A DNA stretch of 56,057 nt, counting the filler, from Jimgerdemannia flammicorona (lineage: Eukaryota), in the NCBI GenBank assembly GCA_003990765.1. It is 2 parts of 2 records of this genome, joined end to end, with 100 filler letters (N's around TTAATTAATTAA, not from the genome) between each part and the next. Parts side by side here need not be neighbours in the genome. Positions count along the whole stretch, not along the records: positions 1 to 27,984 come from RBNJ01000588.1; 1 more part is not named here. One strand, given 5' to 3'. The translations under genes and the position numbers were made by a program. Under the pieces are notes generated by a model. That model saw only the letters and a list, made by a program, of their open reading frames with translations, made no database searches and was not told where the DNA came from. Shown here one piece after another: positions 1 through 56,057 of this stretch. How positions within the stretch are numbered: the stretch's first letter is position 1; every line of letters begins with the position of its first letter.

Positions 1-69
1 TTTTTTTATAGTCACTTGGACTCCGCCTTTATTACCAGTCTATGAATAAATATACATCATTCCGACCCA

Positions 70-3000
70 CTATCCAATCCCTACTGGGGGGCCTCTCCCT
101 ACTTCCTCATAAATGAAAATCACCCTTTCACTAACTACCCCCACTCTCCCCCCACTTTGCCCACAGATTTTCTCTACCAAGTGGTACCTCTGACCACCCT
201 GCATCCCCCAACCCAGCCACCAGCCTGTTAAGGTATCTTCCATAAGTCTATGCCATCGCAGCAGCTGGTCCCCCAAGCTCTGCCTCCTCCCATCCTCAAA
301 AACAAATAGCCAATGACTGGCCAACCCCACCCAAATTGCCAAAGCTCAACTCAAAGTAAGCCACTCCTTCTCTATCCTCCCTACCAATCTAACCCTCAAG
401 TCCTCCCATCATCCCTGTACTTCATCACTCCTACTCCATACCCCTAACAATCCCAAATTGTCTGCCAAAAATCCCCCAACACCTCACACTCTCCTAGCCA
501 ATGTTCCGGTGTCTGTATATAACCCCCCTCCTACCCTACATTATAGCACTCCTCACAGTTGAAGCAACCCCCTATAACCAGGTGCCTCGAGCGAAAATTG
601 AGCATAACGTTCCTCTGCAGCACACGCCACCAGACCACCCAGTACTTTGGTGGCAGCCACACTCTCACTGCAGCGCTCTAGGTCCAAACACTATGCCAGT
701 TCCACTCCTCACCAATTCCAGCTCCTTGCCAACCGCTAGGCCACAGATCCTGGCCTGGTCCCCTTTGGCATTCCATTCCATCACCAATGTCAAACTCAAC
801 TAAGAGAGTACCCCCCAGCAGTATACGGTCCCATCTCTACATCGCTGGGTCCCAATCCTCCTCACCTTTATTCCCCTGCCAACAAATGCCAATGCGGTGC
901 GCTCCTTTGGCAATTCCCCACCAAAATCCTTTATATCGTAGTTGGGCAGTGTTCAGAAGCCCAACCAAGGAGAGGAGATCACCAGTTGAGCCCCTTGGCG
1001 ATGCCTGCCTCTCCCATATCTTCTGTAACAGAGGAACCCATCCACCTCCTCTCAACTCCACCGCCCTCTTCAGCCACCATACTCTCAGGCAGTGTAACCG
1101 TTTTGGGAAGTCAACCAGCCCAAGACCGCCTCTTGCCACTGGTAGGGACAAGGTCTCCCAACTAATCTGACTCCGCCTGCCAGCCCAAATCCATCCCTTT
1201 GCCAACTTCAACAATCTCTTCACTACCCAGGCTGGGAAGTCCAGATGATATGCCAGGTACTACAACTTTGGCAGCCAGTAGACATTCAAAATCGAGACCT
1301 GCCCTGCCAGAGAAAAATGTCTTCCCCCCCAACTCCGCAGAGCCTCCTCCCAGATTCCAATCCTCTGCTCCTACCAAAGCTTGGGCAAAACTGACCCATA
1401 GACTGACAAGTAGATACCTAAGTACTGTACTGCTTCACCGGTGGGGACAATTGTTCCTATAACCTCCCCTCCCACCAGGCCATTACCTAGTACCATCGTC
1501 TCACACTTATGCCAATTCAGCTTAGCTCCAGAATGTTCCTCATACCACTCCACAGTCCTCTTGAGCTCCTCAACATCAGCAATCGAACCCAAGCCCACCA
1601 CCATGTCATCAGCAAAGGCCCCAACCTTCCATCCTATACCAAAGACAGAGAGCCCCACTATCCTCCGCCTAATCTAGTCCATAAGTGGTTCCAGGGAAAG
1701 AGTATACAAAATGGGGGACAATGGATCCCCCTGGGGCACTCCCCTTCCCAAGGGGAATGCTACCCCTCTATGTCCATTACATATGAGTACAGCTCTGCTC
1801 CCTTCCAGTAGGCTGACCATTGTTGACCGGAATTGATGCGGTACCCCCATTCTATCCAAAACTTTCTCCAGCCAGACTCTCTACACCCAGTCGTAAGCCT
1901 TCTCCTGGTCCAAGAAAACTAGACACCCATTCAGTCCACATGCCCTCACCCCTTCGATGATGCCATGCACCCAGGCAGTGCCATCCCTGATGAGCTGACC
2001 ACCCACAAATCCCCTCTGCTCAACACCCATGACTTGCTGGACCACCTTCTGTAGTCTTGCCACCACCACCTTAGTTACCAACTTTCTGTCTATATCTAGC
2101 AGCATTATTGGCCACCAGTTCCTCCAATCCTCCCGCCTTCCTTTGTTTTTGTAGAGCAGTGTCACCAGCCCAAGGTCCTGTTCCCCCACCCATCTACCTG
2201 TCCGTAGAATAAGGTCACACATCACTATCATCTCTCCCATCACCCCTGGGACTTCAACCATTCGCTTCCAAAAGTCCCAGGGCAGCCCATCCTCCCCAGG
2301 TGCTGTACCAGATGTTGTTGCGGCAAGAATCTGGTGGATCTCATCCTCCTTTATAGGCATCACCAGGTCCTCTAGCCCTTCAACTTGTGGTGGGTGCCAA
2401 TCCTCCAATGTTCATTCAATTGTAGCGGCATCTACCCCACCTTCCTCCTCACTCCACAATCCACTCCATCTCTCCTTCAGTGATCCAAGAATGTCCTGTA
2501 CACCATGCACCAGTACACCGTCAGAGTCCAATACCCCTTCCCACCATTGCTGGACCCGCCTTGCCCGAAGGGCTCTTGTAAGAAGCTTGGAAGGCCTCTC
2601 TCCTTCCTCTAGATCCTGCCAATGAAGCCGTGCTGCTAAGCTCTGTACCCTTGCCTCTTCCTCCTCCCGCAGCACCTGTTGAAGTTCCCCAACCTCCATT
2701 TTTGCCCTTATTAATCTCCAATCTCCTTTGCCCTCCAACATCATCAGCCTTGCCCACTCCTCCAGGAGCCTTGTTAATCTAGCAGAGGCCCAGTGCACTC
2801 TTCATTTACGCTGCTTCCCTGCCTCCTTGCCAGCCTCCTTCCAGTAAATCCTGGCCATTTCCTTCATCCTCATCCACCGAGTCCCAACTGCGGCCCCTTC
2901 CTGCCTCCAGTTCTCCACCCTCAGCTGAATGTCTTTAGCCCACTCATCTCATTAGGTCTTGTCATCTAACAAAGAGGAATTGAGGTGCCAATGTCCAGGC

Positions 3001-3724
3001 CCATCCCCACTTCCCCCAAAGCACCCCTGTCCCAAAAGCCCCCAGTGATCCGACCATGGACACCATTCCACCTCCAATGATTTCCAAACATCTAGTCCCC
3101 AGCAGCAGGCTGTCAAAATCCAATCGATTCTAGTCCCCAGACCCCCTGCCCAATGGGTATAGACCCTCCTACTCCCCCAGCACTCCCTACCAGCATCCAA
3201 TAGTGCACTCAGCCTCTCCACTTCCTCCCATGCCACCAGCCCTCCACTCCTGCTCTCAGCACCTTGGTCTCCATCTGATCTATCCAGCAGTATATCCCTA
3301 ACCATATTGAAATCTCCCCTAGCACATCCATCTCTGCCTCCACAAGTAATCTACTCTCCTGTAAGCCTTTCACCCAATCGACCCTATCACTCTGTACCGC
3401 AGGGCAGTAGCAGGAATCAACCATAACTGGCTCCCAGCCTGCCCTAATCCACTCTCCCCAGACCAGTCTCTCCCCCCAGCACTGTACATTCTGTATCTCC
3501 CCTCTGCCTTTCCTAACTAAAATCCCAACCTTGCCCTTCCAAATCGCCGCACCTCCCCATTCCTTCGTCCATTCTAACCTATCAGAGTTATCTTCGCACT
3601 AGACATCCTGCAAGAGGAAGAGATCGGCCTCCAATCCCTTCATCCAAGTAAAAATGTTCCTATGTCGAGAAGCGCCCCATAACTCATTCACGTTCAAAGA
3701 GAAAATATTGGTTGTACTGTTCAT
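70..3724 (-). pseudogene. LINE ORF2: APE endonuclease + reverse transcriptase + C-terminal Cys/His module
   Basis: Endonuclease motifs SLNVNEL, LFLLQD, TRIDWIL, WSDH. RT motifs APGEDG, LDQEKAYD, GVPQGDPLSP, AFADD, QYLGI. CxxC...H...C near 480-560. Broken by stops and frameshifts. Confidence 0.92.
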
Positions 3725-3757
3725 ATTGATGATATATGTGATGTTGTCAATCCGCCT

Positions 3758-5782
3758 CTACTGTTCTATGCTCATCTCCTCCTGTGCCCTGTCCAAATTA
3801 TGTTCCACAGCCACCTCCTCCTCTTCAGCCCTCTGAGCCTCCAATCCAGCCAGCAGTTCATTCATCTCGCCATTGGCCTTCTCCTCAAACTCCTCTCAGT
3901 ATTTGATGTATGCTTTCTGCCAGAGCTATAATCCATGTCACTTGTTCCAGCAGTATTCAGCCCTTTCTCCAGCAACAACTGCCATCTCCTCCTCCCTCTC
4001 CTTATCCACCTCATATCCTTCCTCCTCCAGGTACACCGCAAGAATTTCCGCCTTCAATGCCTTCATCACGCCATCTCCCTGCAGTATTCCCGCCCAATGC
4101 TCATCACTCATCACTCACAAGTCTACTTCCCCTAACTCTTCCGCTGCTAGGTTATTCATCATCCGGCACATCCAAAGCAAGTTCCCCACCTCTTTCCCCC
4201 CTGGAGTCGCCAGCCTCCCTCCATCCAACATTGTGGTGTCAGCTCCAGCACTTGCAGACTCATCCCATACTTCCGGGACATCCACCAGTTTCTCCTTGCC
4301 ATCCACCTCCACCTGTCCCCCATATGCCACCTCTGGAACTCCAAATTGCACCTGCTGGGCCCCTCGCATTGGTACATCTTCCACCACCCTATTCCGGGAA
4401 GCCGGGCCACACCTGATGAGAGGGGTAGGGGTAGGGGAACCCACCCAGTCCTCCTCCCACACCTCCAGTGTACCATCCGCATACAGGTCCTTCCCCGCCT
4501 TCTTCTTGTCCTCCCCCACCTCCTTCTTGTCCTTCCCCTCCCCCTCACCGGCCCAGACACTTGCTCCAGCTCCCCCTGTGCCCTTCACCTTGCTCGCCTC
4601 CCCCAGTGGTCCGCTATCCAGCTTGGCCAACAACTCCTTCTGCTTCTTGTGCCCCTGAGCCCTTTCCCACTGCTCCTTGGTCACTCGAATCTGCTTTCCA
4701 TCCACCACCTCCAAGTGTGTCACCTCTTCAAAAGCCTCCCAAGCCTTCGCTTGCCTCTCCACAGCCCCCCCAAGCTCTTCAAGTGCTTCCAGTAAATCCT
4801 CCTCCTCGTCCTCACTCCCCTTCACCCTTGTCACCTTACACAGGATCGCTCCCCAGACCATCACTGAAGGCCAATCCCTTGCCTTCCCAGTGGCTTCCTT
4901 CCCAGCCAGCCAAATCCTCACATCCACATCACCAGTCCTGAGCAAGGTCCCCTCCTAGACCCTGAACCTGATATCGACTACCTCGCCATATTCCGCCATG
5001 AAATCCTCAACCCTCTTCCTTGTCTCCATTACTGTCACCATCGGCACTCCCTTCACCAGCAGTTGGACCACTCTGGGGTCCCACTTCAAGCACCGTGCCA
5101 TAGGAACACATACCTCCCCAACCACTAATCCAACCTTCAGCGCCTCCTCCAGTGGTGCCACCTCCTCAAAACCCACCTCCACTCCTTCCAGTCCCTTCAA
5201 AAACTTCACAGATGCTGCACCTGCCACCTGCTTAGCGATGAGCCCTAGTACCATTTTTGCTGTCACTGCCAGGCCCCGGAAGCATAGTGTGACCACGAAT
5301 GCCGAAATCGATTTCTTGAGTAATAGAGCCACCGCCAGACCCATTACACTATCTGCCAAGTCCCCTTGCCTTCTAAGCCTCAGCCACTCAGCCTCACCAT
5401 CAGCCGTCACATCTGGATTTTTTTCCAGATCGACAGTCCCAACACCATTAGCAGTCACACCCTCCCCAGCCACTACTCCCGCAGCTCCACCACCCCCCCT
5501 TCTAAGGGCTGCACCCCCTGGCACCATCTCCTTCTCAGTCCCCTTGCCCTTCTTCAGCCAGCCCTCCAGCCCCAATGCCTGCTGCCTCCCCTTCACCATC
5601 TCCATGAAGCTTGCCCTCCCAGATCCTGATCCTCCACCACCTCCTCCACCCCTTCCATGTCCACCTGCCAGCAGGCCCCTCATACCGCCCCCCAGGCCTG
5701 GCCCCCTCCCCACCTGCTGCCAGTCGAAAGCGCTAGGGCCGCTCTGCCCAGTACGCACCTCAGATTGTCTGTCGGTTGCTAT
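3758..5782 (-). pseudogene. LINE ORF1 (Gly-rich N-terminus, RRM-like core, acidic coiled-coil C-terminus)
   Basis: ORF-track pieces 4955-5758 and 4115-4945 are in one frame. The probable start ATG is mutated to ATA at 5782. The stop at 3758-3760 lies just before the ORF2 ATG. A homologous segment occurs at 17159-17614. Confidence 0.8.
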
Positions 5783-5866
5783 GTTGTTAGTCTCTTTTCG
5801 CTAAAAACATTGTCGAAAGTGCCTTCCAAAGGTTGTGTAACCTGAATGGTACTGGAAAGAGCCGTC

Positions 5867-8800
5867 ATTGGATATTGTCTATAGCGATATGCCAATTCAA
5901 CTAAACTGGTCTTAGTTTCTTAAACTTTCTGAAATATGGAAAATCCTGAACATCCAGAACTAGTCCAAAAAAGGACTTTGGTTGAGATGTCAATCTAATC
6001 TTGAAATCAATAAGCATAGAGGATGTACTCCATATGAAATTGATCTTGACCATAAGAAAACAGTCTTTCAGAATATCCAGAACTTCCAGAAAACCCTTCC
6101 AGAACTATATAACAGTTACTCTAAAAAGTAACCCTCTTACAACTTAGTAGCAGTGGTTTACAATCTAATTCTGCTTCAAGATACTTTCTCACCCTGCTAT
6201 AAACTCCTCTGCAAATTCCTATAAGTTGGTATAAAGCCCAACCTCTGAACTAGAATTTATTCTGAACCATCTGACAATCTGAAGAGAATTGAACCTGATG
6301 TATAAGGACAATTTGACCTCCACACCTGTAACAAGTGAGACAAACTTCATTCAAAGAAAGAAGTACTCCAATTAAATCAGCAAATAGGCAAAACCCTATT
6401 CACCAAACTCCTTACACTATACCCAGCAAGTCAAGATGAAAAAGGTCTTATAGAAGCCTTCTTTACTCTTCTCAACAAGAGTTTTGTCAGCTCTACAAAT
6501 CTGAGCAACCTAGGACAACCAGCAGCAGTCTTTCTAGCCTTAGTTCCTCATGAAGCCTAAGTCTCTGTAGCTAAGTGGCTCAACTCTACTGACTTTCACT
6601 GTACCAGGACCAAGACTGCATTATACTACTGATTCCAGAACAGCAAGGCCCACCATATTCTTAAAGAAGAAGCAAGAGAAACTCTTCATCAACTACCTGA
6701 CCCTGAATCTGAAGCAGGCCCTGCTACAGCCCTACCTGAATCTGAAACCAATACTGAACCAGAACTTGACTTTGAATTAAGTCCATCTGAAATCAGATAT
6801 ATAACTGACTTTGTCTACTTTGATGTCAAGCAAACCCAATTACATAGAGACCAAACCAAAGAAGAGGAGGAGTATCTCAGTGAATTCAATCTCAGATATA
6901 CCATTGAAGGAGATACACCTCCATCAGGCCAGAATACACCTATACAATAACAAACAGTTATCTATCAAGCCCTCACTCCAGACCCACAACTACTACTCTA
7001 GTAACTTATACAGACCCAAAGAACCCCATCACACTCTGTACCAGTACCTCAAGTAGTACCAGTAACACCACTACCAGTAGTCCAACTGTCTCCAGTGAAC
7101 AATATGGCAAACTAACAGATTCTAGACCTTATAGCTCAAGTAGCTATAATGGCTACAACCATTACTGCCCTAGCTGAACAGATCCAACCTACTAAAAATC
7201 TGAGTCTACCTACCTTCAATGGTATTGCACAAGAAGTCCAAAGCTTTATTAGTGTAGTTGACACCAACTTTGAAGCCAATCAATAGACAAATGAGTAAGT
7301 TGCTGACCATGTTCTGATAAACAATCAAGACCACACTCTGGAACAACTCTTTGCTACCACTACAGCCTATGTCCGCTAAGTTGTTACATTCTTCTGAGGA
7401 TCTGCCAAAGAATAGTAGTGAACTCTTCCTGAAAAACCCCTCACATGGGACACCTGACCTGTAGTAGTTGCTCAGAATATAGCAAATAATGCCCCAGGAT
7501 ATGGAGCCCACTCTGCAGCCCCTAGACTCAAACAACTCATGATTGCTCAATACCATAGTGAAATGATGATTGCTGAATCTTGAGTAAAACTCCACAATCT
7601 GAAATTTGATATGTATGGCAAAGAAGAATTTGAAACCTTCTGTACAAAACTCAAGTCACTCTTGAATACTATTGGCCTAGGATATATTACCAATGATGAA
7701 GCATAAAATGGTATAAGAGCAGACCATTTATTTGATGCACTATCTGAATGGCTTATTAGAAAAATCTGAGAACAAGGCCACCCAGTTAGTTGTGATCACC
7801 AACAATAGTGCCTGGCAAGAATCAAGACTATGGTCAAGCAAATCCTAACAGCTGGACCAATTCTTCCCTGAAGACAATTCAACAACAAGAAAAAGACTTG
7901 GACCAAGAAAGAAGAACTCAAGTATGAAGCATCCCGAGCTCCCTCCACATCCACCTCTTGGACACCCAGAAATCATAAACCCACCCAGCCAAGTACCTTC
8001 AAGAAACTAACTGAAGGAGAAAGGAATGAACTTTGAAGAAGCGGAGCATACTTCTATTGCCAAAAGACAGGACACATGGCCAGTGCCTGCCCTAACTGAA
8101 AACTCCAAACAGCAATACAAGCAACTGTTACCACTCTGCACCACCTCAATAACCTGACTACCAGAACACTAGACTTTGTCAAGTTAAGGCAAACTGCTAA
8201 GGCCCCAACCAAAGGAAGTCAAAAAGCAGCTGGATATAACCTATATGCTGCTGAAGAAGCTACAGTTTCCAACCAAGAAGTTAAGCAAGTCTATATAGGA
8301 ATCAGCATCCAAATTCCTGAAGGACATGTTGGAAGAATATACTGTCACAGCAGCCTAGCATTGAAAGGACTCTCAGTAGAAGAAGGAGTCATTGACAAAG
8401 ATTATACAGGCAAAATTATTGTCCTTATCTGAAACCATAGTTGGATACTCTTCAAGATCTCTATTGGTTTCTGCATTACCCAGATCCTATTTGAGAAAAT
8501 TGAGTCAACCCTGACAGTTAAGGAAGTCCCTGAACTACTACCTACCATCTGAGGATCCAAAGAATTTGGCTCATCAAACAAGGCTCCAGCCTAATCTATC
8601 ATGAGCAAAGAAGAACAATTCTACAAGAAAATCAAAGACAGATATGTACCAAGTGGCCAATGTCCCCATGGCATTGAAATGTACTCTTCCCGAATGATTG
8701 ATGATTGCTTCTCTTGTGTCAATGAACTGGCTCAAAGAAGAACTAACCAAAGAAAAGCTCCTATAACTGAAATTACTACCATTAGATCAGACAAACTGCT

Positions 8801-11005
8801 TACACTTAAAGCTTTTGTCAACTGAGTATCTGTCAAGATTATGATAGACAATAGTATCTCAGGCAACTTCATCAATAAAGAAATAGCCAACAGACTCAAG
8901 GTCTTCACCTCTCTGGTATAATAAACTCAAGCAGTTGCCATAGCTGATGGAACCTCACATGTTATTAGCAAGGAAGTCCACAACCTACCCTTCTGAATTG
9001 GTGACTATTGAGTACATATTACCCTCCAGATCATACTACTTCCTGACAATGAAATCATCCTTGGGACTCTATGGTTGAAATAAGAGAACCCCATGATCGA
9101 TTGGGTAAACCATTCTCTGACCATCAAGAAAGGATGCCATAACTTCAAACTGTAAGGCAAAAAGGACCCACTCAACTCTAGTGACCCTGGACCAAAGATC
9201 ACCCACATCAACAAGCTACAACTCAAGAAATTGGTCAAGAAATGCCCTCTCTTTGCTATCTCCATCTGTCCATCCAAAGGAGAACCCAAGAACTCTGAAG
9301 AAGACTTTTCTAAAGTTGACAGCCATATCAGACCCCTACTCCAGAAAGTCCAAGACATATTTCTGAACTGAACCACAGAACCACCTGTACCTGTCATTAT
9401 TAATGACCAAGTAGAATACAAAGTTAAACAAATCCTTAACAAACACAGCTACAAGAACCATCCAAATGGTATAACAACACCAGAACAAATTAGAAGGCTC
9501 TGATGAGGACGTCGAAAGCTAAGAAGGGGAGAGTTATAAGCGCACAACCTCCAAGCTACCAAAATCGCATAGCATCCTCAGAACTAATTTGGAAACCACA
9601 TGTGAGACTACAAAACAAGTTACTGAAGAGATCATCTGATTACACAAAATATGCCAGCAAGTATGAGAATCCACTGCTAAGATACAAGAATACTAGAAGA
9701 AGTACTACAACCATAAGACTGACTCTGAACTGCTATAACTAGTTTGGTTTACAAAAGGAAACCAAAAGTACCAAACTCAAATCGAGATAAGAAGAACTCT
9801 ATCTCATCTACCAAAAGGTTCACAAACTGCACTTATCAACTCAAGATCAAGATATACTACAACTATACAAGACCTCATTACTTAGCAGAAGCAAAATGTA
9901 TTTGAATAACTCTGTTTGCTCTATCTGTGTCATCTCTGTTGGAGAGTAACAGATGCTTCATCTGAACTCAAGAAAGCCAACATCATCGAAACCAATCTCA
10001 AGTCATACACATGACAGATATTACTACTAGAAATTGCCTTGGATTATAGAAAATATTATTTCTGAGAGGTTCAAACCCCCAGCTGTAACATTGGGAGCCC
10101 TTACCCTAGATGAGAATGGCCAGTCCTCACAAATGTGCCAGCAGACTAAAAAAAAAGAGAACCAAGACCTGTTATTCTTGTACAACTACTGCCACCAAGG
10201 ACAGCCTTAATCTTGCAAGAGATAGAAGTAATGACACCTTGAAACTGATGATATCAGAAGTCAGAAAACTGCTCAGACTTTGCTAGTGATAATGTCATCA
10301 ATAGTGATGTCATCAAAGACTAACCAAATAGCACCTAAACCTATAAATAGCTTATCAGTCATAGTATAGTTAGATTAGCCCCATACAATATGACTATAAA
10401 CTGACTCAGCATTCAGATATGTCAGATCACTCTTATACTATGTGACTGTATTCTGACTCAGCAAGGCACTTAGTACTATATCTATATCTAGCATAGTCCA
10501 GATAGCCTCTCACTAGTATAAATACCCCCTTCCACAGATCTCAGAATCTCAGACCTGAACAATCCAAACATAGCCCCTGAGTACTTCCCCACAATATTCC
10601 TTCATATAACTACTCCTAGTATAGCAATATCATGAATAGCGAATAAACCTATTTAATAACCCACAACCCACTCTTAAGTAAATCTACTCTCTATTAGGTC
10701 CCACTTCTAACCCCATCACGAAATTTCCTAATTGGGTATTGTCTGCAGCGATACGCCAATTCAACTAAGCTGGTCTTAGTTTCTTGAACTTTCTAAAATA
10801 CAGAAAATTCTGAATATCCAGAACTAGTCCAAAAAAGGACTTTAGTTGAGATATCAACTCAATCTTGAAATCAATAAGCATAGAGGATGTACTCCATATG
10901 AAATTGATCTTGACCATAAGAAAACAGTCTTTCAGAATATCCAGAACTTTCAGAAAACCCTTCCAGAACTACATAATAGTTACCCTAAAAAGTAACCCTC
11001 TTACA
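5867..11005 (+). mobile_element. Ty3/Gypsy lineage A copy A1: non-autonomous deletion derivative (gag-dUTPase-PR retained; RT/RH/IN deleted)
   Basis: Partial 5' LTR 5867-6140, PBS ~6144, zinc knuckle ~8050-8092, dUTPase ~8170-8577, protease ~8845. At ~9362 it jumps to the pre-chromodomain sequence, and at ~9473 to the pre-PPT sequence. PPT AAGAAGGGGAGAG at 9521-9533. Colinear with 39790-46574. Confidence 0.92.
9535..11005 (+). repeat. 3' LTR of A1 (1471 bp) with a variant U3
   Basis: Starts TATAAGCGCACAACC (TGT>TAT) after the PPT and ends CTTACA. The first ~30 bp and ~10288-11005 match the A2 LTR; the segment between does not. Confidence 0.88.
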
Positions 11006-11148
11006 GCTTGATATAGAGGATATGATCAATACTATGACCCATCAAATCCAAGAACTTCAAGTATAACTAAAATAGCAGAAAACAAGAACTATAAGTACAT
11101 TATATTCTGCTATAGTACTAGTCAGTTTTAAGTTACTTAAGTCAGATA

Positions 11149-12739
11149 CAGTGACAGCCAAAACTGTAACAATGTTTAGTTATTTTTTATATATAATTAT
11201 ATTATAGCTTCAATATAAATACAATAAAATCCAAATTTTTACCATTAATAATATAGTATCTTAGCTTTTGAATGGTATATTTTTTATTTTATTTAGATAA
11301 ATATAGACATTAATATAACCATTTTAAGTTATATTACCATTGTTACAGTTTTGACCCTCTTGGCCATCCAAACCTGTTTGGGTTCACCACGTACCATTAA
11401 GTTGGGCTATAATTATCCACTTTTACTACAGTGTTGTTTCAGACATTCTTTACCACTCTATGGTGTTTTGCCATCATTTTCAAGCAATGAAAAAGCTTTC
11501 TGTTGACGTTCATAACAACATCATCCACTTACTGCAATCCAGTTTATCCACATGCAAGATTGCCAAAGAAACCAATGTGAGTGTGATGACAGTAAACCAC
11601 ATAAAAATGATATATTGCAACAATATTCCTTCATCAGAAGGTGGCTGTCCAGCTATGTTTTCAGCCCAGGATGAAGTATAGATCACCCACCAAGTTACAA
11701 TTGGCAAAGCAGATAATGCCACCAGGGTCGTAAAAGCCCTTCAAGAAAGTGGCAAAAAGGCAAGCCTTAGTATGGTAAAATGAACGCTCCGAAAGGCTGA
11801 CCTCAAAGCATATGTGAAGCAAAAGAAATCACTTTCACTATCTCGCTACATAAAGGCATGCTACGAATTTGCTACAAAATACAAGCATTGGACAGTTGCC
11901 AACTGGAAAACCATTGTATTTTCCGACGAAATGAAGATTAACTATTTGGGCTCCGATGGATGCGAATGGATATAGCATAAATCGGGTGGTGGTGAGGAGC
12001 TCCAACCGAACCAGGTGACCAGAATACTAAAATTTGGTAGCAGATTGTTAATGCTTTGGGGATGTATGATGTATAAGGGTATTGGATATGCATGCCAAAT
12101 CAAAGACCAAATGAATGCCAAATTATATACTAGTATTCTTGATGATGAATTGCTTCAAATAATCAAGTATTACAAATTTAATCAAAAAAAGATCACCTTC
12201 CAACAGGATAATGATTCCAAACATATGTCCAAAATGGCATGTGAATGGTTCAAAAACAACTCTATCTATACGTTAGACTGGCCAGTGCAATTGCCAGACT
12301 TCAACCCCATCGAATATTTATAGTGTGAACTTAAAAAACAGTTGAATGCATATGACAAACCACCCAAAGGAATGCTGGAATTATGGGAGTATGTACAGCA
12401 TGTATGGAATAACATTCCTAAAGATGTTTGTATCAAATTAATTGAAAGTATGCCCAGGTGCATTGCAGCAGTATATAAAGCCAAAGGTAGATATGTTAAA
12501 TACTAAATAAAAATAAATAAGAGGTTTGGATAACCAAGAGGGTCAAAACTGTAACAATGGTAATATAATTTAAAATGGTATCTATATTTATCCAAATAAA
12601 ATAAAAAATATACCCTTCAAAAGCTGAGATACTATATTATTAATGGTAAAAATTTGGATTTTATTGTATTTATATTGAAGCTATAATATAATTATATATA
12701 AAAAATAACTAAACATTATTACAGTTTTGGCTGTTACTG
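11149..12739 (+). mobile_element. Tc1-family DNA transposon with ~225 bp TIRs and TA target duplication
   Basis: TA at 11147-11148 and 12740-12741. Ends CAGTGACAGCCAAAACTGTAA / TTACAGTTTTGGCTGTTACTG. Inverted repeats ~11149-11376 and ~12522-12739. Confidence 0.96.
11487..12506 (+). pseudogene. Tc1 transposase, DD34E, ~339 codons with 4 in-frame stops
   Basis: HTH-like N-terminus, then IVFSDE, FQQDNDSKH and PDFNPIE, with 34 residues between the second D and E. Stops at ~11679, 11781, 11972 and 12321. Confidence 0.93.
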
Positions 12740-12903
12740 TACCTTCAATAGTTATTAAGGAGGATTATCTACAGATATATGGATCTTCCAGTTGGACCAA
12801 TACTTTGAGCTTATAAAAATGGAAAAAGATATACAAGTCCAATTTGCCACCACACTTCTTCAAGAGAATACAACTATTTGGTAGCACAATCATATTATAA
12901 TTA

Positions 12904-14095
12904 TACCTCCTTTTCTCTACTATCTTACTGGTCTCAATGGTTTGGTAGGCAACCTTTTGAGTCCACTTTCCACAATTATTACCCCCTCTACCTCGGGTTG
13001 ATTTACTGTACCTGTTGCAGGGTAGTAGGAGGGAGGTAATAGTGATGAGTTGACTCTTTATCGGTGTTGGATCAGTGTCTTCTCTACTTTTTCGTGGTTT
13101 CTAATACCTTCAGCTGTATCTGGAGTGCATTCGTTTTGGTGCAGTGCCTTCTTTCTTTTGCTGTCATCAATAAGGTGTTGTCTTGGTATGTCTTGAGCTA
13201 CATAGAGAGTCAGCTGACCTTGGGCATCAAGTGCTCAGTATAGATTACCTGCAGGTCCTCAGTGTCTATAGTGGGGTCCTCTGCTTTGGTGAGCTTCCTG
13301 GTGAGCACAGTTCTGATATAGGTGACTGCTTTTTGGGTGTTGTTGGGATAGGAGGGGAGATGGCTATCATAGATAGGTAGAAGGGCAATAATGGTGGACC
13401 AGTAGGGTGCCAGGCTGGGGGCAGTCATTGGGGCTGGGGTAGGTGCTACTTCGGTGGGGCCTTTTGATTGATGTGGCATGGTTAGGTGGTAGGTGTCACT
13501 CTTGGCTTCTTTTGGCAGGTTGGTGGGTTAGGCCCCAGTCATCAGGGGGGGTCAGGGGGCCCAAGGCTACCCATTTCAGGTGTCTTGGCTACACTCAATT
13601 GGAACTGGGAGCTGATATAGTAACATGATCGAGGCCTGCAGGCTTGAGTAGTGGGGTATTGGGGGTCTTCTCTCACCTCATATGTAAGTCCTTTACTTAC
13701 CTCAACTGGGAGAACCAGGCCCTACCCACTGTGTTGTACTTTGATGAGAGTTTTTTTCTTTGCCTGTCACTCTCTTTGGGGTGGCAGAGACTATTCTATT
13801 TGGCTTGGGCATGGCCTTATATATATGTTGGGTTCTCAGGCATATGCTTTCAGTCATTGGCATATGGTTGGGTTTCCTATGATAGTAGAGAGAGTATGGT
13901 GTGCAGAATGAGGTGCAGGCCAACATAGGCCCTGCTGTGCCTGGTATAGTTGAGCTACTGGACAATAGCTAGCCTAGGTTAATGGGGGGGCAGTGCTTAG
14001 TGAGTGATGGGGGAGGGTTTTGACCTATATAGTCTAGGTTCCCTTCTAATAAAAATCTGTGAGACATGAGTCTATTGAAAAAAAAAAAAAAAAAA
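12904..14095 (+). mobile_element. Poly(A)-tailed retroposed insert (5'-truncated non-LTR element or retrocopy) of unknown family
   Basis: AATAAA at 14048 and A18 at 14078-14095. Imperfect TSD AATCA(TA)TTATAATTA at 12888-12903 and 14094-14107. It splits the lineage B gag. Confidence 0.75.
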
Positions 14096-16975
14096 TCATT
14101 ATAATTACATCTATATACTTATATATATAAATCAAGAATTGAGAAGCTTTCAAGAGAGCCCTTCATAGGCAGTTCAAGTCTACTAATACTACCAAGCTAG
14201 CCAGAGATAAGCTAGTGAACATCAAGCAACTCAAGTCTGTGCAAAACTATAATACACAATTCCTATCAATTCTACTTAAACTACTAGTAATAGTAGAGGA
14301 TGAAAAGATAGACTACTATATCTAAGGCCTGAAAGGAAACACATAAGTCAAGGTTGAGCTAGAAGAGCCACAAAGCCTTGATAAAGCTATAAGAATTACT
14401 AATAGGTTTGATATTATCACTTTTGGCAACTACTTTGAACCAAAATACCATAAGAAGAATTACTTCAAGAACTACTACAAGAACCAACCAAGAACAGTTG
14501 GCCCAGTATCAATAGACTTAGATACTATGAATAAAAAGAATATCAAGCTCACCTCTAAAGAAAAGAACCACCTGAAGAAATCCAGAACCAGTTTCTTTTA
14601 TTACAAAATAGGACATATTGCAATCAAATATTCTAAGAAGACTAGTGAACTCTCAAGATCAGTCACTGTATTGTCCAAGGATACATCTATCAACCCCACC
14701 ATCAGTCAACTCAAGCTCAAGATTAAGAAGCTTTATTTGAAGGCCCAGGCCCCTTAATATCAAATAGAAGAAGCTATTGATCTTGATCTATACTCTGTCA
14801 AACAAATCACTATCTCAGCTAAGGACTGAACTCTGATACCTACTGGAATTGCAGTTCAATACTATAAAGGATATTATATCAGAATTGCATTATAATTAGG
14901 ACTTAGTGTCAAACATCATTTAGATGTAGGTACTAATGTTATTGATCTAGACTTTTGAGAACAAGTTCAAGTTCTACTTATCAACCAGAAGGATCAAGAC
15001 TACACAGTTAAGGAAGGAGACCAAGTTGCACAAATGATCCTAGAAAAAGCCAGTCAACTCAAAATTACAGAAGTCCAAGAACTCTCTGAAACCAAATGAG
15101 ATTAAAAAGATTTTGGCAGTACTGATCAAGCAGTAAGTCTTAGTGAAAATCAAGCTTAAGCTATGCTCATTTTAAAAGGCCTAGTCAAAGAAAAAGAAGT
15201 TTAAGTACTCATAGACAGCAGAGCCACAGGGAACTTCATCAATCAGAACCTCATCAAAAGCCTCAAGATCCTTATCAAACCTGTACCCAAGAATAATAGT
15301 ATAGTCACTGCAGATGGTACTCTGTACTCCATCAAGTCAATTGCCACCAAATTACTCATCAAGATTCAGAAATATTAGGAATAAGTAGACTTTGAGATTG
15401 TACCACTAGGAGATCGTAACCTGATCCTAGAAAAACTCTGGCTTACAAAACATAACCCAGACATTGAATGGTGTAAGAATGAAGTCACTCTACTTCAAGA
15501 TAGAGCCAATATTACTATTAAGACAGACAAGACCATGAGCAAGACCCAGATTGCAATACTGTCAGCTATACAGTACAAGAGAGCACTTAAGAAGGCAATG
15601 CATACCTTTATTATAATAGTCCATCTCAAGAAATAAAACAAGAGACTATCAGTCAATAAAAGTATCAAGTTACTGCTAGAAGAATTCAAGGATATCTTTC
15701 TAGATAAGCTACCTAGTCTACTGCCTATATGAGAAGTTGATCATAAAATCAAACTGACCCCAAGAGCTGTACCACTTAAGAAATATATACTACATATTAC
15801 TACTCAAAATTAAAATAGTCAAGAAGGAACTAGAAGAACTACTTGTATAAGGAGCTATCTAGCCAAGCAAATTTCCTTATGGCTCACCAGTCTTATTTAT
15901 AAAGAAGAAATATGGTACCCTGTAAATATATATAGACTATCATGCACTCAACAAACTTACTGTCAAGAATCACTACCTACTACCCTTGATTGATCAAATC
16001 TTTGATGCTCTCAAGAATGCCAAATACTTCACCAAGTTGGACCTCATATCAGAATACTACCAGATCTGAATTAAGTTAGAAGATATTCTCAAGACTGTAT
16101 TTATGACCCCCTTTGGACTCTACAAATTCTTAGTCTTAGCATTTGGTCTCACTAATGCATCTACTATATTCCAGACCCTAATGAATAAGATATTCAAGAA
16201 CTAACTATTTATTTTCCTATTAGTATATCTCGATGATATCCTGATCTTTAGTGCAACTAAAGAAGAACACCTCTAATATATTTAAATAGTTCTGGAGATC
16301 CTATGAAAATACAAGCTTTATATCAAGCTCAAGAAGTGTAAATTATTTAAGGAACAAGTTGAATATCTTGGCCACATTGTCTCTGCATAAGGAATTCAAG
16401 TAGACCCATATCAGATAGAAGTAATTGAAGATTAGTCCATTCTGTCAAACCTCACAGAACTCTGATCCTTCCTTAATCTAGCTGGCTACTACTGCTGCTT
16501 TGTCAGAAACTTCTCTGGCATTACCAAGTCACTGACTAACCTCATAAGAAAGGTCCTGCACTCAGACTACTATGTATCCTATACCTGAGATCTCTTCTGT
16601 CAATAAGCTTTTCAAGAACTCAAGAACTACCTGATCTATGCTCTAGTTCTGCATAATGCAGATTAAGGCCTAAAATTAACAGTTACTACTGATGGATCGA
16701 ATTTTGCCATTGGAGTAGTCCTGTTATAAGATGATGGCAAAGGACATCATTTTATTACTTTTAAGTCCTATAAGTTAGTCCTAGCTGAACAAAAGCTAGC
16801 CACCCATGAGAAGGAACTACTGGCAATAATATAAATATTAGATTACTGGCAATGCTATCTAGAAGATATTGAGTTTGATGTCATCAATGATTATCAATCT
16901 CTCAAGTATATCAACACTAAACCTAATCTGTCATATCTATAGCCAAGTAGAGCCTCAAGCTTCAAACCTTCAACC

Positions 16976-18300
16976 TGAGACTTTTCTGGAGCCCAACTGG
17001 TGGCTGGGCCAGTGGCTGAGAGAGAGACTACAGATGGGCTCTCTGGGGCTAGTGGGGTGACTGCTGGTGTCTTGGGAGATAAGAGGAAGGTGATGATGGC
17101 AGCTGGCTCTGGAGAACTAGTGGTGCATCCTTTTTTCCACAAATCAGTATTGACATGAGTGATCTTGGTAAATTTCCTGGGATTGGGTTTGTCTGCCAGA
17201 GAGATTTTATGGCTAGTGGGTGAGGAGATTACCAGTGTAGAGTCCCTGAAGTTTATTCCATCAGCAGAGGCAGTAGAGATTGGCTTTGTGGAGGTAAAGG
17301 CCCTGGAGAAAGGGTTGGTGGTCAAGAGCATCAAGGTTGGAATGGAGAGGTGTCTGAGGTGGGATCCATATATAGTACATCTGGTGGTTGAAGGGATACT
17401 GACTCTTGAGAGGCAAGAGACTAAGAGGATAGTGGTAGAGATACTAGCAGGCTTTGGTGAGATGGTCAACTTTGGATTTATGTTCTGGGAGGGGACTAAG
17501 CTGAGGAATGGCAACTGTGAGATTATGGTGAGACTGGAGGACAAGGAGGCCATGGGGCTAGGAAGGGACTGGCTGGAGGTAATTCTAGTTGAAGAACAGA
17601 AATACAAGGTATAGAAGAGGAAAGAATCTGAACAAGAGGAGGAGGAATTACTACTTGCTCTGGAGGAGAGAGAGGCCACCAAGGAATTGCAATAGAGGAG
17701 ATGAGAGGAGTATACCAAGGACTGGATTTGGATTCTGACAGATGGGAGAAGGAAGAGATGATAGAGAACTAACTGGAAGTGCCTGCAGATGGTTCTCCAG
17801 GGTGCAAAAATGAAGGAAGAAGTGAGGGCAGAGATGGCCAAGAGTCAGATGGAGGAGGTGGAGATAGCTGAGGTATCCTTTTCGTAACTGGGGGGTGTGG
17901 AGACCTCAGCTCATATGCTGGTAAAGGAGAAGTGGGCTGATAAGGAGGAGGTAGGTGAAGGGGGCTTTGAGGAAGTAGTTGAGGTAGTACCTGAGATACA
18001 GGTGGAGGATATTCATATAGCAGAAGCAGTGAATGTTCATTGGAAATGTTCAGAGACAGGAGAGGTGGTGTGGCTGGAGAAGAATACTGAGGAGGATGAT
18101 CTGGTAGATGTGGCCTCTGATGTGTTGGCAGACAGAGAAATACTACAGAAGCTGAGTAGAACTCCAAGGCCTACTACCTCTAGACCTCTGGTGATTACTG
18201 CTGATGACTGGTATCAGGCAGTACTTGAGGAACTGGCAGAGGAGGATATCAAGGAAGTGGATATGTTTAATGGATCTCAGGAGGCTTGGAAAGGATTCCT
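16976..18300 (+). pseudogene. ORF1 fragment of a second, related L1-like family
   Basis: 17159-17614 (VEIGFVEV...RCLRWDPYIVHLVVEG) aligns with 4955-5758 (VEVGFEEV...RCLKWDPRVVQLLVKG). Boundaries are approximate. Confidence 0.8.
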
Positions 18301-20478
18301 CAATATCACACTACAAGGGCCAAAACTGGTAATAGTGATAGTGGTGGTATATCCAAGTAGAGTTCTTGGTCCTCATGCCTAGGGATATCCATTCAGATAA
18401 GGGGTCCTTCAAAGAGGTCAGAGAGGCCTTGGAGCCATTGGTCTGGGTTGTCATCCAGGAGAGAGCTCCAGTGGTGTTCACAGTCAGTAGACTTGAGAGT
18501 AATCCAGGAGTTAACTTCTTGGGCTACCTTGATCTCTAGCTCATCAACCTCAGAGAAAGAGAGGTTCTGGAAATCCTTCAGTTAGATGTAGTTGAGGTTG
18601 GGGATTACAAAGAGTACATGGCACATAATTTGATAGACCTTCTTGGCAAGTCTTTGCTTGTATCTGTCCAGGTGGGTCCAGTCTGAGACCTGGTCAATAG
18701 GTAGGCTGTTTGTATGTTGAAGAAGCTGGTGGCTGATTTTATATTTATGCCAGATCTCTAGATGGCTGGTAGCAAGATTGGCCCTTTCGATGAGTTCATG
18801 GCAGTCAAGAACATAATGCCCTAGATTCTGGCTGGAGAGGTTAAGGGCCTCAGAGCAGTGATTTCTTCCTTGAATGGCAACCTGGATATGTCTGAAGAGG
18901 TGATCAACCTGGCTTGGGAGGAGCTGGCTATGGTGGGCAGTTTGGTAGCTGGTAGTGGGCATTCTTGTCTTGTCTTTTCTTTGTGAGGAGAGGGGAATAA
19001 GAGTTGTGGGGTATTCTTGCCTTGGGTATTTATACTTATTCACCTATCTGGTATGACCTTCTTTTGGTCATACTTTCTAGCCAAAATGTATGACCTATTG
19101 CTATAAGTGGGGCATATGCTAGTCATATGAGAAAATCCTGATTTCAAAGATATTGTCACTTGTAGTTGTAGTTATACAGGGTTAACAGGTCTTGGTCCTC
19201 TTTTTTTTTGTCTAGTTAGTGCTTTTGTAAGGACTGGCCATCCTTATCTAGGGCAAGGGCTCTCATTGTCACAGCTGGGAGTTTGAACTTCTCAGAAATA
19301 GAATTTCTTATAATTCAAGGCAATTCCTAGTAGCAATATCTGTTATATGGATGGGCTTAAATTGGTTTTGATATCATTGGCTTTCCTAAGTTCCATATGA
19401 AGTGTCTATCATCATTCAGTAGAAATGATACAGATGGTGTGAAATAGAGTTGTTCAAATGTGTTTTGCTGTATTATGTAAGATTGTTCTTCATCTGATTA
19501 TCTTCTTATTGGTTATCTATGATGTTTCCTTTTTTCTGCAATGTTCAGTATTATATGTTTTGGATAAAATATGTAGTATCTTGTTTGCTAAGTGCTCTGA
19601 TTCTTTAGAGCTGCAGTTCCTTCCTTTGCTGGGGAGTGAGTGTTTCCATATTATCCTAGAGGGCTTCATGTGTATTCTCTAGAGCTTCTTCTTTTTTCCA
19701 GGTAGCATCATGGGTGGGGTAACCATTCCACTTGATGAGAAAAACCTGCTTGACTGTTTTGGGGTATTTGTGGACCTTGTGGTCAAGTACTTCCTCAATT
19801 TTGAATTCCTTATGATTATTGATTCTAATTGGGAGTAGTGGTGAAACTATATACTTGGAGAATGGGTTCTATAGTAGTCCACCAATTGGCTGATATGGAA
19901 TACTGGGTGTACTCAGATATTGTAGAGAAGTTGCAACTTATAGTTGACTTTGCTGACTTTTTCCATAATCTTGTATGGTTCAATTCTTCTAGCACAGAGT
20001 TTCTTAGCAGGTTGTTGTGCTAGGGTGTCTGGATGGAGGTGATCTGTTCTAAGCATGACCCTGTTACCAATGTTATAGGAGACTTCTCTTCACTTCAAGT
20101 TTGCATACTTGGTCTAGTAGTCTTGTGCTTCTATAAGAGTATCTCTTGTCATTTGAGTAAGGTCAGAAATGGTCTTGGCTAGGTCTTGGGCTGCTGGGAC
20201 TACTAATTTCACAGTAGTACTCAGAGTCCTTGGGTGTTGACCATGATTCAGAAAGAATAGAGTCTTCTTTATAGAGGTTTGCTGGCTGTTATTATAAGCA
20301 AACTTGGTATGGACTAAGTACTTGTCCCAATTATTCTGCTTGTAATAGCAGAAGATGCTAAGCATCTGTTTGAGAGTCCTATTAGTTCACTCAGTTTGAC
20401 CATCAGTCTGGGGGTGGTAGGCAGTAGAGAACTTCAGCTTAGTTCCATGAAGAGAGAAGAATGTCTTCCAGAAGTTGC
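18300..20478 (-). mobile_element. 3' part of Ty3/Gypsy chromovirus lineage D (integrase end, chromodomain, 3' region with an extra ORF)
   Basis: [14 protein letters not shown] at ~20390-20432 and KFAYNNSQQ. Chromodomain EFKIEEVLDH...FLIKWNGYPTHDATW at ~19700-19810. Confidence 0.88.
18310..18962 (-). pseudogene. Accessory ORF of lineage D, homolog of the LTR-encoded protein family; function unknown
   Basis: TATAAATACCC at 19024-19034 (minus), ATG at 18962. The frame continues past the TAA at 18582 as LKDFQNLSFSEVDELE...DDNPDQWLQGL. It aligns with 54.9-55.5 kb. Confidence 0.75.
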
Positions 20479-20582
20479 TTTTTTTTTTTTTTTTTTTTAT
20501 AGTCACTTGGACTCCGTCTTTATTACCAGTCTATGAATAAGTATGCAATATCACCACCCACTATCCAATCCCCCTAGGGGGA
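20479..20582 (-). mobile_element. ~100 bp 5'-truncated 3' stub of the L1-like family
   Basis: T20 followed by ATAGTCACTTGGACTCCG..., matching positions 1-90 and 36499-36600. Confidence 0.9.
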
Positions 20583-21582
20583 CACAAGATACAGCCTTTA
20601 TACTCTATGACAGATGTTTGCAGAGAATTCTTCTTTTTTTGAACCTTCGGATTGCAAGGTGCCTCCCTCTCCAAAGAGGATCGTCATCGATGTTCAGTTT
20701 CTTGGTATATTAAGAGGCGTCGAGTTCCGATTGGTGGTCGCTGATGCTTAACACGATCTACCAACATAAATTTTATATATAGCTGCTTGGAGGTAAGTTT
20801 ATTATTCCAAAAGTCTTTAATAGATGCAGTCCATGCCAACACTGAAGACATTGCACCCCATGCGGTTTTTTTTTTCCTGCTCGTGTGATCAGATCGCCGT
20901 TTGTTGGTGATGCGTTATCTCGACCGGGTCGGCGGGGATAAGTGATGATGCCGTGCAGCGGGATTTTGGTGGATATTGTGCGGGGTTGATAGGTAGCATC
21001 TCGTTGCCGACTTCCGCGTGTGTGGTTGAAGAGATGATTGGAAAGAGGCTTTTCAAGAGTAATCAGTCAGTGAAAACGGGGCATCTTGACGAGAATACCT
21101 GTAGGATTTGAAGGTTTGGAAAGTTGATGCAGCAAGCAGTCCTCTGCAGTATATCTGAATCATGAGTTGTCGAACGATCACACGCTAACATCGTAAACCC
21201 GAGCCTTCGTCATAAAAGGATTAGCATCCGCAGGTCGGCATCGATCGGGACCTGGACCGATTCGCACGTGCAGTTTGAGGTGGGCACACAATATGACCAT
21301 AGAGAAGACGAAAGGAAATAATGAAGATTGAGGGAAATGAATTTCAACAGTTTAGATTGAGAGGCTGTCATGAGTTGGCTGTCATGAGTTGAAGTCGGTA
21401 ATTTAATTAGAAGCAGTAATCAAAGAAACAGAACAAGCCCCATCCTCAAATAGAAGTCTTTTTTGGCTCTAAAAATAATCTATACTGCGGTGAGTTAAAA
21501 ATAGCGTGTAAAATGTCTATAAAGTCGGCACAACCCATCGACACGACCAATACACAGCCACACCTCAAAGTTACGCCATAAG

Positions 21583-23039
21583 ATGTCACACCAGGTTCCG
21601 ATAAATCTAGCACTAAGGCTCTTACCGCATTTTGACGACCTTCCAAGAGAATATTGGAGCAACGTCTTTCGCCTTAAGCGCCAGTTCCCTTACGACAGCG
21701 AACTCAAAAAAAACCTGAAACAATTGAATCCTAAACTGGTGGCTCTAGTTCGGTACCTGGTTTGGATCCCCTATAACTGCTTTGTTAAGATCGAACAAGT
21801 GGGCCAAGGCGATTTTACGAACGGTAAGTTTCAAAATTATACATATATCCCTCGTGTATCCTGTGCGCTTAACTCATCACCTTATCCACCACAGTTTGGA
21901 AAGGAACGATTTCAAACTACATGTCCGAGGGTGGCAACGCACACGATGAATGTTTTGCCCTAAAAGAAATTGACGAGTCCCTTGTGCAAGAGGTTGGTTT
22001 TTTCGATTGTGATTTCTCTGCGTATACAGGAATATCAAGGAAACCTTTGTGTTGTCAATGACTTATTGGATTCTTCGGTCTTGGTAAATGCGTATAGGCT
22101 ATGGTGTATACAATTATTGCGAACTCCGTGAATATTATGGGCCTTACAAAGCACCCTAAATCTGGAAAGTATTTCGTCATTACGGAATTCCTCGAAGGAG
22201 GCAGTTTGGAAGATAGATTGAGTCAGCATGCGCTAGACAACTGGGTAAACATTTTCGAACAGGCCTTCGAACTCTGTTTGAATCTAGCTCACCTCCACGA
22301 CTTTGGATTGATACACTATGACCTCCACCCTGGCAACATCGCCTTTCGAGCCGCAGAGAGTACGTCTTCTCTGATGATGGATATCGGGGCCGGAGAAGTC
22401 ATTTCCAACTCTGAAAATGAAAACGATGGCTGCTATGGTCGAATGCCATACCTCCCACCAGAAGTATTCAAGGGCAAGCCATACACCATGGCGTCTGATG
22501 TTTACTGTCTCGGAACACTTCTGTGGCAGCTCGCCAGCCACGTCCCACCACGCGGAACAGCCGGCGCTCTGTTCCGAGCAGACGGGATGCGTGAGGACCA
22601 TGTACCTGGCACGCCAGTCAAATATCAAAGGATCATTGACGCATGTTGGAACGTTGATCCAGCCAACCGGCCCACTGCAAAGGAAGTTAAAGACCGCCTA
22701 TCGCGCCTACGGTGCTCGTACGACCCCTTTCTCCCGGTTCCAAAGTATTCGCCTCAACACCTACTCGTCTGGTTCAACCTCCATTTCCGAAACTGTCCGT
22801 CTCGCAGAGCCAAGGAACACGTCGCACGACGGATGGCTGAACACCAGCGAGATCTCGACGCGGAACAATGTGAGAGTATCGGAAGCCTCACCCTGGTCGA
22901 TGGGATATCGCCTGCCATTGTCCCATCAATGGCATATCGAAGCCGGTATTACACGCGACAACAGCTGAAAGAATTCTCTTGGCCTACTTCCGTCATCCAA
23001 GAGGCTCAGTGGATTTTTGCTCCGTCGAAGGCGTCATAA
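21583..23039 (+). CDS. Tyrosine-kinase-like protein kinase, 3 exons: join(21583-21823, 21895-21992, 22098-23039), ~426 aa
   Basis: GT-AG introns 21824-21894 and 21993-22097 restore one frame. Motifs: WIPY...VGQGDFTNVWKG, FALKE, ITEFLEGGSL, HYDLHPGN, DIG, YGRMPYLPPE, SDVYCLG, CWNVDPANRPT. Confidence 0.88.
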
Positions 23040-24071
23040 ACATACGAGAAGACTGTCGATGTACTGGAAATGTATGAGTTGATTATGCGAATTCAATCAT
23101 TTATGTATGAAGATTTTTCTTTTTCTCTTTGTATGCTTTTTATTTCAAACAAACAATACGGAGATGTTGAGAATATGGGAAAGGCCTCGGTGATCATTTC
23201 TTCGAATAACGAGGTTCATTCGCAATAGAGGTTTAACTGTCGACCAACCTAGAATCTACGTGCTGGGCGTTTTCGTCAAAAGCACATTTTGTAAAATAAA
23301 ATAAAATAAGTACAGTTGACGATATATGTGCGAGACACGTGATCGACCATCGCTTTGGGATGAATTTAATTACCTTTTTACGCCTCAACTCCTCCACGCT
23401 CCCAACGACAACGCCGTCAACCTTCAGTTCGACCTCACGCACCTAATAACCGACTCGGCTTTCCGCGACGTAACCCTGTCTGCTCCGACGGCGTCGAGGT
23501 CGGTGCCTGTCGCGCCGTCCTCGCGTCGCTCTGGAGCGCCTTCTCTATAGCGACCCCACCTGCCCTCCGTGACATCAAATCGCCTGCGCTACGTATCGTT
23601 CTCGTCTTTATTCATACCGATACAATCGATGCGGCGCCGCTCTCGCCCTGGGCCGCCGTCGAGGCGTACCGTGCCGCGTCTATCTTCCTCCTCCCCAAGC
23701 TCATGGGCATGATCCTGAAGCGCGCAGAAGTCGACGACGTCAAAGTCGCGTCGTCGCTTCTTAACGAAGCTGTCGCATCCGTGCGGAAGGACCAATCGAC
23801 GGTCGCGTTTTTCCGTGTCCTGATCAGATCCATCCGGATCTGGACGAGCTGTTCGAGGACGCTGCTTACGTGTCATGATCACGTGCTGATAACCCACCTC
23901 CAGTTGACCACGCTTCGAACCGCCAACGTGAACTCCACGGACGTGCCAAAGATCCGTTTGCAGGATGACCGCTCGCGCGCATCGCTCCAGAGGATATGCA
24001 TCTTCACTGACACATCCTTGCACATGGCACCTGTGACTTTTTTCCGGAACAAATATTCCCGATTAGATCAA

Positions 24072-24227
24072 ATTGATTAAATCGGTTGACATTGATTAAA
24101 TCGTTTAGCATTGATTAAATCGTTTATCATTGATTAAATCGTTTAGCATTGCTGGCATTGATTAAATTGGTTAGCATTGATTAAATCGGTTAGCATTGAT
24201 TAAATCGGCTGTCATTGATTACACCGA
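24072..24227. repeat. 19-bp minisatellite (ATTGATTAAATCGGTTAGC-like), ~8 copies
   Basis: Head-to-tail units visible directly, with one short interruption near 24148. Confidence 0.92.
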
Positions 24228-24419
24228 CCAAACCGGCTAGCATTACAGTATGGTTGGGTTCTACACCAAAATTAGCTCGAGGCGGTTTATTGTCGTCCCC
24301 ACGCTCGCGAAACAGGGAAGAGATGCTTGTTTTGGGTCGCGCGTTTATGCCTGTCGCTGGGAAAAGGAAAAAAAAAAAAACCCCCCTTTCTCAGACTTTT
24401 CCGCAAGATCCAAAAATGG

Positions 24420-25117
24420 ACGTGTTCAGCGCTTCGATTGATTGTGCCTCAGTAGTTCACCACCGCGAGTTCAGTTCAAGAGAACTCGATTTCCATCGCA
24501 ATAGTGTAAACTGCATTCCGTCAGTTAAAACCTCTATTGTTTACATCGAACCTTTTCGACGCAAGAAAATGGGGTGCTTCGGGTAATAGAGATGGAAGTT
24601 ATTGGCCCCCAGAAGACAGACTAGCGTGACATAAGACTTGTAACCACAAACCCCGAAGACCATTTTTCAGCGCTTCGATCGGTTGAAAGACTCCGGCCCT
24701 GTTTTTCTGCAATCACAATAGTGTAAACTGGATCCCGTTAGTCACAACCGCTATTGTTTACGTCTGACCTTCTCGACGCAAGAAAATGACGTGCCTTGGG
24801 TGGTGGAGATGGCAGTTGTTGGTCCCCCAGAAGACAAACTAGTGCAACATGAGAGGGACTAAAGGAATTGCATTCCGTTAGTTCCAACCTTCTCGACGCA
24901 AGAAAATGACGCGTTTTGGGTAATGGAAATGGCAGTTGTTGGTTCCCCGGAAGACAGACTAACGCGACATGAGAGGGACTAAAGGAATTGCATTCCGTTA
25001 GTCACAACCTCTATTGTTTACGTCCAACCTTCTCGACGCAAGAAAATGACGCGTTTTGGGTAATGGAAATGGCAGTTGTTGGTTCCCCGGAAGACAGACT
25101 AACGCGACATGAGAGGA
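24420..25117. repeat. Imperfect tandem repeat, 4 copies of a ~120-140 bp core
   Basis: TCGACGCAAGAAAATG...GAAGACAGACTA recurs at ~24555, 24773, 24893 and 25033. Confidence 0.9.
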
Positions 25118-26857
25118 GCTCAGGGGATGAGTGCATCAGAGGCTGGAGTGAATCAAGAATATATTTGTAGAGGCAAGTAAAACGATGACTTGTACCCAAC
25201 GTGTTGAAATACCCAATGCCTGGTGTATCAATTTACACAATTTACACTCTCTGATTTTGTTGCTCGCGGTGCAATGCTAATCAAACTTTTAATTATGCAT
25301 AGTTATCTCCTAGTTGTAAGTTTCTTTTATTATTTTTATTATGACCGAAATGGGGGACCTTACGTTAAGTGTGGGGAAACTTACAGACCTCCGGAAGGTT
25401 CCATAACCCGATTGAGAGAGGAAGAGAACACTGTGGTTTGCACAAGAACCCCTACTCGCGACGATTCCGTCTTCCAAGCTCTGTGTTCTGTATTTTTGGA
25501 ATCCTTATACAATAGAGATAAGGGGGAGGGTGATCTTATAATCGGAAAGCTTCTAATGTTGGTCGAAAAAACGGTAAACCTGGCAATGGGTTTGTGACCG
25601 AGGGGATCTCACGATCGGAGAGGACGTATACCAAAGTTTTACGAATGTAGATATATGACCTCGCCAATCCTTTGTTGCGCAATATTAATGTACCTGTTGC
25701 GTCATACAAAAGAAAAATCCATCGTTGTCATGTACGAACCATCATGGTCGGAAATTAATGATTTGATATTGGGTTGCGTGTGCAGGCTGGAGGAATTTGA
25801 CCGTTGGAATTGGAGTGAGCGACAAAATAAACGATGGAACGACGCCAACAACACTTGCGGAACATTGTTGAGAACGTAACTCTTGCCACCGCCCCACAAA
25901 CATTTTTTTTTATTTAATCCTGCCCACGAGGATAATCCTCCACGAGCGACATTGGAAATTGATCGTCTGGTCGGGCATCCCGCCCCATTTAGGTGTGTCG
26001 AACGCAAAGAGCCACGGTTGGATAGAAAGAAAGGGACATCCCCTGCCTACAGCCGAGGGGCGACGGGATTTCGAGAAAAGGCCGATGCACGTAGTTATGT
26101 TTACCTATTTGTGTGCTTTTTAATATATTTGGCAACGTGGCGATATCCCAATCCTGTGCACAGACGAAATGTCAGGTATCCTGGCTGTTTTAGCTCGCCG
26201 GTTCTCCTCCACAGCCTGTGTCACCATGGGCATGGATATTAATTTTTTGGATTCACTGACCGGCTCTTCGTCTTTCCAACCTTTCTCTTGGCGAGGTGTC
26301 GGGGGGTTGGACCATTCATTTCCAACAACCCTTTCCAAGTGGCTGCCATGTTTGTGCGCAATTAGTTGCTTGATCCTCTACTGTGTATAGAGTGTGCATT
26401 TTGTGTTGCCAGATCGATCGATCATTCTATATTTGTATCCATTTTCAATTATGATCATCAATGTGTATGTGTATAGATAGGCCCCATGACCCAGACCAGA
26501 CAGTCCATTTGTGACTTGCGGAAATTACAGTGACCATACCAGGTGTGTGAAAAGATCCACACACACGCCGGATGTCAAGACCAACGACCCAAAGTGCGCT
26601 TCGTGACGTGAGGAGGGAGGATCGACGGGAAAAATTTGCTTGTGGATGCTTCATTTTCGGAAGGAATTTCTACATGCTCTCCAAAAAGGGTTCTCCAAGA
26701 CGTTGCTGGGACGAGAGGGGGCAATCGTTGTTGCAAGTTGCGTTGTGCTTGGGTCGGACACAACATGGTTAGTGTGTATGGTGGCTCTGGAAGGCTCTAA
26801 TCATTTATTTAATTAATGGAGACGTTACAATTGGGATCCTGTAATTTCCACCATTTC

Positions 26858-26866
26858 ATTTATAAA
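26858..26866 (+). promoter_or_regulatory. Probable TATA box of the LPMO gene
   Basis: TTTATAAAG about 85 bp upstream of ATG 26949, followed by a pyrimidine-rich leader. Confidence 0.5.
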
Positions 26867-26948
26867 GGGCTACGGGGGTCACCCGTAGCAAAGTGAAAGA
26901 CATTCCCAAATCTCCCCCCTTTGCAACAACACACCCTTTATTCTCACC

Positions 26949-27959
26949 ATGGCGAAACTCGTCTCTCTTTTGACCACCTTTGTTGCGCTCTCAAGCTGCA
27001 TTGCAACCATCTCTGCCCATATGGCGATCCGCGATCCGCCTACACGCCGCGCGCTTGACAGCTCCTACTACCAAGAGGCGCACTGCGTCTCAAACAATCT
27101 CGTCACTCCGCTGACCTTCCAAGGCAAATTCACGTACCCCTGCCGTGGCTTCGCTCCTGGACCCGCCCTGAAGACTTGGACCGCCGGCAGGCCGGTCTCC
27201 GTGGAGATGATCCCGAGCGCGAACCACGGTGGCGGTCACTGCGAGCTCGCCATTTCGTACGACAACGTCAACTTTGCTGTCATCTACCAGTCCTTTGACA
27301 CCTGCCACTCCCACTGCGTCCAGGGCGACCGCGCCGCCTGCACGCTCAACTTCACACTCCCGGTCACCCTCCCGCCCTCACCGAGCGCCGTCCTCGCCTG
27401 GAGCTGGATTGCGCACACGGGCAACCGCGAGTACTTCCACGGGTGCAGTGACATCCAGATCGTGGCCCCGGCGGCCTCCCGCAAGCGCTCGCGCAAGAGC
27501 AAGCCCAAGACCAAGGTAACGGGCGGGTTCACAGGACCCAGGTTGACGGTAGCTAACTACCCAGGCTACCCGGTCGTCTTCGAGTTCAACTCCACGTACA
27601 ATGGTGTCCAGGTGTACCACTCGCAACCCCAGATCACCATCACGGCCCCGCCAAACGCCAAAGCCATCACCCAAGCCGCCGATGCCATTAGCTGCCCGCT
27701 CCCCACCGTGCCCATCGGCGACCTCTCCAAGCTGAGCAAGACCCTTCCCGTGGCGGGCACGGCGTGCACCCCGTCGCAGCCTTCGCGGTGCGTGAACCCT
27801 GGCAGCGTATATCTGGACGGATTGCTTTTCATCGCGTGTGACGGGCAGACGTGGCAGCAGTCGTACCTGTCGGCTGGATTGCTGTGCGTCCAGACGGAGA
27901 AGGGGATCATGGGGTACTCGCAGAGCGCCGGTGACTTGACCGCTGACAACAATTGGTGA
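26949..27959 (+). CDS. Secreted lytic polysaccharide monooxygenase-like protein (AA11-like) with a C-terminal Cys-rich, CBM19-like module
   Basis: The signal peptide ends at TISA, followed by His1 (HMAIRDPPTR). Motifs ANHGGGHCELAISYD and VLAWSWIAHTGNREYFHGCSDI match the AA11 pattern HGGGSCQ / WTWFNxxGNREMYMNC. P/T linker, intronless, GC3-rich. Confidence 0.85.
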   Translation: MAKLVSLLTTFVALSSCIATISAHMAIRDPPTRRALDSSYYQEAHCVSNNLVTPLTFQGKFTYPCRGFAPGPALKTWTAGRPVSVEMIPSANHGGGHCELAISYDNVNFAVIYQSFDTCHSHCVQGDRAACTLNFTLPVTLPPSPSAVLAWSWIAHTGNREYFHGCSDIQIVAPAASRKRSRKSKPKTKVTGGFTGPRLTVANYPGYPVVFEFNSTYNGVQVYHSQPQITITAPPNAKAITQAADAISCPLPTVPIGDLSKLSKTLPVAGTACTPSQPSRCVNPGSVYLDGLLFIACDGQTWQQSYLSAGLLCVQTEKGIMGYSQSAGDLTADNNW

Positions 27960-27984
27960 GGAGGTCAAAGATTCAAAGGGGGGG

Positions 27985-28084
27985 NNNNNNNNNNNNNNNN
28001 NNNNNNNNNNNNNNNNNNNNNNNNNNNNTTAATTAATTAANNNNNNNNNNNNNNNNNNNNNNNNNNNNNNNNNNNNNNNNNNNN
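27985..28084. other. Artificial 100-bp spacer / contig join
   Basis: 44 N + TTAATTAATTAA (stop in all six frames) + 44 N. Confidence 0.97.
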
Positions 28085-28242
28085 AAAACAAATTTTTTTT
28101 TTTTGTAAAATTTTTACCAAAGGTAGAATTATTATATAAAAAATTATTGGTAAATTTTTTTTTAAAAGCTATTATGATTTTAAAAGTTATAAACTTTTAA
28201 AATCTTGCCTCTAAATATAGGTGCAAAACAGTCAAAGGGATA

Positions 28243-31200
28243 AGTCTTGTATTCTGTGACTTCATATTGACTCAGCTTTATATGCTGTGACTTCAGTTTG
28301 ACTCAGCTTTATGATCTTGCAGGTGATTTTCAGATTTGTTTGGAGGTCACATGTGATTTCAGTGGCTTGTTCAGAGGGTGACATGTGATTTCAGTAGCTT
28401 GGAGGTTGTGTGCTTACAACTCTCCCCTTCTTAGCTTTCAATGTCCTTGTTGGGGCCTTCTAATTTGTTCTAATGTTATTACACTATTTGGGAGGTCAAA
28501 AGTCTAGTGAAGTCCATTTTTCTCAGAAAGCAGCATACTCATAGTACAGTTGCCTAATATGTTGGATTTATATATTAAAGGGTTATGTGTTCAATGCCAT
28601 GTGCTGAAAGTGATTCTGACATCATTCACTGTTGGAGAATTTTCTCTAAGGAATCTTCTTAAATGTCTATGCCTCATTTCCCACCAGTGGTACAGAGAGA
28701 ATAGGCTTGCTTTCAGTTTTGCTATTTTTCTAGAGAGTTGGTATTCTTTGTCTTGTCTTGCTGAGTCCTTGATTTTGTTCATAATAATTATAATATTTGG
28801 AAGAGTAATATATAGTATGTACTGATAGGTGTGGAGTATTTGGTTTTAGTTGTTCAAGGAATTATATTCCTGAACTAAGTCAGTAGCATTCTGGAGGTTG
28901 GTCTTGGGTTCTCAGATTATGTCATAGATTGGGTAACCTTTCTATTTGACAAGATACTCAGGGTGATTCTTGTGGCCACATTTATTGAGGATTTGTTCAA
29001 CTTCGTATTCTTCTTGGTCATTAATAGTGATAGGTGCAGGTGGTTCGGTTGTCTGGTTTGAGAATAGCTCATCATCATTTTCATTGTATCACTTGAGACA
29101 TTAGACATTAAAGACTGGATGGACCTTAATAGTGTCTGGTAGTGCCAATTTGTAGGAGGTCAGAGAGACTTGTGCAATGACTTCAAATGGTCCAATAAAC
29201 TTACTGTTCAGCTTTGTAGATGGTCTGTGTTTGAGGTTGTCAACTTGGTATCCTCAGATATCTAGTAGAACTTTTTCTCTAATATCAAAGATTTCTTCTC
29301 AGTAGTATTGGTTAACATACTGTGACTGTTGTTCTTGAGCTTGTGATAAATTCTCAATTGCAATCTGGCTTAGATTACATATTCAGAGCAGGAATTCTTC
29401 AACAGCTTTGACTGTAGAGAGTTCATTGGTAGTTCAGATAAGTGTCAGAGAGGTGTTTGGGTTTTGTCCAGTGTTGGCAAAGAATGGAGTCATTCTAAGA
29501 GAGGCTTGCTTGCTATTGTTATAGACAAACTTGACTGCAGTAAGGTATTCATACTAATCATCTTATCTGTAGAAAACATAGTTCCTTAGCATTTGTTCCA
29601 GATTTTGGTTCATTCTTTCAGTTTGGCCATCAGTTTTAGGGTAAAAGACTGTAGATAGTGCAAGTTTTGTTCCAAGGTATGCATAGAGAGCTTTCCAAAA
29701 ATGGCTGGTGAATTTCAGGTCTTGATCACTAACAATGATCTTAGAAAGACCGTGATAGCAGAAGATATTGTCAAACAAGAGTATGGCTATGTCTGGTGCT
29801 ATTGCAGTAGTAGTAGTTGGTATGGAGTGGGCTTGCTTGCTGAGATAGTCCACAAAGACAATAATTGTATCTTTCCCATTCTTGGTTTGGGGTAGTTGTA
29901 CAATGAAGTCCATAGAGATTTGTTCCCAATTAGTGGATAGTACTGGGATAGGGTAGAGTAAGCCAGGTTTTGCTAGTGTTGAGGACTTGTTTCATTAGCA
30001 GGCATCACAGGAAGTAATGTAGGTCTTTAGCTAATCTGCCATGCAGGGCCAATAGAAGTTTTAGGAGATAACTTCATAGCATTTGTCAAATTCTAAATAT
30101 CCAGTGGTAGGGATATCATGACATTCAAATAAGATAGTCCTTTGAAGGTCTCAGTTGTTTGGAACATACAGTCTGTCCTTGTAATAGATGGTATTATTTT
30201 TGAGTTGGTATTGGTTGTACTGGGTATACTTATTAGTATCATTACTATTTAGGATTTCTCAGAGTGCTTGAGCTTCTTTATCATCAGCACATACTGTGAT
30301 AATTTGTTCCATGATAGTGTTGGTAACCAAGGTGAGAGTTTGGATAACTTCTTCAATGAATAGTCTGAAGATTGCATCAGCAACAATGTTTTTCTTACCA
30401 GGGTGATACTGAATTTTGTAGTCAAAGTTGGTGAGAACTTTCATCTATCTGGCTTGCTTTTGAGAAAGGGTAACCTGTGTTTTGATGTTGACTAATGACT
30501 TGTGGTCAGTCAATACAATAAAGTGTGCTCTTTTTAGATATAGTCACCATTTGATCAGAGTGTCTACGATGGCTAACATTTCCTTCTTGTGAGTTGCATA
30601 GTTGATTTCAATATTATTGAACTTGTGGGAATGGTAGGCCACAGGGTGTCCTTCTTGCATGAGTACTGCTCCAAGGGCTAGGTTGGAGGTATCAGTAGTA
30701 ACTTCATATGGTAGAGCAGAGTTTGCTGCTTGAAGTACTGGAGTAGTTATCAAGATATCTTTCAATGCTTGAAAGGCTGTATCTTGTTCAGATCTCCAAT
30801 TTATAAGATTGTTGAAGTCTTTTTCTTGTTTTATGGTCTAGAGCTGTTCTTTTTTCTTGCTATGCTTGGTTATTTGGATGAGGACAGTAGTAATCTTAGT
30901 GAAGTTAGCAACAAATTGCCTGTAATAATTTGCTAATCCCAGGAATGACTGGAGGTCTTTCAGCTTCTTGGGTCTGGGCTAATTCTTGATTACAGAGATT
31001 TTGCTGAGGTCTACTTTGATTCTATTTGGTGTGACGATGTATCCAAGAAATTGAATTTCCTTCAGGAGGAATTCACACTTGCTGAGTTTTGCAAAGAGTT
31101 GGTTTTCTTGGAGTTTCAGTAGTATATACTAGTTTGAGGTATTCAAGATGTTCCTCCAGGGTTTTACTGAAGACTAGGATGTCATCAATATAGATAATAA

Positions 31201-34200
31201 TGAATTTATCTAGGTATGGGTGCAGAATAGTATTCATCAGGGTCTGGAAAGTTGCTGGAGCATTAGTTAAGCCAAAGGGCATAACCAGAAATTCAAAATG
31301 TCCATAGCGAGTTTGGAAGGCTGTCTTGTAGTTGTCTTCTTCTTTCATAGCAATTTGCCAGTAATTATTTTGTAGGTCAAAAGAGCTTATAAATTGTAGG
31401 TTGGTAAGTCTGTCAAATATTTCATTGATTCTGAGTAGTGGGCAACAGTTCTTGATGGTCTGTTCATTGAGATCTCAGTAATCAATACACATTTATAGGT
31501 CTTCTTCTTTCTTGACAACAAAGAGGACTGGTGTACCATAAGGTGATATACTGAGTCTGATGAATCCTTATTCTAGGAGTTTGTCAATTTCTTTCTTGAG
31601 TATATTGATTTCTCTCAGAGACATATGGTAGATTGACTTGAAGGCTGGCTTGGCATCTGAAATGATCTTGATGGCATAGTCTACTGCTTGTTTAGGAGAT
31701 AGGCCTTTCAGAAGTTTCTTTGGGAATATGTTTCGAAATTTCTAGAGTAGTGGTCTGACACAGCTGTCAACTTTAGAAAAGTCTTCTTCAGAGTTCTTGG
31801 GTTCTTCTTTGGATGGTTAGATGGAGATAGCAAAAAGAGAACATTTCTTGGCCAATTTCTTAAGCTATAGCTTATTGATGTGAGTGATCTTTGGTACAGA
31901 GTCACTAGAGCTGAGTGGGTCCTTTTCACCTTGCAGTTTGAAGTTGTGGCATCCTTTCTTGATGGTTAGAGAATGGTTTACCCAATCAATCATAGAGTTC
32001 TCTTGTTTTAACCATGGAGTTCTAAGGATGATTTCATTGTTTGGAAGTGGTACAATTTGAAGGGTAATATGTACTTGGTAGTCACCAATTTGGAAGGGTA
32101 GGTTGCAGACTTCCTTGCTAATGACATGTGAGGTTCCATCATCTGTAGCAACTGCTTGAGTTTGTTGTACCAGAGAGGTGAAGACCTTGAGTCTGTTGGC
32201 TATTTCTTTATTGATGAAGTTGCCTGAGGCACCACTGTCTATCATAATCTTGACAGATGCTCAGTTGACAAAAGCTTGAAGTGTAAGCAGTTTGTCTAAT
32301 CCAATAGTAGTAATTTCAGTTGTAGGAGCTTTTCTTCTATTGGTTTTTCTTTGAGCCAGTTCATTGACACAAGAGAAGTAATCATCAATCATTCAGGAAG
32401 AGTATATTCCAATATCATGGGGGCATCAGCCACTTGGTATATATCTATCTTCAATTTTCTTGTAGAATTATTCTTCTTTGTTCACAGTAGGTTGGGCTGG
32501 GGTCTTGTTTGATGAGCCAAATCCTTTGGATCCTCGGATGGTAGACAGTAGTTCAGGGACTTCCTTGACTATCAGGGTTGACTCGATTTTTTCGAATAGG
32601 ATCTAGGCAATGTAAAAACCTATAGAGATCTTAAAAGGTGTCTAACTGTAGTTTTGGATAAGGACAATGATTTTGCCTGTATAATCCTTGTCAATGACTC
32701 CTCCTTCTACTGAGAGTCCTTTTAATGCTAGGCTGCTACGATAGCATATTCTTCCAATATGTCCTTCAGAGATTTGGATACTGATTCCTATATAGACTTG
32801 CTTGACTTCTTAGTTGGAAACTGTAGCTTCTTCAGCTGCATATAGGTCATATCCAGCTGCCTTTTGACTTCCTTTGGTTGGGGTCTTAGTAGTTTGTCTT
32901 AACTTGACAAAGTCCAGTATTCTGGTGATCAGGTTATTGAGGTGGTGCAGAGTAGTAACAGTTGCTCATTTTGCTGTTCGGGGTTTTCGGTTGGAGTAGG
33001 CACTGGCCATATGTCCTGTCTTTCAGCAATAGAAGTATGCTCCACTTCTTTGAAGTTCATTCCTTTCTCCTTCAGTGAGTTTCTTAAAGGTACTCGGCTG
33101 GATGGGTTCATGATTTCTGGGTGTCTATGAGGTAGATGTAGAGGGAGCTTAGGATGCATCATGCTTGGGTTCTTCTTTCTTAGTCCAAGTCTTTTCCTTG
33201 TTATTGAATTGTCTTCAGGGCAGAATTGGTCCAGCTGTTAGAATTCACTTAACCATAGTCTTGATTCTTGCTGGACACTATTGTTGGTGATCACAATCAA
33301 CTGGGCGGCCTTGTTCTTGAATTTTTCTCATAAGCCATTCAGGTAGGATATTGAATAAATAGTCTGCTCTTATACAATTTCATACTTCATCATTGGCAAT
33401 ATATCCTAGACCAATAGTGTTCAGGAGTGACTCGAGTTTTGTACAGAAAGTTTCAAATTCTTCCTTGCTATATACATTGAATTTGAGGTTACAGAGTTTT
33501 ACTTGAGATTCAGCAATCATAGTTTCACTGTGGTATTGGGCAATTATAAGTTGTTTGAGTCCAGAGGCTGCAGGATGGGCTCCATATCCTGGGGCATTGT
33601 TTGCTATATTCTGGGCAACTACTGCAGGTCAGGTATCCTATGTGAGGGGTTTTTCAGGAAGGGTTCACCACCATTCTTCAGCAGGTCCTCAAAAGAATAT
33701 AACAACTTGACAAACATAGGCTGTAGTTATAGTAAAGAGTTGTTCCAGAGTGTGGTCTTGATTGTTTATCAGAAGACAGTCAGCAACTCGCTCATTGGTC
33801 CATTGATTGGCTTCAAAGTTGGTGTCAACTATACTAATGAAGCTTTGGACTTCTTGTGCAGTACCATTGAAGGTAGGTAGGCTCAGATTTTTGGTAGGTC
33901 GGGTCTGTTCGGCTAAGGTAGTAATGGTTGCTGCCATTATGGCTATCTGGGCTGTGAGGTCTAAAATCTGTTAATTCATCATGTTGTTTACTGGAGGTGG
34001 TTGGACTGCTGGTAGTGGTGTTATTAGTACTACTTGAGGTACTGGTGCAGAGTGTGATGGTGTTCTTTGAGTCTGTGTAAGTTGCTGGAGTAATAGTTGT
34101 GGGTCTGGAGTAAAGGCTTAATAAATAGCTATCTGTTGCTATATAGGTGTGTTCTGTCCTGATGGAAGTACATCACCTTCTGTGGTATATCTAGGATTGA

Positions 34201-36498
34201 ATTCACTGAGATACTCCTCCTCCTCTTTGGTTTGGTCCCTGTATAGTTGGGTTTGCTCAGCATCAAAGTAGATAGAATCAGTTATATATCTGATTTTGGA
34301 TGGACTTAATTCAAAGTCAAGTTCTGGTTCAGTGTTGGTTTCAGATTCAGATAGAGTAGTAGCAGAACTTGCTTCTGGTTCAGGGTCAGATAGTTGATGA
34401 AGAGTTTCTCTTACTTCTTCTTTAAGAATATGGCAGGCCTTACTGTTCTGGAATCAGTAGTATAATACAGTCTTGGTCCTGGTATGGTAAAAGTCAGTAG
34501 AGTTGAGCCACTTAGCTACAGAGGCTTGGGCTTTGTGAGGGACTAAGGCTAGAAAGACTGCTGATGGTTGTCCTAGATCACTCAGATTTGTAGAGCTGAC
34601 AAAACTTTTGTTGAGAAGAGTAAAGAAGACTTCTATAAGACCTTCTTTGTCTTGACTTGCTGAGTGTAGAGCAAGAAGTTCGGTAAATAGGATTTTACCT
34701 ATCTGCTGATTTAATCAGAGTACTTCTTTCTTTGAGTGAAGTTTGTCCCACTTGTTGCAGGTGTGGAGGTCAAATTGTCCTTATATGTCAGGTTCAATTT
34801 TCTCTAGATTGTCAGATGATTCAGGATAAATTCCAGTTCAGAGGTTGGGCTTTATACCAACTTGTAGGAATTCTCAGAGGGGTTTGTAGCAGGGTGAGAA
34901 AGTATCTTAAAGTAGAATTGGATTATAAACTGCTGCTACTAAGTTGTAAGAGAGTTGTTTTTTAGAATAATCATTATGTAGTTCTGAAAGGGTTTTCTAG
35001 AAGTTCTGGATATTCTGGAAGACTATTTTCTTATGGTCAAGATTAATTTCATATGGAGTATGTCCTCTATGCTTATTGATTTCAAGATTGGGTTGACATC
35101 TTAATTAAAGTCCTTTTTCAGACTAGTTCTGGATGTTTAGGATTTTCCATATTTCAGGAAGTTCAAAAAACTAAGACCAGCTTAGTTGAATTGGCATATT
35201 GCTGCAGATAATACCCAATTAGGAAATGTTATGACAGGGTTAGAAGTGGGACCTAACAGGGAGCAGATTTACTTAAGAGTAGTTTATGGGTTATTAAATA
35301 GGTTTATTCGCTATTCATGATATTATTATACTAAGAGTAGTTATATGAAGGGATATTGTGGGGAAGTGCTCAGGAGTTATGTTTGGATTGTTCAAGTATT
35401 CAAGTCTGAGATTCTGAGATCTAAGGGAGGGGGTATTTATACTAGTGAGGGGCTATCTGAACTATGCTAGATATAGATATAGCACTTAGTGCCTTGCTGA
35501 GTCAGAATGCAGTCATATAGTACAAGTGTGATCTGATATATCAAGAGATCATCTGACTGCTGAGTTAGTTTACAGTCATATTATATAAGACTAATCTAAC
35601 TATACTATAACTGTTAGGCTATCTATAGATTTAGACACTGTCTGGGTAGTCTTTAATGACATTACCATCAATGGCATCATCTCTGGTCTAGGAAGAGTGG
35701 TTTGCAGATTACTTCTCCTTATTCACTGAGGTAATAATATATAAGGACTTTGTCATCATCCCACAGGATAGCATCATCTGTCTCATATGCTAGATAAGGT
35801 GTTGGTGAGTAAAGAAGAAGTACATCATCTTTGCTTTCATCAGATTCACTGTCTGCATACCTTCTATAGATTACAGCACTATAAGTTGTAGGGTTGTAGT
35901 AAGCTGGTGGCTGTGGTTCATATCACTCATACTCAGGTGGTGGAGTGGTTGGTTCAATCTCGAGGGTTGTCTGAAGGTACAGGTTGTGTTCTTCTATCTC
36001 TTCATTGTAGTTAAAGTAATTGGGGGTAAATGCAAGTTGGTATTCATGCCAGTAGTCATTGTTCCAGTAGGTCTCGTAGGTAGTTATAAACTGTTGCAAG
36101 TTCATTGGTAAGGTTGGTGGTGTGATCAGGGTTGGTAGAGATTCTTGGCTGGAGGTCATATTGGTATCAGAGGGATTATTGTCTTCTGCTTCATCTTCAT
36201 CGAACCAGATTATATTGTAGACATCCTTCATAATATATCCAACTTGAGGCATTTGTAGAACATAGTCATTGGGGTGCAGGAAGGTTCTGTCTGTGGTCTG
36301 GACATATTCAAAATACTTGTGGTTGAGTTCTTGTATCATGTTATCGATTTGGCCATAGGATAGGGTGGCAACCATTTTGCTGGTAGTAACTCAGAGATAG
36401 AAAATAAAGGTGCTGTACTCATAGAAGAGTTCTCAATGTTTGCAGGCAATGAGTTTCTGGTATTGAGACATCTGAGTAATATCTGTATCATGATGGTG
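28243..36498 (-). mobile_element. Gypsy lineage A copy A3: complete internal region, both LTRs truncated, heavily mutated
   Basis: 5' LTR remnant 34945-36498, PBS ~34930-34941, then gag, dUTPase ~32515-32915, PR (IDSGASGNFI), RT ([10 protein letters not shown]), RH, IN, chromodomain ~28860-29010. PPT 28420-28432, 3' LTR remnant 28243-28418. Confidence 0.94.
35632..36498 (-). pseudogene. C-terminal part of the LTR-encoded accessory ORF in A3
   Basis: 35923-36375 (MVATLSYGQID...EIEPTTPPPEYE) matches 38631-39085 and spans the A2 5' LTR frameshift in a single frame. Confidence 0.8.
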
Positions 36499-38001
36499 TT
36501 TTTTTTTTTTTTTTTTTTTTTATAGTCCCTTGGACTCCGTCTTTATTACCAGTCTATGAATAAGTATACAATATCACCACCCACTATCCAATCCCCATCA
36601 GGGGGCCCCTCCCCACCTCTTCACGTATAAAGACTACCCTCTCACCAACAACTCCAACTCTCCCACCACTCTGACCACAGATTTTCACCACCAAGCGGTG
36701 CCTCCGACCCCTCTGTAGCCCCCAACCAAGCCACCAGCCTGTCAAGGTATCCTCCATAAGGAACTACCACTATGATAACCAGCTCCCCAAGCTCTGTCGC
36801 CTCTCCTCCTCAAATACAAATAGCCAGTGACCGGCCAGCCCAACCCAAATAGCCAATGTCCAGCCTAGAGTAATCTACTCTTCCCCTACCCCTCCTATCA
36901 ATCGATCCCTCAGGTCCTCCCACCTCCCCTGTACATCATCACCCCTACATCTTACCCCCAAGCAGTCCCCAATGGCCTGCCAAAAGTCTCCCAACACCTC
37001 ACACTCCCCTAGCCAATGTTCTGGCATCTGTACAAATCCCCCTTTCTGCCCTACATTATGGCACTCTTTGCAGTCAAAGTAGCCCCCTACAACAAGGTGT
37101 CCTGAGCAGAAGTTAAGCATCACATTCCTCCTCAGCACATACCACCAGACTACCCAGTACTTTAGCAGTATCCAATTTTTCACTGTGGCACTCCAGGTCC
37201 AAACCCCATACCAGTCCCACTCCTCACCAATTCCAACTCCTTGCCAACCACTAGGCCACAGATCCTGGCCTAGTCCCCTTTGGCATTTAATGCCATCACT
37301 AATATTGAACTCCAGTAAAGGCATGCCTCCCAGAAGAATGCTATCTCATCTCCACATCGCCGGGCCCCAAGCCCTCTCCCCCTCATCCCCTCACCAGCGA
37401 ATACCAATGCGGTGTGCCCCCTCGGCTATCCCCCACCAGAAGCCTTTATATCTCAGTTGCGTAGTATTCTGGAGCCCAACTAATGAAAGAAGATCACCAG
37501 TCAAGCCTCTTGGTGATGTCTGCCTCTCCCATATCTTCTGCAGCAGGGGAACCCAGCCCCCTCCATGCAACTCCACCACCCTCCTCAGCCACCAAGCCCT
37601 CAAGCAGTATAGTCTTTTGGGGAAGTCCACCAGCCCAAGACCACCTCTCACCACCAGTAGGGACAAAGTCTGCCAACCAATCTGACTCTGTCTGCTAGCC
37701 CAAATCCATCTCTTGGCCACCTTCATCAATCTCTTCACCACCCAGGCTGGGAAGTCCAGATGATAAGCCAAATACCACAGCTTTGGCAGCCAGTATACAT
37801 TCAAAATTGAGATCCTTCCTGCCAGAGAGAAGTGTCTACCCCCTCAACCCCATAGGTCCTCCTCCCAAAATCCAATCCTCTGCTCCCACTATAGCTTGGG
37901 CAAAACAGACCCATATACTGACAAATAGATACCCAAGTACTACACTGCCTCTCCAGTGGGGACAATTGTTCCAATAACTTCCCTGCCCACCAGGCCATTG
38001 C

Positions 38002-40068
38002 TGTAAGCGCACAACCTTCAAGCCACTGAAATTACATGTCACTCTCTGAACAAGCCACTGAAATCACACGTGACCTCTGAACAAATCTGGAAATCACCTG
38101 CTTGATCACAAAGCTGAGTCAAACCGAAGTCACAGCGCACAAAGCTGAGTCAATACAAAGTCACGGAACACAAGATTTACACAAATAGAATCTTACTAAT
38201 CAGGACCAAATGCGTATATACCAAGCACCAAGATGCATCGAATCAGAGAACCAAAACAAACAACAACCACAACTTCCAAATACACAAATATGACCACTGA
38301 GATCTACAACCGTATCCATACTGATATTTGGAATGCCATTGTCAACTGAGCCACACCCCCTCTGCCCCTTATGAATATCCATAGCCTGGCACCCCTCTAC
38401 TTTGTGGAAGCCCGATGGAATGCCCTGAATATGCTTAGCGAGGCCCACCGAATCGGACAAATCTCAAGCTACTACCAGATTGGCCGCCTCCTGGAAGACA
38501 TGGTCAAACACCACTATGATACAGACATTACCCAGATATCTCAACACCAGAAGCTCATCGCCCGCAAATATCGAGAACTCTTCTATGAGTACAATACCTT
38601 TATTCCCCGCCTCCGAGTCACTACCAGCGAAATGGTTGCTACCCTGTCCTATGGCCAAATCAATGATATGATACAAGAACTCAACCACAAGTACCTCGAA
38701 TATGTGCAGACCACAGACAGAACCTTCCCACACCCTGATGACCATATCCTCCAAATGCCTCAAGTCAGATACACTATGAAGGACGTCTATGATATAATCC
38801 ACTTCGACGAAGATGAAGCAGAAGACAATGATCCCTCTGATGCTGATATGACCTCTAGCCAAGGATCTCTGCCAACCCTGATCACACCACCAAACTTGCT
38901 AATAAACTTACAACAATTCATATGTAACTGCATATGAGACTTATTGAGACAATGACCACTGGCACAAATACCAACCCATGTTCACCCCCGACTATTTCAA
39001 CTATAATGAAGAGACCAGAGAACACAACCTGTACCTCCAGACAACCCTCGAGATTGAACCAACCACCCCACCACCTGAGTACGAGCAACATGAACCACAG
39101 CTACCAGCTTACTACAATCCTGCAACTCATAGTGCTGTAACCTATAGAAGGTATGCAGACAGTGAATCAGATGAAAGCAAAGACAATACACCCATCCTTT
39201 GCCCACCAACATCTTATCCAGTCTATGAGACAGATGATGCTATCCTGTGGGATGGAGATGAAGTTCCAATGTATTACTACCTTAGCAAACAAGGAGAAGT
39301 AGTCCGCAAACCACTCTTCTTAGATGACTACTTTATCAGAGATGATGTCATTGATGGTGATGTCATCGAAGACTACCCAGATAGCGCCTAAACCCATAAA
39401 TAGCCTAGCAGTCATAGTATAGTTAGATTAGCTTTGTATGATGTGACTGTGAACTAACTCAGCAGTCAGACAATCTCTTGACATGTCAGATCACACTTGT
39501 ACTATGTGACTGCATTCTGACTCAGCAAGACACTTAGTGCTACATCTATATTCAGCATAGTCCAGATAGCCCCTCAATAGTATAAATACCCCCTCCCCCA
39601 GACCTCAGAATCTCAGACTCGAACATACAAGAACATCCCTGAATACTTCCCCACAATATCTCTTCACACAACTACTCCTAGTATAGCAATATCATGAATA
39701 GCAAATAAATCTATTCCATAACCCACAAACCACTCTTAAGTAAATCTGCTCCCTGTTAGGTCCTACTCCTAACTCCATTACAAAATTTCCTAATTGGGTA
39801 TTGTCTGCAGCGATATGCCAATTCAACTAAGCTGGTCTTAGTTTCTTGAACTTTCTGAAATATGGAAAATCCTGAACATCCAGAACTAGTCCAAAGAAAG
39901 GACTTTGGTTGAGACGTCAACCCGAACTAGAAATCAATAAGCATAGAGGATGTACTCCATACGAAATTGATCTTGACCATAAGAAAACAGTCTTCCAGAA
40001 CATCCAGAATATCTAGAAAACCCTTCCAGAACTATATAACAGTTACTCTAAAAAGCAACCCTCTTACA
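38002..40068 (+). repeat. 5' LTR of A2 (2067 bp)
   Basis: Direct repeat of 46575-48637. It is 4 bp longer because of an insertion at ~38921-38925. TATAAATACCCC at 39581. Confidence 0.96.
38290..39391 (+). pseudogene. LTR(U3)-encoded accessory ORF, 5' LTR copy; unknown protein
   Basis: ATG 38290 (MTTEIYNRIHTDIWNAIVN), a CGA>TGA stop at 38347, and a 4-bp insertion frameshift near 38923. It ends ...EDYPDSA*. Confidence 0.8.
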
Positions 40069-40071
40069 ACT

Positions 40072-40083
40072 TGGTAGCAGCGG
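40072..40083 (+). promoter_or_regulatory. Primer binding site, probably initiator tRNA-Met
   Basis: TGGTAGCAGCGG lies 3 nt after the LTR. It is one mismatch from the complement of the common eukaryotic iMet 3' end (TGGTAGCAGAGG). Confidence 0.75.
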
Positions 40084-40189
40084 TTTACAATCCAATTCCG
40101 CTTCAAGATGCTTCCTCACTCCGCTACAAACCCCTCTGCAAATTCCTACAAGTTGGTATAAAGCCCAACCTCTGAACTGGAATTTATCT

Positions 40190-43100
40190 GAACCATCTGA
40201 CAATCTGGAGAGAATTGAACCTGATGTACAAGGACAATTTGACCTCCACACCTGTAACAAGTGGGATAAACTTCATTCAAAAAAAGAAGTACTCCGGTTA
40301 AACTAGCAAATAGGCGAAACTCTATTCACCGAACTCCTTGCACTACACCCAGCAAGTCAAGATGAAGAAGGTCTTATTGAAGCCTTCTTTACTCTTCTCA
40401 ACAAGAGTTTTGTCAGCTCCACAAATCCGAGCGACCTAGGACAACCAGCAGCAGTCTTTCTAGCCTTAGTTCCTCATGAAGCCCAAGCCTCTGTAGTCAA
40501 GTGGCTCAACTCTACTGACTTCCACCATACCAGGACCAAGACCACCTTATACTACCGATTCCAGAACAGCAAGACCCGCCATATCCTCAAAGAAGAAGCA
40601 AGAGAAACCCTTCATCAACTACCTGACCCTGAACCTGAAGCAGGCCCTACTACAGCCCTACCTGAATCTGAAACCAATACTGAACCTGAACTTAACTTTG
40701 AATTAAGTCCATCTGAAATCAGATATACAACTGATTCTGTCTACTTTGATGCCGAGCAAACCCAATTACACAGGGACCAAATCAAAGAGAAGGAGGAGTA
40801 TCTCACTGAATTCGATCCCAGATATACCACTGAAGGAGACGTACTTCCATCAGGACAGAATACACCTACACAGCAACAAACAGCTATCTATCAAGCCCTC
40901 ACTCCAGATCTACAACTACTACTTCAGCAACTTACACAGACCCAAAGAACTCCATCACACTCTACACCAGTACCTCAAGTAGTACCAGTAACACCACTAC
41001 CAGCAGTCCAACCACCTCCAGTAAACAACATGGTGAACCAACAGATCCTAGACCTCATAGCCCAAGTAGCTATAATGGTAGCAACCATTACTGCCTTAGC
41101 TGAACAGACCCGACCTACCAAAAATCTGAGCCTACCTATCTTCAATGGTACTGCACAAGAAGTCCAAAGCTTCATTAGTGTAGTTGACACCAACTTTGAA
41201 GCCAATCAATGGACCAATGAGCGAGTTGCTGACTGCATTCTGACAAACAATCAAGACCACACCCTAGAACAACTCTTTGCTACCACTACAGCCTATGTCT
41301 ACCAAGTTGTTACATTCTTCTGAGGACCTGCCGAAGAATGGTGGTGAACCCTTCCTGAAAAACCCCTCACATGGGATACCCGACCTGCAGTAGTTGCTCA
41401 GAATGCAGCAAACATGCCCCAGGATATAGAGCCCATCCTGCAGCCCCTGGACTCAAATAACTCATAATTGCTCAGTATTGCAGTGAAACCATGATTGCCA
41501 AATCTCGAGTAAAACTCCACAACCTCAAATTCGATGTACATGGCAAAGAAGAATTTGAAACCTTCTGTACAAAACTCAAGTCACTCCTGAACACTGTTGG
41601 CCTAGGATACATTGCCAATGATGAAGCACGAAATGGTACAAGAGCAGACCATTTATTTGATGCCCTGCCTGAATGGCTTACTAGAAAAATCTGAGAACAA
41701 GGCTGCCCAGTTGGTTGTGATCACCAACAATGGTGCCTAGCAAGAATCAAGACCATGGTCAAGCGATTCCTAACAGCTGGACCAATTCTGCCCCAAAGGC
41801 AATTCAACAACAAGGAAAAGAATTGGACCAAGAAAGAAGAACCCAAGCATGAAGCATCTCGAGCTCCCTCCACATCCACCTCTTGGACACCCAGAAATCA
41901 TGAACCCACCCAGCCAAGTATCTTCAAGAAACTTACTGAAGGCGAAAGAAATGAACTTCGAAGAAGCGGAGCATGCTTCTATTGCCGAAAGACAGGACAC
42001 ATGGCCAGTGCCTGCCCCAACTGAAAACCCTGAACAGCAACATGAGCAACTGTGACCACTCTGCACCACCTCAACAACCTGACCACCAGAACACTGGACT
42101 TTGTCAAGTTAAGACAAACTACTAAGGCCCCAACTAAAGGAAGTCAAAAAGCAGCTGGATATGACCTGTATGCAGCCGAAGAAGCTACAGTTTCTAACCA
42201 AGAAGTCAAACAAGTCTATACAGGAATCAGTATCCAAATCCCTGAAGGACATGTTGGAAGAATATGCTGTCACAGCAGCCTAGCACTGAAAGGACTCTCA
42301 GTAGAAGGAGGAGTCATTGACAAAGATTATACAGGCAAAATCATTGTCCTCATTCGAAACCACAGTTGGACACCCTTCAAGATCCCTATTGGCTTCTGCA
42401 TTGCCCAGATCCTATTTGAAAAAATCGAGTCAACCCTGATAGTCAAGGAAGTCCCTGAACTACTGCCCACCATCTGAGGATCTAAAGGATTTGGCTCATC
42501 AAACAAAGCCTCAGCCCAACCTACCATAAGCAAAGAAGAACAATTCTACAAGAAGATCGAAGATGGATATGTACTAAGTGGCCGATGCCCTCATAGTATT
42601 AGAATGTACTCTTCCCGAATGATTGATGATTGCTTCTTTTGTGTCAACGAACTGGCTCAAAGAAGAACCAACAGAAGAAAGGCTCATACAACTGAAATCA
42701 CCACCATTGGATCAGACAAACTGCTCACCCTTAAGGCTTTTGTCAATGGAGCACCTGTCAAGATTATGATAGACAGTAGTGCCTCAGGCAACTTCATCAA
42801 TGAGGAAACAGCCAACAGACTCAAGGTCTTCACCTCCCCAGTACAGCAAACTCAAGCAGTTGCTATAGCTGATGGAACCTCACATGTTATTAGCAAAGAA
42901 GTCCACAATCTACCCTTCCGAATTGGTGACTACCGAGTACATGTTACCCTCCAAATTGTACCACTCCCTGACAATGAAATCATCCTTGGGACTCAATGGT
43001 TAAAATGAGAGAACCCCATGATCAATTGGGTAAACCATTCTCTGACCATCAAGAAAGGACACCACAACTTCAAACTATAAGGTGAAAAGGACCCACTTAC

Positions 43101-46100
43101 CTCTAGTGACTTTGGACCAAAGATCACCCATGTCAACAAGCTATAACTCAAGAAATTGGCCAAGAAATGCCCTCTCTTCGCTATCTCCATCTGACCATCC
43201 AAAGGAGAATCTGAGAACTCTGAAGAAGATTTCTCCAAAGTTGACAGCCATGTCAGACCACTACTCCAGAAATTCCAAGACATATTCCCAAAGAAGCTTC
43301 CGAAAGGCCTACCTCCCAAACAAGCAGTAGACCATGCAATCAAGACTATCCCAGATGCCAAACCAGCCTTCAAGTCAATCTACCACATATCTCCAAGAGA
43401 AATTGATGCACTCAAGAAGGAAATCGACGAACTTCTGGAACAAGGATTCATCAGACCCAGTGTATCACCCTATGGTACACCAGTCCTCTTCATTGTCAAA
43501 AAAGAAGGAGACCTGCGAATGTATATTAACTACCGTGATCTCAATGAGTAAACCATCAAGAACTGTTGTCCACTACTGAGGATTGATGAAATATTCGATA
43601 GGCTCACTAACCCACAATTCATAAGCTCCTTTGACCTGCGAAATGGTTACTGGCAAATTGCCATGAAAGAAGAAAACATCTACAAGACAGCTTTCCGAAC
43701 ATGCTATGGATACTTTGAGTTTCTAGTTATGCCCTTTGGCTTAACTAATGCTCCAGCAACCTTCCAGACACTGATGAATATCATTCTGCATCCATATCTG
43801 GACAAATTCATTGTTGTCTACATTGACGACATCCTAGTCTTCAGCAAAACCCTGGAGGAACATCTTGAACACCTTGAACTAGTACTACTGAAACTCCGAG
43901 AAAACTGACTCTTTGCAAAACTCAGTAAGTGCAAATTTCTTCTGAAAGAAATTCAATTCCTTGGACACATTGTCACTCCAAATGGAATCAAAGTGGACCC
44001 CAGCAAAATCTCTGCAATCAAAGATTGGCCCACACCCAAGAAGCTGAAAGACCTCCAGTCATTCCTGGGATTAGCAAATTATTACAGGCGATTTGTTGCC
44101 AACTTTGCTAAAATTGCTACTGCCCTCACCCAAATGACCAAGTACAGCAAGAAACAAGAACAACCCTGGACCATGAAATAAGAGAAAGACTTCAACAATC
44201 TTGTAACATGGGGACCTGAACAAGATACTGCCTTTCAAGCACTGAAAGATGCCCTGATAACTACTCCAGTACTTCAAGCAGCAAATTCTGCCCTACCATA
44301 TGAAGTCACTACTGATGCCTCTGACCTAGCTCTTGGAGCAGTGCTCATACAAGAAGGACACCTTGTGGCCTATCACTCCTGCAAGTTCAATGATGCCAAA
44401 ATCAACTACGCAACTCATGAGAAGGAAATGCTAGCCATCGTAGACACTCTGATCAAATGGTGACCATACCTAGAAAGAGCACACTTCACAGTATTAACTG
44501 ACCACAAGTCATTAGTCAACATCAAGACACAGGCTACCCTTTCTCGAAAGCAAGCCAGATGGATGAAAGTCCTCACCAACTTTGACTATGAAATCCAGTA
44601 CCACCCTGGCAGGGAAAATATTGTTGCCGATGCCATCTCCAGACCACCAATCGAAGAGGTTATCCAAACTCTGACCTTGGTTACCAACACTATTATGGAA
44701 CAAATTATCACAGTATGTGTTGATGATAAAGAAGCCCAAGCACTCCGAGAAATCCTAAACAGTGATGATGCTGATAAGCATACCCAGTACAACCAATACC
44801 AACTCAAGGACAATACTATCTACTATAAGGACAGACTGTATGTTCTGAACAACCGAGATCTCAGAAGGGAATGTCATGATGCCCCTACAGCTGGACATTT
44901 AGGATTTGATAAATGCCATGAAGTTATCTCCCGAAACATCTATTGGCCCTGTATGGCAGATCAGCTCAAAACCTATATCACTTCCTGTGATGCCTGCCAA
45001 CGAAACAAGTCCTCAACACTAGCAAAACCCAGCTTACTCCACCCTATTCCAGTACCATCCACAAATAGGGAACAAATCTCTATGGACTTCATTGTACAAC
45101 TACCCCAAACCAAGAACGGAAAAGATGCAATTGTTGTCTTTGTGGACTACCTCAGCAAACAAGCCCACTTTGTGCCTATTATCACTACTGCAACAGCACC
45201 AGACATAGCCACACTCTTGTTTGACAACATCTTCCGCTATCATGGTCTTCTTAAGATCATTGTTAGTGACCGAGATCTGAAATTCACCAGCCACTTTTGG
45301 AAAGCCCTCCATGCACACCTTGGAATAAAACTTGCACTATCCACAGCCTTTCATCCAGAAACTGATGACCAAACTGAAAGAATGAACCGAACTCTGGAAC
45401 AAATGTTAAGGAACTATGTTTCCTACAGAAAAGATGACTGGTATGTACACCTCACCGCAGTTGAGTTTGCCTACAACAATAGCAAGCAAGCCTCTCTTGG
45501 AATGACCCCATTCTTTGCCAACACTGGACAAAATCCAAACACCCCGCTGACACTTATCCGAACCATTGAAGAACCCTCTACAGTCGAAGCTGTTGAAGAA
45601 TTCTTACTCCGAATGCGCAATTTAAGCCAGATTGCCATCGAGAATCTATCGCGAGCTCAAGAACAACAATCACAGTATATTAACCAACACCACCGAGAAG
45701 AAACTTTTGATATTGGAGAAAAAGTTCTACTGGACATCAGAGGATACCGAGTTGACAACCTCAAGCACAGACTATCTACGAAGCTGAACAGCAAGTTCAT
45801 TGGACCATTTGAAGTCATTGCACAAGTCTCTCCAACCTCCTACAAACTGGTGCTACTGGACACCATTAAGATTCACCCAGTCTTTAATGTTCAATGTCTC
45901 AAGTGATACAATGACAATGATGACGAGCTATTTCCAAATCGGACCACCAAACCACCTGCACCTGTCATTATTAATGACCAAGAAGAGTATGAAGTTGAAC
46001 AAATCCTCAACAAATGTGGCAACAAGAACCATCCTGAGTACCTTATCAAATGGAAAGATTACCCAATCCACAATACAACCTGGGAACCCAAGACCAATCT

Positions 46101-46150
46101 CCAGAATGCTACTGACCTAGTTCAGGAATATGATTCCTTGAACAACTAGA
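40190..46150 (+). pseudogene. Single gag-pol frame: Gag (CCHC) - dUTPase - CPH/CxxC motif - protease - RT - RNase H - integrase - chromodomain
   Basis: CFYCRKTGHMASAC ~41973; AGYDL, EGGVIDKDYTG and GFGSS at 42090-42500; IDSSASGNFI 42770; VYIDDIL 43816; IN HHCC and DDE at 44870-45400; YEVEQIL...YLIKWKDY ~45988. ORF pieces from 41491 to 45906 share one frame. There is a 1-bp loss near 41413. Confidence 0.93.
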
Positions 46151-46560
46151 ACCAAATACTCTGCACCTATCCATACATACTATATATTACCCTCCTGAAC
46201 ATTGTAACTATCAAGAACCAAGTCAAGAACTCAGCAAAACAAGACAAGAATACCAACCCTCTGGAAAAATAGCAAAACTGGAAGCAAGTCTATTCTCCCC
46301 ATACCACTGGTGGGAAACAAGGTGTAGACATTTAAGAAGATTCCTCAGAGGAAATTCTCCAGCAGTGAATGACGTCAGAATCACTTCTGGCACACAGTAT
46401 TGAACACATGACCCTTTAACATGTGAATCCAATGTGTTAGGCAACTGTACTACAAGCATGCCACTTCCTGAGAAAATGGACCTTACCAGACTTTTGATCT
46501 CCCAAACGGTATAACAATACTAGAACAAATTAGAAGGCCCTGACGAGAATGTCAAAAGCT

Positions 46561-46573
46561 AAGAAGGGGAGAG
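46561..46573 (+). promoter_or_regulatory. Polypurine tract
   Basis: AAGAAGGGGAGAG immediately before the 3' LTR; identical in A1 and A3. Confidence 0.92.
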
Positions 46574-46574
46574 T

Positions 46575-48637
46575 TGTAAGCACACAACCTCCAAGCCACT
46601 GAAATTACATATCACCCTCTGAACAAGCCACTGAAATCACACACGACCTCTGAACAAATCTGGAAATCACCTGCTTGATCATAAAGCTGAGTTAAACCGA
46701 AGTTACAGCGCACAAAGCTGAGTCAATACGAAGTCACAGAATACAAGATTTATACAAACGGAATCTTACCAATCAGGACCAAATGCATATATACCGAGCA
46801 CCAAGATGTATTGAATCAGAGAACCAAAACAAACAACAACCACAACTTCCAAATACACAAATATGACCACTGAGATCTACAACTGTATCCGTGCTGACAT
46901 TTGGAATGCTATTGTCAACCGAGCCACACCCCCTCTGCCCCTCATGAATATCCATAGCCTGGCACCCCTCTACTTTATGGAAGCCCGATGGAATGCCCTG
47001 AACATACTTAGCGAGGCCTACTGAATCAGACAAATCTCAAGCTACTACCAGATTGGCCGCCTCCTGGAAGACATAGTCGAACACCACCATGATACAGACA
47101 TTACCCAGATGTCTCAACACCAGAAGCTCATTGCCCGCAAATATCGAGAACTCTTCTATGAGTACAATACCTTTATTCCCCGCCTCCGAGTCACTACTAG
47201 CGAAATGGTTGCTACCCTGTCCTATGGCCAAATCGATGATATGATACAAAAACTCAACCACAAGTACCTCGAATACGTACAGACCACAGACAGAACCTTT
47301 CCGCACCCTGATGACCATATCCTCCAAATGCCTCTAGTCGGATACACCATGAAGGACATCTACGATATAATCCACTTCGATGAAGATGAAGCAGAAGATA
47401 ATGATCCCTCTGACACCGATATGACCTCTAACCAAGGATCTCTACCAACCCTGATCACACCGCCAAACTTGCCAATAAACTTGCAATAGTTCATAACTAC
47501 ATACGAGACTTATTGGGACAATGACCACTGGCATGAATACTAACCTGCATTCACCTCTGACTATTTCAACTATAATGAAGAGACCGGAGAACACAACCTG
47601 TACCTTCAGACAACCCTCGAGATTGAACCAACCACCCCACCACCTGAGTACGAGCGACATGAACCACAGCTGCCAGCTTACTACAATCCTGCAACTCATA
47701 GTGCTGTAATCTATAGAAGGTATGCAGACAGTGAATCGGACGAAAGCGAAGACAATACACCCATCCTTTGCCCACCAACACCTTATCCAGCCTATGAGAC
47801 AGACGATGCTATCCTGTGGGATGGAGACGAAGTTCCAATGTATTACTATCTCAGTGAACAAGGAGAAGTAATCCGCAAACTACTCTTCTTAGATGACTAC
47901 TTTATCAGAGATGATGTCATTGATGGTGATGTCATCGAAGACTACCCAGACAGCGCCTAAACCCATAAATAGCCTAGCAGTCATAGTATAGTTAGATTAG
48001 CTTTGTACAACGTGACTGTAAACTGACTCAGCAGTTAGACGATCTCTTGACATGTCAGATCACACTTATACTACATGACTGCATTCTGACTCAGCAAGGT
48101 ACTTAGTGCTATATCCATATTCAACATAGTCCAGATAGCCCCTCACTAGTATAAATACCCCCTCCCCCAGACCTCAGAATCTCAGACTCGAATATACAAG
48201 AACATCCCTGAATACTTCCTCACAATATCCCTTCACACAACTACTCCTAGTATAGCAATATCATGAATAGCAAATAAACCTATTCCATAACCCACAAACT
48301 ACTCTTAAGTAAATCCACTCTCTGTTAGGTCCTACTCCTAACCCCATTACGAAATTTCCTAATTGGGTATTGTCTGCAGTGATATGCCAATTCAACTAAG
48401 CTGGTCTTAGTTTCTTGAACTTCCTGAAATATGGAAAATCCTGAACATCCAGAACTAGTCCAAAGAAAGGACTTTGGTTGAGACATCAACCCAAACTAGA
48501 AATCAATAAGCGTAGAGGACGTACTCCATATGAAATTGATCTTGACCATAAGAAAACAGTCTTCCAGAACATCCAGAATATCTAGAAAATCCTTCCAGAA
48601 CTACATAATGGTTACCCTAAAAAGCAACCCTCTTACA
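46575..48637 (+). repeat. 3' LTR of A2 (2063 bp)
   Basis: TGTAAG...CTTACA, followed by the TSD ATTGC. Confidence 0.96.
46863..47960 (+). pseudogene. LTR(U3)-encoded accessory ORF, 3' LTR copy, 365 aa when repaired
   Basis: 1098 nt from ATG to TAA with no frameshift. Three stops (47022, 47487, 47541) are sense codons in the 5' LTR copy. Confidence 0.82.
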
Positions 48638-51600
48638 ATTGCCCAGCACCATTGTTTTGCACTTGTGCCAATTCAGCTTCACCCCAGAGTTCTCTTCATA
48701 CCACTCCACTGTCTTCTGGAGCTCCTTGATATCCGCAGTCACTCCCAAATCAACCACCATGTCATCCACAAAGGCTCCAACCTTCCAGCCAACTCCATAG
48801 ATAGAGAGCCCCACGATCTTCTGCCAAACCCTGTCCATTAGAGGTTCCAAGGAAAGAGCATACAAAATGGGGGACAGTGGGTCCCCCTGGGGCACTCCCA
48901 TACCCAGAGGGAATGCTACCCCTTGATGCCCATTACACACAAGTGCAGCCCTACTCCTTTCCAGTAGGCTGACCATCACTGACGAAATGGGACCGGAACT
49001 CCAATTCTATCTAATACTTTTGCCAGCCAGACTCACCGTACCCAGTTATAAGCCTTCTCCTGGTCCAAGAAGACAAGACACCCATCTAGTTCACAGACTC
49101 GAGCATCTTCAATAACTCCATGTACCCAGGCTGTGCCATCTCTAATAAGCTGACCCCCTATGAAGCCCCTCTGCTCAACACCCACAATTTGCTGGGCTAT
49201 CTTCTGTAGCCTTGCGACCACCACCTTAGTCACCAACTTTCTGTCTATGTCTAGCAATATTATCGGCCACCAGTTCTTCCAATCCTCTCACCTTCCCTTG
49301 TTCTTATAAAGCAGCATCACCAGCCCAAGATCTTGCTCCCCCACCCATCTCCCTGACTGCAATATAGAGTCATACAGTGCTATCAACTCCCCCAACATGT
49401 CTGGAACTCCAACCATTTGCTTCCAGAAGTCCCAGGGGAGGCCATCCTCCCCAGGCACCATACCCGAGGCTGTTGTGGTAAGAACCTGGTGGATCTCGTC
49501 CTCCTTTACAGGCATCATCAGGTCACCTAGTCCCTCAGCTTGTGGTGGGTACCAATCTTCTAATGTTTGGTCAATGGCTATAGCATCTGCCCCACCCTCC
49601 TCCTCACTCCACAATTCACTCCATCGTGCCTTCAGCATTCCAAAAATGTCCTGTACACTATGTACTAGTACATCATTCGAGTCAAGTACCCCTTCCCACC
49701 ACTGCTGTACCCTTCTCACTTGAATTATCCTTTTGAGAAACTTGGAAGGCCTCTCCCCTTTCTCCAGCCCCTGCCAATGAAGCCATGCCACCAGGCCTTG
49801 CACCCTTGACTCTTCCTCTTCTCATAGCACCTGTTGCAGTTCCCCAACCTCTATCTTCACTCTTGTTATTCTCCAATCCTCTTCTCCCTCCACTACTACC
49901 AGTCTTGCCCACTCCTCCAGGAGCCTAGCCAATCTAGTAGAAGCCCAATGCACTTTCTGCCTTTGCTGCTTCCCAGCCACTCTGCCAGCCTTGCTCCAAT
50001 ATATCCTGGCCATCTCTTTCATCCTTATCCACCAAACCCCAATCGTGGCCCCTTCCTGCTGCCAATTCCCTATCTTCAACTAAATGTCTTTCGCCCACTC
50101 CTCCCACTGGGACTCATCATCCAACAAGGAGGAATTTAGGCACCAATGTCCAGGCCCATCACCACTTCCCCCAAAACACCCCTGTCCCAAGAGGCTCTAG
50201 TAATCTGACCATAGACACCATTCTACCTCAAGCACCTTCCAAACATCGCAGCCCCAATAGTCGGCTGTCAGAATCCAGTCAATCCTTGTCCTCAGACCTC
50301 CAGCCCAATGCATATATACCCTCCCATCCCCCCAGTGCTCCCTACCAGCATCCACCAGTGCTCCTAGCCTTTCGATCTCCTCCCACATCATCAGCCCCCC
50401 ACTCCTGCTCTCAGCACCCCATCCTCCATCAGTTCTATTCAGCTGTACATCCCGAACCATATTGAAATCTCCTCCAAGCATATCCAATCCAGCTTCAGCA
50501 AGGATCCCACTCTCTAGGAGCCCTTTCACCCAATCCACATGCTCCCCCCGCACAGCAGGGCAGTAACAGGAGCCAACTGTGACTGGCTCCCAACCTGCAT
50601 GAATCCACTCACCCCAGACCAGTCTCTCCTCCCAGCTCCTCACATCCCTTATCTCCCCTCTGCCTTTCCGAACCAGAATCCTGACCTTGCTGTTCCAAAT
50701 CACCATGCCACTCCATTTCTTAGTCCATTCCATCCTATCAGCATCATCCTTGCACCTGATATCCTGCAAGAGGAAGAGATCGGCCTCCAATCCCTTCAAC
50801 CAAATAAAAATATTCCTGCATCTAAAAATATTGGTTGTACTGTTCATAATGAAATACAGTTTGTTCTCAATCAATCTCTACTGCTCCATGCCTATCTCCT
50901 CCTGTACCATGTCCAGATTATGTTCAGCCATCACCTTCTCCTCTTCAGCCCTCTGAGCCTCCAGTCCAGCCAACAGCTCATTCATCTCCTCATCAGCCTT
51001 CTCCTCAAACTCCTCTCGGTACTCGATGCAAGCCTCCTGCCAAAGCTGTAACCCATGATGCCTATTCCAATAGTACTCAGCCTTCTCCCCAGCAATAACC
51101 GCCAACTCTACCTCCCTCTCCTTGTCCACCTCATACCCTTCCTCCTCCAGATACACTGTGAGAATTTCCGCCTTCAGCACCATCGCCGCTCCTTCCCCCT
51201 GCAAAATTCTTGTTCAGTGCTCGTCACCCATCCCATACAAGTCCACCTCCCCCAGCTCTTCTGCTGCCAGGTTATTCATCATCCAGCACATCCAAAGTAG
51301 GTTCCCCACCAGTATAGGTCTGGCTTTCTGATAGATGGGCTTGATATCACCAGTGTCAACTTTGTAGTAGTACTTGGGTTCTTAATTGTGGATACATATC
51401 TCTGAAGTCTATAGCAAGTACTTCTTCATTCTGATGCAGGATCTTGAGAAGTTGTTCTTCCAGGGGAAAGTTTTCTTCAATAGTATATATGTGCTTGTTC
51501 TGGTCTCTATCTTTATTATACTCAAGTTCAGTAATCTTAGTAGTGGCATAGGCTCCTCTTCCAGTAGATCTAAAGCCTTATTCTTCTCTCTTAGTCTTGA

Positions 51601-54499
51601 TGAGTTCAATGACTTCAGTGATCTTGGGCTTCTTGATTTCGAATGGGGTGGTGGGGTTGTAATTTCTGACTATGAGTAAGATCTCACCAGTATAATCAGG
51701 GTCAATTACTCCTCCTTCAACTGAGATTTTGCTTTTGGTCAGACTGCTTCTGGTCTTGATAATTTCGGTATGGTTCTCTGGCAGCTTGACTCCAATTTCA
51801 GTGTCAAGTAGGGTGGTGGTCTGTGGTTCAAGAGTAGTATCTTGAATGCTGGCAAGGTCCATTCCTATGGCTCCTTTAGTCTTGTATTCTGGGATCTTGG
51901 TTTTGGGGTGAAACTTCTTGACCTTGAGGGTGATATCTGGTTCTTATTCCTCCTCATCATTACTGTCAGCTTGAAGCTCTGGGGGCTGATCATCTTCTTC
52001 AGCTTTCCTTTTTACTTCAGTGGCTTCTTGCTTGTATTTCTGTTAGTGGATTTTTCTGACTTTATTGATATAGGACTAGCAGTCATTCAAGTGTTCAGAG
52101 CAGTACATCCTAGTACCATGGAGGCATCTTTCTTGAGAGGTATAGCTATCAATGATCTTATTGTATCACTGCTCATCTGTAAGCTTAGGTGTCTTGTTCT
52201 TGTTCTTGTTCACTGAATATATGAAGACTTCTGTGTCCTCTTCATCTTCTTCCTCTATGTCTGATAGGACTCCTTTGTGGACATTGATAAAGACTTGTAC
52301 CTTTCTTTCTCTATAGTTGATCTGTATCTTCTGGGCATTGAGGTCAATGATGGCCTTGGCCTTGTGAAGCCATTGGTTACTAATAAGAATATCATAGTTG
52401 GTAGTACTTATAACAATCACATCTACTGAGATGGTAGCTCTTCCTATCTTGATGGGGACTTCTTGGATTTTGCCAAGGAAGGTAGCTCATATACCATCTG
52501 CTATAACATAGACTATCTTAGCAGACTCTTCAATATTCCAGCCTAGGTGGTCAATTGTCTTCTTACTTATAAGACATCCTCCAGTACTGGTATCAATGAT
52601 GACATCAAAGATATAATCTTCAATCTGACATGAGGTATAGGCTGATGTCTTGCACTGGTCTTCAGATTCTTTGCCTGAGTCTTCTGATTCTTTCTGTGCA
52701 TTGTGAGCTTCTACAATCTTATACTCTTGATTCTTGGTAGTAGTTGCAAGTCCTACTCTCAACTACTATCTAAAGGCAGGGACTTTGGCTAGCTGTCCAA
52801 AAGTAGTATTGACCTTCTGTTTCTTGAGATCCTTATAGATATCATACTGGTGGATCTTAGTCTTGTGCAGCTTCTGTTCTTTCTTGCTTTTGCTTTCTCC
52901 TGAGACTGGAGAGTGCCTTCAATGATTTGGTAAGTAGCTTCATCTAACTCTATGTCTTGATCAATCTCCTCAGGTTAAGTCTTGCTTTAAATAGTGATAG
53001 CTGGGGTCTTCTTTAGTCTTTCAACTGACTTGCTGTTGCTCTTCTTGTCATAGAGCTTGGACTGGGTTCTGATACCTTCAGTAGCAGGGTAGAATTTGAG
53101 CTCCTTATAGTATTCTTCATCATCAGTATCACCAATCTCCTCAATGACTACTGTATTGGTTTGTTCTCTAGTTCTATTAGTATTACTTGGTTGGGCTTTG
53201 CATCTTGTTTCAATAATACAATTATTTACATAGTGGCCTTCTTCTCTACATCTGAAGTATGTAATATTGTATTCTTCTGTAGTAGCTACAAACCTCTGCA
53301 CTGGTCTTCTGTTGGCACTTCAGACTTCTCTAATAACATTACTAAGGTATATAGTCATTTCAGCAAACTACTTGGCAAGTTCCTCTACTAGGTCAGCTTT
53401 GACTACCTTGGGGGTAGGTGAGGTTGGTTGTCTGTTTACAACTATAATAGGTATGATACTAGTTGGCTTTGATAGCTCTATCTTGATATCAGTTATTTTC
53501 TCTATTGAGTGTTTGGCAGGGTATCTGGCAGTCCAATATCTCTATACAAAGACTCTTTCTGATCAAGAGTCAGTGCAGCTGGGGTAGACCAGATTACTAG
53601 GGCAATTTCAGAGTGAACTTCTTTAAGGAAGATTAAATCCACTATTTGTTCTTTGAGAGCATCATAGTCAGCTAAGACAATCTGGTGGCAGATTCAGATA
53701 TAGAATGAGTTAGGATCTTCACTAAGTCCCTGGAAAATAGTATTAAGTTGATTCTGGAGAGCTTGCTTAATCTCTTTAGTATAATATATTGTTCTGAGGA
53801 AGGCCTTCATGTTGGCAAGTTTGGCTATATCATTATTAGTAATAGTGGCTACATTAAACTTATCTCTGACTGATCCTCTGAGGCTAACCAGTAGAAGGGC
53901 CAATTGTGCATCTACACCAAGAGCTCATATGGTGGCAAATTGTTCAAAGTCTTCAATAAAGGTCAGAATTAACTCTTCAGTAGTATATCTATAGAATGTA
54001 GAGAGACATATTTCTATCTTATCTTGAATTCTTACAGGGGTGACTCTTGTAGTCAGAGTAGTTGTTATGGAGGTTATTTATTTTTCAGCTTGAAAGTGAG
54101 GGATTCATCTTGAATTACCAGCCAATAGGCACTAAGTTATCATATAGTAGTTGCTGAGTCCTTCAAATATGCCAGATTCTCTTCAAAGTGTATCTCTTAA
54201 ACTAACTTAAGTTTGTTATAAGCAAGTTCTTATTAGAGTACTTTTTCAAGATCTTATAGTCCTCAAACTTCTTATCTTTAAACTGTCTTGTTATCTTTTA
54301 GATTGCTTGTAAGAAAGTGTATATATTATACTGAGTAGACTGACTTTATTTTAGAGAAAATAAGAGAGGTATTTATACAAAATATAATTCAATAGTTGCT
54401 AAGATATAAAGCTAAATATAAATTCCAATAACTAAAACAAAATACCAGAATAGGAAAAATTGCTAAGTTTCAGGGTCAGTACAAATGATTGTACAGGTT

Positions 54500-54697
54500 C
54501 AGAATACTGGTATAATTTTAGTAGTATATCAGAATACTGGTGCTGGAATAATTCAGTATTACATCAGAATACCAGTGCTGGAATAATTCAGTATCACATC
54601 AGAATGCTAGTGCTGGAATAATTCAGTATCACATCAGAATACTAGTACTGGAATAATTCAGTATCACATCAGAATACCAGTGCTGGAATAATTCAGT
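54500..54697. repeat. 35-bp tandem repeat (~5 copies) in the putative C LTR
   Basis: CAGAATACCAGTGCTGGAATAATTCAGTATCACAT units. Confidence 0.92.
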
Positions 54698-54711
54698 GTA
54701 ACCAAAAGACT

Positions 54712-55559
54712 TTAGAGTAAAATGTTCAAGACCATAGAGGCTTCATCCTCATCAAAGATCAGGATATCTTTGAAGGAGATGAGGTCTATGAATTCATCAT
54801 TATTATGTAGATCACATGTTTTATATACATATGTCATACATCTCATATATATTGCATATCTCATATATGTCATACAAGATGACATCATCACCAATGATGT
54901 CATCATGTTCAGCAGTAGTGGGAACAAGGAGGTCTGGGGCTCTCCAGTCTATGAGGTTCTCTTCTACAAAATAGAGGACAAATGTAGAGTCTTAGGAAGG
55001 TCCAACCTAGATATTTGGACCTTGAAATACTGAGATCAATCCTTGCAGAAATTGGTCTGGGTTGTTCTGGAGGATGGGATATCAGAAGTCTTCTACTTCA
55101 TCACTATTGAGGGTAATAGTGGACTGGGCTTCTATAGCCACTCTGACTTCTAGTATATTGATATGGTGGGCTGACAGGTCTCTGAAGTCTGAGACTCTAA
55201 TATACTCTAAGTTAGAGATCAACCATAGTGTATGTCTGAAGATTTGATAGATCTTCTTAGCTGTCCTTATTTTGTATATATCCATAGGAGTGGTATCTTG
55301 TAGCTGGCCTGTGGGAACTCTCAGCAGAGGAGGTTTCCTATCTCATACTCCTGCCACATTTAGAGGTATTTGGTAGCAATAGTGATCCTTATTTCCATTT
55401 CACAGCAGTAGCAAATATAATGATAAAGATTACCAGTATCCAGGTTAATACTAGGAGTCCTTCTTGAGGTCCTCATGGCTCTTCTGATGTCTTAGAACAT
55501 TCTTCAACTGAAGTGCCTTGATAGTTTCTTGACCTTGAGGTTTGGCAAGTAGCAGACAT
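54712..55559 (-). pseudogene. Accessory ORF in the lineage C LTR, homolog of the A and D ORFs
   Basis: TATAAAA at ~55637-55643 (minus), ATG at 55559. Fragments INLDTGNLYHYI...MWQEYEIGNLL, DIYKIRTAKKIYQIF...NNPDQFLQGL and DILIFDEDEA; frameshifted. Confidence 0.72.
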
Positions 55560-56057
55560 TTTATTTGTAAGTCTTTGAGCTATTTTGGAATTAGTGGGTC
55601 TTATTGGTTACTGCTACTGCAGTTCCTTGATCCTTCTTTTATATTCCTCAAGATATCCATACTGTGGTCACAATGACTCACAGTTGGTCATCATTGCTCA
55701 TCTTGTATACCATATGATCTTCTTGTACTCCAATCTGGTGGCTTATAAGAAAAGACTGTCTTCTGTACTGATATCATCATTCTGGGGTCACTGTTACAAT
55801 ATCTAACCAAACAAACCTCTACATCATTATCCTGAAGTACCTCATTATTTGAAAGTATCTTATTATATAAGAACTTTAATTATCTCTTACTAAAACTCCT
55901 TAATATTCTTTTTTATTTCCAAGATCCTTCTAGATCTTTCTTTCAAATCTTATATAAATATTCTCTCTGTCTGTTTGAATAAAGCTCAAAATATTTCTCT
56001 TTAAAATTCTTCAAAAACTACTTAAACTTATAGTATCTCTTTAAACAACTTAAATTA

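Follow-up and report, generated by a model that had tools for sequence, protein, structure and literature searches.

Recombination between elements is a known source of new LTRs. In soybean, 'LTR swapping' by inter-element recombination between SARE and SNRE elements, reportedly described by Du and colleagues in 2010, is said to have given rise to new and often non-autonomous lineages, and the maize CRM recombinants, reportedly described by Sharma and colleagues in 2008, are likewise said to have arisen by inter-element recombination that exchanged parts of LTRs and UTRs. U3 can also harbour a gene, as in MMTV, where sag, the 'LTR ORF', is a protein gene located inside U3. In Saccharomyces cerevisiae, Ty1/Ty2 hybrid LTRs are ascribed to recombination during reverse transcription, and these hybrids propagate (Jordan and McDonald 1998, cited in PMC6894440 and PMC10787394). 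Subfamilies of crapaud, a retrotransposon of the Podospora anserina complex, are described as differing in U3, which makes up the LTR's 5' half, with R and U5 conserved and with recombinant LTRs among them (PMC10787394). Template switching of reverse transcriptase (RT) between elements has been invoked for complex LTR-retrotransposon insertions in the Triticeae (PMC1950507), and the founding of new lineages by RT-linked recombination between families of greater or lesser distance is presented as well documented (PMC6894440).

Here we describe a locus of Jimgerdemannia flammicorona (assembly GCA_003990765.1) that compares with these systems. It lies in a stretch of 56,057 nucleotides (the window), which is a nest of decayed retroelements. 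One of them, A1, ends in a 3' LTR that is a mosaic, as the sequence-only reading of the window had proposed: its two ends belong to family A, and the patch between them is in part related to the 3' end of a chromovirus like D, another resident of the window.

Anatomy of the A1 3' LTR

Family A consists of dUTPase-bearing chromoviruses of the Ty3/gypsy group (Metaviridae). The Pfam matches of A3 (Table 1) follow one another as gag(CCHC)-(dUTPase)-PR-RT-RNase H-IN, the domain order of a chromovirus, and the C-terminus of its integrase carries a chromodomain (Pfam Chromo, E 5.7e-16), as does that of D (E 2.2e-10); the half-chromodomain left in A1 gave no Pfam Chromo match. A3 is delimited as an LTR element by the termini TGTAAG...CTTACA, a 5-bp target site duplication (TSD; ATTGC) and an adjacent polypurine tract (PPT) and primer-binding site (PBS). 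The A-type 3' UTR measures about 410 nt and the A LTR about 2.07 kb. Since the in-frame stops in A3 pol are TGA and TAA, and since 230 of the 247 variable places among the variants of metagenome run X1 over the A1 region are transitions, the A copies are ordinary decayed elements under the standard genetic code. With A2, A3 and D all present in the window, both parental families of the mosaic are found in one genome.

Outside its 3' LTR, A1 is a reduced copy. Its 5' LTR is cut on the left side, at 5866/5867, by LINE B1, a minus-strand element with weak RVT_1 and endonuclease matches and a poly(T) at window position 1. Because the poly(A) end of B1 coincides with the first bases of the window, the missing U3 part of this LTR should be found immediately to the left of the window. 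The remnant is followed by a PBS-like sequence common to A1, A2 and A3. In tblastn searches with the gag, dUTPase-PR and pol sequences of A3, the internal region was found to contain gag, dUTPase (Pfam match at 8100-8429), protease and the opening residues of pol, and then two deletions relative to A3. The second of these, at 9462/9463, left only the first half of the chromodomain and removed the pol stop and the bulk of the 3' UTR.

The 3' LTR starts with TATAAG (TGTAAG in A2 and A3) and finishes with CTTACA; the partner of its TSD falls outside the window. A1 is 90-95% identical to A2 and A3 at 9540-9559; by 9600-9619 the value is down to 50-70%, and past 9620 it stays at background (25-50%). 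Homology to family A returns at about 10255-10277 and continues, at 85-86% identity, as far as 11005. The sequence-only reading had the LTR keep its first ~30 bp and everything from the last codons of an ORF onward, with ~720 bp of foreign DNA in place of ~1.3 kb. Its 3' part stands, and so does the replacement as such; the retained 5' piece, however, is about 50-85 bp long, and the lengths become about 650-690 bp of foreign sequence for about 1.25 kb lost. Adjacent segments of this LTR thus differ in family affinity, the ends being A-type (85-95%) and the central block D-type (78-79%). The 3' part of U3 contains TATA-like motifs, read from the sequence, at 10340-10351 and 10517-10524. In alignments of A1 with A2 and A3 the junction zones of the patch are fuzzy, with only a few, ambiguous bases shared. 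No direct repeat (TSD) flanks the patch in the aligned sequence, and neither of its ends is a donor terminus, the right one lying some 35-85 nt into the D-type LTR; a nested insertion followed by deletion would be recognised by a complete terminus or a TSD at the patch.

Table 1. Features of A1 and of the related elements in the window (positions along the whole stretch)
Feature	Position	Strand	Remarks
A1	5867-11005	+	decayed A copy with mosaic 3' LTR
A1 5' LTR remnant	5867-6141	+	last ~275 bp; 92.5% identical to 10731-11009; ends CTTACA
A1 internal region	6142-9534	+	90.1% identical to A3 39793-43286
Deletion junction 1	9358-9361	+	A3 43287-45928 (RT, RNase H, integrase) absent; 4 nt common to both sides (blastn)
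Deletion junction 2	9462-9463	+	A3 46035-46501 absent (467 nt)
A-type polypurine tract	9521-9533	+	counterparts in A2 and A3 align with it; directly before the LTR start
A1 3' LTR	9535-11005	+	1471 bp, versus 2064-2068 bp in A3
Retained A-type 5' end of U3	9535-9605	+	homology fades at 9585-9620; blastn stops at 9584 (A3) and 9605 (A2)
Non-A patch	9606-10254	+	~650 bp in place of A3 46625-47898; no A-family match
D-homologous block in A1	9885-10205	+	MAFFT-extended; D's sense orientation; 78-79% identical
Purine tract and TGTTA	10148-10174	+	A9GAGAA, 8 nt, then TGTTA; same arrangement in D
A-type 3' U3, R and U5	10255-11005	+	identity to the LTRs of A2 and A3 85-86%
LTR gene remnant in A1	10255-10338	+	stop codon and about 27 codons before it
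Counterpart block in D	19168-19475	-	between chromodomain (about 19805-19665) and probable LTR start TGTTAA at 19186
A2	28240-36501	-	both LTRs truncated
A3	38002-48638	+	LTRs 2064-2068 bp, 93.5% identical to each other
A LTR segment absent from A1	46625-47898 (A3 3' LTR)	+	1274 bp; most of the 365-codon LTR gene
A-family LTR ORF	46863-47957	+	365 codons; three stops in the A3 copy

The right half of the patch is related to D. In blastn, 9890-10189 aligns to 19168-19469, taken as its reverse complement, with 78.2% identity over 303 nt (E 1e-63), which confirms the earlier assignment of 9890-10190 to the post-chromodomain region of D (about 19165-19470, reverse complement; the chromodomain is the one scored above at E 2.2e-10). 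MAFFT carries the homology 25-35 nt past the TGTTA motif and, weakly, perhaps to about 10250, and the best conserved part is at about 10035-10125 (83-87%). As D lies on the minus strand, with an integrase tail (SH3_Tf2-1, E 5e-16, though decayed) and the chromodomain preceding the block, the match is in D's sense and downstream of the chromodomain, which ends about 180 nt upstream of the block. By analogy with A, with its 3' UTR and LTR of the lengths given above, the block probably represents a D-type 3' UTR, PPT and LTR start that now lie inside the U3 of A1; the LTR of D, judged from the single one seen, probably extends from 19186 to about 16934, where the pol of element C breaks off. A's own 3' UTR compared with the D block gave nothing better than E 0.67. 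As to other functions, no Rfam family came close to its gathering score when the block was searched for structured RNA, one of the 44 pairs in a two-sequence consensus fold was compensatory, and its differences by codon phase (27/24/16) have no clear periodicity.

No source was found for the 280 bp on the patch's left side (9606-9885). Positions 9620-9850 had been read as translating like an integrase tail, a claim left unsupported by Pfam, tblastn and DNA alignments alike. Translated in three frames, they have no match to SH3_Tf2-1 or any other integrase family in Pfam at E up to 10, whereas the equally decayed tail of D, as a positive control, is found at the E value of 5e-16 already given. 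The tail of D used in tblastn against this segment gave E 0.11 even with a database of 796 nt, and in local DNA alignments assessed against shuffles the reverse-strand control scored equally. One DNA match, weak at E 0.32, pairs 9684-9739 with 20126-20072 and is collinear with D, and low-stringency blastn and tblastx found matches as good elsewhere in the window. Because 9606-9885 is without a recognisable source and the integrase-tail reading fails, the donor is not simply the 3' end of D.

The segment that the patch replaced held about 343 of the 365 codons of the ORF in the A LTR, together with a TATA-like motif about 65 nt upstream of its ATG. This ORF is judged to be a real gene because the only homolog retrieved from the database (P0001) is open over 247 aa, is 66% identical and has the same C-terminus; P0001 has Q at two of the stop positions of A3. 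Counted by codon position, as a test for selection on the LTR gene, the differences accumulated between LTRs after insertion (25/9/39) are as biased as those between copies (35/23/46). A tblastx comparison of the A3 LTR with the rest of the window, which bears on a relation to the LTR ORFs of D, gave no match at E 0.01. Since A1 retains roughly 27 codons from the end of the gene, its state appears to be derived from a gene-bearing ancestor.

Related contigs in soil metagenomes

Logan contigs from four soil-metagenome runs (X1-X4, from three studies) were aligned to positions 9000-11300 at a likeness of at least 80%, and 2002, 396, 222 and 370 contigs aligned, respectively. The best run contains only 0.15 of the sampled 31-mers. 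The contigs are short, and individual pieces are listed for 32 of the 2991. In the four runs taken together, the whole patch is covered by short contigs that are 80-95% alike. In X1 no bin of the patch is empty: depth, which is not copy number, is 180-473 there, as compared with 326-818 for the internal bins (9000-9538) and 862-2972 for those of 10463-11001. The patch has about 70% of the depth of the internal region, and a single run has up to 25-27 distinct contigs at one position. Two variants lie in the patch outside the D-homologous block: the one at 9847 is found in 25 distinct contigs of X1 and 9 of X4, and the one at 9662 in 9, 4 and 4 distinct contigs of X1, X2 and X4. Elements like the D donor may feed the depth at 9885-10205, so that only pieces bridging a junction count for the chimera itself.

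Such pieces are few among those listed, two at the left junction and one at the right, with a further marginal one, and they come from three runs. The left junction is bridged by record 4 of X1 (9543-9682, gapless with 14 differences) and by record 26 of X4 (9415-9663), which joins it to the 9462/9463 deletion in a single contig. At the right junction, record 29 of X4 (10139-10308) crosses, and record 13 of X2 (10042-10283) touches it only marginally. The 9462/9463 deletion is bridged, again among the listed pieces, by record 9 of X2 (9417-9527), record 20 of X3 (9392-9535) and the same record 26 of X4. None of the listed contigs bridges the large RT-RNase H-integrase deletion at 9361, where canonical-type loose ends are seen instead. 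Loose ends with canonical A sequence also occur at 9566 and 10288, which shows the gene-bearing form to be in these runs as well.

Because diverged contigs span the patch, both of its junctions and the 9462/9463 deletion, A1 appears to belong to a multi-copy subfamily of A that lacks the gene and has a chimeric U3, and a scar confined to one locus is unlikely. Several copies with the same junctions, which the sequence-only reading had proposed as part of its own check, are what the bridging of both junctions by diverged contigs from independent runs points to. The mosaic U3 and the adjacent 9462/9463 deletion would both be traits of this diverged multi-copy lineage. The A1-type subfamily is without half of the chromodomain, and A1 itself is also without RT, RNase H and integrase; mobilisation of the subfamily was probably in trans. 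When metagenome contigs were scanned for two exact words, a 24-mer of the patch and a 22-mer found in four of the five LTR copies of the window, there were 0 matches, as in scans of viral contigs with the same 22-mer and a 17-mer; both results are uninformative on copy number.

Origin and meaning of the mosaic

How the A1-type subfamily was founded is best explained, we tentatively propose, by template switching during reverse transcription; what we infer is the switch itself, which way the sequence moved, and that both LTRs carry the mosaic. A subfamily of A would have exchanged the centre of its U3, retaining the 5' tip, whose end integrase recognises, and the promoter-proximal U3, R and U5. 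During minus-strand synthesis on A RNA, the RT would have jumped, inside U3, to a co-packaged D-like RNA, copied across the D-like U3 start, PPT and 3' UTR, and returned to A RNA in a second jump, close to where U3 begins. The nearby 467-nt deletion is perhaps a product of the same RT run. As the U3 of progeny comes from cDNA, the mosaic would have passed to both LTRs of all descendants, which were probably mobilised in trans. The patch is in sense orientation and collinear with D, and it spans the probable border between D's internal region and LTR, where the purine tract and TGTTA are conserved; the absence of a donor terminus or TSD at the ends of such a patch fits two non-homologous template switches. 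Against the proposal count the need for two such switches, the few and ambiguous bases of microhomology at the junctions, the left part of the patch for which no source was found, the exact-word scans, in which no longer copies turned up, and a D LTR start judged from one LTR. The exchange spares just those parts that an LTR requires, the 5' tip, promoter-proximal U3, R, U5 and 3' tip, and removes the gene.

The same multi-copy mosaic might instead have been made at the DNA level, by insertion of D-like sequence into, or ectopic recombination with, the U3 in the 3' LTR of a transcribed A master copy, later trimmed by deletions. Since progeny inherit U3 from their parent's 3' LTR, such a scar would spread by ordinary retrotransposition, and the multi-copy metagenome evidence fits it equally well. 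The dense nesting and many deletions of the elements in the window, two further ones being in A1, speak for events of this kind, and gene conversion between LTR subfamilies has been proposed in the account of crapaud (PMC10787394). Against it, at least two separate deletions are required, the patch ends away from D-like termini with only about 35-85 nt of LTR present and no TSD, and no progenitor locus was seen. We consider this origin somewhat unlikely, though a serious contender.

It is improbable that the A1-type U3 is instead the older state, with the D-like block as an ancient module shared by chromoviruses and the gene gained later in the lineage of A2 and A3. In favour of it, no other non-coding sequence is as well conserved as the block between these two families, which otherwise cannot be aligned. 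The roughly 27 terminal codons that A1 retains, however, belong to the part of the protein conserved in P0001; the block has no similarity to A's own 3' UTR, and A1 also lacks, at two other places, sequence common to A2 and A3.

A private rearrangement after insertion, with the metagenome contigs being alleles of one locus in related strains or sequence of the donor family, is very unlikely. The low share of sampled 31-mers in the best run, the few bridging pieces (3-4 of the 32 listed) and the empty exact-word scans of the larger contig collections would suit such a scar, but 25-27 distinct contigs at one position of a single run, at 80-95% likeness, would not, nor would a patch depth at about 70% of the internal region or bridging pieces that come from more than one study. 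An assembly artefact joining reads of different repeats is hardly credible even in so repetitive a region, as both junctions are bridged in independent assemblies.

The exchange can be read one step further, as one of functional modules and not of junk, in which the A1-type subfamily would have lost its own 3' UTR, through the 9462/9463 deletion, and its U3 gene, and adopted the 3' UTR-PPT-LTR-start module of another family. We regard this extension as rather unlikely. The D-type module of A1 sits about 400 nt further downstream, inside U3. Should the extension be true, and should the internal/LTR boundary shift with the choice of PPT, modules including accessory genes could pass from the 3' internal region to U3 or back, and from one family to another, and such swapping would explain the origin of LTR-located genes in J. 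flammicorona.

If the subfamily has truly spread, the LTR-borne gene would be dispensable in cis for retrotransposition, and constraint would be limited to the LTR tip and the promoter/R/U5 part. The A1 type would then offer a natural deletion mutant for the study of the LTR gene.

Comparison with known systems

The recombinants of soybean SARE/SNRE and maize CRM resemble A1 in exchanging parts of LTRs and UTRs, but they are plant elements. MMTV sag is like the gene of the canonical A LTR in lying inside U3, and is relevant only to what A1 has lost; it belongs to a mammalian retrovirus that has no sequence relation to A. The Triticeae cases are described as composite insertions that share an LTR, whereas in A1 the patch lies inside U3 (PMC1950507). 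Like A, crapaud is a fungal LTR-retrotransposon; its divergence is specific to U3, although it belongs to another fungal phylum and the passages on its recombinant LTRs name neither a donor family nor a lost gene (PMC10787394). The Ty1/Ty2 hybrids, as summarised in PMC6894440 and PMC10787394, share with A1 the joining of one family's U3 to the rest of another's LTR or element. Yet Ty1 and Ty2 are close relatives that swap homologous parts, whereas the A1 patch is non-homologous to the sequence it replaced, crosses the internal/LTR boundary of its donor and deletes an LTR-borne gene.

The A1 mosaic thus joins an already known pattern of U3 exchange between retrotransposon families. The view of U3 as a cargo slot, with which the sequence-only reading had concluded, fits what has been described for other families in the accounts cited (PMC10787394, PMC6894440) and is not a new principle. 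A1 adds an example from an early-diverging fungus to this pattern and leaves the general view of LTR elements unchanged. What stands out among the particulars of the A1 case is the loss of an LTR-borne gene together with a second PPT-like signal inside U3.

The gene inside the family A LTR

The long terminal repeat of A, a dUTPase-bearing Ty3/gypsy chromovirus family, encodes an acidic protein, and about 65 nt before the ATG of this gene stands a TATA-like motif. The protein matched no Pfam family, and its sole database homolog, P0001, is open over 247 aa and 66% identical. Within this gene, the two LTRs of copy A3 (38290-39391 versus 46863-47960) differ in a manner strongly biased by codon position (25/9/39). 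Such differences should postdate insertion; C-to-T decay, acting through composition, probably accounts for their bias. Alternatively, it may reflect gene conversion, or the two LTRs may not be sisters.

The putative LTR of element D

The stretch assigned as the probable LTR of D, a minus-strand chromovirus of another family, contains a TATA-like motif and, after it, long ORFs on the minus strand (153, 133 and 316 aa), and gypsy element C is broken off at its end. These ORFs had no Pfam match, and tblastx detected no resemblance between them and the gene in the A LTR; they could represent a different LTR-borne gene, or could be an artefact of composition.

Other elements of the window

The LINE family is GC-rich and has poly(A) ends, with weak RVT_1 and endonuclease matches. 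A probable Tc1/mariner-type transposon lies 135 bp downstream of A1, its terminal inverted repeats being 175-235 bp long and 91-94% identical. The kinase ORF is perhaps a host gene fragment amid repeats.

Features located in the window
Feature	Position	Strand	Remarks
A LTR gene, 365 codons	46863-47957	+	A3; within U3 of 2-kb LTR
A LTR gene, second A3 copy	38290-39391		other A3 LTR
A LTR gene, A2 copy	~35615-36501	-	
D LTR, putative, 2.25 kb	16934-19186	-	GC-rich
LINE copy	1-5866	-	interrupts 5' LTR of A1
LINE copy, two pieces	36502-37999 + 48639-51310	-	adjoins truncated end of A2; divided by A3
LINE 3' end fragment	20479-20581		truncates D at 20479
Tc1/mariner-type DNA transposon, putative	11144-12744		terminal inverted repeats around weak DDE_3 match
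Gypsy fragment with dUTPase (C)	14746-16933	+	family other than A
Gypsy fragment with dUTPase	51635-52177	-	another non-A family
Tandem repeat, unit ~120-140 bp	24495-25128		4 copies
Tandem repeat, 35-bp unit	54482-54702		at least 5 copies
ORF with protein kinase domain	22098-23036	+	Pfam E 1.6e-20

Follow-up and report, generated by a model that had tools for sequence, protein, structure and literature searches.

The superantigen gene sag of mouse mammary tumour virus (MMTV) lies in the U3 of the LTR, and its product is a membrane glycoprotein. Tas/Bel1 of the foamy viruses, which has an internal promoter, and Tax of HTLV are regulatory genes that overlap with the 3' LTR, and their products influence transcription from the LTR; accessory genes are what set the 'complex' retroviruses apart from the simple ones. 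In LTR retrotransposons accessory genes are rare and, to our knowledge, located between the LTRs. The additional ORFs (aORFs) of plant elements reportedly lie in the internal part of the element, either ahead of gag or after pol. A review of plant aORFs (PMC7264820) has, in its accessible part, no wording such as 'within', 'in' or 'inside the LTR'. An 'add. ORF' is drawn for some fungal elements according to a figure legend in PMC2864245, and brtn is mentioned as an additional gene of the Boty-like Gypsy elements of Botrytis cinerea (Zhao et al. 2011, cited in PMC8365987). The phrase 'LTR contains an ORF' occurs in the accessible text of PMC9412291, and our literature search for an ORF inside a retrotransposon LTR, which covered papers outside subscription and is not proof that none is published, gave only mentions of the MMTV type and unrelated uses of the phrase.

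The window that we analysed, a stretch of 56,057 nucleotides of DNA from Jimgerdemannia flammicorona, contains five copies of a gene in three element lineages, here called A, C and D. As with sag, this is a conserved sense frame, apparently within a long U3 of the LTR and with two copies per element, but the two genes have no sequence relation, a Pfam scan gave no retroviral family, and the protein here has no membrane segment (hydropathy maximum 1.21). The host is also fungus-like, the element is a chromodomain Gypsy element, and a dedicated TATA box stands directly 5' of the gene. The gene resembles the aORFs, as far as the accessible part of the review describes them, in being an extra frame besides gag and pol that has no assigned function and is conserved within lineages, and differs from those of plants in being inside the LTR itself. 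Like brtn, going by the citing text, it is a fungal Gypsy accessory gene missing from standard annotation; compared by description alone, brtn is antisense according to its cited title (PMC8365987), whereas the gene here is sense and in the LTR. With Tas/Bel1 and Tax there is no more than a working analogy, namely a non-structural protein of small size whose tail is acidic and hydrophobic, and a promoter apart from the genomic one, at or in the LTR, but we found no sequence or fold similarity and the N-domain here is acidic.

We consider it highly probable that this is a real, LTR-borne gene family under selection, and we lean towards the view that several chromodomain Gypsy (Ty3) lineages carry a genuine protein-coding gene in their LTRs and that D is a pseudogenised copy of it. 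Lacking a name, a domain and a structure, the protein family is probably overlooked by ordinary repeat masking and gene annotation.

Position of the gene and its signals

In A the gene is inside the LTR and in sense: in the full element A1 it begins 288 bp into each LTR, the LTRs being defined by a 2068-bp repeat, and the gag, CCHC knuckle and pol domains of A1 are placed elsewhere in the element (Table 1). The A gene is thus within the element boundaries and neither gag nor pol, and conservation of the protein among lineages is seen between D and C. In C and D the same position is suggested by the layout. Every copy is on the same strand as the pol or gag of its own element, and the C gene is upstream of gag, PR and dUTPase. 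Repeats are present in the A U3. The gene is absent from the LTR of one further copy, A3, and may therefore be dispensable in cis.

Table 1. Coordinates of the gene copies, LTRs and signals in the window
Feature	Position	Strand	Remarks
5' LTR of A1	38002..40069	plus	2068 bp, 93.5% identical to 3' LTR
Signals of A1 5' LTR	TATA1 38215-38220; TATA2 39581-39586; AATAAA 39704-39709	plus	TATA2 reads gTATAAAtacc
PBS-like TGGTAGCAGCGG	40072-40083		after A1 5' LTR
A gene, 5' LTR copy	38290..39391	plus	TGA at codon 20, frameshift near 38900
3' LTR of A1	46575..48638	plus	PPT gctaagaaggggagag immediately 5'
Signals of A1 3' LTR	TATA1 46788-46793; TATA2 48150-48155; AATAAA 48273-48278	plus	
A gene, 3' LTR copy	46863..47960	plus	about 365 codons, internal stops at codons 54, 209, 227
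A gene remnant, truncated copy A2	35650..36519	minus	N-terminus missing, several stops
C gene copy	54712..55558	minus	HMM E 1.9e-65 and 1.7e-20, two frames
C TATA box 1 (TATAAA)	55638..55643	minus	85 bp 5' of C ATG
C TATA box 2 and AATAAA	54345..54377	minus	gTATAAAtacc 54377-54372; AATAAA 54350-54345
D gene copy	18342..18962	minus	HMM envelope, E 1.6e-104, profile 1-199
D TATA box 1 (TATAAA)	19029..19034	minus	72 bp 5' of D ATG
Region 5' of D TATA box	19168..19469	minus	78% identity to 9890-10189, inside A3 LTR
D LTR, candidate canonical promoter and poly(A) signal	17252..17374	minus	TATATA 17374-17369, AATAAA 17257-17252
3' end of D pol	19659..20089	minus	Tf2-type integrase SH3 domain 19913-20089, chromodomain 19659-19868

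The distance from the first TATA box (TATA1) to the ATG is 75 bp in two A copies, 72 bp in D and 85 bp in C, and in contig L001, which holds an intact 291-codon frame of the family, TATAAAAG is found about 80 bp 5' of the ATG. The leader in between is free of ATG in three of the four (D, C and L001), which bears out for D the claim of the original prediction that the gene stands behind its own TATA box; A has an in-frame ATG directly after the box. All four have an A at -3. The D leader is rich in C and A, and its TATA box reads GTATAAATACC, words that are identical in the second box (TATA2) of A and C, and it could be that TATA1 is the only promoter of the element. In C, as in L001, TATA1 is embedded in aaTATAAAAGaagg. 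A second TATA box with an AATAAA stands between the stop of the gene and the end of the LTR in C and in each of the two A LTRs; in C the pair has the gene on its 5' side and gag on its 3' side. A candidate for the corresponding canonical promoter and poly(A) signal of D is a TATATA/AATAAA pair with a spacing of 117 bp, compared to 123 bp for the equivalent in A, and its AATAAA is the only one on the sense strand within the scanned 16900-19560.

The region at 19168..19469, 5' of the D TATA box, is partly conserved in L001 and is probably the 5' part of the D U3. PPT-like purine runs are found 5' of D at about 19537-19525 and 19211-19198, and 694 bp separate the chromodomain frame from the start of the gene on its 3' side, where the matching distance in A is 717 bp. 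The LTR boundary of D, earlier reported as impossible to locate, is now narrowed, short of an exact LTR start. The C/T-rich LTR DNA near D yields long spurious frames, e.g. 16894-17844 on the minus strand.

From this layout we regard a gene in U3 with a promoter of its own as the somewhat better reading. The host elements on this reading are chromodomain Gypsy (Ty3) elements with LTRs of about 1.7-2.3 kb and with the gene co-oriented with gag-pol; the gene would be transcribed from TATA1, its mRNA would end via the ordinary poly(A) signal of the LTR, and every LTR, even a solo LTR, would form a complete transcription unit in its own right, about 1.2-1.5 kb long. Three sequencing runs contained part of 16900-24100, and at 85% likeness two of these three showed spliced kinase-gene contigs and behave like RNA. 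The D gene was covered by one short contig in one run (bin 18368-18734, depth about 10), which is too little either way.

Conservation and selection

The D frame covers 18962-18393 on the minus strand, 189 codons from the ATG at 18962, with a TAA as codon 127 and a premature stop at 18395-18393. Past that stop 'MDIP' is still in frame and matches the relatives, and the tail further on has decayed. The extent first given for D, 18310..18962, was right at its start, while 18310 is slightly beyond the recognisable protein. The C gene begins with an ATG at 55558, has a frameshift near 55285-55330 and several stops, and has kept its original stop at 54714-54712, preceded by ..DEDEASMVLNILL. The N-terminus of D (MPTTSYQTA..) resembles the start of C (MSATCQTS..). 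The peptides quoted in the original prediction could all be located: that of D in the frame above, that of C at 55318-55010 on the minus strand, and the seven strings of A in one single frame at 38323-38667, with five of the seven again at 46896-47186. All five window copies (D, C and three of A) are broken and thus do not speak for a working gene in this genome.

The homology between D and C is clear, as had been proposed: the proteins are 47.6% identical over 103 aa (tblastn within the window, E 8.6e-26), and none of 2000 shuffles attained the real score. This is conservation of the protein without obvious DNA identity, also as proposed, and the DNA matches are limited to scraps of 25 nt (E 0.011) and 43 nt (E 0.13). 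A HMMER search against 1,835,955,588 representatives gave six matches at E<=0.001, of which five are credible relatives (P0002, P0007, P0008, P0009 and P0010; E from 2e-130 to 8e-13); the sixth, P0011, a 698-aa ankyrin-repeat protein matched in nine stretches, was dropped as a repeat artefact. The intact relatives, of 247-342 aa, were found in environmental DNA contigs. For the tail of the A protein there is P0016, with 66% identity and no break over 247 aa, which shows that this tail is real coding sequence. Other searches gave few relatives: locus searches one among 201 pattern matches in metagenome contigs, none among 73 and 71 in viral contigs and none among 41 and 51 in prokaryote genome contigs, and word-index protein searches 1 of 53, 1 of 47 and 2 of 6301 candidates.

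The differences between relatives are those of a coding sequence under constraint. For D and L001 they number 60/39/94 at codon positions 1/2/3, and for D and C 45/28/58, with an excess at the third position; dN/dS is 0.13 and 0.20, respectively. DNA identity between D and L001 is 65.8% in the N-domain and 46-50% in the flanks. Together with the intact relatives, these values uphold the view of an old, selected accessory gene family tied to Gypsy elements. The dN/dS within A (0.26) was dropped as evidence of selection, since the near-neutral pair of LTRs of one element already gives 0.32, which is due to 129 of the 131 differences being transitions.

A match to a known host gene or pol domain would have removed the novelty, and none was found in Pfam, PDB, fold or ESM Atlas searches. 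Against Pfam, the proteins of D, C and the two A copies gave sub-threshold noise alone (DUF7013, DUF6827 and Complex1_49kDa; E 0.017-0.14) and no Gag or zinc-knuckle profile, a profile search of PDB sequences had no matches at E<=10, and the D/C HMM reached only E 2.7-3.7 on the gag region at 41042-41290.

Alternative readings

The same layout could be read in another way, which we find unlikely, with the gene in the transcribed leader (R/U5), TATA1 as the genomic promoter and the protein as a first cistron before gag ('ORF0'-type). This would resemble Ogre ORF1 apart from the location inside the LTR, and it agrees with the short distance from TATA1 to the ATG in the three window lineages and L001, with the leaders free of ATG in D, C and L001, with the good ATG context, and with the GTATAAATACC words that D has in TATA1 and A and C in TATA2. 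However, the second TATA box and the AATAAA that follow the gene before the LTR ends, in C and both A LTRs, conform to the usual order of U3, R and U5. With an R longer than 1 kb the RNA would carry the entire gene at each of its ends, and translation of gag would need reinitiation past a frame of 290-365 codons. We know of no R region exceeding 1 kb. Much more improbable, to the point where we give it hardly any weight, is that the frame stems from a host gene, as a captured or decaying part of it, or arose by chance in C-rich LTR DNA, and does nothing for the element. That every window copy is broken and that spurious long frames occur nearby would fit such an origin, but there is no Pfam match and the database relatives are solely unnamed metagenome proteins, and the codon-position asymmetry, low dN/dS and intact relatives point to coding constraint. 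Three lineages whose dUTPase is not even placed alike also have this gene in common, and at the same position. Our preferred reading is still that of a selected gene in U3 with its own promoter.

The relationship of A to D/C is a separate matter, and the original prediction of a weaker but colinear alignment has modest support from a profile search and is only marginal in pairs. When the D/C profile HMM was run on all six frames of the window, the best non-self matches were the two complete A copies (E 1.3e-4 and 4.6e-4), in the correct frame and colinear over 140 positions (profile positions 4-145). The controls were clean: the reversed window reached at best -0.8 bits, no reversed sequence came near the score, none of 20 shuffled windows was above 5.3 bits, and none of 3000 composition-matched shuffles of A attained the real 15.6 bits (best 10.0). 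On the other hand, BLASTP gave E 0.008 and 0.001 in single comparisons, 4 to 361 of 2000 shuffles attained the observed score depending on the pair (60 and 361 for the C fragment against A), hhalign gave a probability of 12% (P 0.0024), the A-family HMM did not find D or C in the window, and the C-terminal halves are unalike. These results would suit two unrelated families that came independently into the same LTR position and resemble each other through being helical and of similar composition, which we find doubtful, because beside the profile match they have position, orientation, TATA-to-ATG spacing and the build of a domain (pI 5.6-6.3) plus an acidic tail (pI 4.05-4.37) in common. Judged from the sequences, A is likely to be homologous to D/C as a distant member of the family, with the N-domain alone in common.

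The protein and its possible role

The product has no hydrophobic segment, the maximum 19-aa Kyte-Doolittle mean being that given above, and by its sequence it should be soluble; an env-like or membrane protein was rejected on the same ground. It is predicted to consist of an N-domain of about 140-190 aa, mildly acidic and helical throughout, and of a disordered tail with a pI of about 4, rich in acidic and bulky hydrophobic residues. Both AlphaFold2 models were poor (pLDDT 54 for the D/C family and 32 for A), and the proposed role thus has no structural backing. Foldseek of the D/C model against PDB had no match at E<=0.001 (best E 1.3), which we regard as uninformative, and the nearest ESM Atlas clusters (0.82-0.92), with few common features and a structural TM below 0.4, are leads of which none is usable.

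The product could be a trans-acting adaptor that boosts LTR transcription or blunts host silencing via its activation-domain-like tail, and would then not be a structural or enzymatic component of the particle. In its acidity the N-domain departs from the usual DNA-binding domain. We put forward a regulatory or anti-silencing role as a tentative suggestion, and the gene is a concrete candidate for self-regulation of the element or for countering host silencing. With equal reserve one may speculate that the long LTRs of this fungal-type chromovirus group are genes themselves, with promoter, a conserved frame of 250-365 codons, poly(A) signal and a regulatory product of retroviral style that would act in trans on the element family or on host silencing. 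If this is true the elements would be 'complex' retrotransposons whose U3 gene has an origin separate from that of the retroviral sag, nef and tas, and their solo LTRs would be a dispersed gene family, possibly still expressed. A conserved U3 gene with its own promoter would make the LTRs more than promoters and terminators. PPxY motifs are present in A and in one D-type relative.

A gene inside the LTR

The 56-kb window is a nest of fungus-like eukaryotic repeats, as judged from self-comparison and Pfam scans of open frames, and the accessory gene studied here occurs in its three Gypsy lineages, A, C and D. In the full element A1 the two gene starts, at 38290 and 46863, each lie 288 bp within an LTR (2068 bp each, 93.5% identical to one another). 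The gene is in sense orientation there and, when read through decay mutations, is about 365 codons long, with its ends at 39391 and 47960. This length is confirmed by P0016, an intact environmental relative of the second half of the gene (247 aa, 66% identical), which ends in ..EYPDSI where A ends in ..DYPDSA. A TATATA (38215 and 46788) lies 75 bp before the ATG and is directly followed by an in-frame ATG, and downstream of the gene stop come a second TATA box, gTATAAAtacc (39581, 48150), an AATAAA 123 bp further on (39704, 48273), the LTR end and a PBS-like TGGTAGCAGCGG. Lineage C repeats this order on its own strand, where the TATAAA at 55643 and the ATG at 55558 are followed by the stop at 54712, a tandem array of 35-nt units, gTATAAAtacc at 54377, AATAAA at 54350 and lastly gag. 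The TATA box that the original prediction placed before the D gene is real: a TATAAA occupies 19034-19029, the start ATG follows at a distance of 72 bp with an A at -3, and the interval holds no other ATG. Further on, the sole sense-strand AATAAA in the scanned 16900-19560 (17257) stands 117 bp past a TATATA (17374). The distance from the chromodomain frame to the gene start is 694 bp in D and 717 bp in A. From this order we infer that the gene lies within U3 and has its own promoter, the canonical LTR promoter, R and poly(A) signal being further downstream. This LTR-internal position with a putative separate promoter is what the analysis chiefly adds to the first reading.

Main features of the stretch
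Feature	Position	Strand	Basis or details
A1, full Gypsy/Ty3 chromovirus	38002-48638	+	self-comparison, Pfam
A1 5' LTR	38002-40069	+	self-comparison
A1 3' LTR	46575-48638	+	self-comparison
A2, truncated copy of A	28240-36501	inverted	self-comparison
A3, deletion derivative of A without RT to integrase	5867-11013		self-comparison
LINE-like element hosting the A1 insertion	36515-37999 and 48638-51310	-	endonuclease 50200-50877, RT 48620-49287
LINE-like element, second copy	1-4190	-	self-comparison
Lineage C Gypsy		-	Pfam; gag, protease 52169-52486, dUTPase 51581-51943
Lineage D Gypsy remnant		-	Pfam; integrase SH3 domain 19913-20089 and chromodomain 19659-19868 only
Protein-kinase gene, spliced	21595-23620		Pkinase E 6.5e-20

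The start of the D LTR, a boundary that the original prediction could not locate, is narrowed to the interval from the chromodomain stop (19656) to about 19170. Purine runs resembling a PPT lie upstream of the D gene at about 19537-19525 and 19211-19198, the stretch 19469-19168 recurs inside the A3 LTR (9890-10189, 78% identity), and 19270-19160 is conserved in L001, a metagenome contig with an intact relative. The other end of the LTR is near 16900-16960, marked by a shift in composition and the start of an RT fragment from a different element. Two open frames in the C/T-rich remainder of this LTR, 16894-17844 (-, 316 codons) and 17888-18382 (+, 164 codons), have no Pfam match and look like artefacts of composition rather than genes. 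The 3' LTR of A3 (about 9535-11013) carries a stretch like the upstream region of the D TATA box but lacks the gene, so the gene may be unneeded in cis; the likeness suggests mosaic LTRs between lineages. Two short tandem repeats are present in the A U3 at 38019-38173 (32 nt x2.1 and 31 nt x2.2), the second with TGAGTCA (AP-1/Gcn4-type) words at 38115 and 38146, and the C array (54528-54697, 35 nt x4.9) fills part of the interval between gene stop and second TATA box.

The mouse mammary tumour virus MMTV has its sag gene in U3. By position this is the closest parallel among the systems compared, but the protein described here is unrelated to it and has no membrane attachment. Additional ORFs of plant elements are reported to sit between an LTR and the gag-pol genes, and a text search of a review on them (PMC7264820) turned up none described as within, in or inside the LTR. 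One survey of fungi depicts an "add. ORF", with function unknown, in some elements (PMC2864245), and Boty-like elements of Botrytis have an antisense gene, brtn (cited in PMC8365987). Nowhere in the literature searched, mostly outside subscription journals, did we meet a conserved sense gene described within a fungal retrotransposon LTR. The gene belongs with the accessory genes of LTR retroelements, and its LTR-internal place and apparent own promoter are the sharper point.

The D/C family and selection

The observation behind the original prediction is confirmed. Its D peptide is reproduced exactly by the minus-strand frame that opens with the ATG at 18962 and extends to 18393; the frame is interrupted by a TAA at codon 127 and closes with a stop at 18395-18393. 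Past this stop it still reads MDIP, a motif that R or K precedes in the relatives, and the stop is thus a decay mutation. Homology between D and C was borne out (C at 55318-55010, 47.6% identical over 103 aa, tblastn E 8.6e-26), and none of 2000 shuffles reached the score; the claimed protein conservation without obvious DNA identity also holds, the DNA likeness being scraps of 25 nt and 43 nt. A D/C HMM matches C in two frames, 55554-55285 and 55330-54836, and comparison with the C-like database protein P0008 shows that the window copy is frameshifted. Read from the DNA, C starts at 55558 with MSATCQTS.., resembling MPTTSYQTA.. of D; its stop at 54714-54712 follows ..DEDEASMVLNILL, a C-terminal sequence that P0008 and P0009 share.

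Among 53 candidates of a word-index search, one, P0002 (214 aa), was 57% identical to D. A D/C/P0002 profile run with HMMER against 1.84 billion representative proteins (E<=0.001) found six proteins, five of them credible: P0002, P0007 (342 aa), P0008 (247 aa), P0009 and P0010 (200 aa, E 8e-13). P0011, an ankyrin-repeat protein matched in nine stretches, was discarded. All relatives are on short JGI or ENA metagenome contigs and are nameless or "hypothetical protein". L001 has an intact frame of 291 codons with TATAAAAG about 80 bp upstream of the ATG. Across the N-domain its DNA is 65.8% identical to that of D, in an alignment with 9 gap columns; in the flanks identity is 46-50%, with many gaps. 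The dN/dS is 0.13 for D against L001 (60/39/94 differences at codon positions 1/2/3) and 0.20 for D against C (45/28/58). On these comparisons we regard D/C as a real gene family in which selection is visible.

The case for selection is built on the D/C comparisons and the intact relatives. All five window copies (D, C, both A1 LTRs and A2) are broken, and the A1 LTRs differ by 129 transitions, 62 of them in CpG context, and 2 transversions, which reads as a deamination-type (methylation- or RIP-like) signature. Given this transition bias, the LTR-LTR pair, which should be near-neutral, has a Nei-Gojobori dN/dS of 0.32, and the within-A value of 0.26 was therefore rejected as a signal of selection.

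Does lineage A belong to the same family?

All seven A strings cited for membership stand in a single frame at 38323-38667, and five recur at 46896-47186. Pairwise likeness to D/C is marginal: BLASTP aligns the same 50-59 residues colinearly, at E 0.008 and 0.001. When D or P0002 was compared with the A copies, 28, 12, 12, 7 and 4 of 2000 shuffles reached the score in the five pairs; for the short C fragment the counts were 60 and 361. Comparison of the two small alignments with hhalign gave P 0.0024 over 105 columns with a probability of only 12%, and a shallow A-family HMM finds neither D nor C in the six-frame window. The D/C profile, a cleaner test run on the same six-frame window, has the two complete A copies as its best matches after D and C (E 1.3e-4 and 4.6e-4); both matches keep the right frame and follow profile positions 4-145 colinearly. 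Its controls were clean: the reversed translation reached at best -0.8 bits and 20 shuffled windows at best 5.3 bits, and the best of 3000 shuffles of the first 160 residues of A scored 10.0 bits against 15.6 for the real sequence. Both families have position, orientation, promoter spacing and the build of N-domain (pI 5.6-6.3) and acidic tail (pI 4.05-4.37) in common, and their C-terminal halves are not alignable. The N-domains are in our judgement probably homologous. One old, selected accessory family, as originally proposed, is thus strongly supported for D/C, and moderately as regards the membership of A.

Lineage A has its dUTPase before the protease (42046-43005) and lineage C after it (51581-52486). 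As both carry the gene, it is either older than these placements or the LTRs have been exchanged between lineages. A varying place of the dUTPase is described for basidiomycete and Tuber elements in PMC2864245.

The protein and its surroundings

Pfam holds no family for the protein, the PDB sequence search no relative and the ESM Atlas no usable neighbour. The low-confidence D/C model gave no fold match, and the A model was worse still; in both, poor as they are, the N-domain is predicted as all-helical and the tail as unstructured. No membrane segment was found in the protein. PPxY motifs are present in P0007 and A, and the tails are rich in Asp/Glu and bulky hydrophobics, e.g. DLISFSDDDDEAPLILNFLL at the end of P0008. 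Since such a tail resembles acidic activation or adaptor tails, we tentatively favour a trans-acting regulatory or anti-silencing role, in which the protein would hardly bind DNA directly, as the acidic N-domain argues against this.

A1 has the internal order gag with CCHC knuckle, dUTPase, protease, RT, RNase H, integrase and chromodomain. The two LINE-like copies, one of them split by A1, are about 80% alike and strongly G-rich on the sense strand. At the broken upstream end of the D integrase, 103 bp (20479-20581) are 95% identical to 36502-36604, the junction beside A2, and this may point to a rearrangement common to both places or to where a LINE copy ends. The kinase gene has two short GT..AG introns (21823-21893 and 21991-22095), and as high-depth contigs of two sequencing runs bridge both, it appears to be expressed amid the repeats; the two runs barely cover D, which is not read as evidence either way, and no run that touches the stretch is recorded as RNA. 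At 11976-12320, between inverted repeats of 235 bp (11144-11378 and 12744-12519), lies a DDE_3 (Tc1/mariner-type transposase) fragment that scores below threshold (E 7e-5).

Follow-up and report, generated by a model that had tools for sequence, protein, structure and literature searches.

A candidate accessory gene inside the long terminal repeats of a Ty3/gypsy chromovirus from a likely fungal host

Retrotransposon long terminal repeats (LTRs) are regarded as control regions without coding content, and both annotation pipelines and estimates of element age assume that they evolve neutrally. Open reading frames (ORFs) within the U3 region of an LTR are known from MMTV (the sag gene) and from HIV (nef). 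The locus described here raises the question of whether an LTR retrotransposon might also carry a gene of its own inside its terminal repeats: in the window (the whole stretch of DNA that was analysed, 56,057 nucleotides long, filler included), a frame of 365 codons lies at LTR bases 289-1390, entirely within the LTR, and does so in both LTRs of a single element, A2. An answer requires, in turn, that the element be genuine, that the frame be a gene, and that some plausible route exist by which it could be read.

Self-BLAST of the window, combined with Pfam matches, delineates A2 as a complete Ty3/gypsy chromovirus on the + strand, with the following parts:

38002-40068, + strand: 5' LTR of A2, 2,067 nt, TG...CA, found through self-BLAST
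40072-40083, + strand: PBS-like segment TGGTAGCAGCGG, 3 nt past the 5' LTR, read directly
40307-46149, + strand: internal region of A2, encoding gag with a CCHC knuckle, dUTPase, protease, reverse transcriptase (RT), RNase H, integrase and chromodomain, its frames broken by stops
46561-46573: polypurine tract (PPT) AAGAAGGGGAGAG, ending one base ahead of the 3' LTR
46575-48637, + strand: 3' LTR of A2, found through self-BLAST, with the PPT before it and a target site duplication (TSD) after it

The two LTRs are 93.5% identical in the self-BLAST alignment. The first of them opens with TG at 38002 and closes with CA at 40067-40068 (the true LTR end being one base short of the BLAST edge), and a 5-bp TSD, ATTGC, brackets the element at 37997-38001 and 48638-48642; a contig from run X9 diverges from the stretch at exactly 38002. 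Across the internal region, Pfam recognizes zf-CCHC, dUTPase (3.6e-30), gag-asp_proteas, RVT_1 (1.1e-24), RT_RNaseH_2, Integrase_H2C2, rve, SH3_Tf2-1 and Chromo (5.7e-16). The attributes by which a chromovirus is recognized are present at the ends of the element (TG...CA, a short TSD, a PBS and a PPT; the tRNA assignment of the PBS-like segment is one that we presume) and within it (the succession PR-RT-RNase H-INT, plus a chromodomain at the integrase's C-terminus), and the full set of TSD, PPT, PBS and gag-pol domains establishes A2 as a bona fide element. It is inserted into a LINE-like repeat, which shows matches to endonuclease and RT, and the empty site is spanned by soil-run contigs, with loose ends at 37999 and 38001.

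Relatives of A2 are found elsewhere in the window, as follows:

28240-36501, - strand: A3, its 5' LTR truncated at the equivalent of 38506, with 178 nt left of its 3' LTR
5867-11009: A1, internally deleted
9535-11009, + strand: 3' LTR of A1, in which unrelated non-coding DNA (about 690 nt) stands between the first 50 nt and the last 740 nt of the LTR

The first-pass annotation had called the element fungal, a description that is likely. The host is likely a fungus, in view of an ORF adjoining the elements that resembles AA11 lytic polysaccharide monooxygenases (5e-15), a family that we take to be fungal, and of the ratio of 129 transitions to 2 transversions between the A2 LTRs; against this stands the kinship of the pol protein, for which the closest named relatives (41-54% identity) are algal and amoebozoan. 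The closest full-length pol proteins share about 53% identity with that of A2, and the named relatives (from Haematococcus, Planoprotostelium, Microbotryum and others) share 32-54%. Rfam and tRNA scans of the window gave no matches.

The frame itself recurs, as had been noted at the outset, in both LTRs of A2 and in the LTR of A3:

38290-39391, + strand: LTR ORF, 5' LTR copy, with stops at codons 20 and 218 (both TGA) and a frame-shifting 4-bp insertion at 38921-38924
46863-47960, + strand: LTR ORF, 3' LTR copy, a single frame of 365 codons that is interrupted by TGA at codon 54, TAG at codon 209 and TAA at codon 227
36501-35637, - strand: LTR ORF, A3 copy, from codon 73, interrupted by four stops and, close to the C-terminus, by an 11-bp deletion

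None of these copies is intact. The truncation of the A3 LTR at 36501 leaves that copy only from codon 73 onward, and the 3' LTR of A1 keeps just about the last 20 codons; the 4-bp insertion of the 5' LTR copy is missing from X2 contigs and from X1 and X2 loose ends, all of them from other samples. The nine in-frame stops of the three copies fall at nine distinct codons, none of them common, and every one is a single transition away from a CGA, CAG, CAA or TGG codon that is present in another copy, so that an intact 365-codon ancestor can be rebuilt, much as the first-pass annotation had proposed. A conserved stop was looked for among the window copies, and there is none: stops common to all copies number 0 in the ORF frame, 13 and 24 in the other sense frames, and 2, 17 and 20 in the antisense frames (the two being those of antisense register 0). 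A tblastn search of the window with the ORF returned its own copies only, with no paralogue. An AATAAA motif occurs inside the ORF, at 38901, a point against the explanation favoured below.

Comparison among the window copies is constrained by the way in which they have decayed. The A2 LTR pair differs at 131 of 2,064 aligned sites, through 129 transitions and 2 transversions, and thus displays the RIP-like hallmark of repeated DNA altered almost exclusively by C-to-T and G-to-A changes (129 versus 2). The CpA preference of Neurospora-type RIP is absent; the share of differing sites is 0.39-0.54 at CpG, 0.13-0.15 at CpA/TpG and 0.04-0.05 elsewhere, a pattern that is nearer to CpG-directed deamination. 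Judged from these patterns, the decay of the LTRs is RIP-like or methylation-driven C-to-T change, and RIP-like mutation of this kind would have disabled all of the window copies after insertion. The comparison of dN/dS that had been suggested as a check cannot discriminate on the window copies and showed no selection among them, with a transition-based pN/pS of 0.58-0.60 between A2 and A3 and of 0.55 for the neutral pair formed by the 5' and 3' LTRs; because RIP-like C-to-T decay swamps this measure (the neutral pair already stands at 0.55), the window copies are uninformative on selection. Within the ORF, the differences between the paired LTRs fall 25, 8 and 39 times on codon positions 1, 2 and 3, respectively, where dinucleotide context predicts 30.6, 14.6 and 26.8 (p 0.009).

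The case that the ORF is a genuine coding sequence of the element is instead made by its codon usage, by variants that are largely synonymous, and by a diverged relative that has stayed open. With a codon score trained on the codon frequencies of A2 gag-pol, the ORF scores +0.23 per codon and its off-frames -0.23 and -0.04, whereas scores are near 0 for all frames of the LTR sequence on either side of the ORF; the corresponding values for the integrase are +0.285, -0.24 and -0.09 (flattered somewhat, the integrase being part of the training set), and antisense register 0 of the ORF scores +0.08 to +0.21. The frequency of G at third positions is 0.13 in the ORF and 0.08-0.15 in the genes of the element, versus 0.22 and 0.30 in host ORFs, a thin comparison in that only two host ORFs enter it. 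Variants from other samples tell a similar story: 15 fall within the ORF (drawn from the 40 best-supported of 473 over the whole stretch compared with those samples), 12 of which are synonymous third-position changes, the remaining three being N>D, V>M and V>I. The excess at third positions has a p value of 0.0003 when set against one third, and of only 0.007-0.03 when set against the decay baseline of the window itself, in which 46-53% of changes fall at third positions.

Protein relatives of the ORF were sought among 5.8 billion protein clusters and 1.84 billion representatives (about 15 billion proteins overall), and two were accepted, both of them fragments on contigs of about 1 kb and both sense-frame proteins, for which an open frame is partly a precondition of entry into protein sets. 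The more diverged, P0002, came from a search for proteins near the length of the ORF; it has 247 residues that span residues 115-364, with 165 identities in 250 positions (66%), 205 positives and two in-frame gaps of 2 residues, and it has Q at both of the 3' LTR copy stops that lie within its span. The other, P0003, came from a search for shorter proteins and covers the N-terminus with 128 residues, 124 of which equal at least one window copy. Where P0002 differs from every window copy, 36 of 69 residues are conservative replacements, when about 33% would be expected for random missense change (p 0.0006-0.002); the chance that a neutral sequence as diverged as P0002 would have stayed open is about 0.007-0.02, a figure biased by the fact that protein sets admit only open frames. 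A representative search free of any length restriction returned six matches at E values up to 0.001, among which only P0002 and P0003 were accepted; P0005 and P0007 were dropped as repeat or low-complexity proteins, and P0004 (2,635 aa) and P0006 (1,958 aa), which match in 18 and 9 short stretches, were dropped on the evidence of the match table. Two scans of metagenome contigs for relatives of the ORF produced 74 and 339 pattern matches, with none confirmed. On the strength of its sequence, the 365-codon frame is very probably a real protein-coding gene of the retrotransposon.

The product of the ORF is an orphan, for which the searches turned up no family, fold or solved relative. Pfam placed it in no family above threshold (DUF6827, at E 0.037, and Complex1_49kDa, at E 0.17, were sub-threshold), and a PDB profile search gave 0 matches. 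The concern that it might be an ordinary gag or pol fragment found no substance, since neither Pfam nor comparison within the window revealed any kinship to gag or pol, the gag of the element being unrelated. Structure prediction gives little purchase: an AlphaFold model from a 3-row alignment has very low confidence (pLDDT 31.2), and an ESM Atlas model of P0002 (pLDDT 0.39) has no feature match and TM values of at most 0.30, while the N-terminal piece falls among mixed unnamed clusters at 0.93 in the ESM Atlas, under the bar for recognition.

The protein had been described as having a helical N-terminal part and an acidic tail, and the two halves of that description fared differently. The N-terminal portion (residues 3-141) looks helical in a predicted model, and this appearance comes solely from the model with a pLDDT of 31. 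The acidic, Y/P-rich nature of the C-terminal half is plain from its composition: the net charge of the whole product is -44, and residues 171-365 comprise 23.3% D+E, 3.1% K+R, 9.3% Y and 10% P, with three W. Acidic activators combine acidic with bulky hydrophobic or aromatic residues, and residues 171-365 have that composition; the ideas of a helical domain and of an activator both derive from composition alone. Searches through Pfam, the ESM Atlas and PDB profiles found no DNA-binding or recruiting domain, and inspection of the printed sequence by eye found no hydrophobic stretch. The C-terminal half is conserved block by block in P0002, which points to binding motifs or a fold rather than to a mere acidic tail.

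A possible route of expression is suggested by the layout of the LTR, in which the ORF is flanked by two promoter-like modules:

38019-38220, + strand: upstream promoter-like module P1, with 24-nt repeats at 38019-38074, 31-nt tandem repeats at 38107-38168 and TATATA at 38215-38220
39422-39709, + strand: downstream promoter/terminator module P2, with repeats at 39422-39527 that contain TGACTCAGC, TATAAA at 39581 and AATAAA at 39704

The first-pass annotation had placed the ORF upstream of the LTR TATA box (39581) and behind a TATATA of its own (38215) preceded by repeats, and this arrangement is borne out in full, with both boxes confirmed and the repeats resolved into 24-nt and 31-nt direct repeats. 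The modules share a further feature, the motif TGACTCAGC (which presumably holds an AP-1/Gcn4-type core), which occurs 11 times in the window versus 0.66 expected, each time in an LTR of the A2 family; an intact LTR has two such sites ahead of each TATA box. In P1, each 31-nt repeat contains one site in reverse orientation, 62-93 nt ahead of TATATA; in P2, the sites lie 55-118 nt ahead of TATAAA, the first of them reading TAACTCAGC in the 5' LTR and an intact TGACTCAGC in the 3' LTR, at 48024. The ATG at 38290 is found 70 nt past TATATA, with A at -3, and the only other ATG downstream of TATATA lies 13 nt from it. At the other end, 190 nt separate the ORF from the TATAAA/AATAAA pair, whose own spacing is 123 nt.

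We infer that P2 is the promoter of the genomic RNA, and its canonical U3/R/U5 layout places the ORF most simply in U3; a position in U3 rather than in R therefore seems likely to us. That the gene has a promoter of its own is, judging from the P1 module, an even proposition. The gene is probably transcribed by itself, to go by the same arrangement; P1 might, instead of being a promoter, serve the main one as a distal enhancer. Under the scheme that we favour, the gene would be expressed as a short mRNA wholly inside the LTR, starting about 30-70 nt after TATATA, translated from the ATG at 38290 and terminated at the LTR's own poly(A) signal, about 1.45 kb from the start. The genomic RNA would hold the gene merely as 3' untranslated sequence, which would be its route of inheritance; by virtue of lying wholly inside the LTR, it would be delivered in two copies with each new insertion and would persist as one copy in each solo LTR. 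The product would be one that regulates the element in trans, such as an activator-like factor that acts via the common bZIP-type sites, although an activator-like role is itself rather unlikely. The depth of runs X9 and X15, which are contigs and only guessed to be RNA, across the LTR (645-6,828 at 39620-39892, 72-633 from there to the LTR end and about 0 in the internal region) is taken to reflect a related repeat with a common R-U5 rather than a transcript map.

Several other accounts of the same frame have to be weighed against a U3 gene with its own promoter. The frame might be no gene on this strand at all, being a chance product of base composition or the shadow of a true antisense feature, and antisense register 0, with just two common stops and a positive codon score, would be the natural candidate for the latter. 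That account is very improbable: the sense frame has no common stop in 365 codons and the highest codon score of all, both database relatives are proteins of the sense frame, and a coding strand that is poor in T and avoids TTA, CTA and TCA usually yields a near-open antisense frame as a by-product. A gene might equally be present as a passenger without a role in the life cycle, either a captured host or foreign gene or a former internal ORF3 that was swallowed by the LTR as plus-strand priming shifted upstream. The codon usage and third positions of the ORF, which match the element and not the two host ORFs, the lack of a host paralogue in the window (tblastn) or in the protein searches, and the persistence of an open frame, its replacements conservative, in a lineage whose protein has diverged by 28-34% make such an origin improbable, even though it would be consistent with the want of any detectable family and with the absence of the gene from the A1 LTR (so that it may be dispensable in cis). 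It would also have precedent, since plant and rotifer elements commonly carry an extra ORF in the space from pol to the 3' LTR, to judge from the available parts of PMC7264820 and of PMC5408684 (bdelloid ORF3).

The RNA from which the gene is read could also differ from the one proposed. Transcription of the genomic RNA might start behind TATATA (38215), so that the gene would lie in a very long R of about 1.45 kb as a first cistron of the ORF0 kind. The first TATA box does lie at LTR base 214, and rice Retrosat2 is assigned a short U3, its TATA box lying near base 230, and a 2,023-bp R, with ORF0 upstream of gag-pol (Retrosat2/RIRE ORF0; PMC3485330, as far as the accessible text goes). In A2, however, a 365-codon ORF and many more ATGs ahead of gag would block scanning ribosomes, and TATAAA (39581) and AATAAA (39704), at 123 nt apart, form a canonical U3/R/U5. 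Moreover, the poly(A) signal of the 5' LTR, which would then stand 1.45 kb from the cap, would not be expected to be bypassed; a long R is consequently improbable to about the same degree as a passenger. Splicing offers a different solution, in that the 3'-terminal accessory genes of complex retroviruses, MMTV sag and HIV nef included, are usually read from spliced subgenomic RNA, and the main LTR promoter might likewise supply a leader exon joined to an acceptor just before the ORF of the 3' LTR. The intron so removed would need to be about 6.5 kb long, and fungal introns are usually far smaller; with a TATA box only 70 nt upstream of the ATG of the ORF as well, we regard splicing as a distinctly improbable route. 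Taken as a whole, an LTR-borne U3 gene with its own promoter and a regulatory product appears to us, from the sequence features described above, the best explanation and a reasonably probable one.

Among known systems, the closest in organization is MMTV sag, an ORF of about 320-365 codons in the U3 of an LTR of unusual length, so placed that each provirus has two copies of it and the genomic RNA carries it untranslated at the 3' end. The likeness does not extend to the protein: no sequence relation exists (the LTR ORF has no Pfam or PDB match), the A2 product is highly acidic (-44) and has no hydrophobic anchor whereas Sag is a type II membrane glycoprotein, and A2 is a chromovirus without env from a probable fungus. 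A functional and speculative resemblance may be drawn to Tas (Bel1) of foamy viruses and Tax of HTLV, which are products of 3'-terminal accessory genes that act on the LTR, the gene having its own promoter; on the A2 side, two modules with a common motif and an acidic, aromatic-rich tail would correspond. The A2 gene differs from these in lying wholly inside the LTR, and no DNA-binding domain or homology was found for it.

Nearer to A2 in kind are the additional ORFs (aORFs) of LTR retrotransposons, which are likewise lineage-restricted, of unknown function, faster-evolving than pol and present in some families only. The described aORFs are situated either ahead of gag, past the 5' LTR, or after pol, ahead of the 3' LTR, as are the plant extra ORFs of PMC7264820, a paper whose available text does not contain the phrases ‘in the LTR’ or ‘within the LTR’; the A2 ORF, at LTR bases 289-1390, does not have the internal position, before gag or after pol, that defines an aORF-5 or aORF-3. 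Fungal chromoviruses that bear a dUTPase (the Postia, Phanerochaete and Tuber elements of PMC2864245) resemble A2 in combining a chromodomain integrase with a dUTPase domain in the polyprotein; they differ in that no LTR-borne ORF is reported for them in the accessible portion of that paper, and the closest full-length pol to that of A2 is at about 53% identity. In the legend to its Fig. 3, that paper lists for fungal chromoviruses an ‘add. ORF’ of unknown function. Elsewhere, the variation in the U3 of crapaud is less than 200 bp, with no ORF mentioned in the available part of the source (PMC10787394), and additional domains occur only in nested ‘complex’ elements, according to the portion at hand of PMC3248453. 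In the literature covered, which does not place the ‘add. ORF’ of PMC2864245, no retrotransposon turned up whose LTR contains an ORF. The LTR-borne gene extends the ‘additional ORF’ theme of LTR retrotransposons to a position within the LTR.

A conserved gene in this position would mean a doubled dose per element, a working gene in each solo LTR, and a part of the LTR that is under selection at the level of the protein, and the orphan product may act on the transcription of the element or on host silencing. It is conceivable, if somewhat doubtful, that the LTR is a self-contained cassette (enhancer repeats, TATA, ORF and poly(A) signal) that would make a trans-acting controller of the element family, whether an activator, a copy-number sensor or an anti-silencing factor. 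Were the gene a dead passenger, it would be a curiosity of one family. If the cassette reading is true, A2 would provide the first description of an accessory gene in the LTR of a fungal retrotransposon, an independent counterpart of the U3 genes of retroviruses, and solo LTRs would go on expressing the protein long after the body of the element had been lost; a conserved gene in the LTR would also show ‘complex’ organization, in the form of U3 accessory genes, to have arisen outside the retroviruses.

The complete Ty3/gypsy chromovirus A2 is inserted within the second of two copies of a LINE-like repeat, which are about 80% alike and display a very strong GC skew on the plus strand (-0.35 to -0.51):

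1-4190, and 36515-37999 together with 48638-51310, minus strand: LINE-like repeat, two copies, with endonuclease and reverse transcriptase matches

The internal region of A2 harbors two stretches of note, one assigned to a domain and the other, which includes a Q/P/T-rich part, returning no match in a Pfam search:

40307-41323: open stretch of 338 aa where the gag region begins
42046-42477: dUTPase domain, after the CCHC knuckle and ahead of the protease (Pfam, 3.6e-30)

A dUTPase has already been reported in some fungal chromoviruses, according to PMC2864245. Elsewhere in the window, two further coding features were found:

22098-23039: protein-kinase exon (Pfam PK_Tyr_Ser-Thr, 1.6e-20)
26889-27959: single-exon ORF resembling AA11 LPMOs (PDB 7p3u, 5e-15)

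The kinase exon lacks the start of the kinase domain (its Pfam match begins at profile position 62), and a Pfam search with a candidate ORF upstream of it (21523-21963) returned nothing. The AA11-like ORF opens with a signal-peptide-like start, immediately followed by a His, has a GC3 of 0.82, and is followed by runs of N at about 27980-28085.

In A1, an internally deleted relative of A2, the LTR region that corresponds to the 365-codon ORF has been replaced by approximately 690 nt of non-coding DNA, part of which resembles 19168-19469 (78%):

9535-11009: 3' LTR of A1, keeping the first 50 nt and the last 740 nt of the LTR

The 5' LTR of A1 is truncated, and this replacement may have preceded or followed insertion.

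At the 5' end of the ORF itself, an additional in-frame ATG lies at 38233, 19 codons ahead of the ORF start and just 13 nt past the TATATA box; in the 3' LTR copy (46806 onwards) this ATG is followed two codons later by a TGA, and P0003, a 128-aa database relative of the N-terminus, starts at the downstream ATG rather than the upstream one. The antisense register opposite the ORF (minus strand; 38467-38898 and 47445-47879) contains just two stops common to all copies, at codon columns 59 and 343, and its near-openness is probably a side effect of codon usage in the sense frame.

Contigs from two small sequencing runs of a single organism, X9 and X15 (RNA by guess only), reached depths of 645-6,828 at 39620-39892 and of 72-633 from there to the LTR end. 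Over the ORF the depth never exceeded 251, and it fell almost to 0 in the internal region. Only the segment 39620-40074 may be shared with a related repeat.

The two A2 LTRs (38002-40068 and 46575-48637) are hypermutated relative to one another, with 129 transitions to 2 transversions. CpG sites were hit hardest (0.39-0.54 of sites differing, versus 0.13-0.15 for CpA and 0.04-0.05 in other contexts), unlike in classical RIP, which prefers CpA. Between the two ORF copies (38290-39391 and 46863-47960), differences at codon positions 1, 2 and 3 number 25, 8 and 39, against 30.6, 14.6 and 26.8 expected from dinucleotide context (p 0.009). This pattern is coding-like, although neutral decay alone is expected between the LTRs of a single element; gene conversion from other copies, or wider sequence context, might lie behind it.

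Follow-up and report, generated by a model that had tools for sequence, protein, structure and literature searches.

A protein gene with a putative promoter of its own inside the long terminal repeats of Ty3/gypsy retrotransposons of Jimgerdemannia flammicorona

Introduction

The LTRs of retrotransposons are usually annotated as non-coding. The closest described systems are compared here through the portions of the published accounts that were available to us. In MMTV, several U3 promoters have been reported (PMC12789967, PMC2118998), and sag encodes a membrane superantigen that is made mainly from env-promoter or spliced RNAs (PMC12789967). In foamy viruses, Tas and Bet depend on an internal promoter that lies in env, outside the LTR, and transactivation has been demonstrated (PMC3185757). 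Among retrotransposons, the sense additional ORFs termed aORF-3S are found in the internal region between pol and the 3' LTR and are env-like with membrane segments, while gene23 of maize Grande is antisense and has its own promoter and a nuclear product (PMC7264820). Fungal Ty3/gypsy elements represented by PosPlaTy3 carry a dUTPase at varying sites of pol, including between PR and RT, and an 'add. ORF' was noted in them (PMC2864245). The Cer1 element of C. elegans, an LTR retrotransposon, encodes the novel accessory protein CERV, which arises by splicing, is regulatory and exports RNA (PMC10309623).

Here we describe a Ty3/gypsy LTR of Jimgerdemannia flammicorona that contains a real accessory gene (the cargo gene), an arrangement for which we found no account in the open-access literature. 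Like the aORF-3S genes, the cargo gene is a conserved extra gene found 3' of pol in most copies, and in one lineage, B, its position matches theirs exactly; however, its predicted product is soluble, U3 encloses it completely in lineages A, C and D, and the lineage-C gene does not occupy the aORF-3S position. It would share with Grande gene23 the possession of its own promoter, putative in the case of the cargo gene, but it is encoded in sense whereas gene23 is antisense. As for MMTV sag, the ORF is in the LTR and extra promoters, again putative here, lie upstream within U3; MMTV is a retrovirus, however, and we saw no sign of sequence kinship between it and the cargo gene. Foamy-virus Tas is the closest working analogy, although transactivation is only presumed for the cargo protein and no homology to it was found. 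The cargo gene does not appear to belong to either the Tas or the sag systems. The fungal elements represented by PosPlaTy3 include some with a dUTPase between PR and RT, as in lineage C, and extra ORFs are noted among them, but the available text describes no ORF inside an LTR. CERV shares with the cargo protein, as we interpret it, its accessory nature and a regulatory role in an LTR retrotransposon; unlike the cargo protein, CERV is made by splicing, and the available part of the report does not describe it as LTR-encoded. The available parts of three further reports (PMC3248453, PMC3485330, PMC10787394) contain no LTR-internal ORF, and a survey of the open-access literature yielded no account of such an LTR-internal retrotransposon gene.

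Results

Extent of the LTR and identity of the element

The window, by which we mean the whole 56,057-nt stretch of J. flammicorona DNA that was analysed, consists of decayed retroelements nested around an island (about 20.5-28 kb) that has kept its CpGs and encodes a kinase and a protein with similarity to AA11 lytic polysaccharide monooxygenases (E 1e-8). The lineage-C element (Table 1) is cut at 51312 by a LINE, identified with an APE domain, and no 3' LTR of this element is present inside the window. A search of the organism's own genome (231 Mb, 35,354 contigs) gave 60 matches from 40 scored candidates, and 30 loci were retrieved; L085 and L086, though retrieved, were left unused.

A preliminary description of this DNA had the LTR start with TGTAAC and end with CTTACA at 54308, with gag directly behind it. 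The start was found where expected, at 55798. The word CTTACA is present as well, at 54313, but the LTR ends 170 bp beyond the proposed limit, at 54138. In all 30 loci the shared sequence runs past 54308 to the equivalent of 54138, which rules out the former as the LTR end, and TTACA stands at the former in only three of the 30. At 54138 the window copy reads ..ATATGATA and most other copies read ..TGACA, and the PBS-like sequence ACTT(A/G)GTGCC, not gag, comes directly after it. Exact LTR-end/PBS junctions occur 294 times in the genome and exact PPT junctions 321 times, as compared to zero in the reversed control for each.

With the end at 54138, the 30 loci were sorted into nine 5'-type LTRs, 14 3'-type LTRs, six solo LTRs and one truncated copy. 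A purine tract is found upstream of 13 of the 3'-type LTRs, and the remaining one (L018) was called by eye. Fourteen two-LTR candidates were checked, of which six yielded LTR pairs and one more yielded both outer ends. The segment is repeated at both ends of these elements, as an LTR should be: the six pairs are 90.5-93.8% identical, with differences that are nearly all transitions, and the elements that carry them are 8.67-8.84 kb long. An exact 4-bp target-site duplication (TSD) was observed with the end at 54138 in six of 12 evaluable insertions (flanks CTAT, ATGG, ATAG and, three times, ATAT; permutation mean 2.2, p 0.004), whereas the combination of TG...CA ends and a TSD fails at 54308. 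These counts were made without L018 (a 3' LTR with a decayed PPT), L029 and L074 (end missing), and L075, L076 and L078-L082, for which one end is absent from the retrieved stretch. The flanks of one full element, C900, showed no TSD match. We conclude that 54138-55798 is a real LTR. It stands at the 5' end of a Ty3/gypsy element that bears a dUTPase and is present in high copy number.

In a whole copy of this element (L046), motifs follow the order gag-CCHC-PR-dUTPase-RT-RH-IN, and pol stops after IN by eye, with the chromodomain absent from lineage C. The L046 motifs, together with tblastn matches to the pol of lineages A and B, give the Ty3/gypsy order gag-PR-RT-RH-IN; integrase matches to Pfam were obtained in lineage A. 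Copies of lineage C are strongly CpG-depleted and C-to-T mutated.

Table 1. Positions of the lineage-C LTR, its features and related sequences in the window
Feature	Position	Strand	Remark
5' LTR of lineage-C Ty3/gypsy element	54138..55798	-	1,661 bp; limits from homology among 30 loci
ATAT, left half of 4-bp target site	55799..55802	-	partner absent from window
TATA1, TATAAAA, putative accessory-gene promoter	55637..55643	-	84 nt upstream of cargo ATG
Accessory (cargo) gene, about 280 codons	54712..55559	-	tblastn in four pieces; open copies elsewhere
Two decayed TGACGTCA palindromes in acidic tail of ORF	54880..54902	-	39-copy comparison
35-bp tandem repeat, about 5 units (4.9)	54528..54697	-	lineage-specific, number variable
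TATA2, TATAAATACC, putative genomic-RNA promoter at U3/R border	54368..54377	-	kept in nearly all 39 copies
AATAAA poly(A) signal	54345..54350	-	27 nt past TATA2; 37/39 copies
PBS-like site abutting LTR end	54118..54137	-	exact junctions in genome
Internal region: gag with CCHC knuckle, protease, dUTPase, RT start	51312..54137	-	motifs by eye
Lineage-B cargo homologue, truncated in window	18396..18962	-	36% identity, E 5e-34
Lineage-A cargo gene	38290..39391	+	inside 2.07-kb A LTR 38002-40068
Second lineage-A LTR copy	46575-48637		

A gene within U3 under selection

An ORF had been proposed to start at 55559. The ATG is there, the stop codon is at 54714-54712, and the gene is real, but its frame is disrupted in the window copy by internal stops as well as by changes near 55502, 55304 and 54829, and tblastn against an open copy recovers it in four pieces, in shifting frames, from 55559 to 54715. 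Other copies are open from the equivalent ATG and encode 277 and 287 aa; frames near 290-300 aa occur in many of the best 150 matches, a sample that is score-selected and hence biased.

In 39 aligned LTRs, the gene frame contains 3.9 stops per copy, as compared to 10.1 and 11.6 for the other frames, and a single stop position is common to more than half of the copies. The length of the variable tail is a multiple of three in 33 of the 39 copies, and that of the non-coding part in 20. Transversions common to several C copies are distributed 5/3/11 over the codon positions, which is a weak signal, since a similar distribution (4/8/11) is seen in the non-coding part. When C is compared with B, the three codon positions show nucleotide identities of approximately 0.49/0.62/0.36, and roughly half of the residues identical in the two are encoded by different codons; both observations argue for selection at the protein level. 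Together, these comparisons show that U3 holds a protein gene under protein-level selection.

Cargo genes in four lineages

Open cargo copies were found in all four lineages, A, B, C and D, the last of which was found via a metagenome match and is abundant in the genome. Identity in the core is 40% for C-B, 28% for C-D, 29% for B-D and 15-20% for A. An HMM built from B, C and D, without A, gave A a score of 15.7 bits, as compared to 7.6 for the best of 2,000 shuffles, and with the B+C+D profile the lineage-A LTR genes rank next within the window; the hhalign comparison of A with C was weak (probability 27, E 7e-4). On sequence evidence, the kinship between A and C resides in the N-terminal helical core. 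The preliminary description had instead taken the peptide DILIFDEDEA of C as an echo of DIIHFDEDEA in A. Among the 39 copies examined, the C-terminal peptide is readable in 37, and just one of these has DILIFDEDEA, a chance private mutation, so the echo is ruled out as proof of homology. The usual peptide in lineage C is DILTSDEDEA or ISFSDDDDEA, and DIIHFDEDEA occupies residues 168-177 of 365 in A, in the middle of the protein and not at its C-terminus.

Elements of lineage A are 10.6 kb long, with a 2.07-kb LTR bearing the gene and a 5-bp TSD, and those of lineage D are 12.6 kb long, with a 2.35-kb LTR bearing the gene. Lineage B is 9.2 kb long with a 0.8-kb LTR and a 5-bp TSD; here the gene lies between pol and the PPT, and its stop codon abuts the PPT (layout from L064 and L113-L116). 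A vestigial LTR start upstream of the B gene appeared suggestive at first but was not convincing. The B layout recurs in L118, a relative from a metagenome, whose stop codon directly adjoins the PPT and which combines this layout with a C-like leader and TATAAAA 80 nt upstream. The gene order is gag-dUTPase-PR with a chromodomain-like tail in A and gag-PR-dUTPase without the tail in C and D; a chromodomain-like tail was seen by eye in B.

In the integrase tree, A and B stand apart from C and D (support 100/100), and the gene is inside the LTR in three of the four lineages (A, C and D), which span both sides of this pol split; the RT tree comprises rows from A and B only. Distances between cargo proteins group B with C. 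The cargo tree rejects no grouping (p-AU about 0.3), and as it is compatible with the pol grouping A+B (p-AU 0.31), it does not prove gene exchange between lineages. B and D share a 256-bp 3' UTR that is 81% identical and begins at the D integrase stop, and A and C are without it. This common UTR points directly to exchange between lineages.

TATA words, poly(A) signals and repeats

The two TATA words of the preliminary description, near 55640 and 54370, were located at 55643 (TATAAAA) and 54377 (TATAAATACC), the paired motifs at 54902 (TGACATCA) and 54887 (TGATGTCA), and the 35-bp repeats at 54697-54528, with 4.9 units. Of 40 anchored C copies, 38 have TATAAAA at TATA1. Before the homologous ATG of the other lineages, a TATA-like word occurs in every anchored copy: TATATA in A (12/12, one copy counted twice), TATAAAT in B (27/27) and TATTTAA in D (11/11). 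Its distance to the ATG is 62-75 nt in A, B and D and 84 nt in C, and TATA-like words are found in 1.8-3.5% of 40-nt windows. The word set, including TATATA for A and TATTTAA for D, was picked after inspection. Since words made only of A and T escape C-to-T decay, their conservation within one lineage counts for little; the weight therefore rests on the position across lineages. In A and D, the open frame extends upstream beyond the TATA-like word. TATA1 is probably a second promoter in the LTR.

TATAAATA is present in the LTRs of all four lineages, and AATAAA follows it after 27 nt in C, 27 in B, 26 in D and 123 in A. The paired motifs are single-transition derivatives of TGACGTCA, a palindrome that we take to be of the CRE type. 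It is intact in 2/39 and 3/39 copies at the two sites, where one-transition forms account for 24/39 and 23/39. Lineage B has one TGACGTCA-type site, which lies outside any ORF, 257 nt before TATA2, and is intact in two of four copies; the LTRs of A have one or two such sites, and those of D have none at that place. The number of 35-bp units ranges from zero to six among 39 LTRs, with one or two units in 22. An Rfam search with L064, L046 and L111 gave one chance match only.

The preliminary description had suggested that a two-promoter LTR with a cargo gene and repeats is shared by elements whose gag-pol layouts differ. Much of this holds, in that the lineage-C segment is an LTR with the cargo gene between two TATA boxes and the gene has an upstream TATA-like word in A through D. 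It does not hold for lineage B, which carries the TATA word and the gene outside the LTR, before the PPT, nor for the 35-bp repeats, for which no match was found in A, B or D. Because B has both outside the LTR, the shared unit is the putative promoter plus gene and not the whole LTR.

Predicted features of the cargo protein

The core is modelled as a compact, all-helical domain with confidence (pLDDT 79, pTM 0.74); the full-length model has a pLDDT of 57 and reached a best Z of 4.1 in a fold search. Foldseek with the core model found no match below E 0.8 in PDB or BFVD, and the best VIA Z for the core was 4.4 (rmsd 3.5, 83 aligned), values that imply neither a new fold nor the lack of a DNA-binding fold. 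The N-terminus is basic, the core has no strong basic character and the C-terminal half is acidic. No membrane segment was predicted in any of the four lineages, the best 19-residue hydropathy mean being 0.5-1.1. The acidic tail word DLI(S/D/I/N)F and a terminal VLN are kept in B, C and the metagenome relatives.

Pfam contains no family for the cargo protein (best E 0.009, for one member of 23), PHROGs gave nothing below 0.04, and no match was found among PDB sequences or, for cargo homologues, in viral contigs. An Atlas search returned either no usable match or unnamed clusters at 0.90-0.94, which are leads only. Homologue searches recovered only close, unnamed metagenome proteins, with 5, 6, 1 and 8 per search; the search with six matches covered 1.84 billion representatives and used a profile from B and C only.

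Discussion

The start of U3 is set by the PPT. The part played by the PPT in LTR retrotransposons is treated in the available portion of one report (PMC7264820). In all four lineages, the order along the genomic RNA is pol - UTR - TATA1 - gene - TATA2 - R, with TATA1 and TATA2 as putative promoters. With the PPT upstream of TATA1, each LTR would receive a copy of promoter and gene; with the PPT past the stop codon, promoter and gene would stay internal. What was described as a two-promoter LTR thus appears to be an accessory gene at the 3' end that has a putative promoter of its own and falls inside or outside U3 according to the position of the PPT. Lying at the 3' end of the genomic RNA, the gene would need an mRNA of its own. 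We consider it quite likely that TATA1 drives a short transcript, which would terminate at the AATAAA just past TATA2, and that the genomic RNA starts from TATA2 at about this AATAAA and would thereby avoid premature termination. Each LTR, including solo LTRs, would then be a complete expression unit. Our preferred though tentative guess is that the cargo protein, with its soluble helical core, basic N-terminus and acidic tail, may enter the nucleus and act in trans to activate the promoters of its own element; such a putative transactivator would provide an early/late switch resembling that of foamy-virus Tas and its internal promoter, in a layout like that of MMTV sag. For the explanation as a whole, in which a selected U3 gene has its own TATA1 transcript and encodes a putative transactivator, we estimate a probability of about 0.5.

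The same architecture could also serve a protein that acts after transcription, in the export or protection of RNA as for CERV and Rev, or that counteracts host silencing by methylation and small RNAs. The heavy CpG depletion of the copies indicates that silencing pressure is strong, the 256-bp 3' UTR of B and D could be a response element, and CERV, in the portion of the report available, offers a precedent in a Ty3/gypsy element (PMC10309623). However, this UTR is missing from A and C, and the combination of an acidic tail and a hydrophobic word, found in all lineages, would better suit an activation domain. We hold a post-transcriptional or anti-silencing role to be possible but rather doubtful. 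It is unlikely, in our judgement, that the gene is real but TATA1 is no promoter, the protein being translated from genomic transcripts, spliced or read-through, of the 3' LTR only. The precedent of MMTV sag, which comes mostly from spliced RNAs in the available part of that account (PMC12789967), and the frames open upstream of the TATA-like word in A and D are consistent with such a route; the equidistant TATA-like word in four lineages with otherwise differing leaders, and again in L118, argues against it.

Whether the frame matters at all might be questioned, since most copies are broken, the window copy has three frame changes and the family is not known; the ORF would then be a neutral passenger, that is, a captured host gene, a nested insertion or an accidental frame. 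The codon-position pattern and the in-frame length changes have already largely refuted this idea, the gene is found in four lineages at 15-40% identity, and neither a target duplication nor second termini were seen around it, which together make a passenger highly improbable. That the product is env-like and serves passage from cell to cell or nucleus to nucleus is, if anything, less probable still: it is short and acidic and lacks a hydrophobic segment, even though the lineage-B gene occupies the env position, between pol and the 3' LTR.

Since three high-copy lineages carry a selected gene and its TATA box wholly within U3, solo LTRs of these elements may express protein. Because a selected gene lies inside the LTR, LTR-divergence dating and its neutral-rate assumptions fail for these elements. 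The contrast of B with A, C and D points to a shift of the PPT as a way in which a gene enters an LTR, and this route is one to propose for MMTV sag or for nef-like overlaps. On a broader and more speculative view, which we think may well prove too strong, these would be 'complex' fungal retrotransposons, in which a regulator family so far undescribed and its promoter move as a cassette across chromoviral and non-chromoviral lineages, and in which every solo or paired LTR whose PPT lies upstream of the cassette would be a transcription unit for the regulator, so that a Tas-like early/late switch would have evolved independently of retroviruses. The cargo family provides an accessible test case for the roles of retrotransposon accessory proteins.

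Nested insertions and lineage-specific layouts

The window consists of two contigs, joined across N runs at 27985-28084. Element C is interrupted at 51312 by a LINE. This LINE is in turn broken in two by a complete A element at 38002-48637, flanked by the target-site duplication ATTGC. Elsewhere, inverted arms of ~235 bp, 91% complementary and spaced 1.1 kb apart, delimit a segment at 11144-12744 that is possibly a non-autonomous DNA transposon. The CpG-retaining island of the window carries host genes, encoding an AA11-like LPMO and a protein kinase.

A dUTPase was present in all four lineages: A and B have it 5' of the protease, C and D 3' of it. The gag of both A and B also has a long N-terminal extension or ORF ahead of its capsid part; these pre-capsid regions are related to each other and have the word HHT.TKT.LYYR in common.

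LTR decay and a 3' UTR common to lineages B and D

In lineage C, differences within LTR pairs were nearly all transitions. Because many C LTRs start with TA in place of TG at their 5' ends, CpA as well as CpG is hit by C-to-T decay. In the D-lineage LTR of L091, a locus outside the window, TATA2 and AATAAA are followed by a tandem array of approximately five 175-bp units.

A 256-bp 3' UTR, which begins at the integrase stop of D, was 81% identical between the chromoviral lineage B and the non-chromoviral lineage D. It had no match in Rfam. The likeness may have arisen through a recent recombination event, or the UTR may be a conserved cis element.

Coordinates of features in the window and in fetched loci (L113 and L114, loci used for the element layouts; L091, D-lineage LTR)
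Feature	Locus	Position	Strand
Pre-capsid gag extension/ORF	L113	429-1172	
Pre-capsid gag extension/ORF	window	40307-41320	
B/D 3' UTR	window	19168-19469	-
B/D 3' UTR	window	9890-10189	+
B/D 3' UTR	L114	about 7347-7598	
Tandem 175-bp repeats, D-lineage LTR	L091	about 2680-3550	
Secreted AA11-like LPMO gene	window	26949-27959	+
Protein kinase gene	window	22101-23039	+
19-bp tandem array and longer repeats, CpG-retaining island	window	24053-24245 and 24509-25128	
Nested retroelements (LINE and A element)	window	36515-51311
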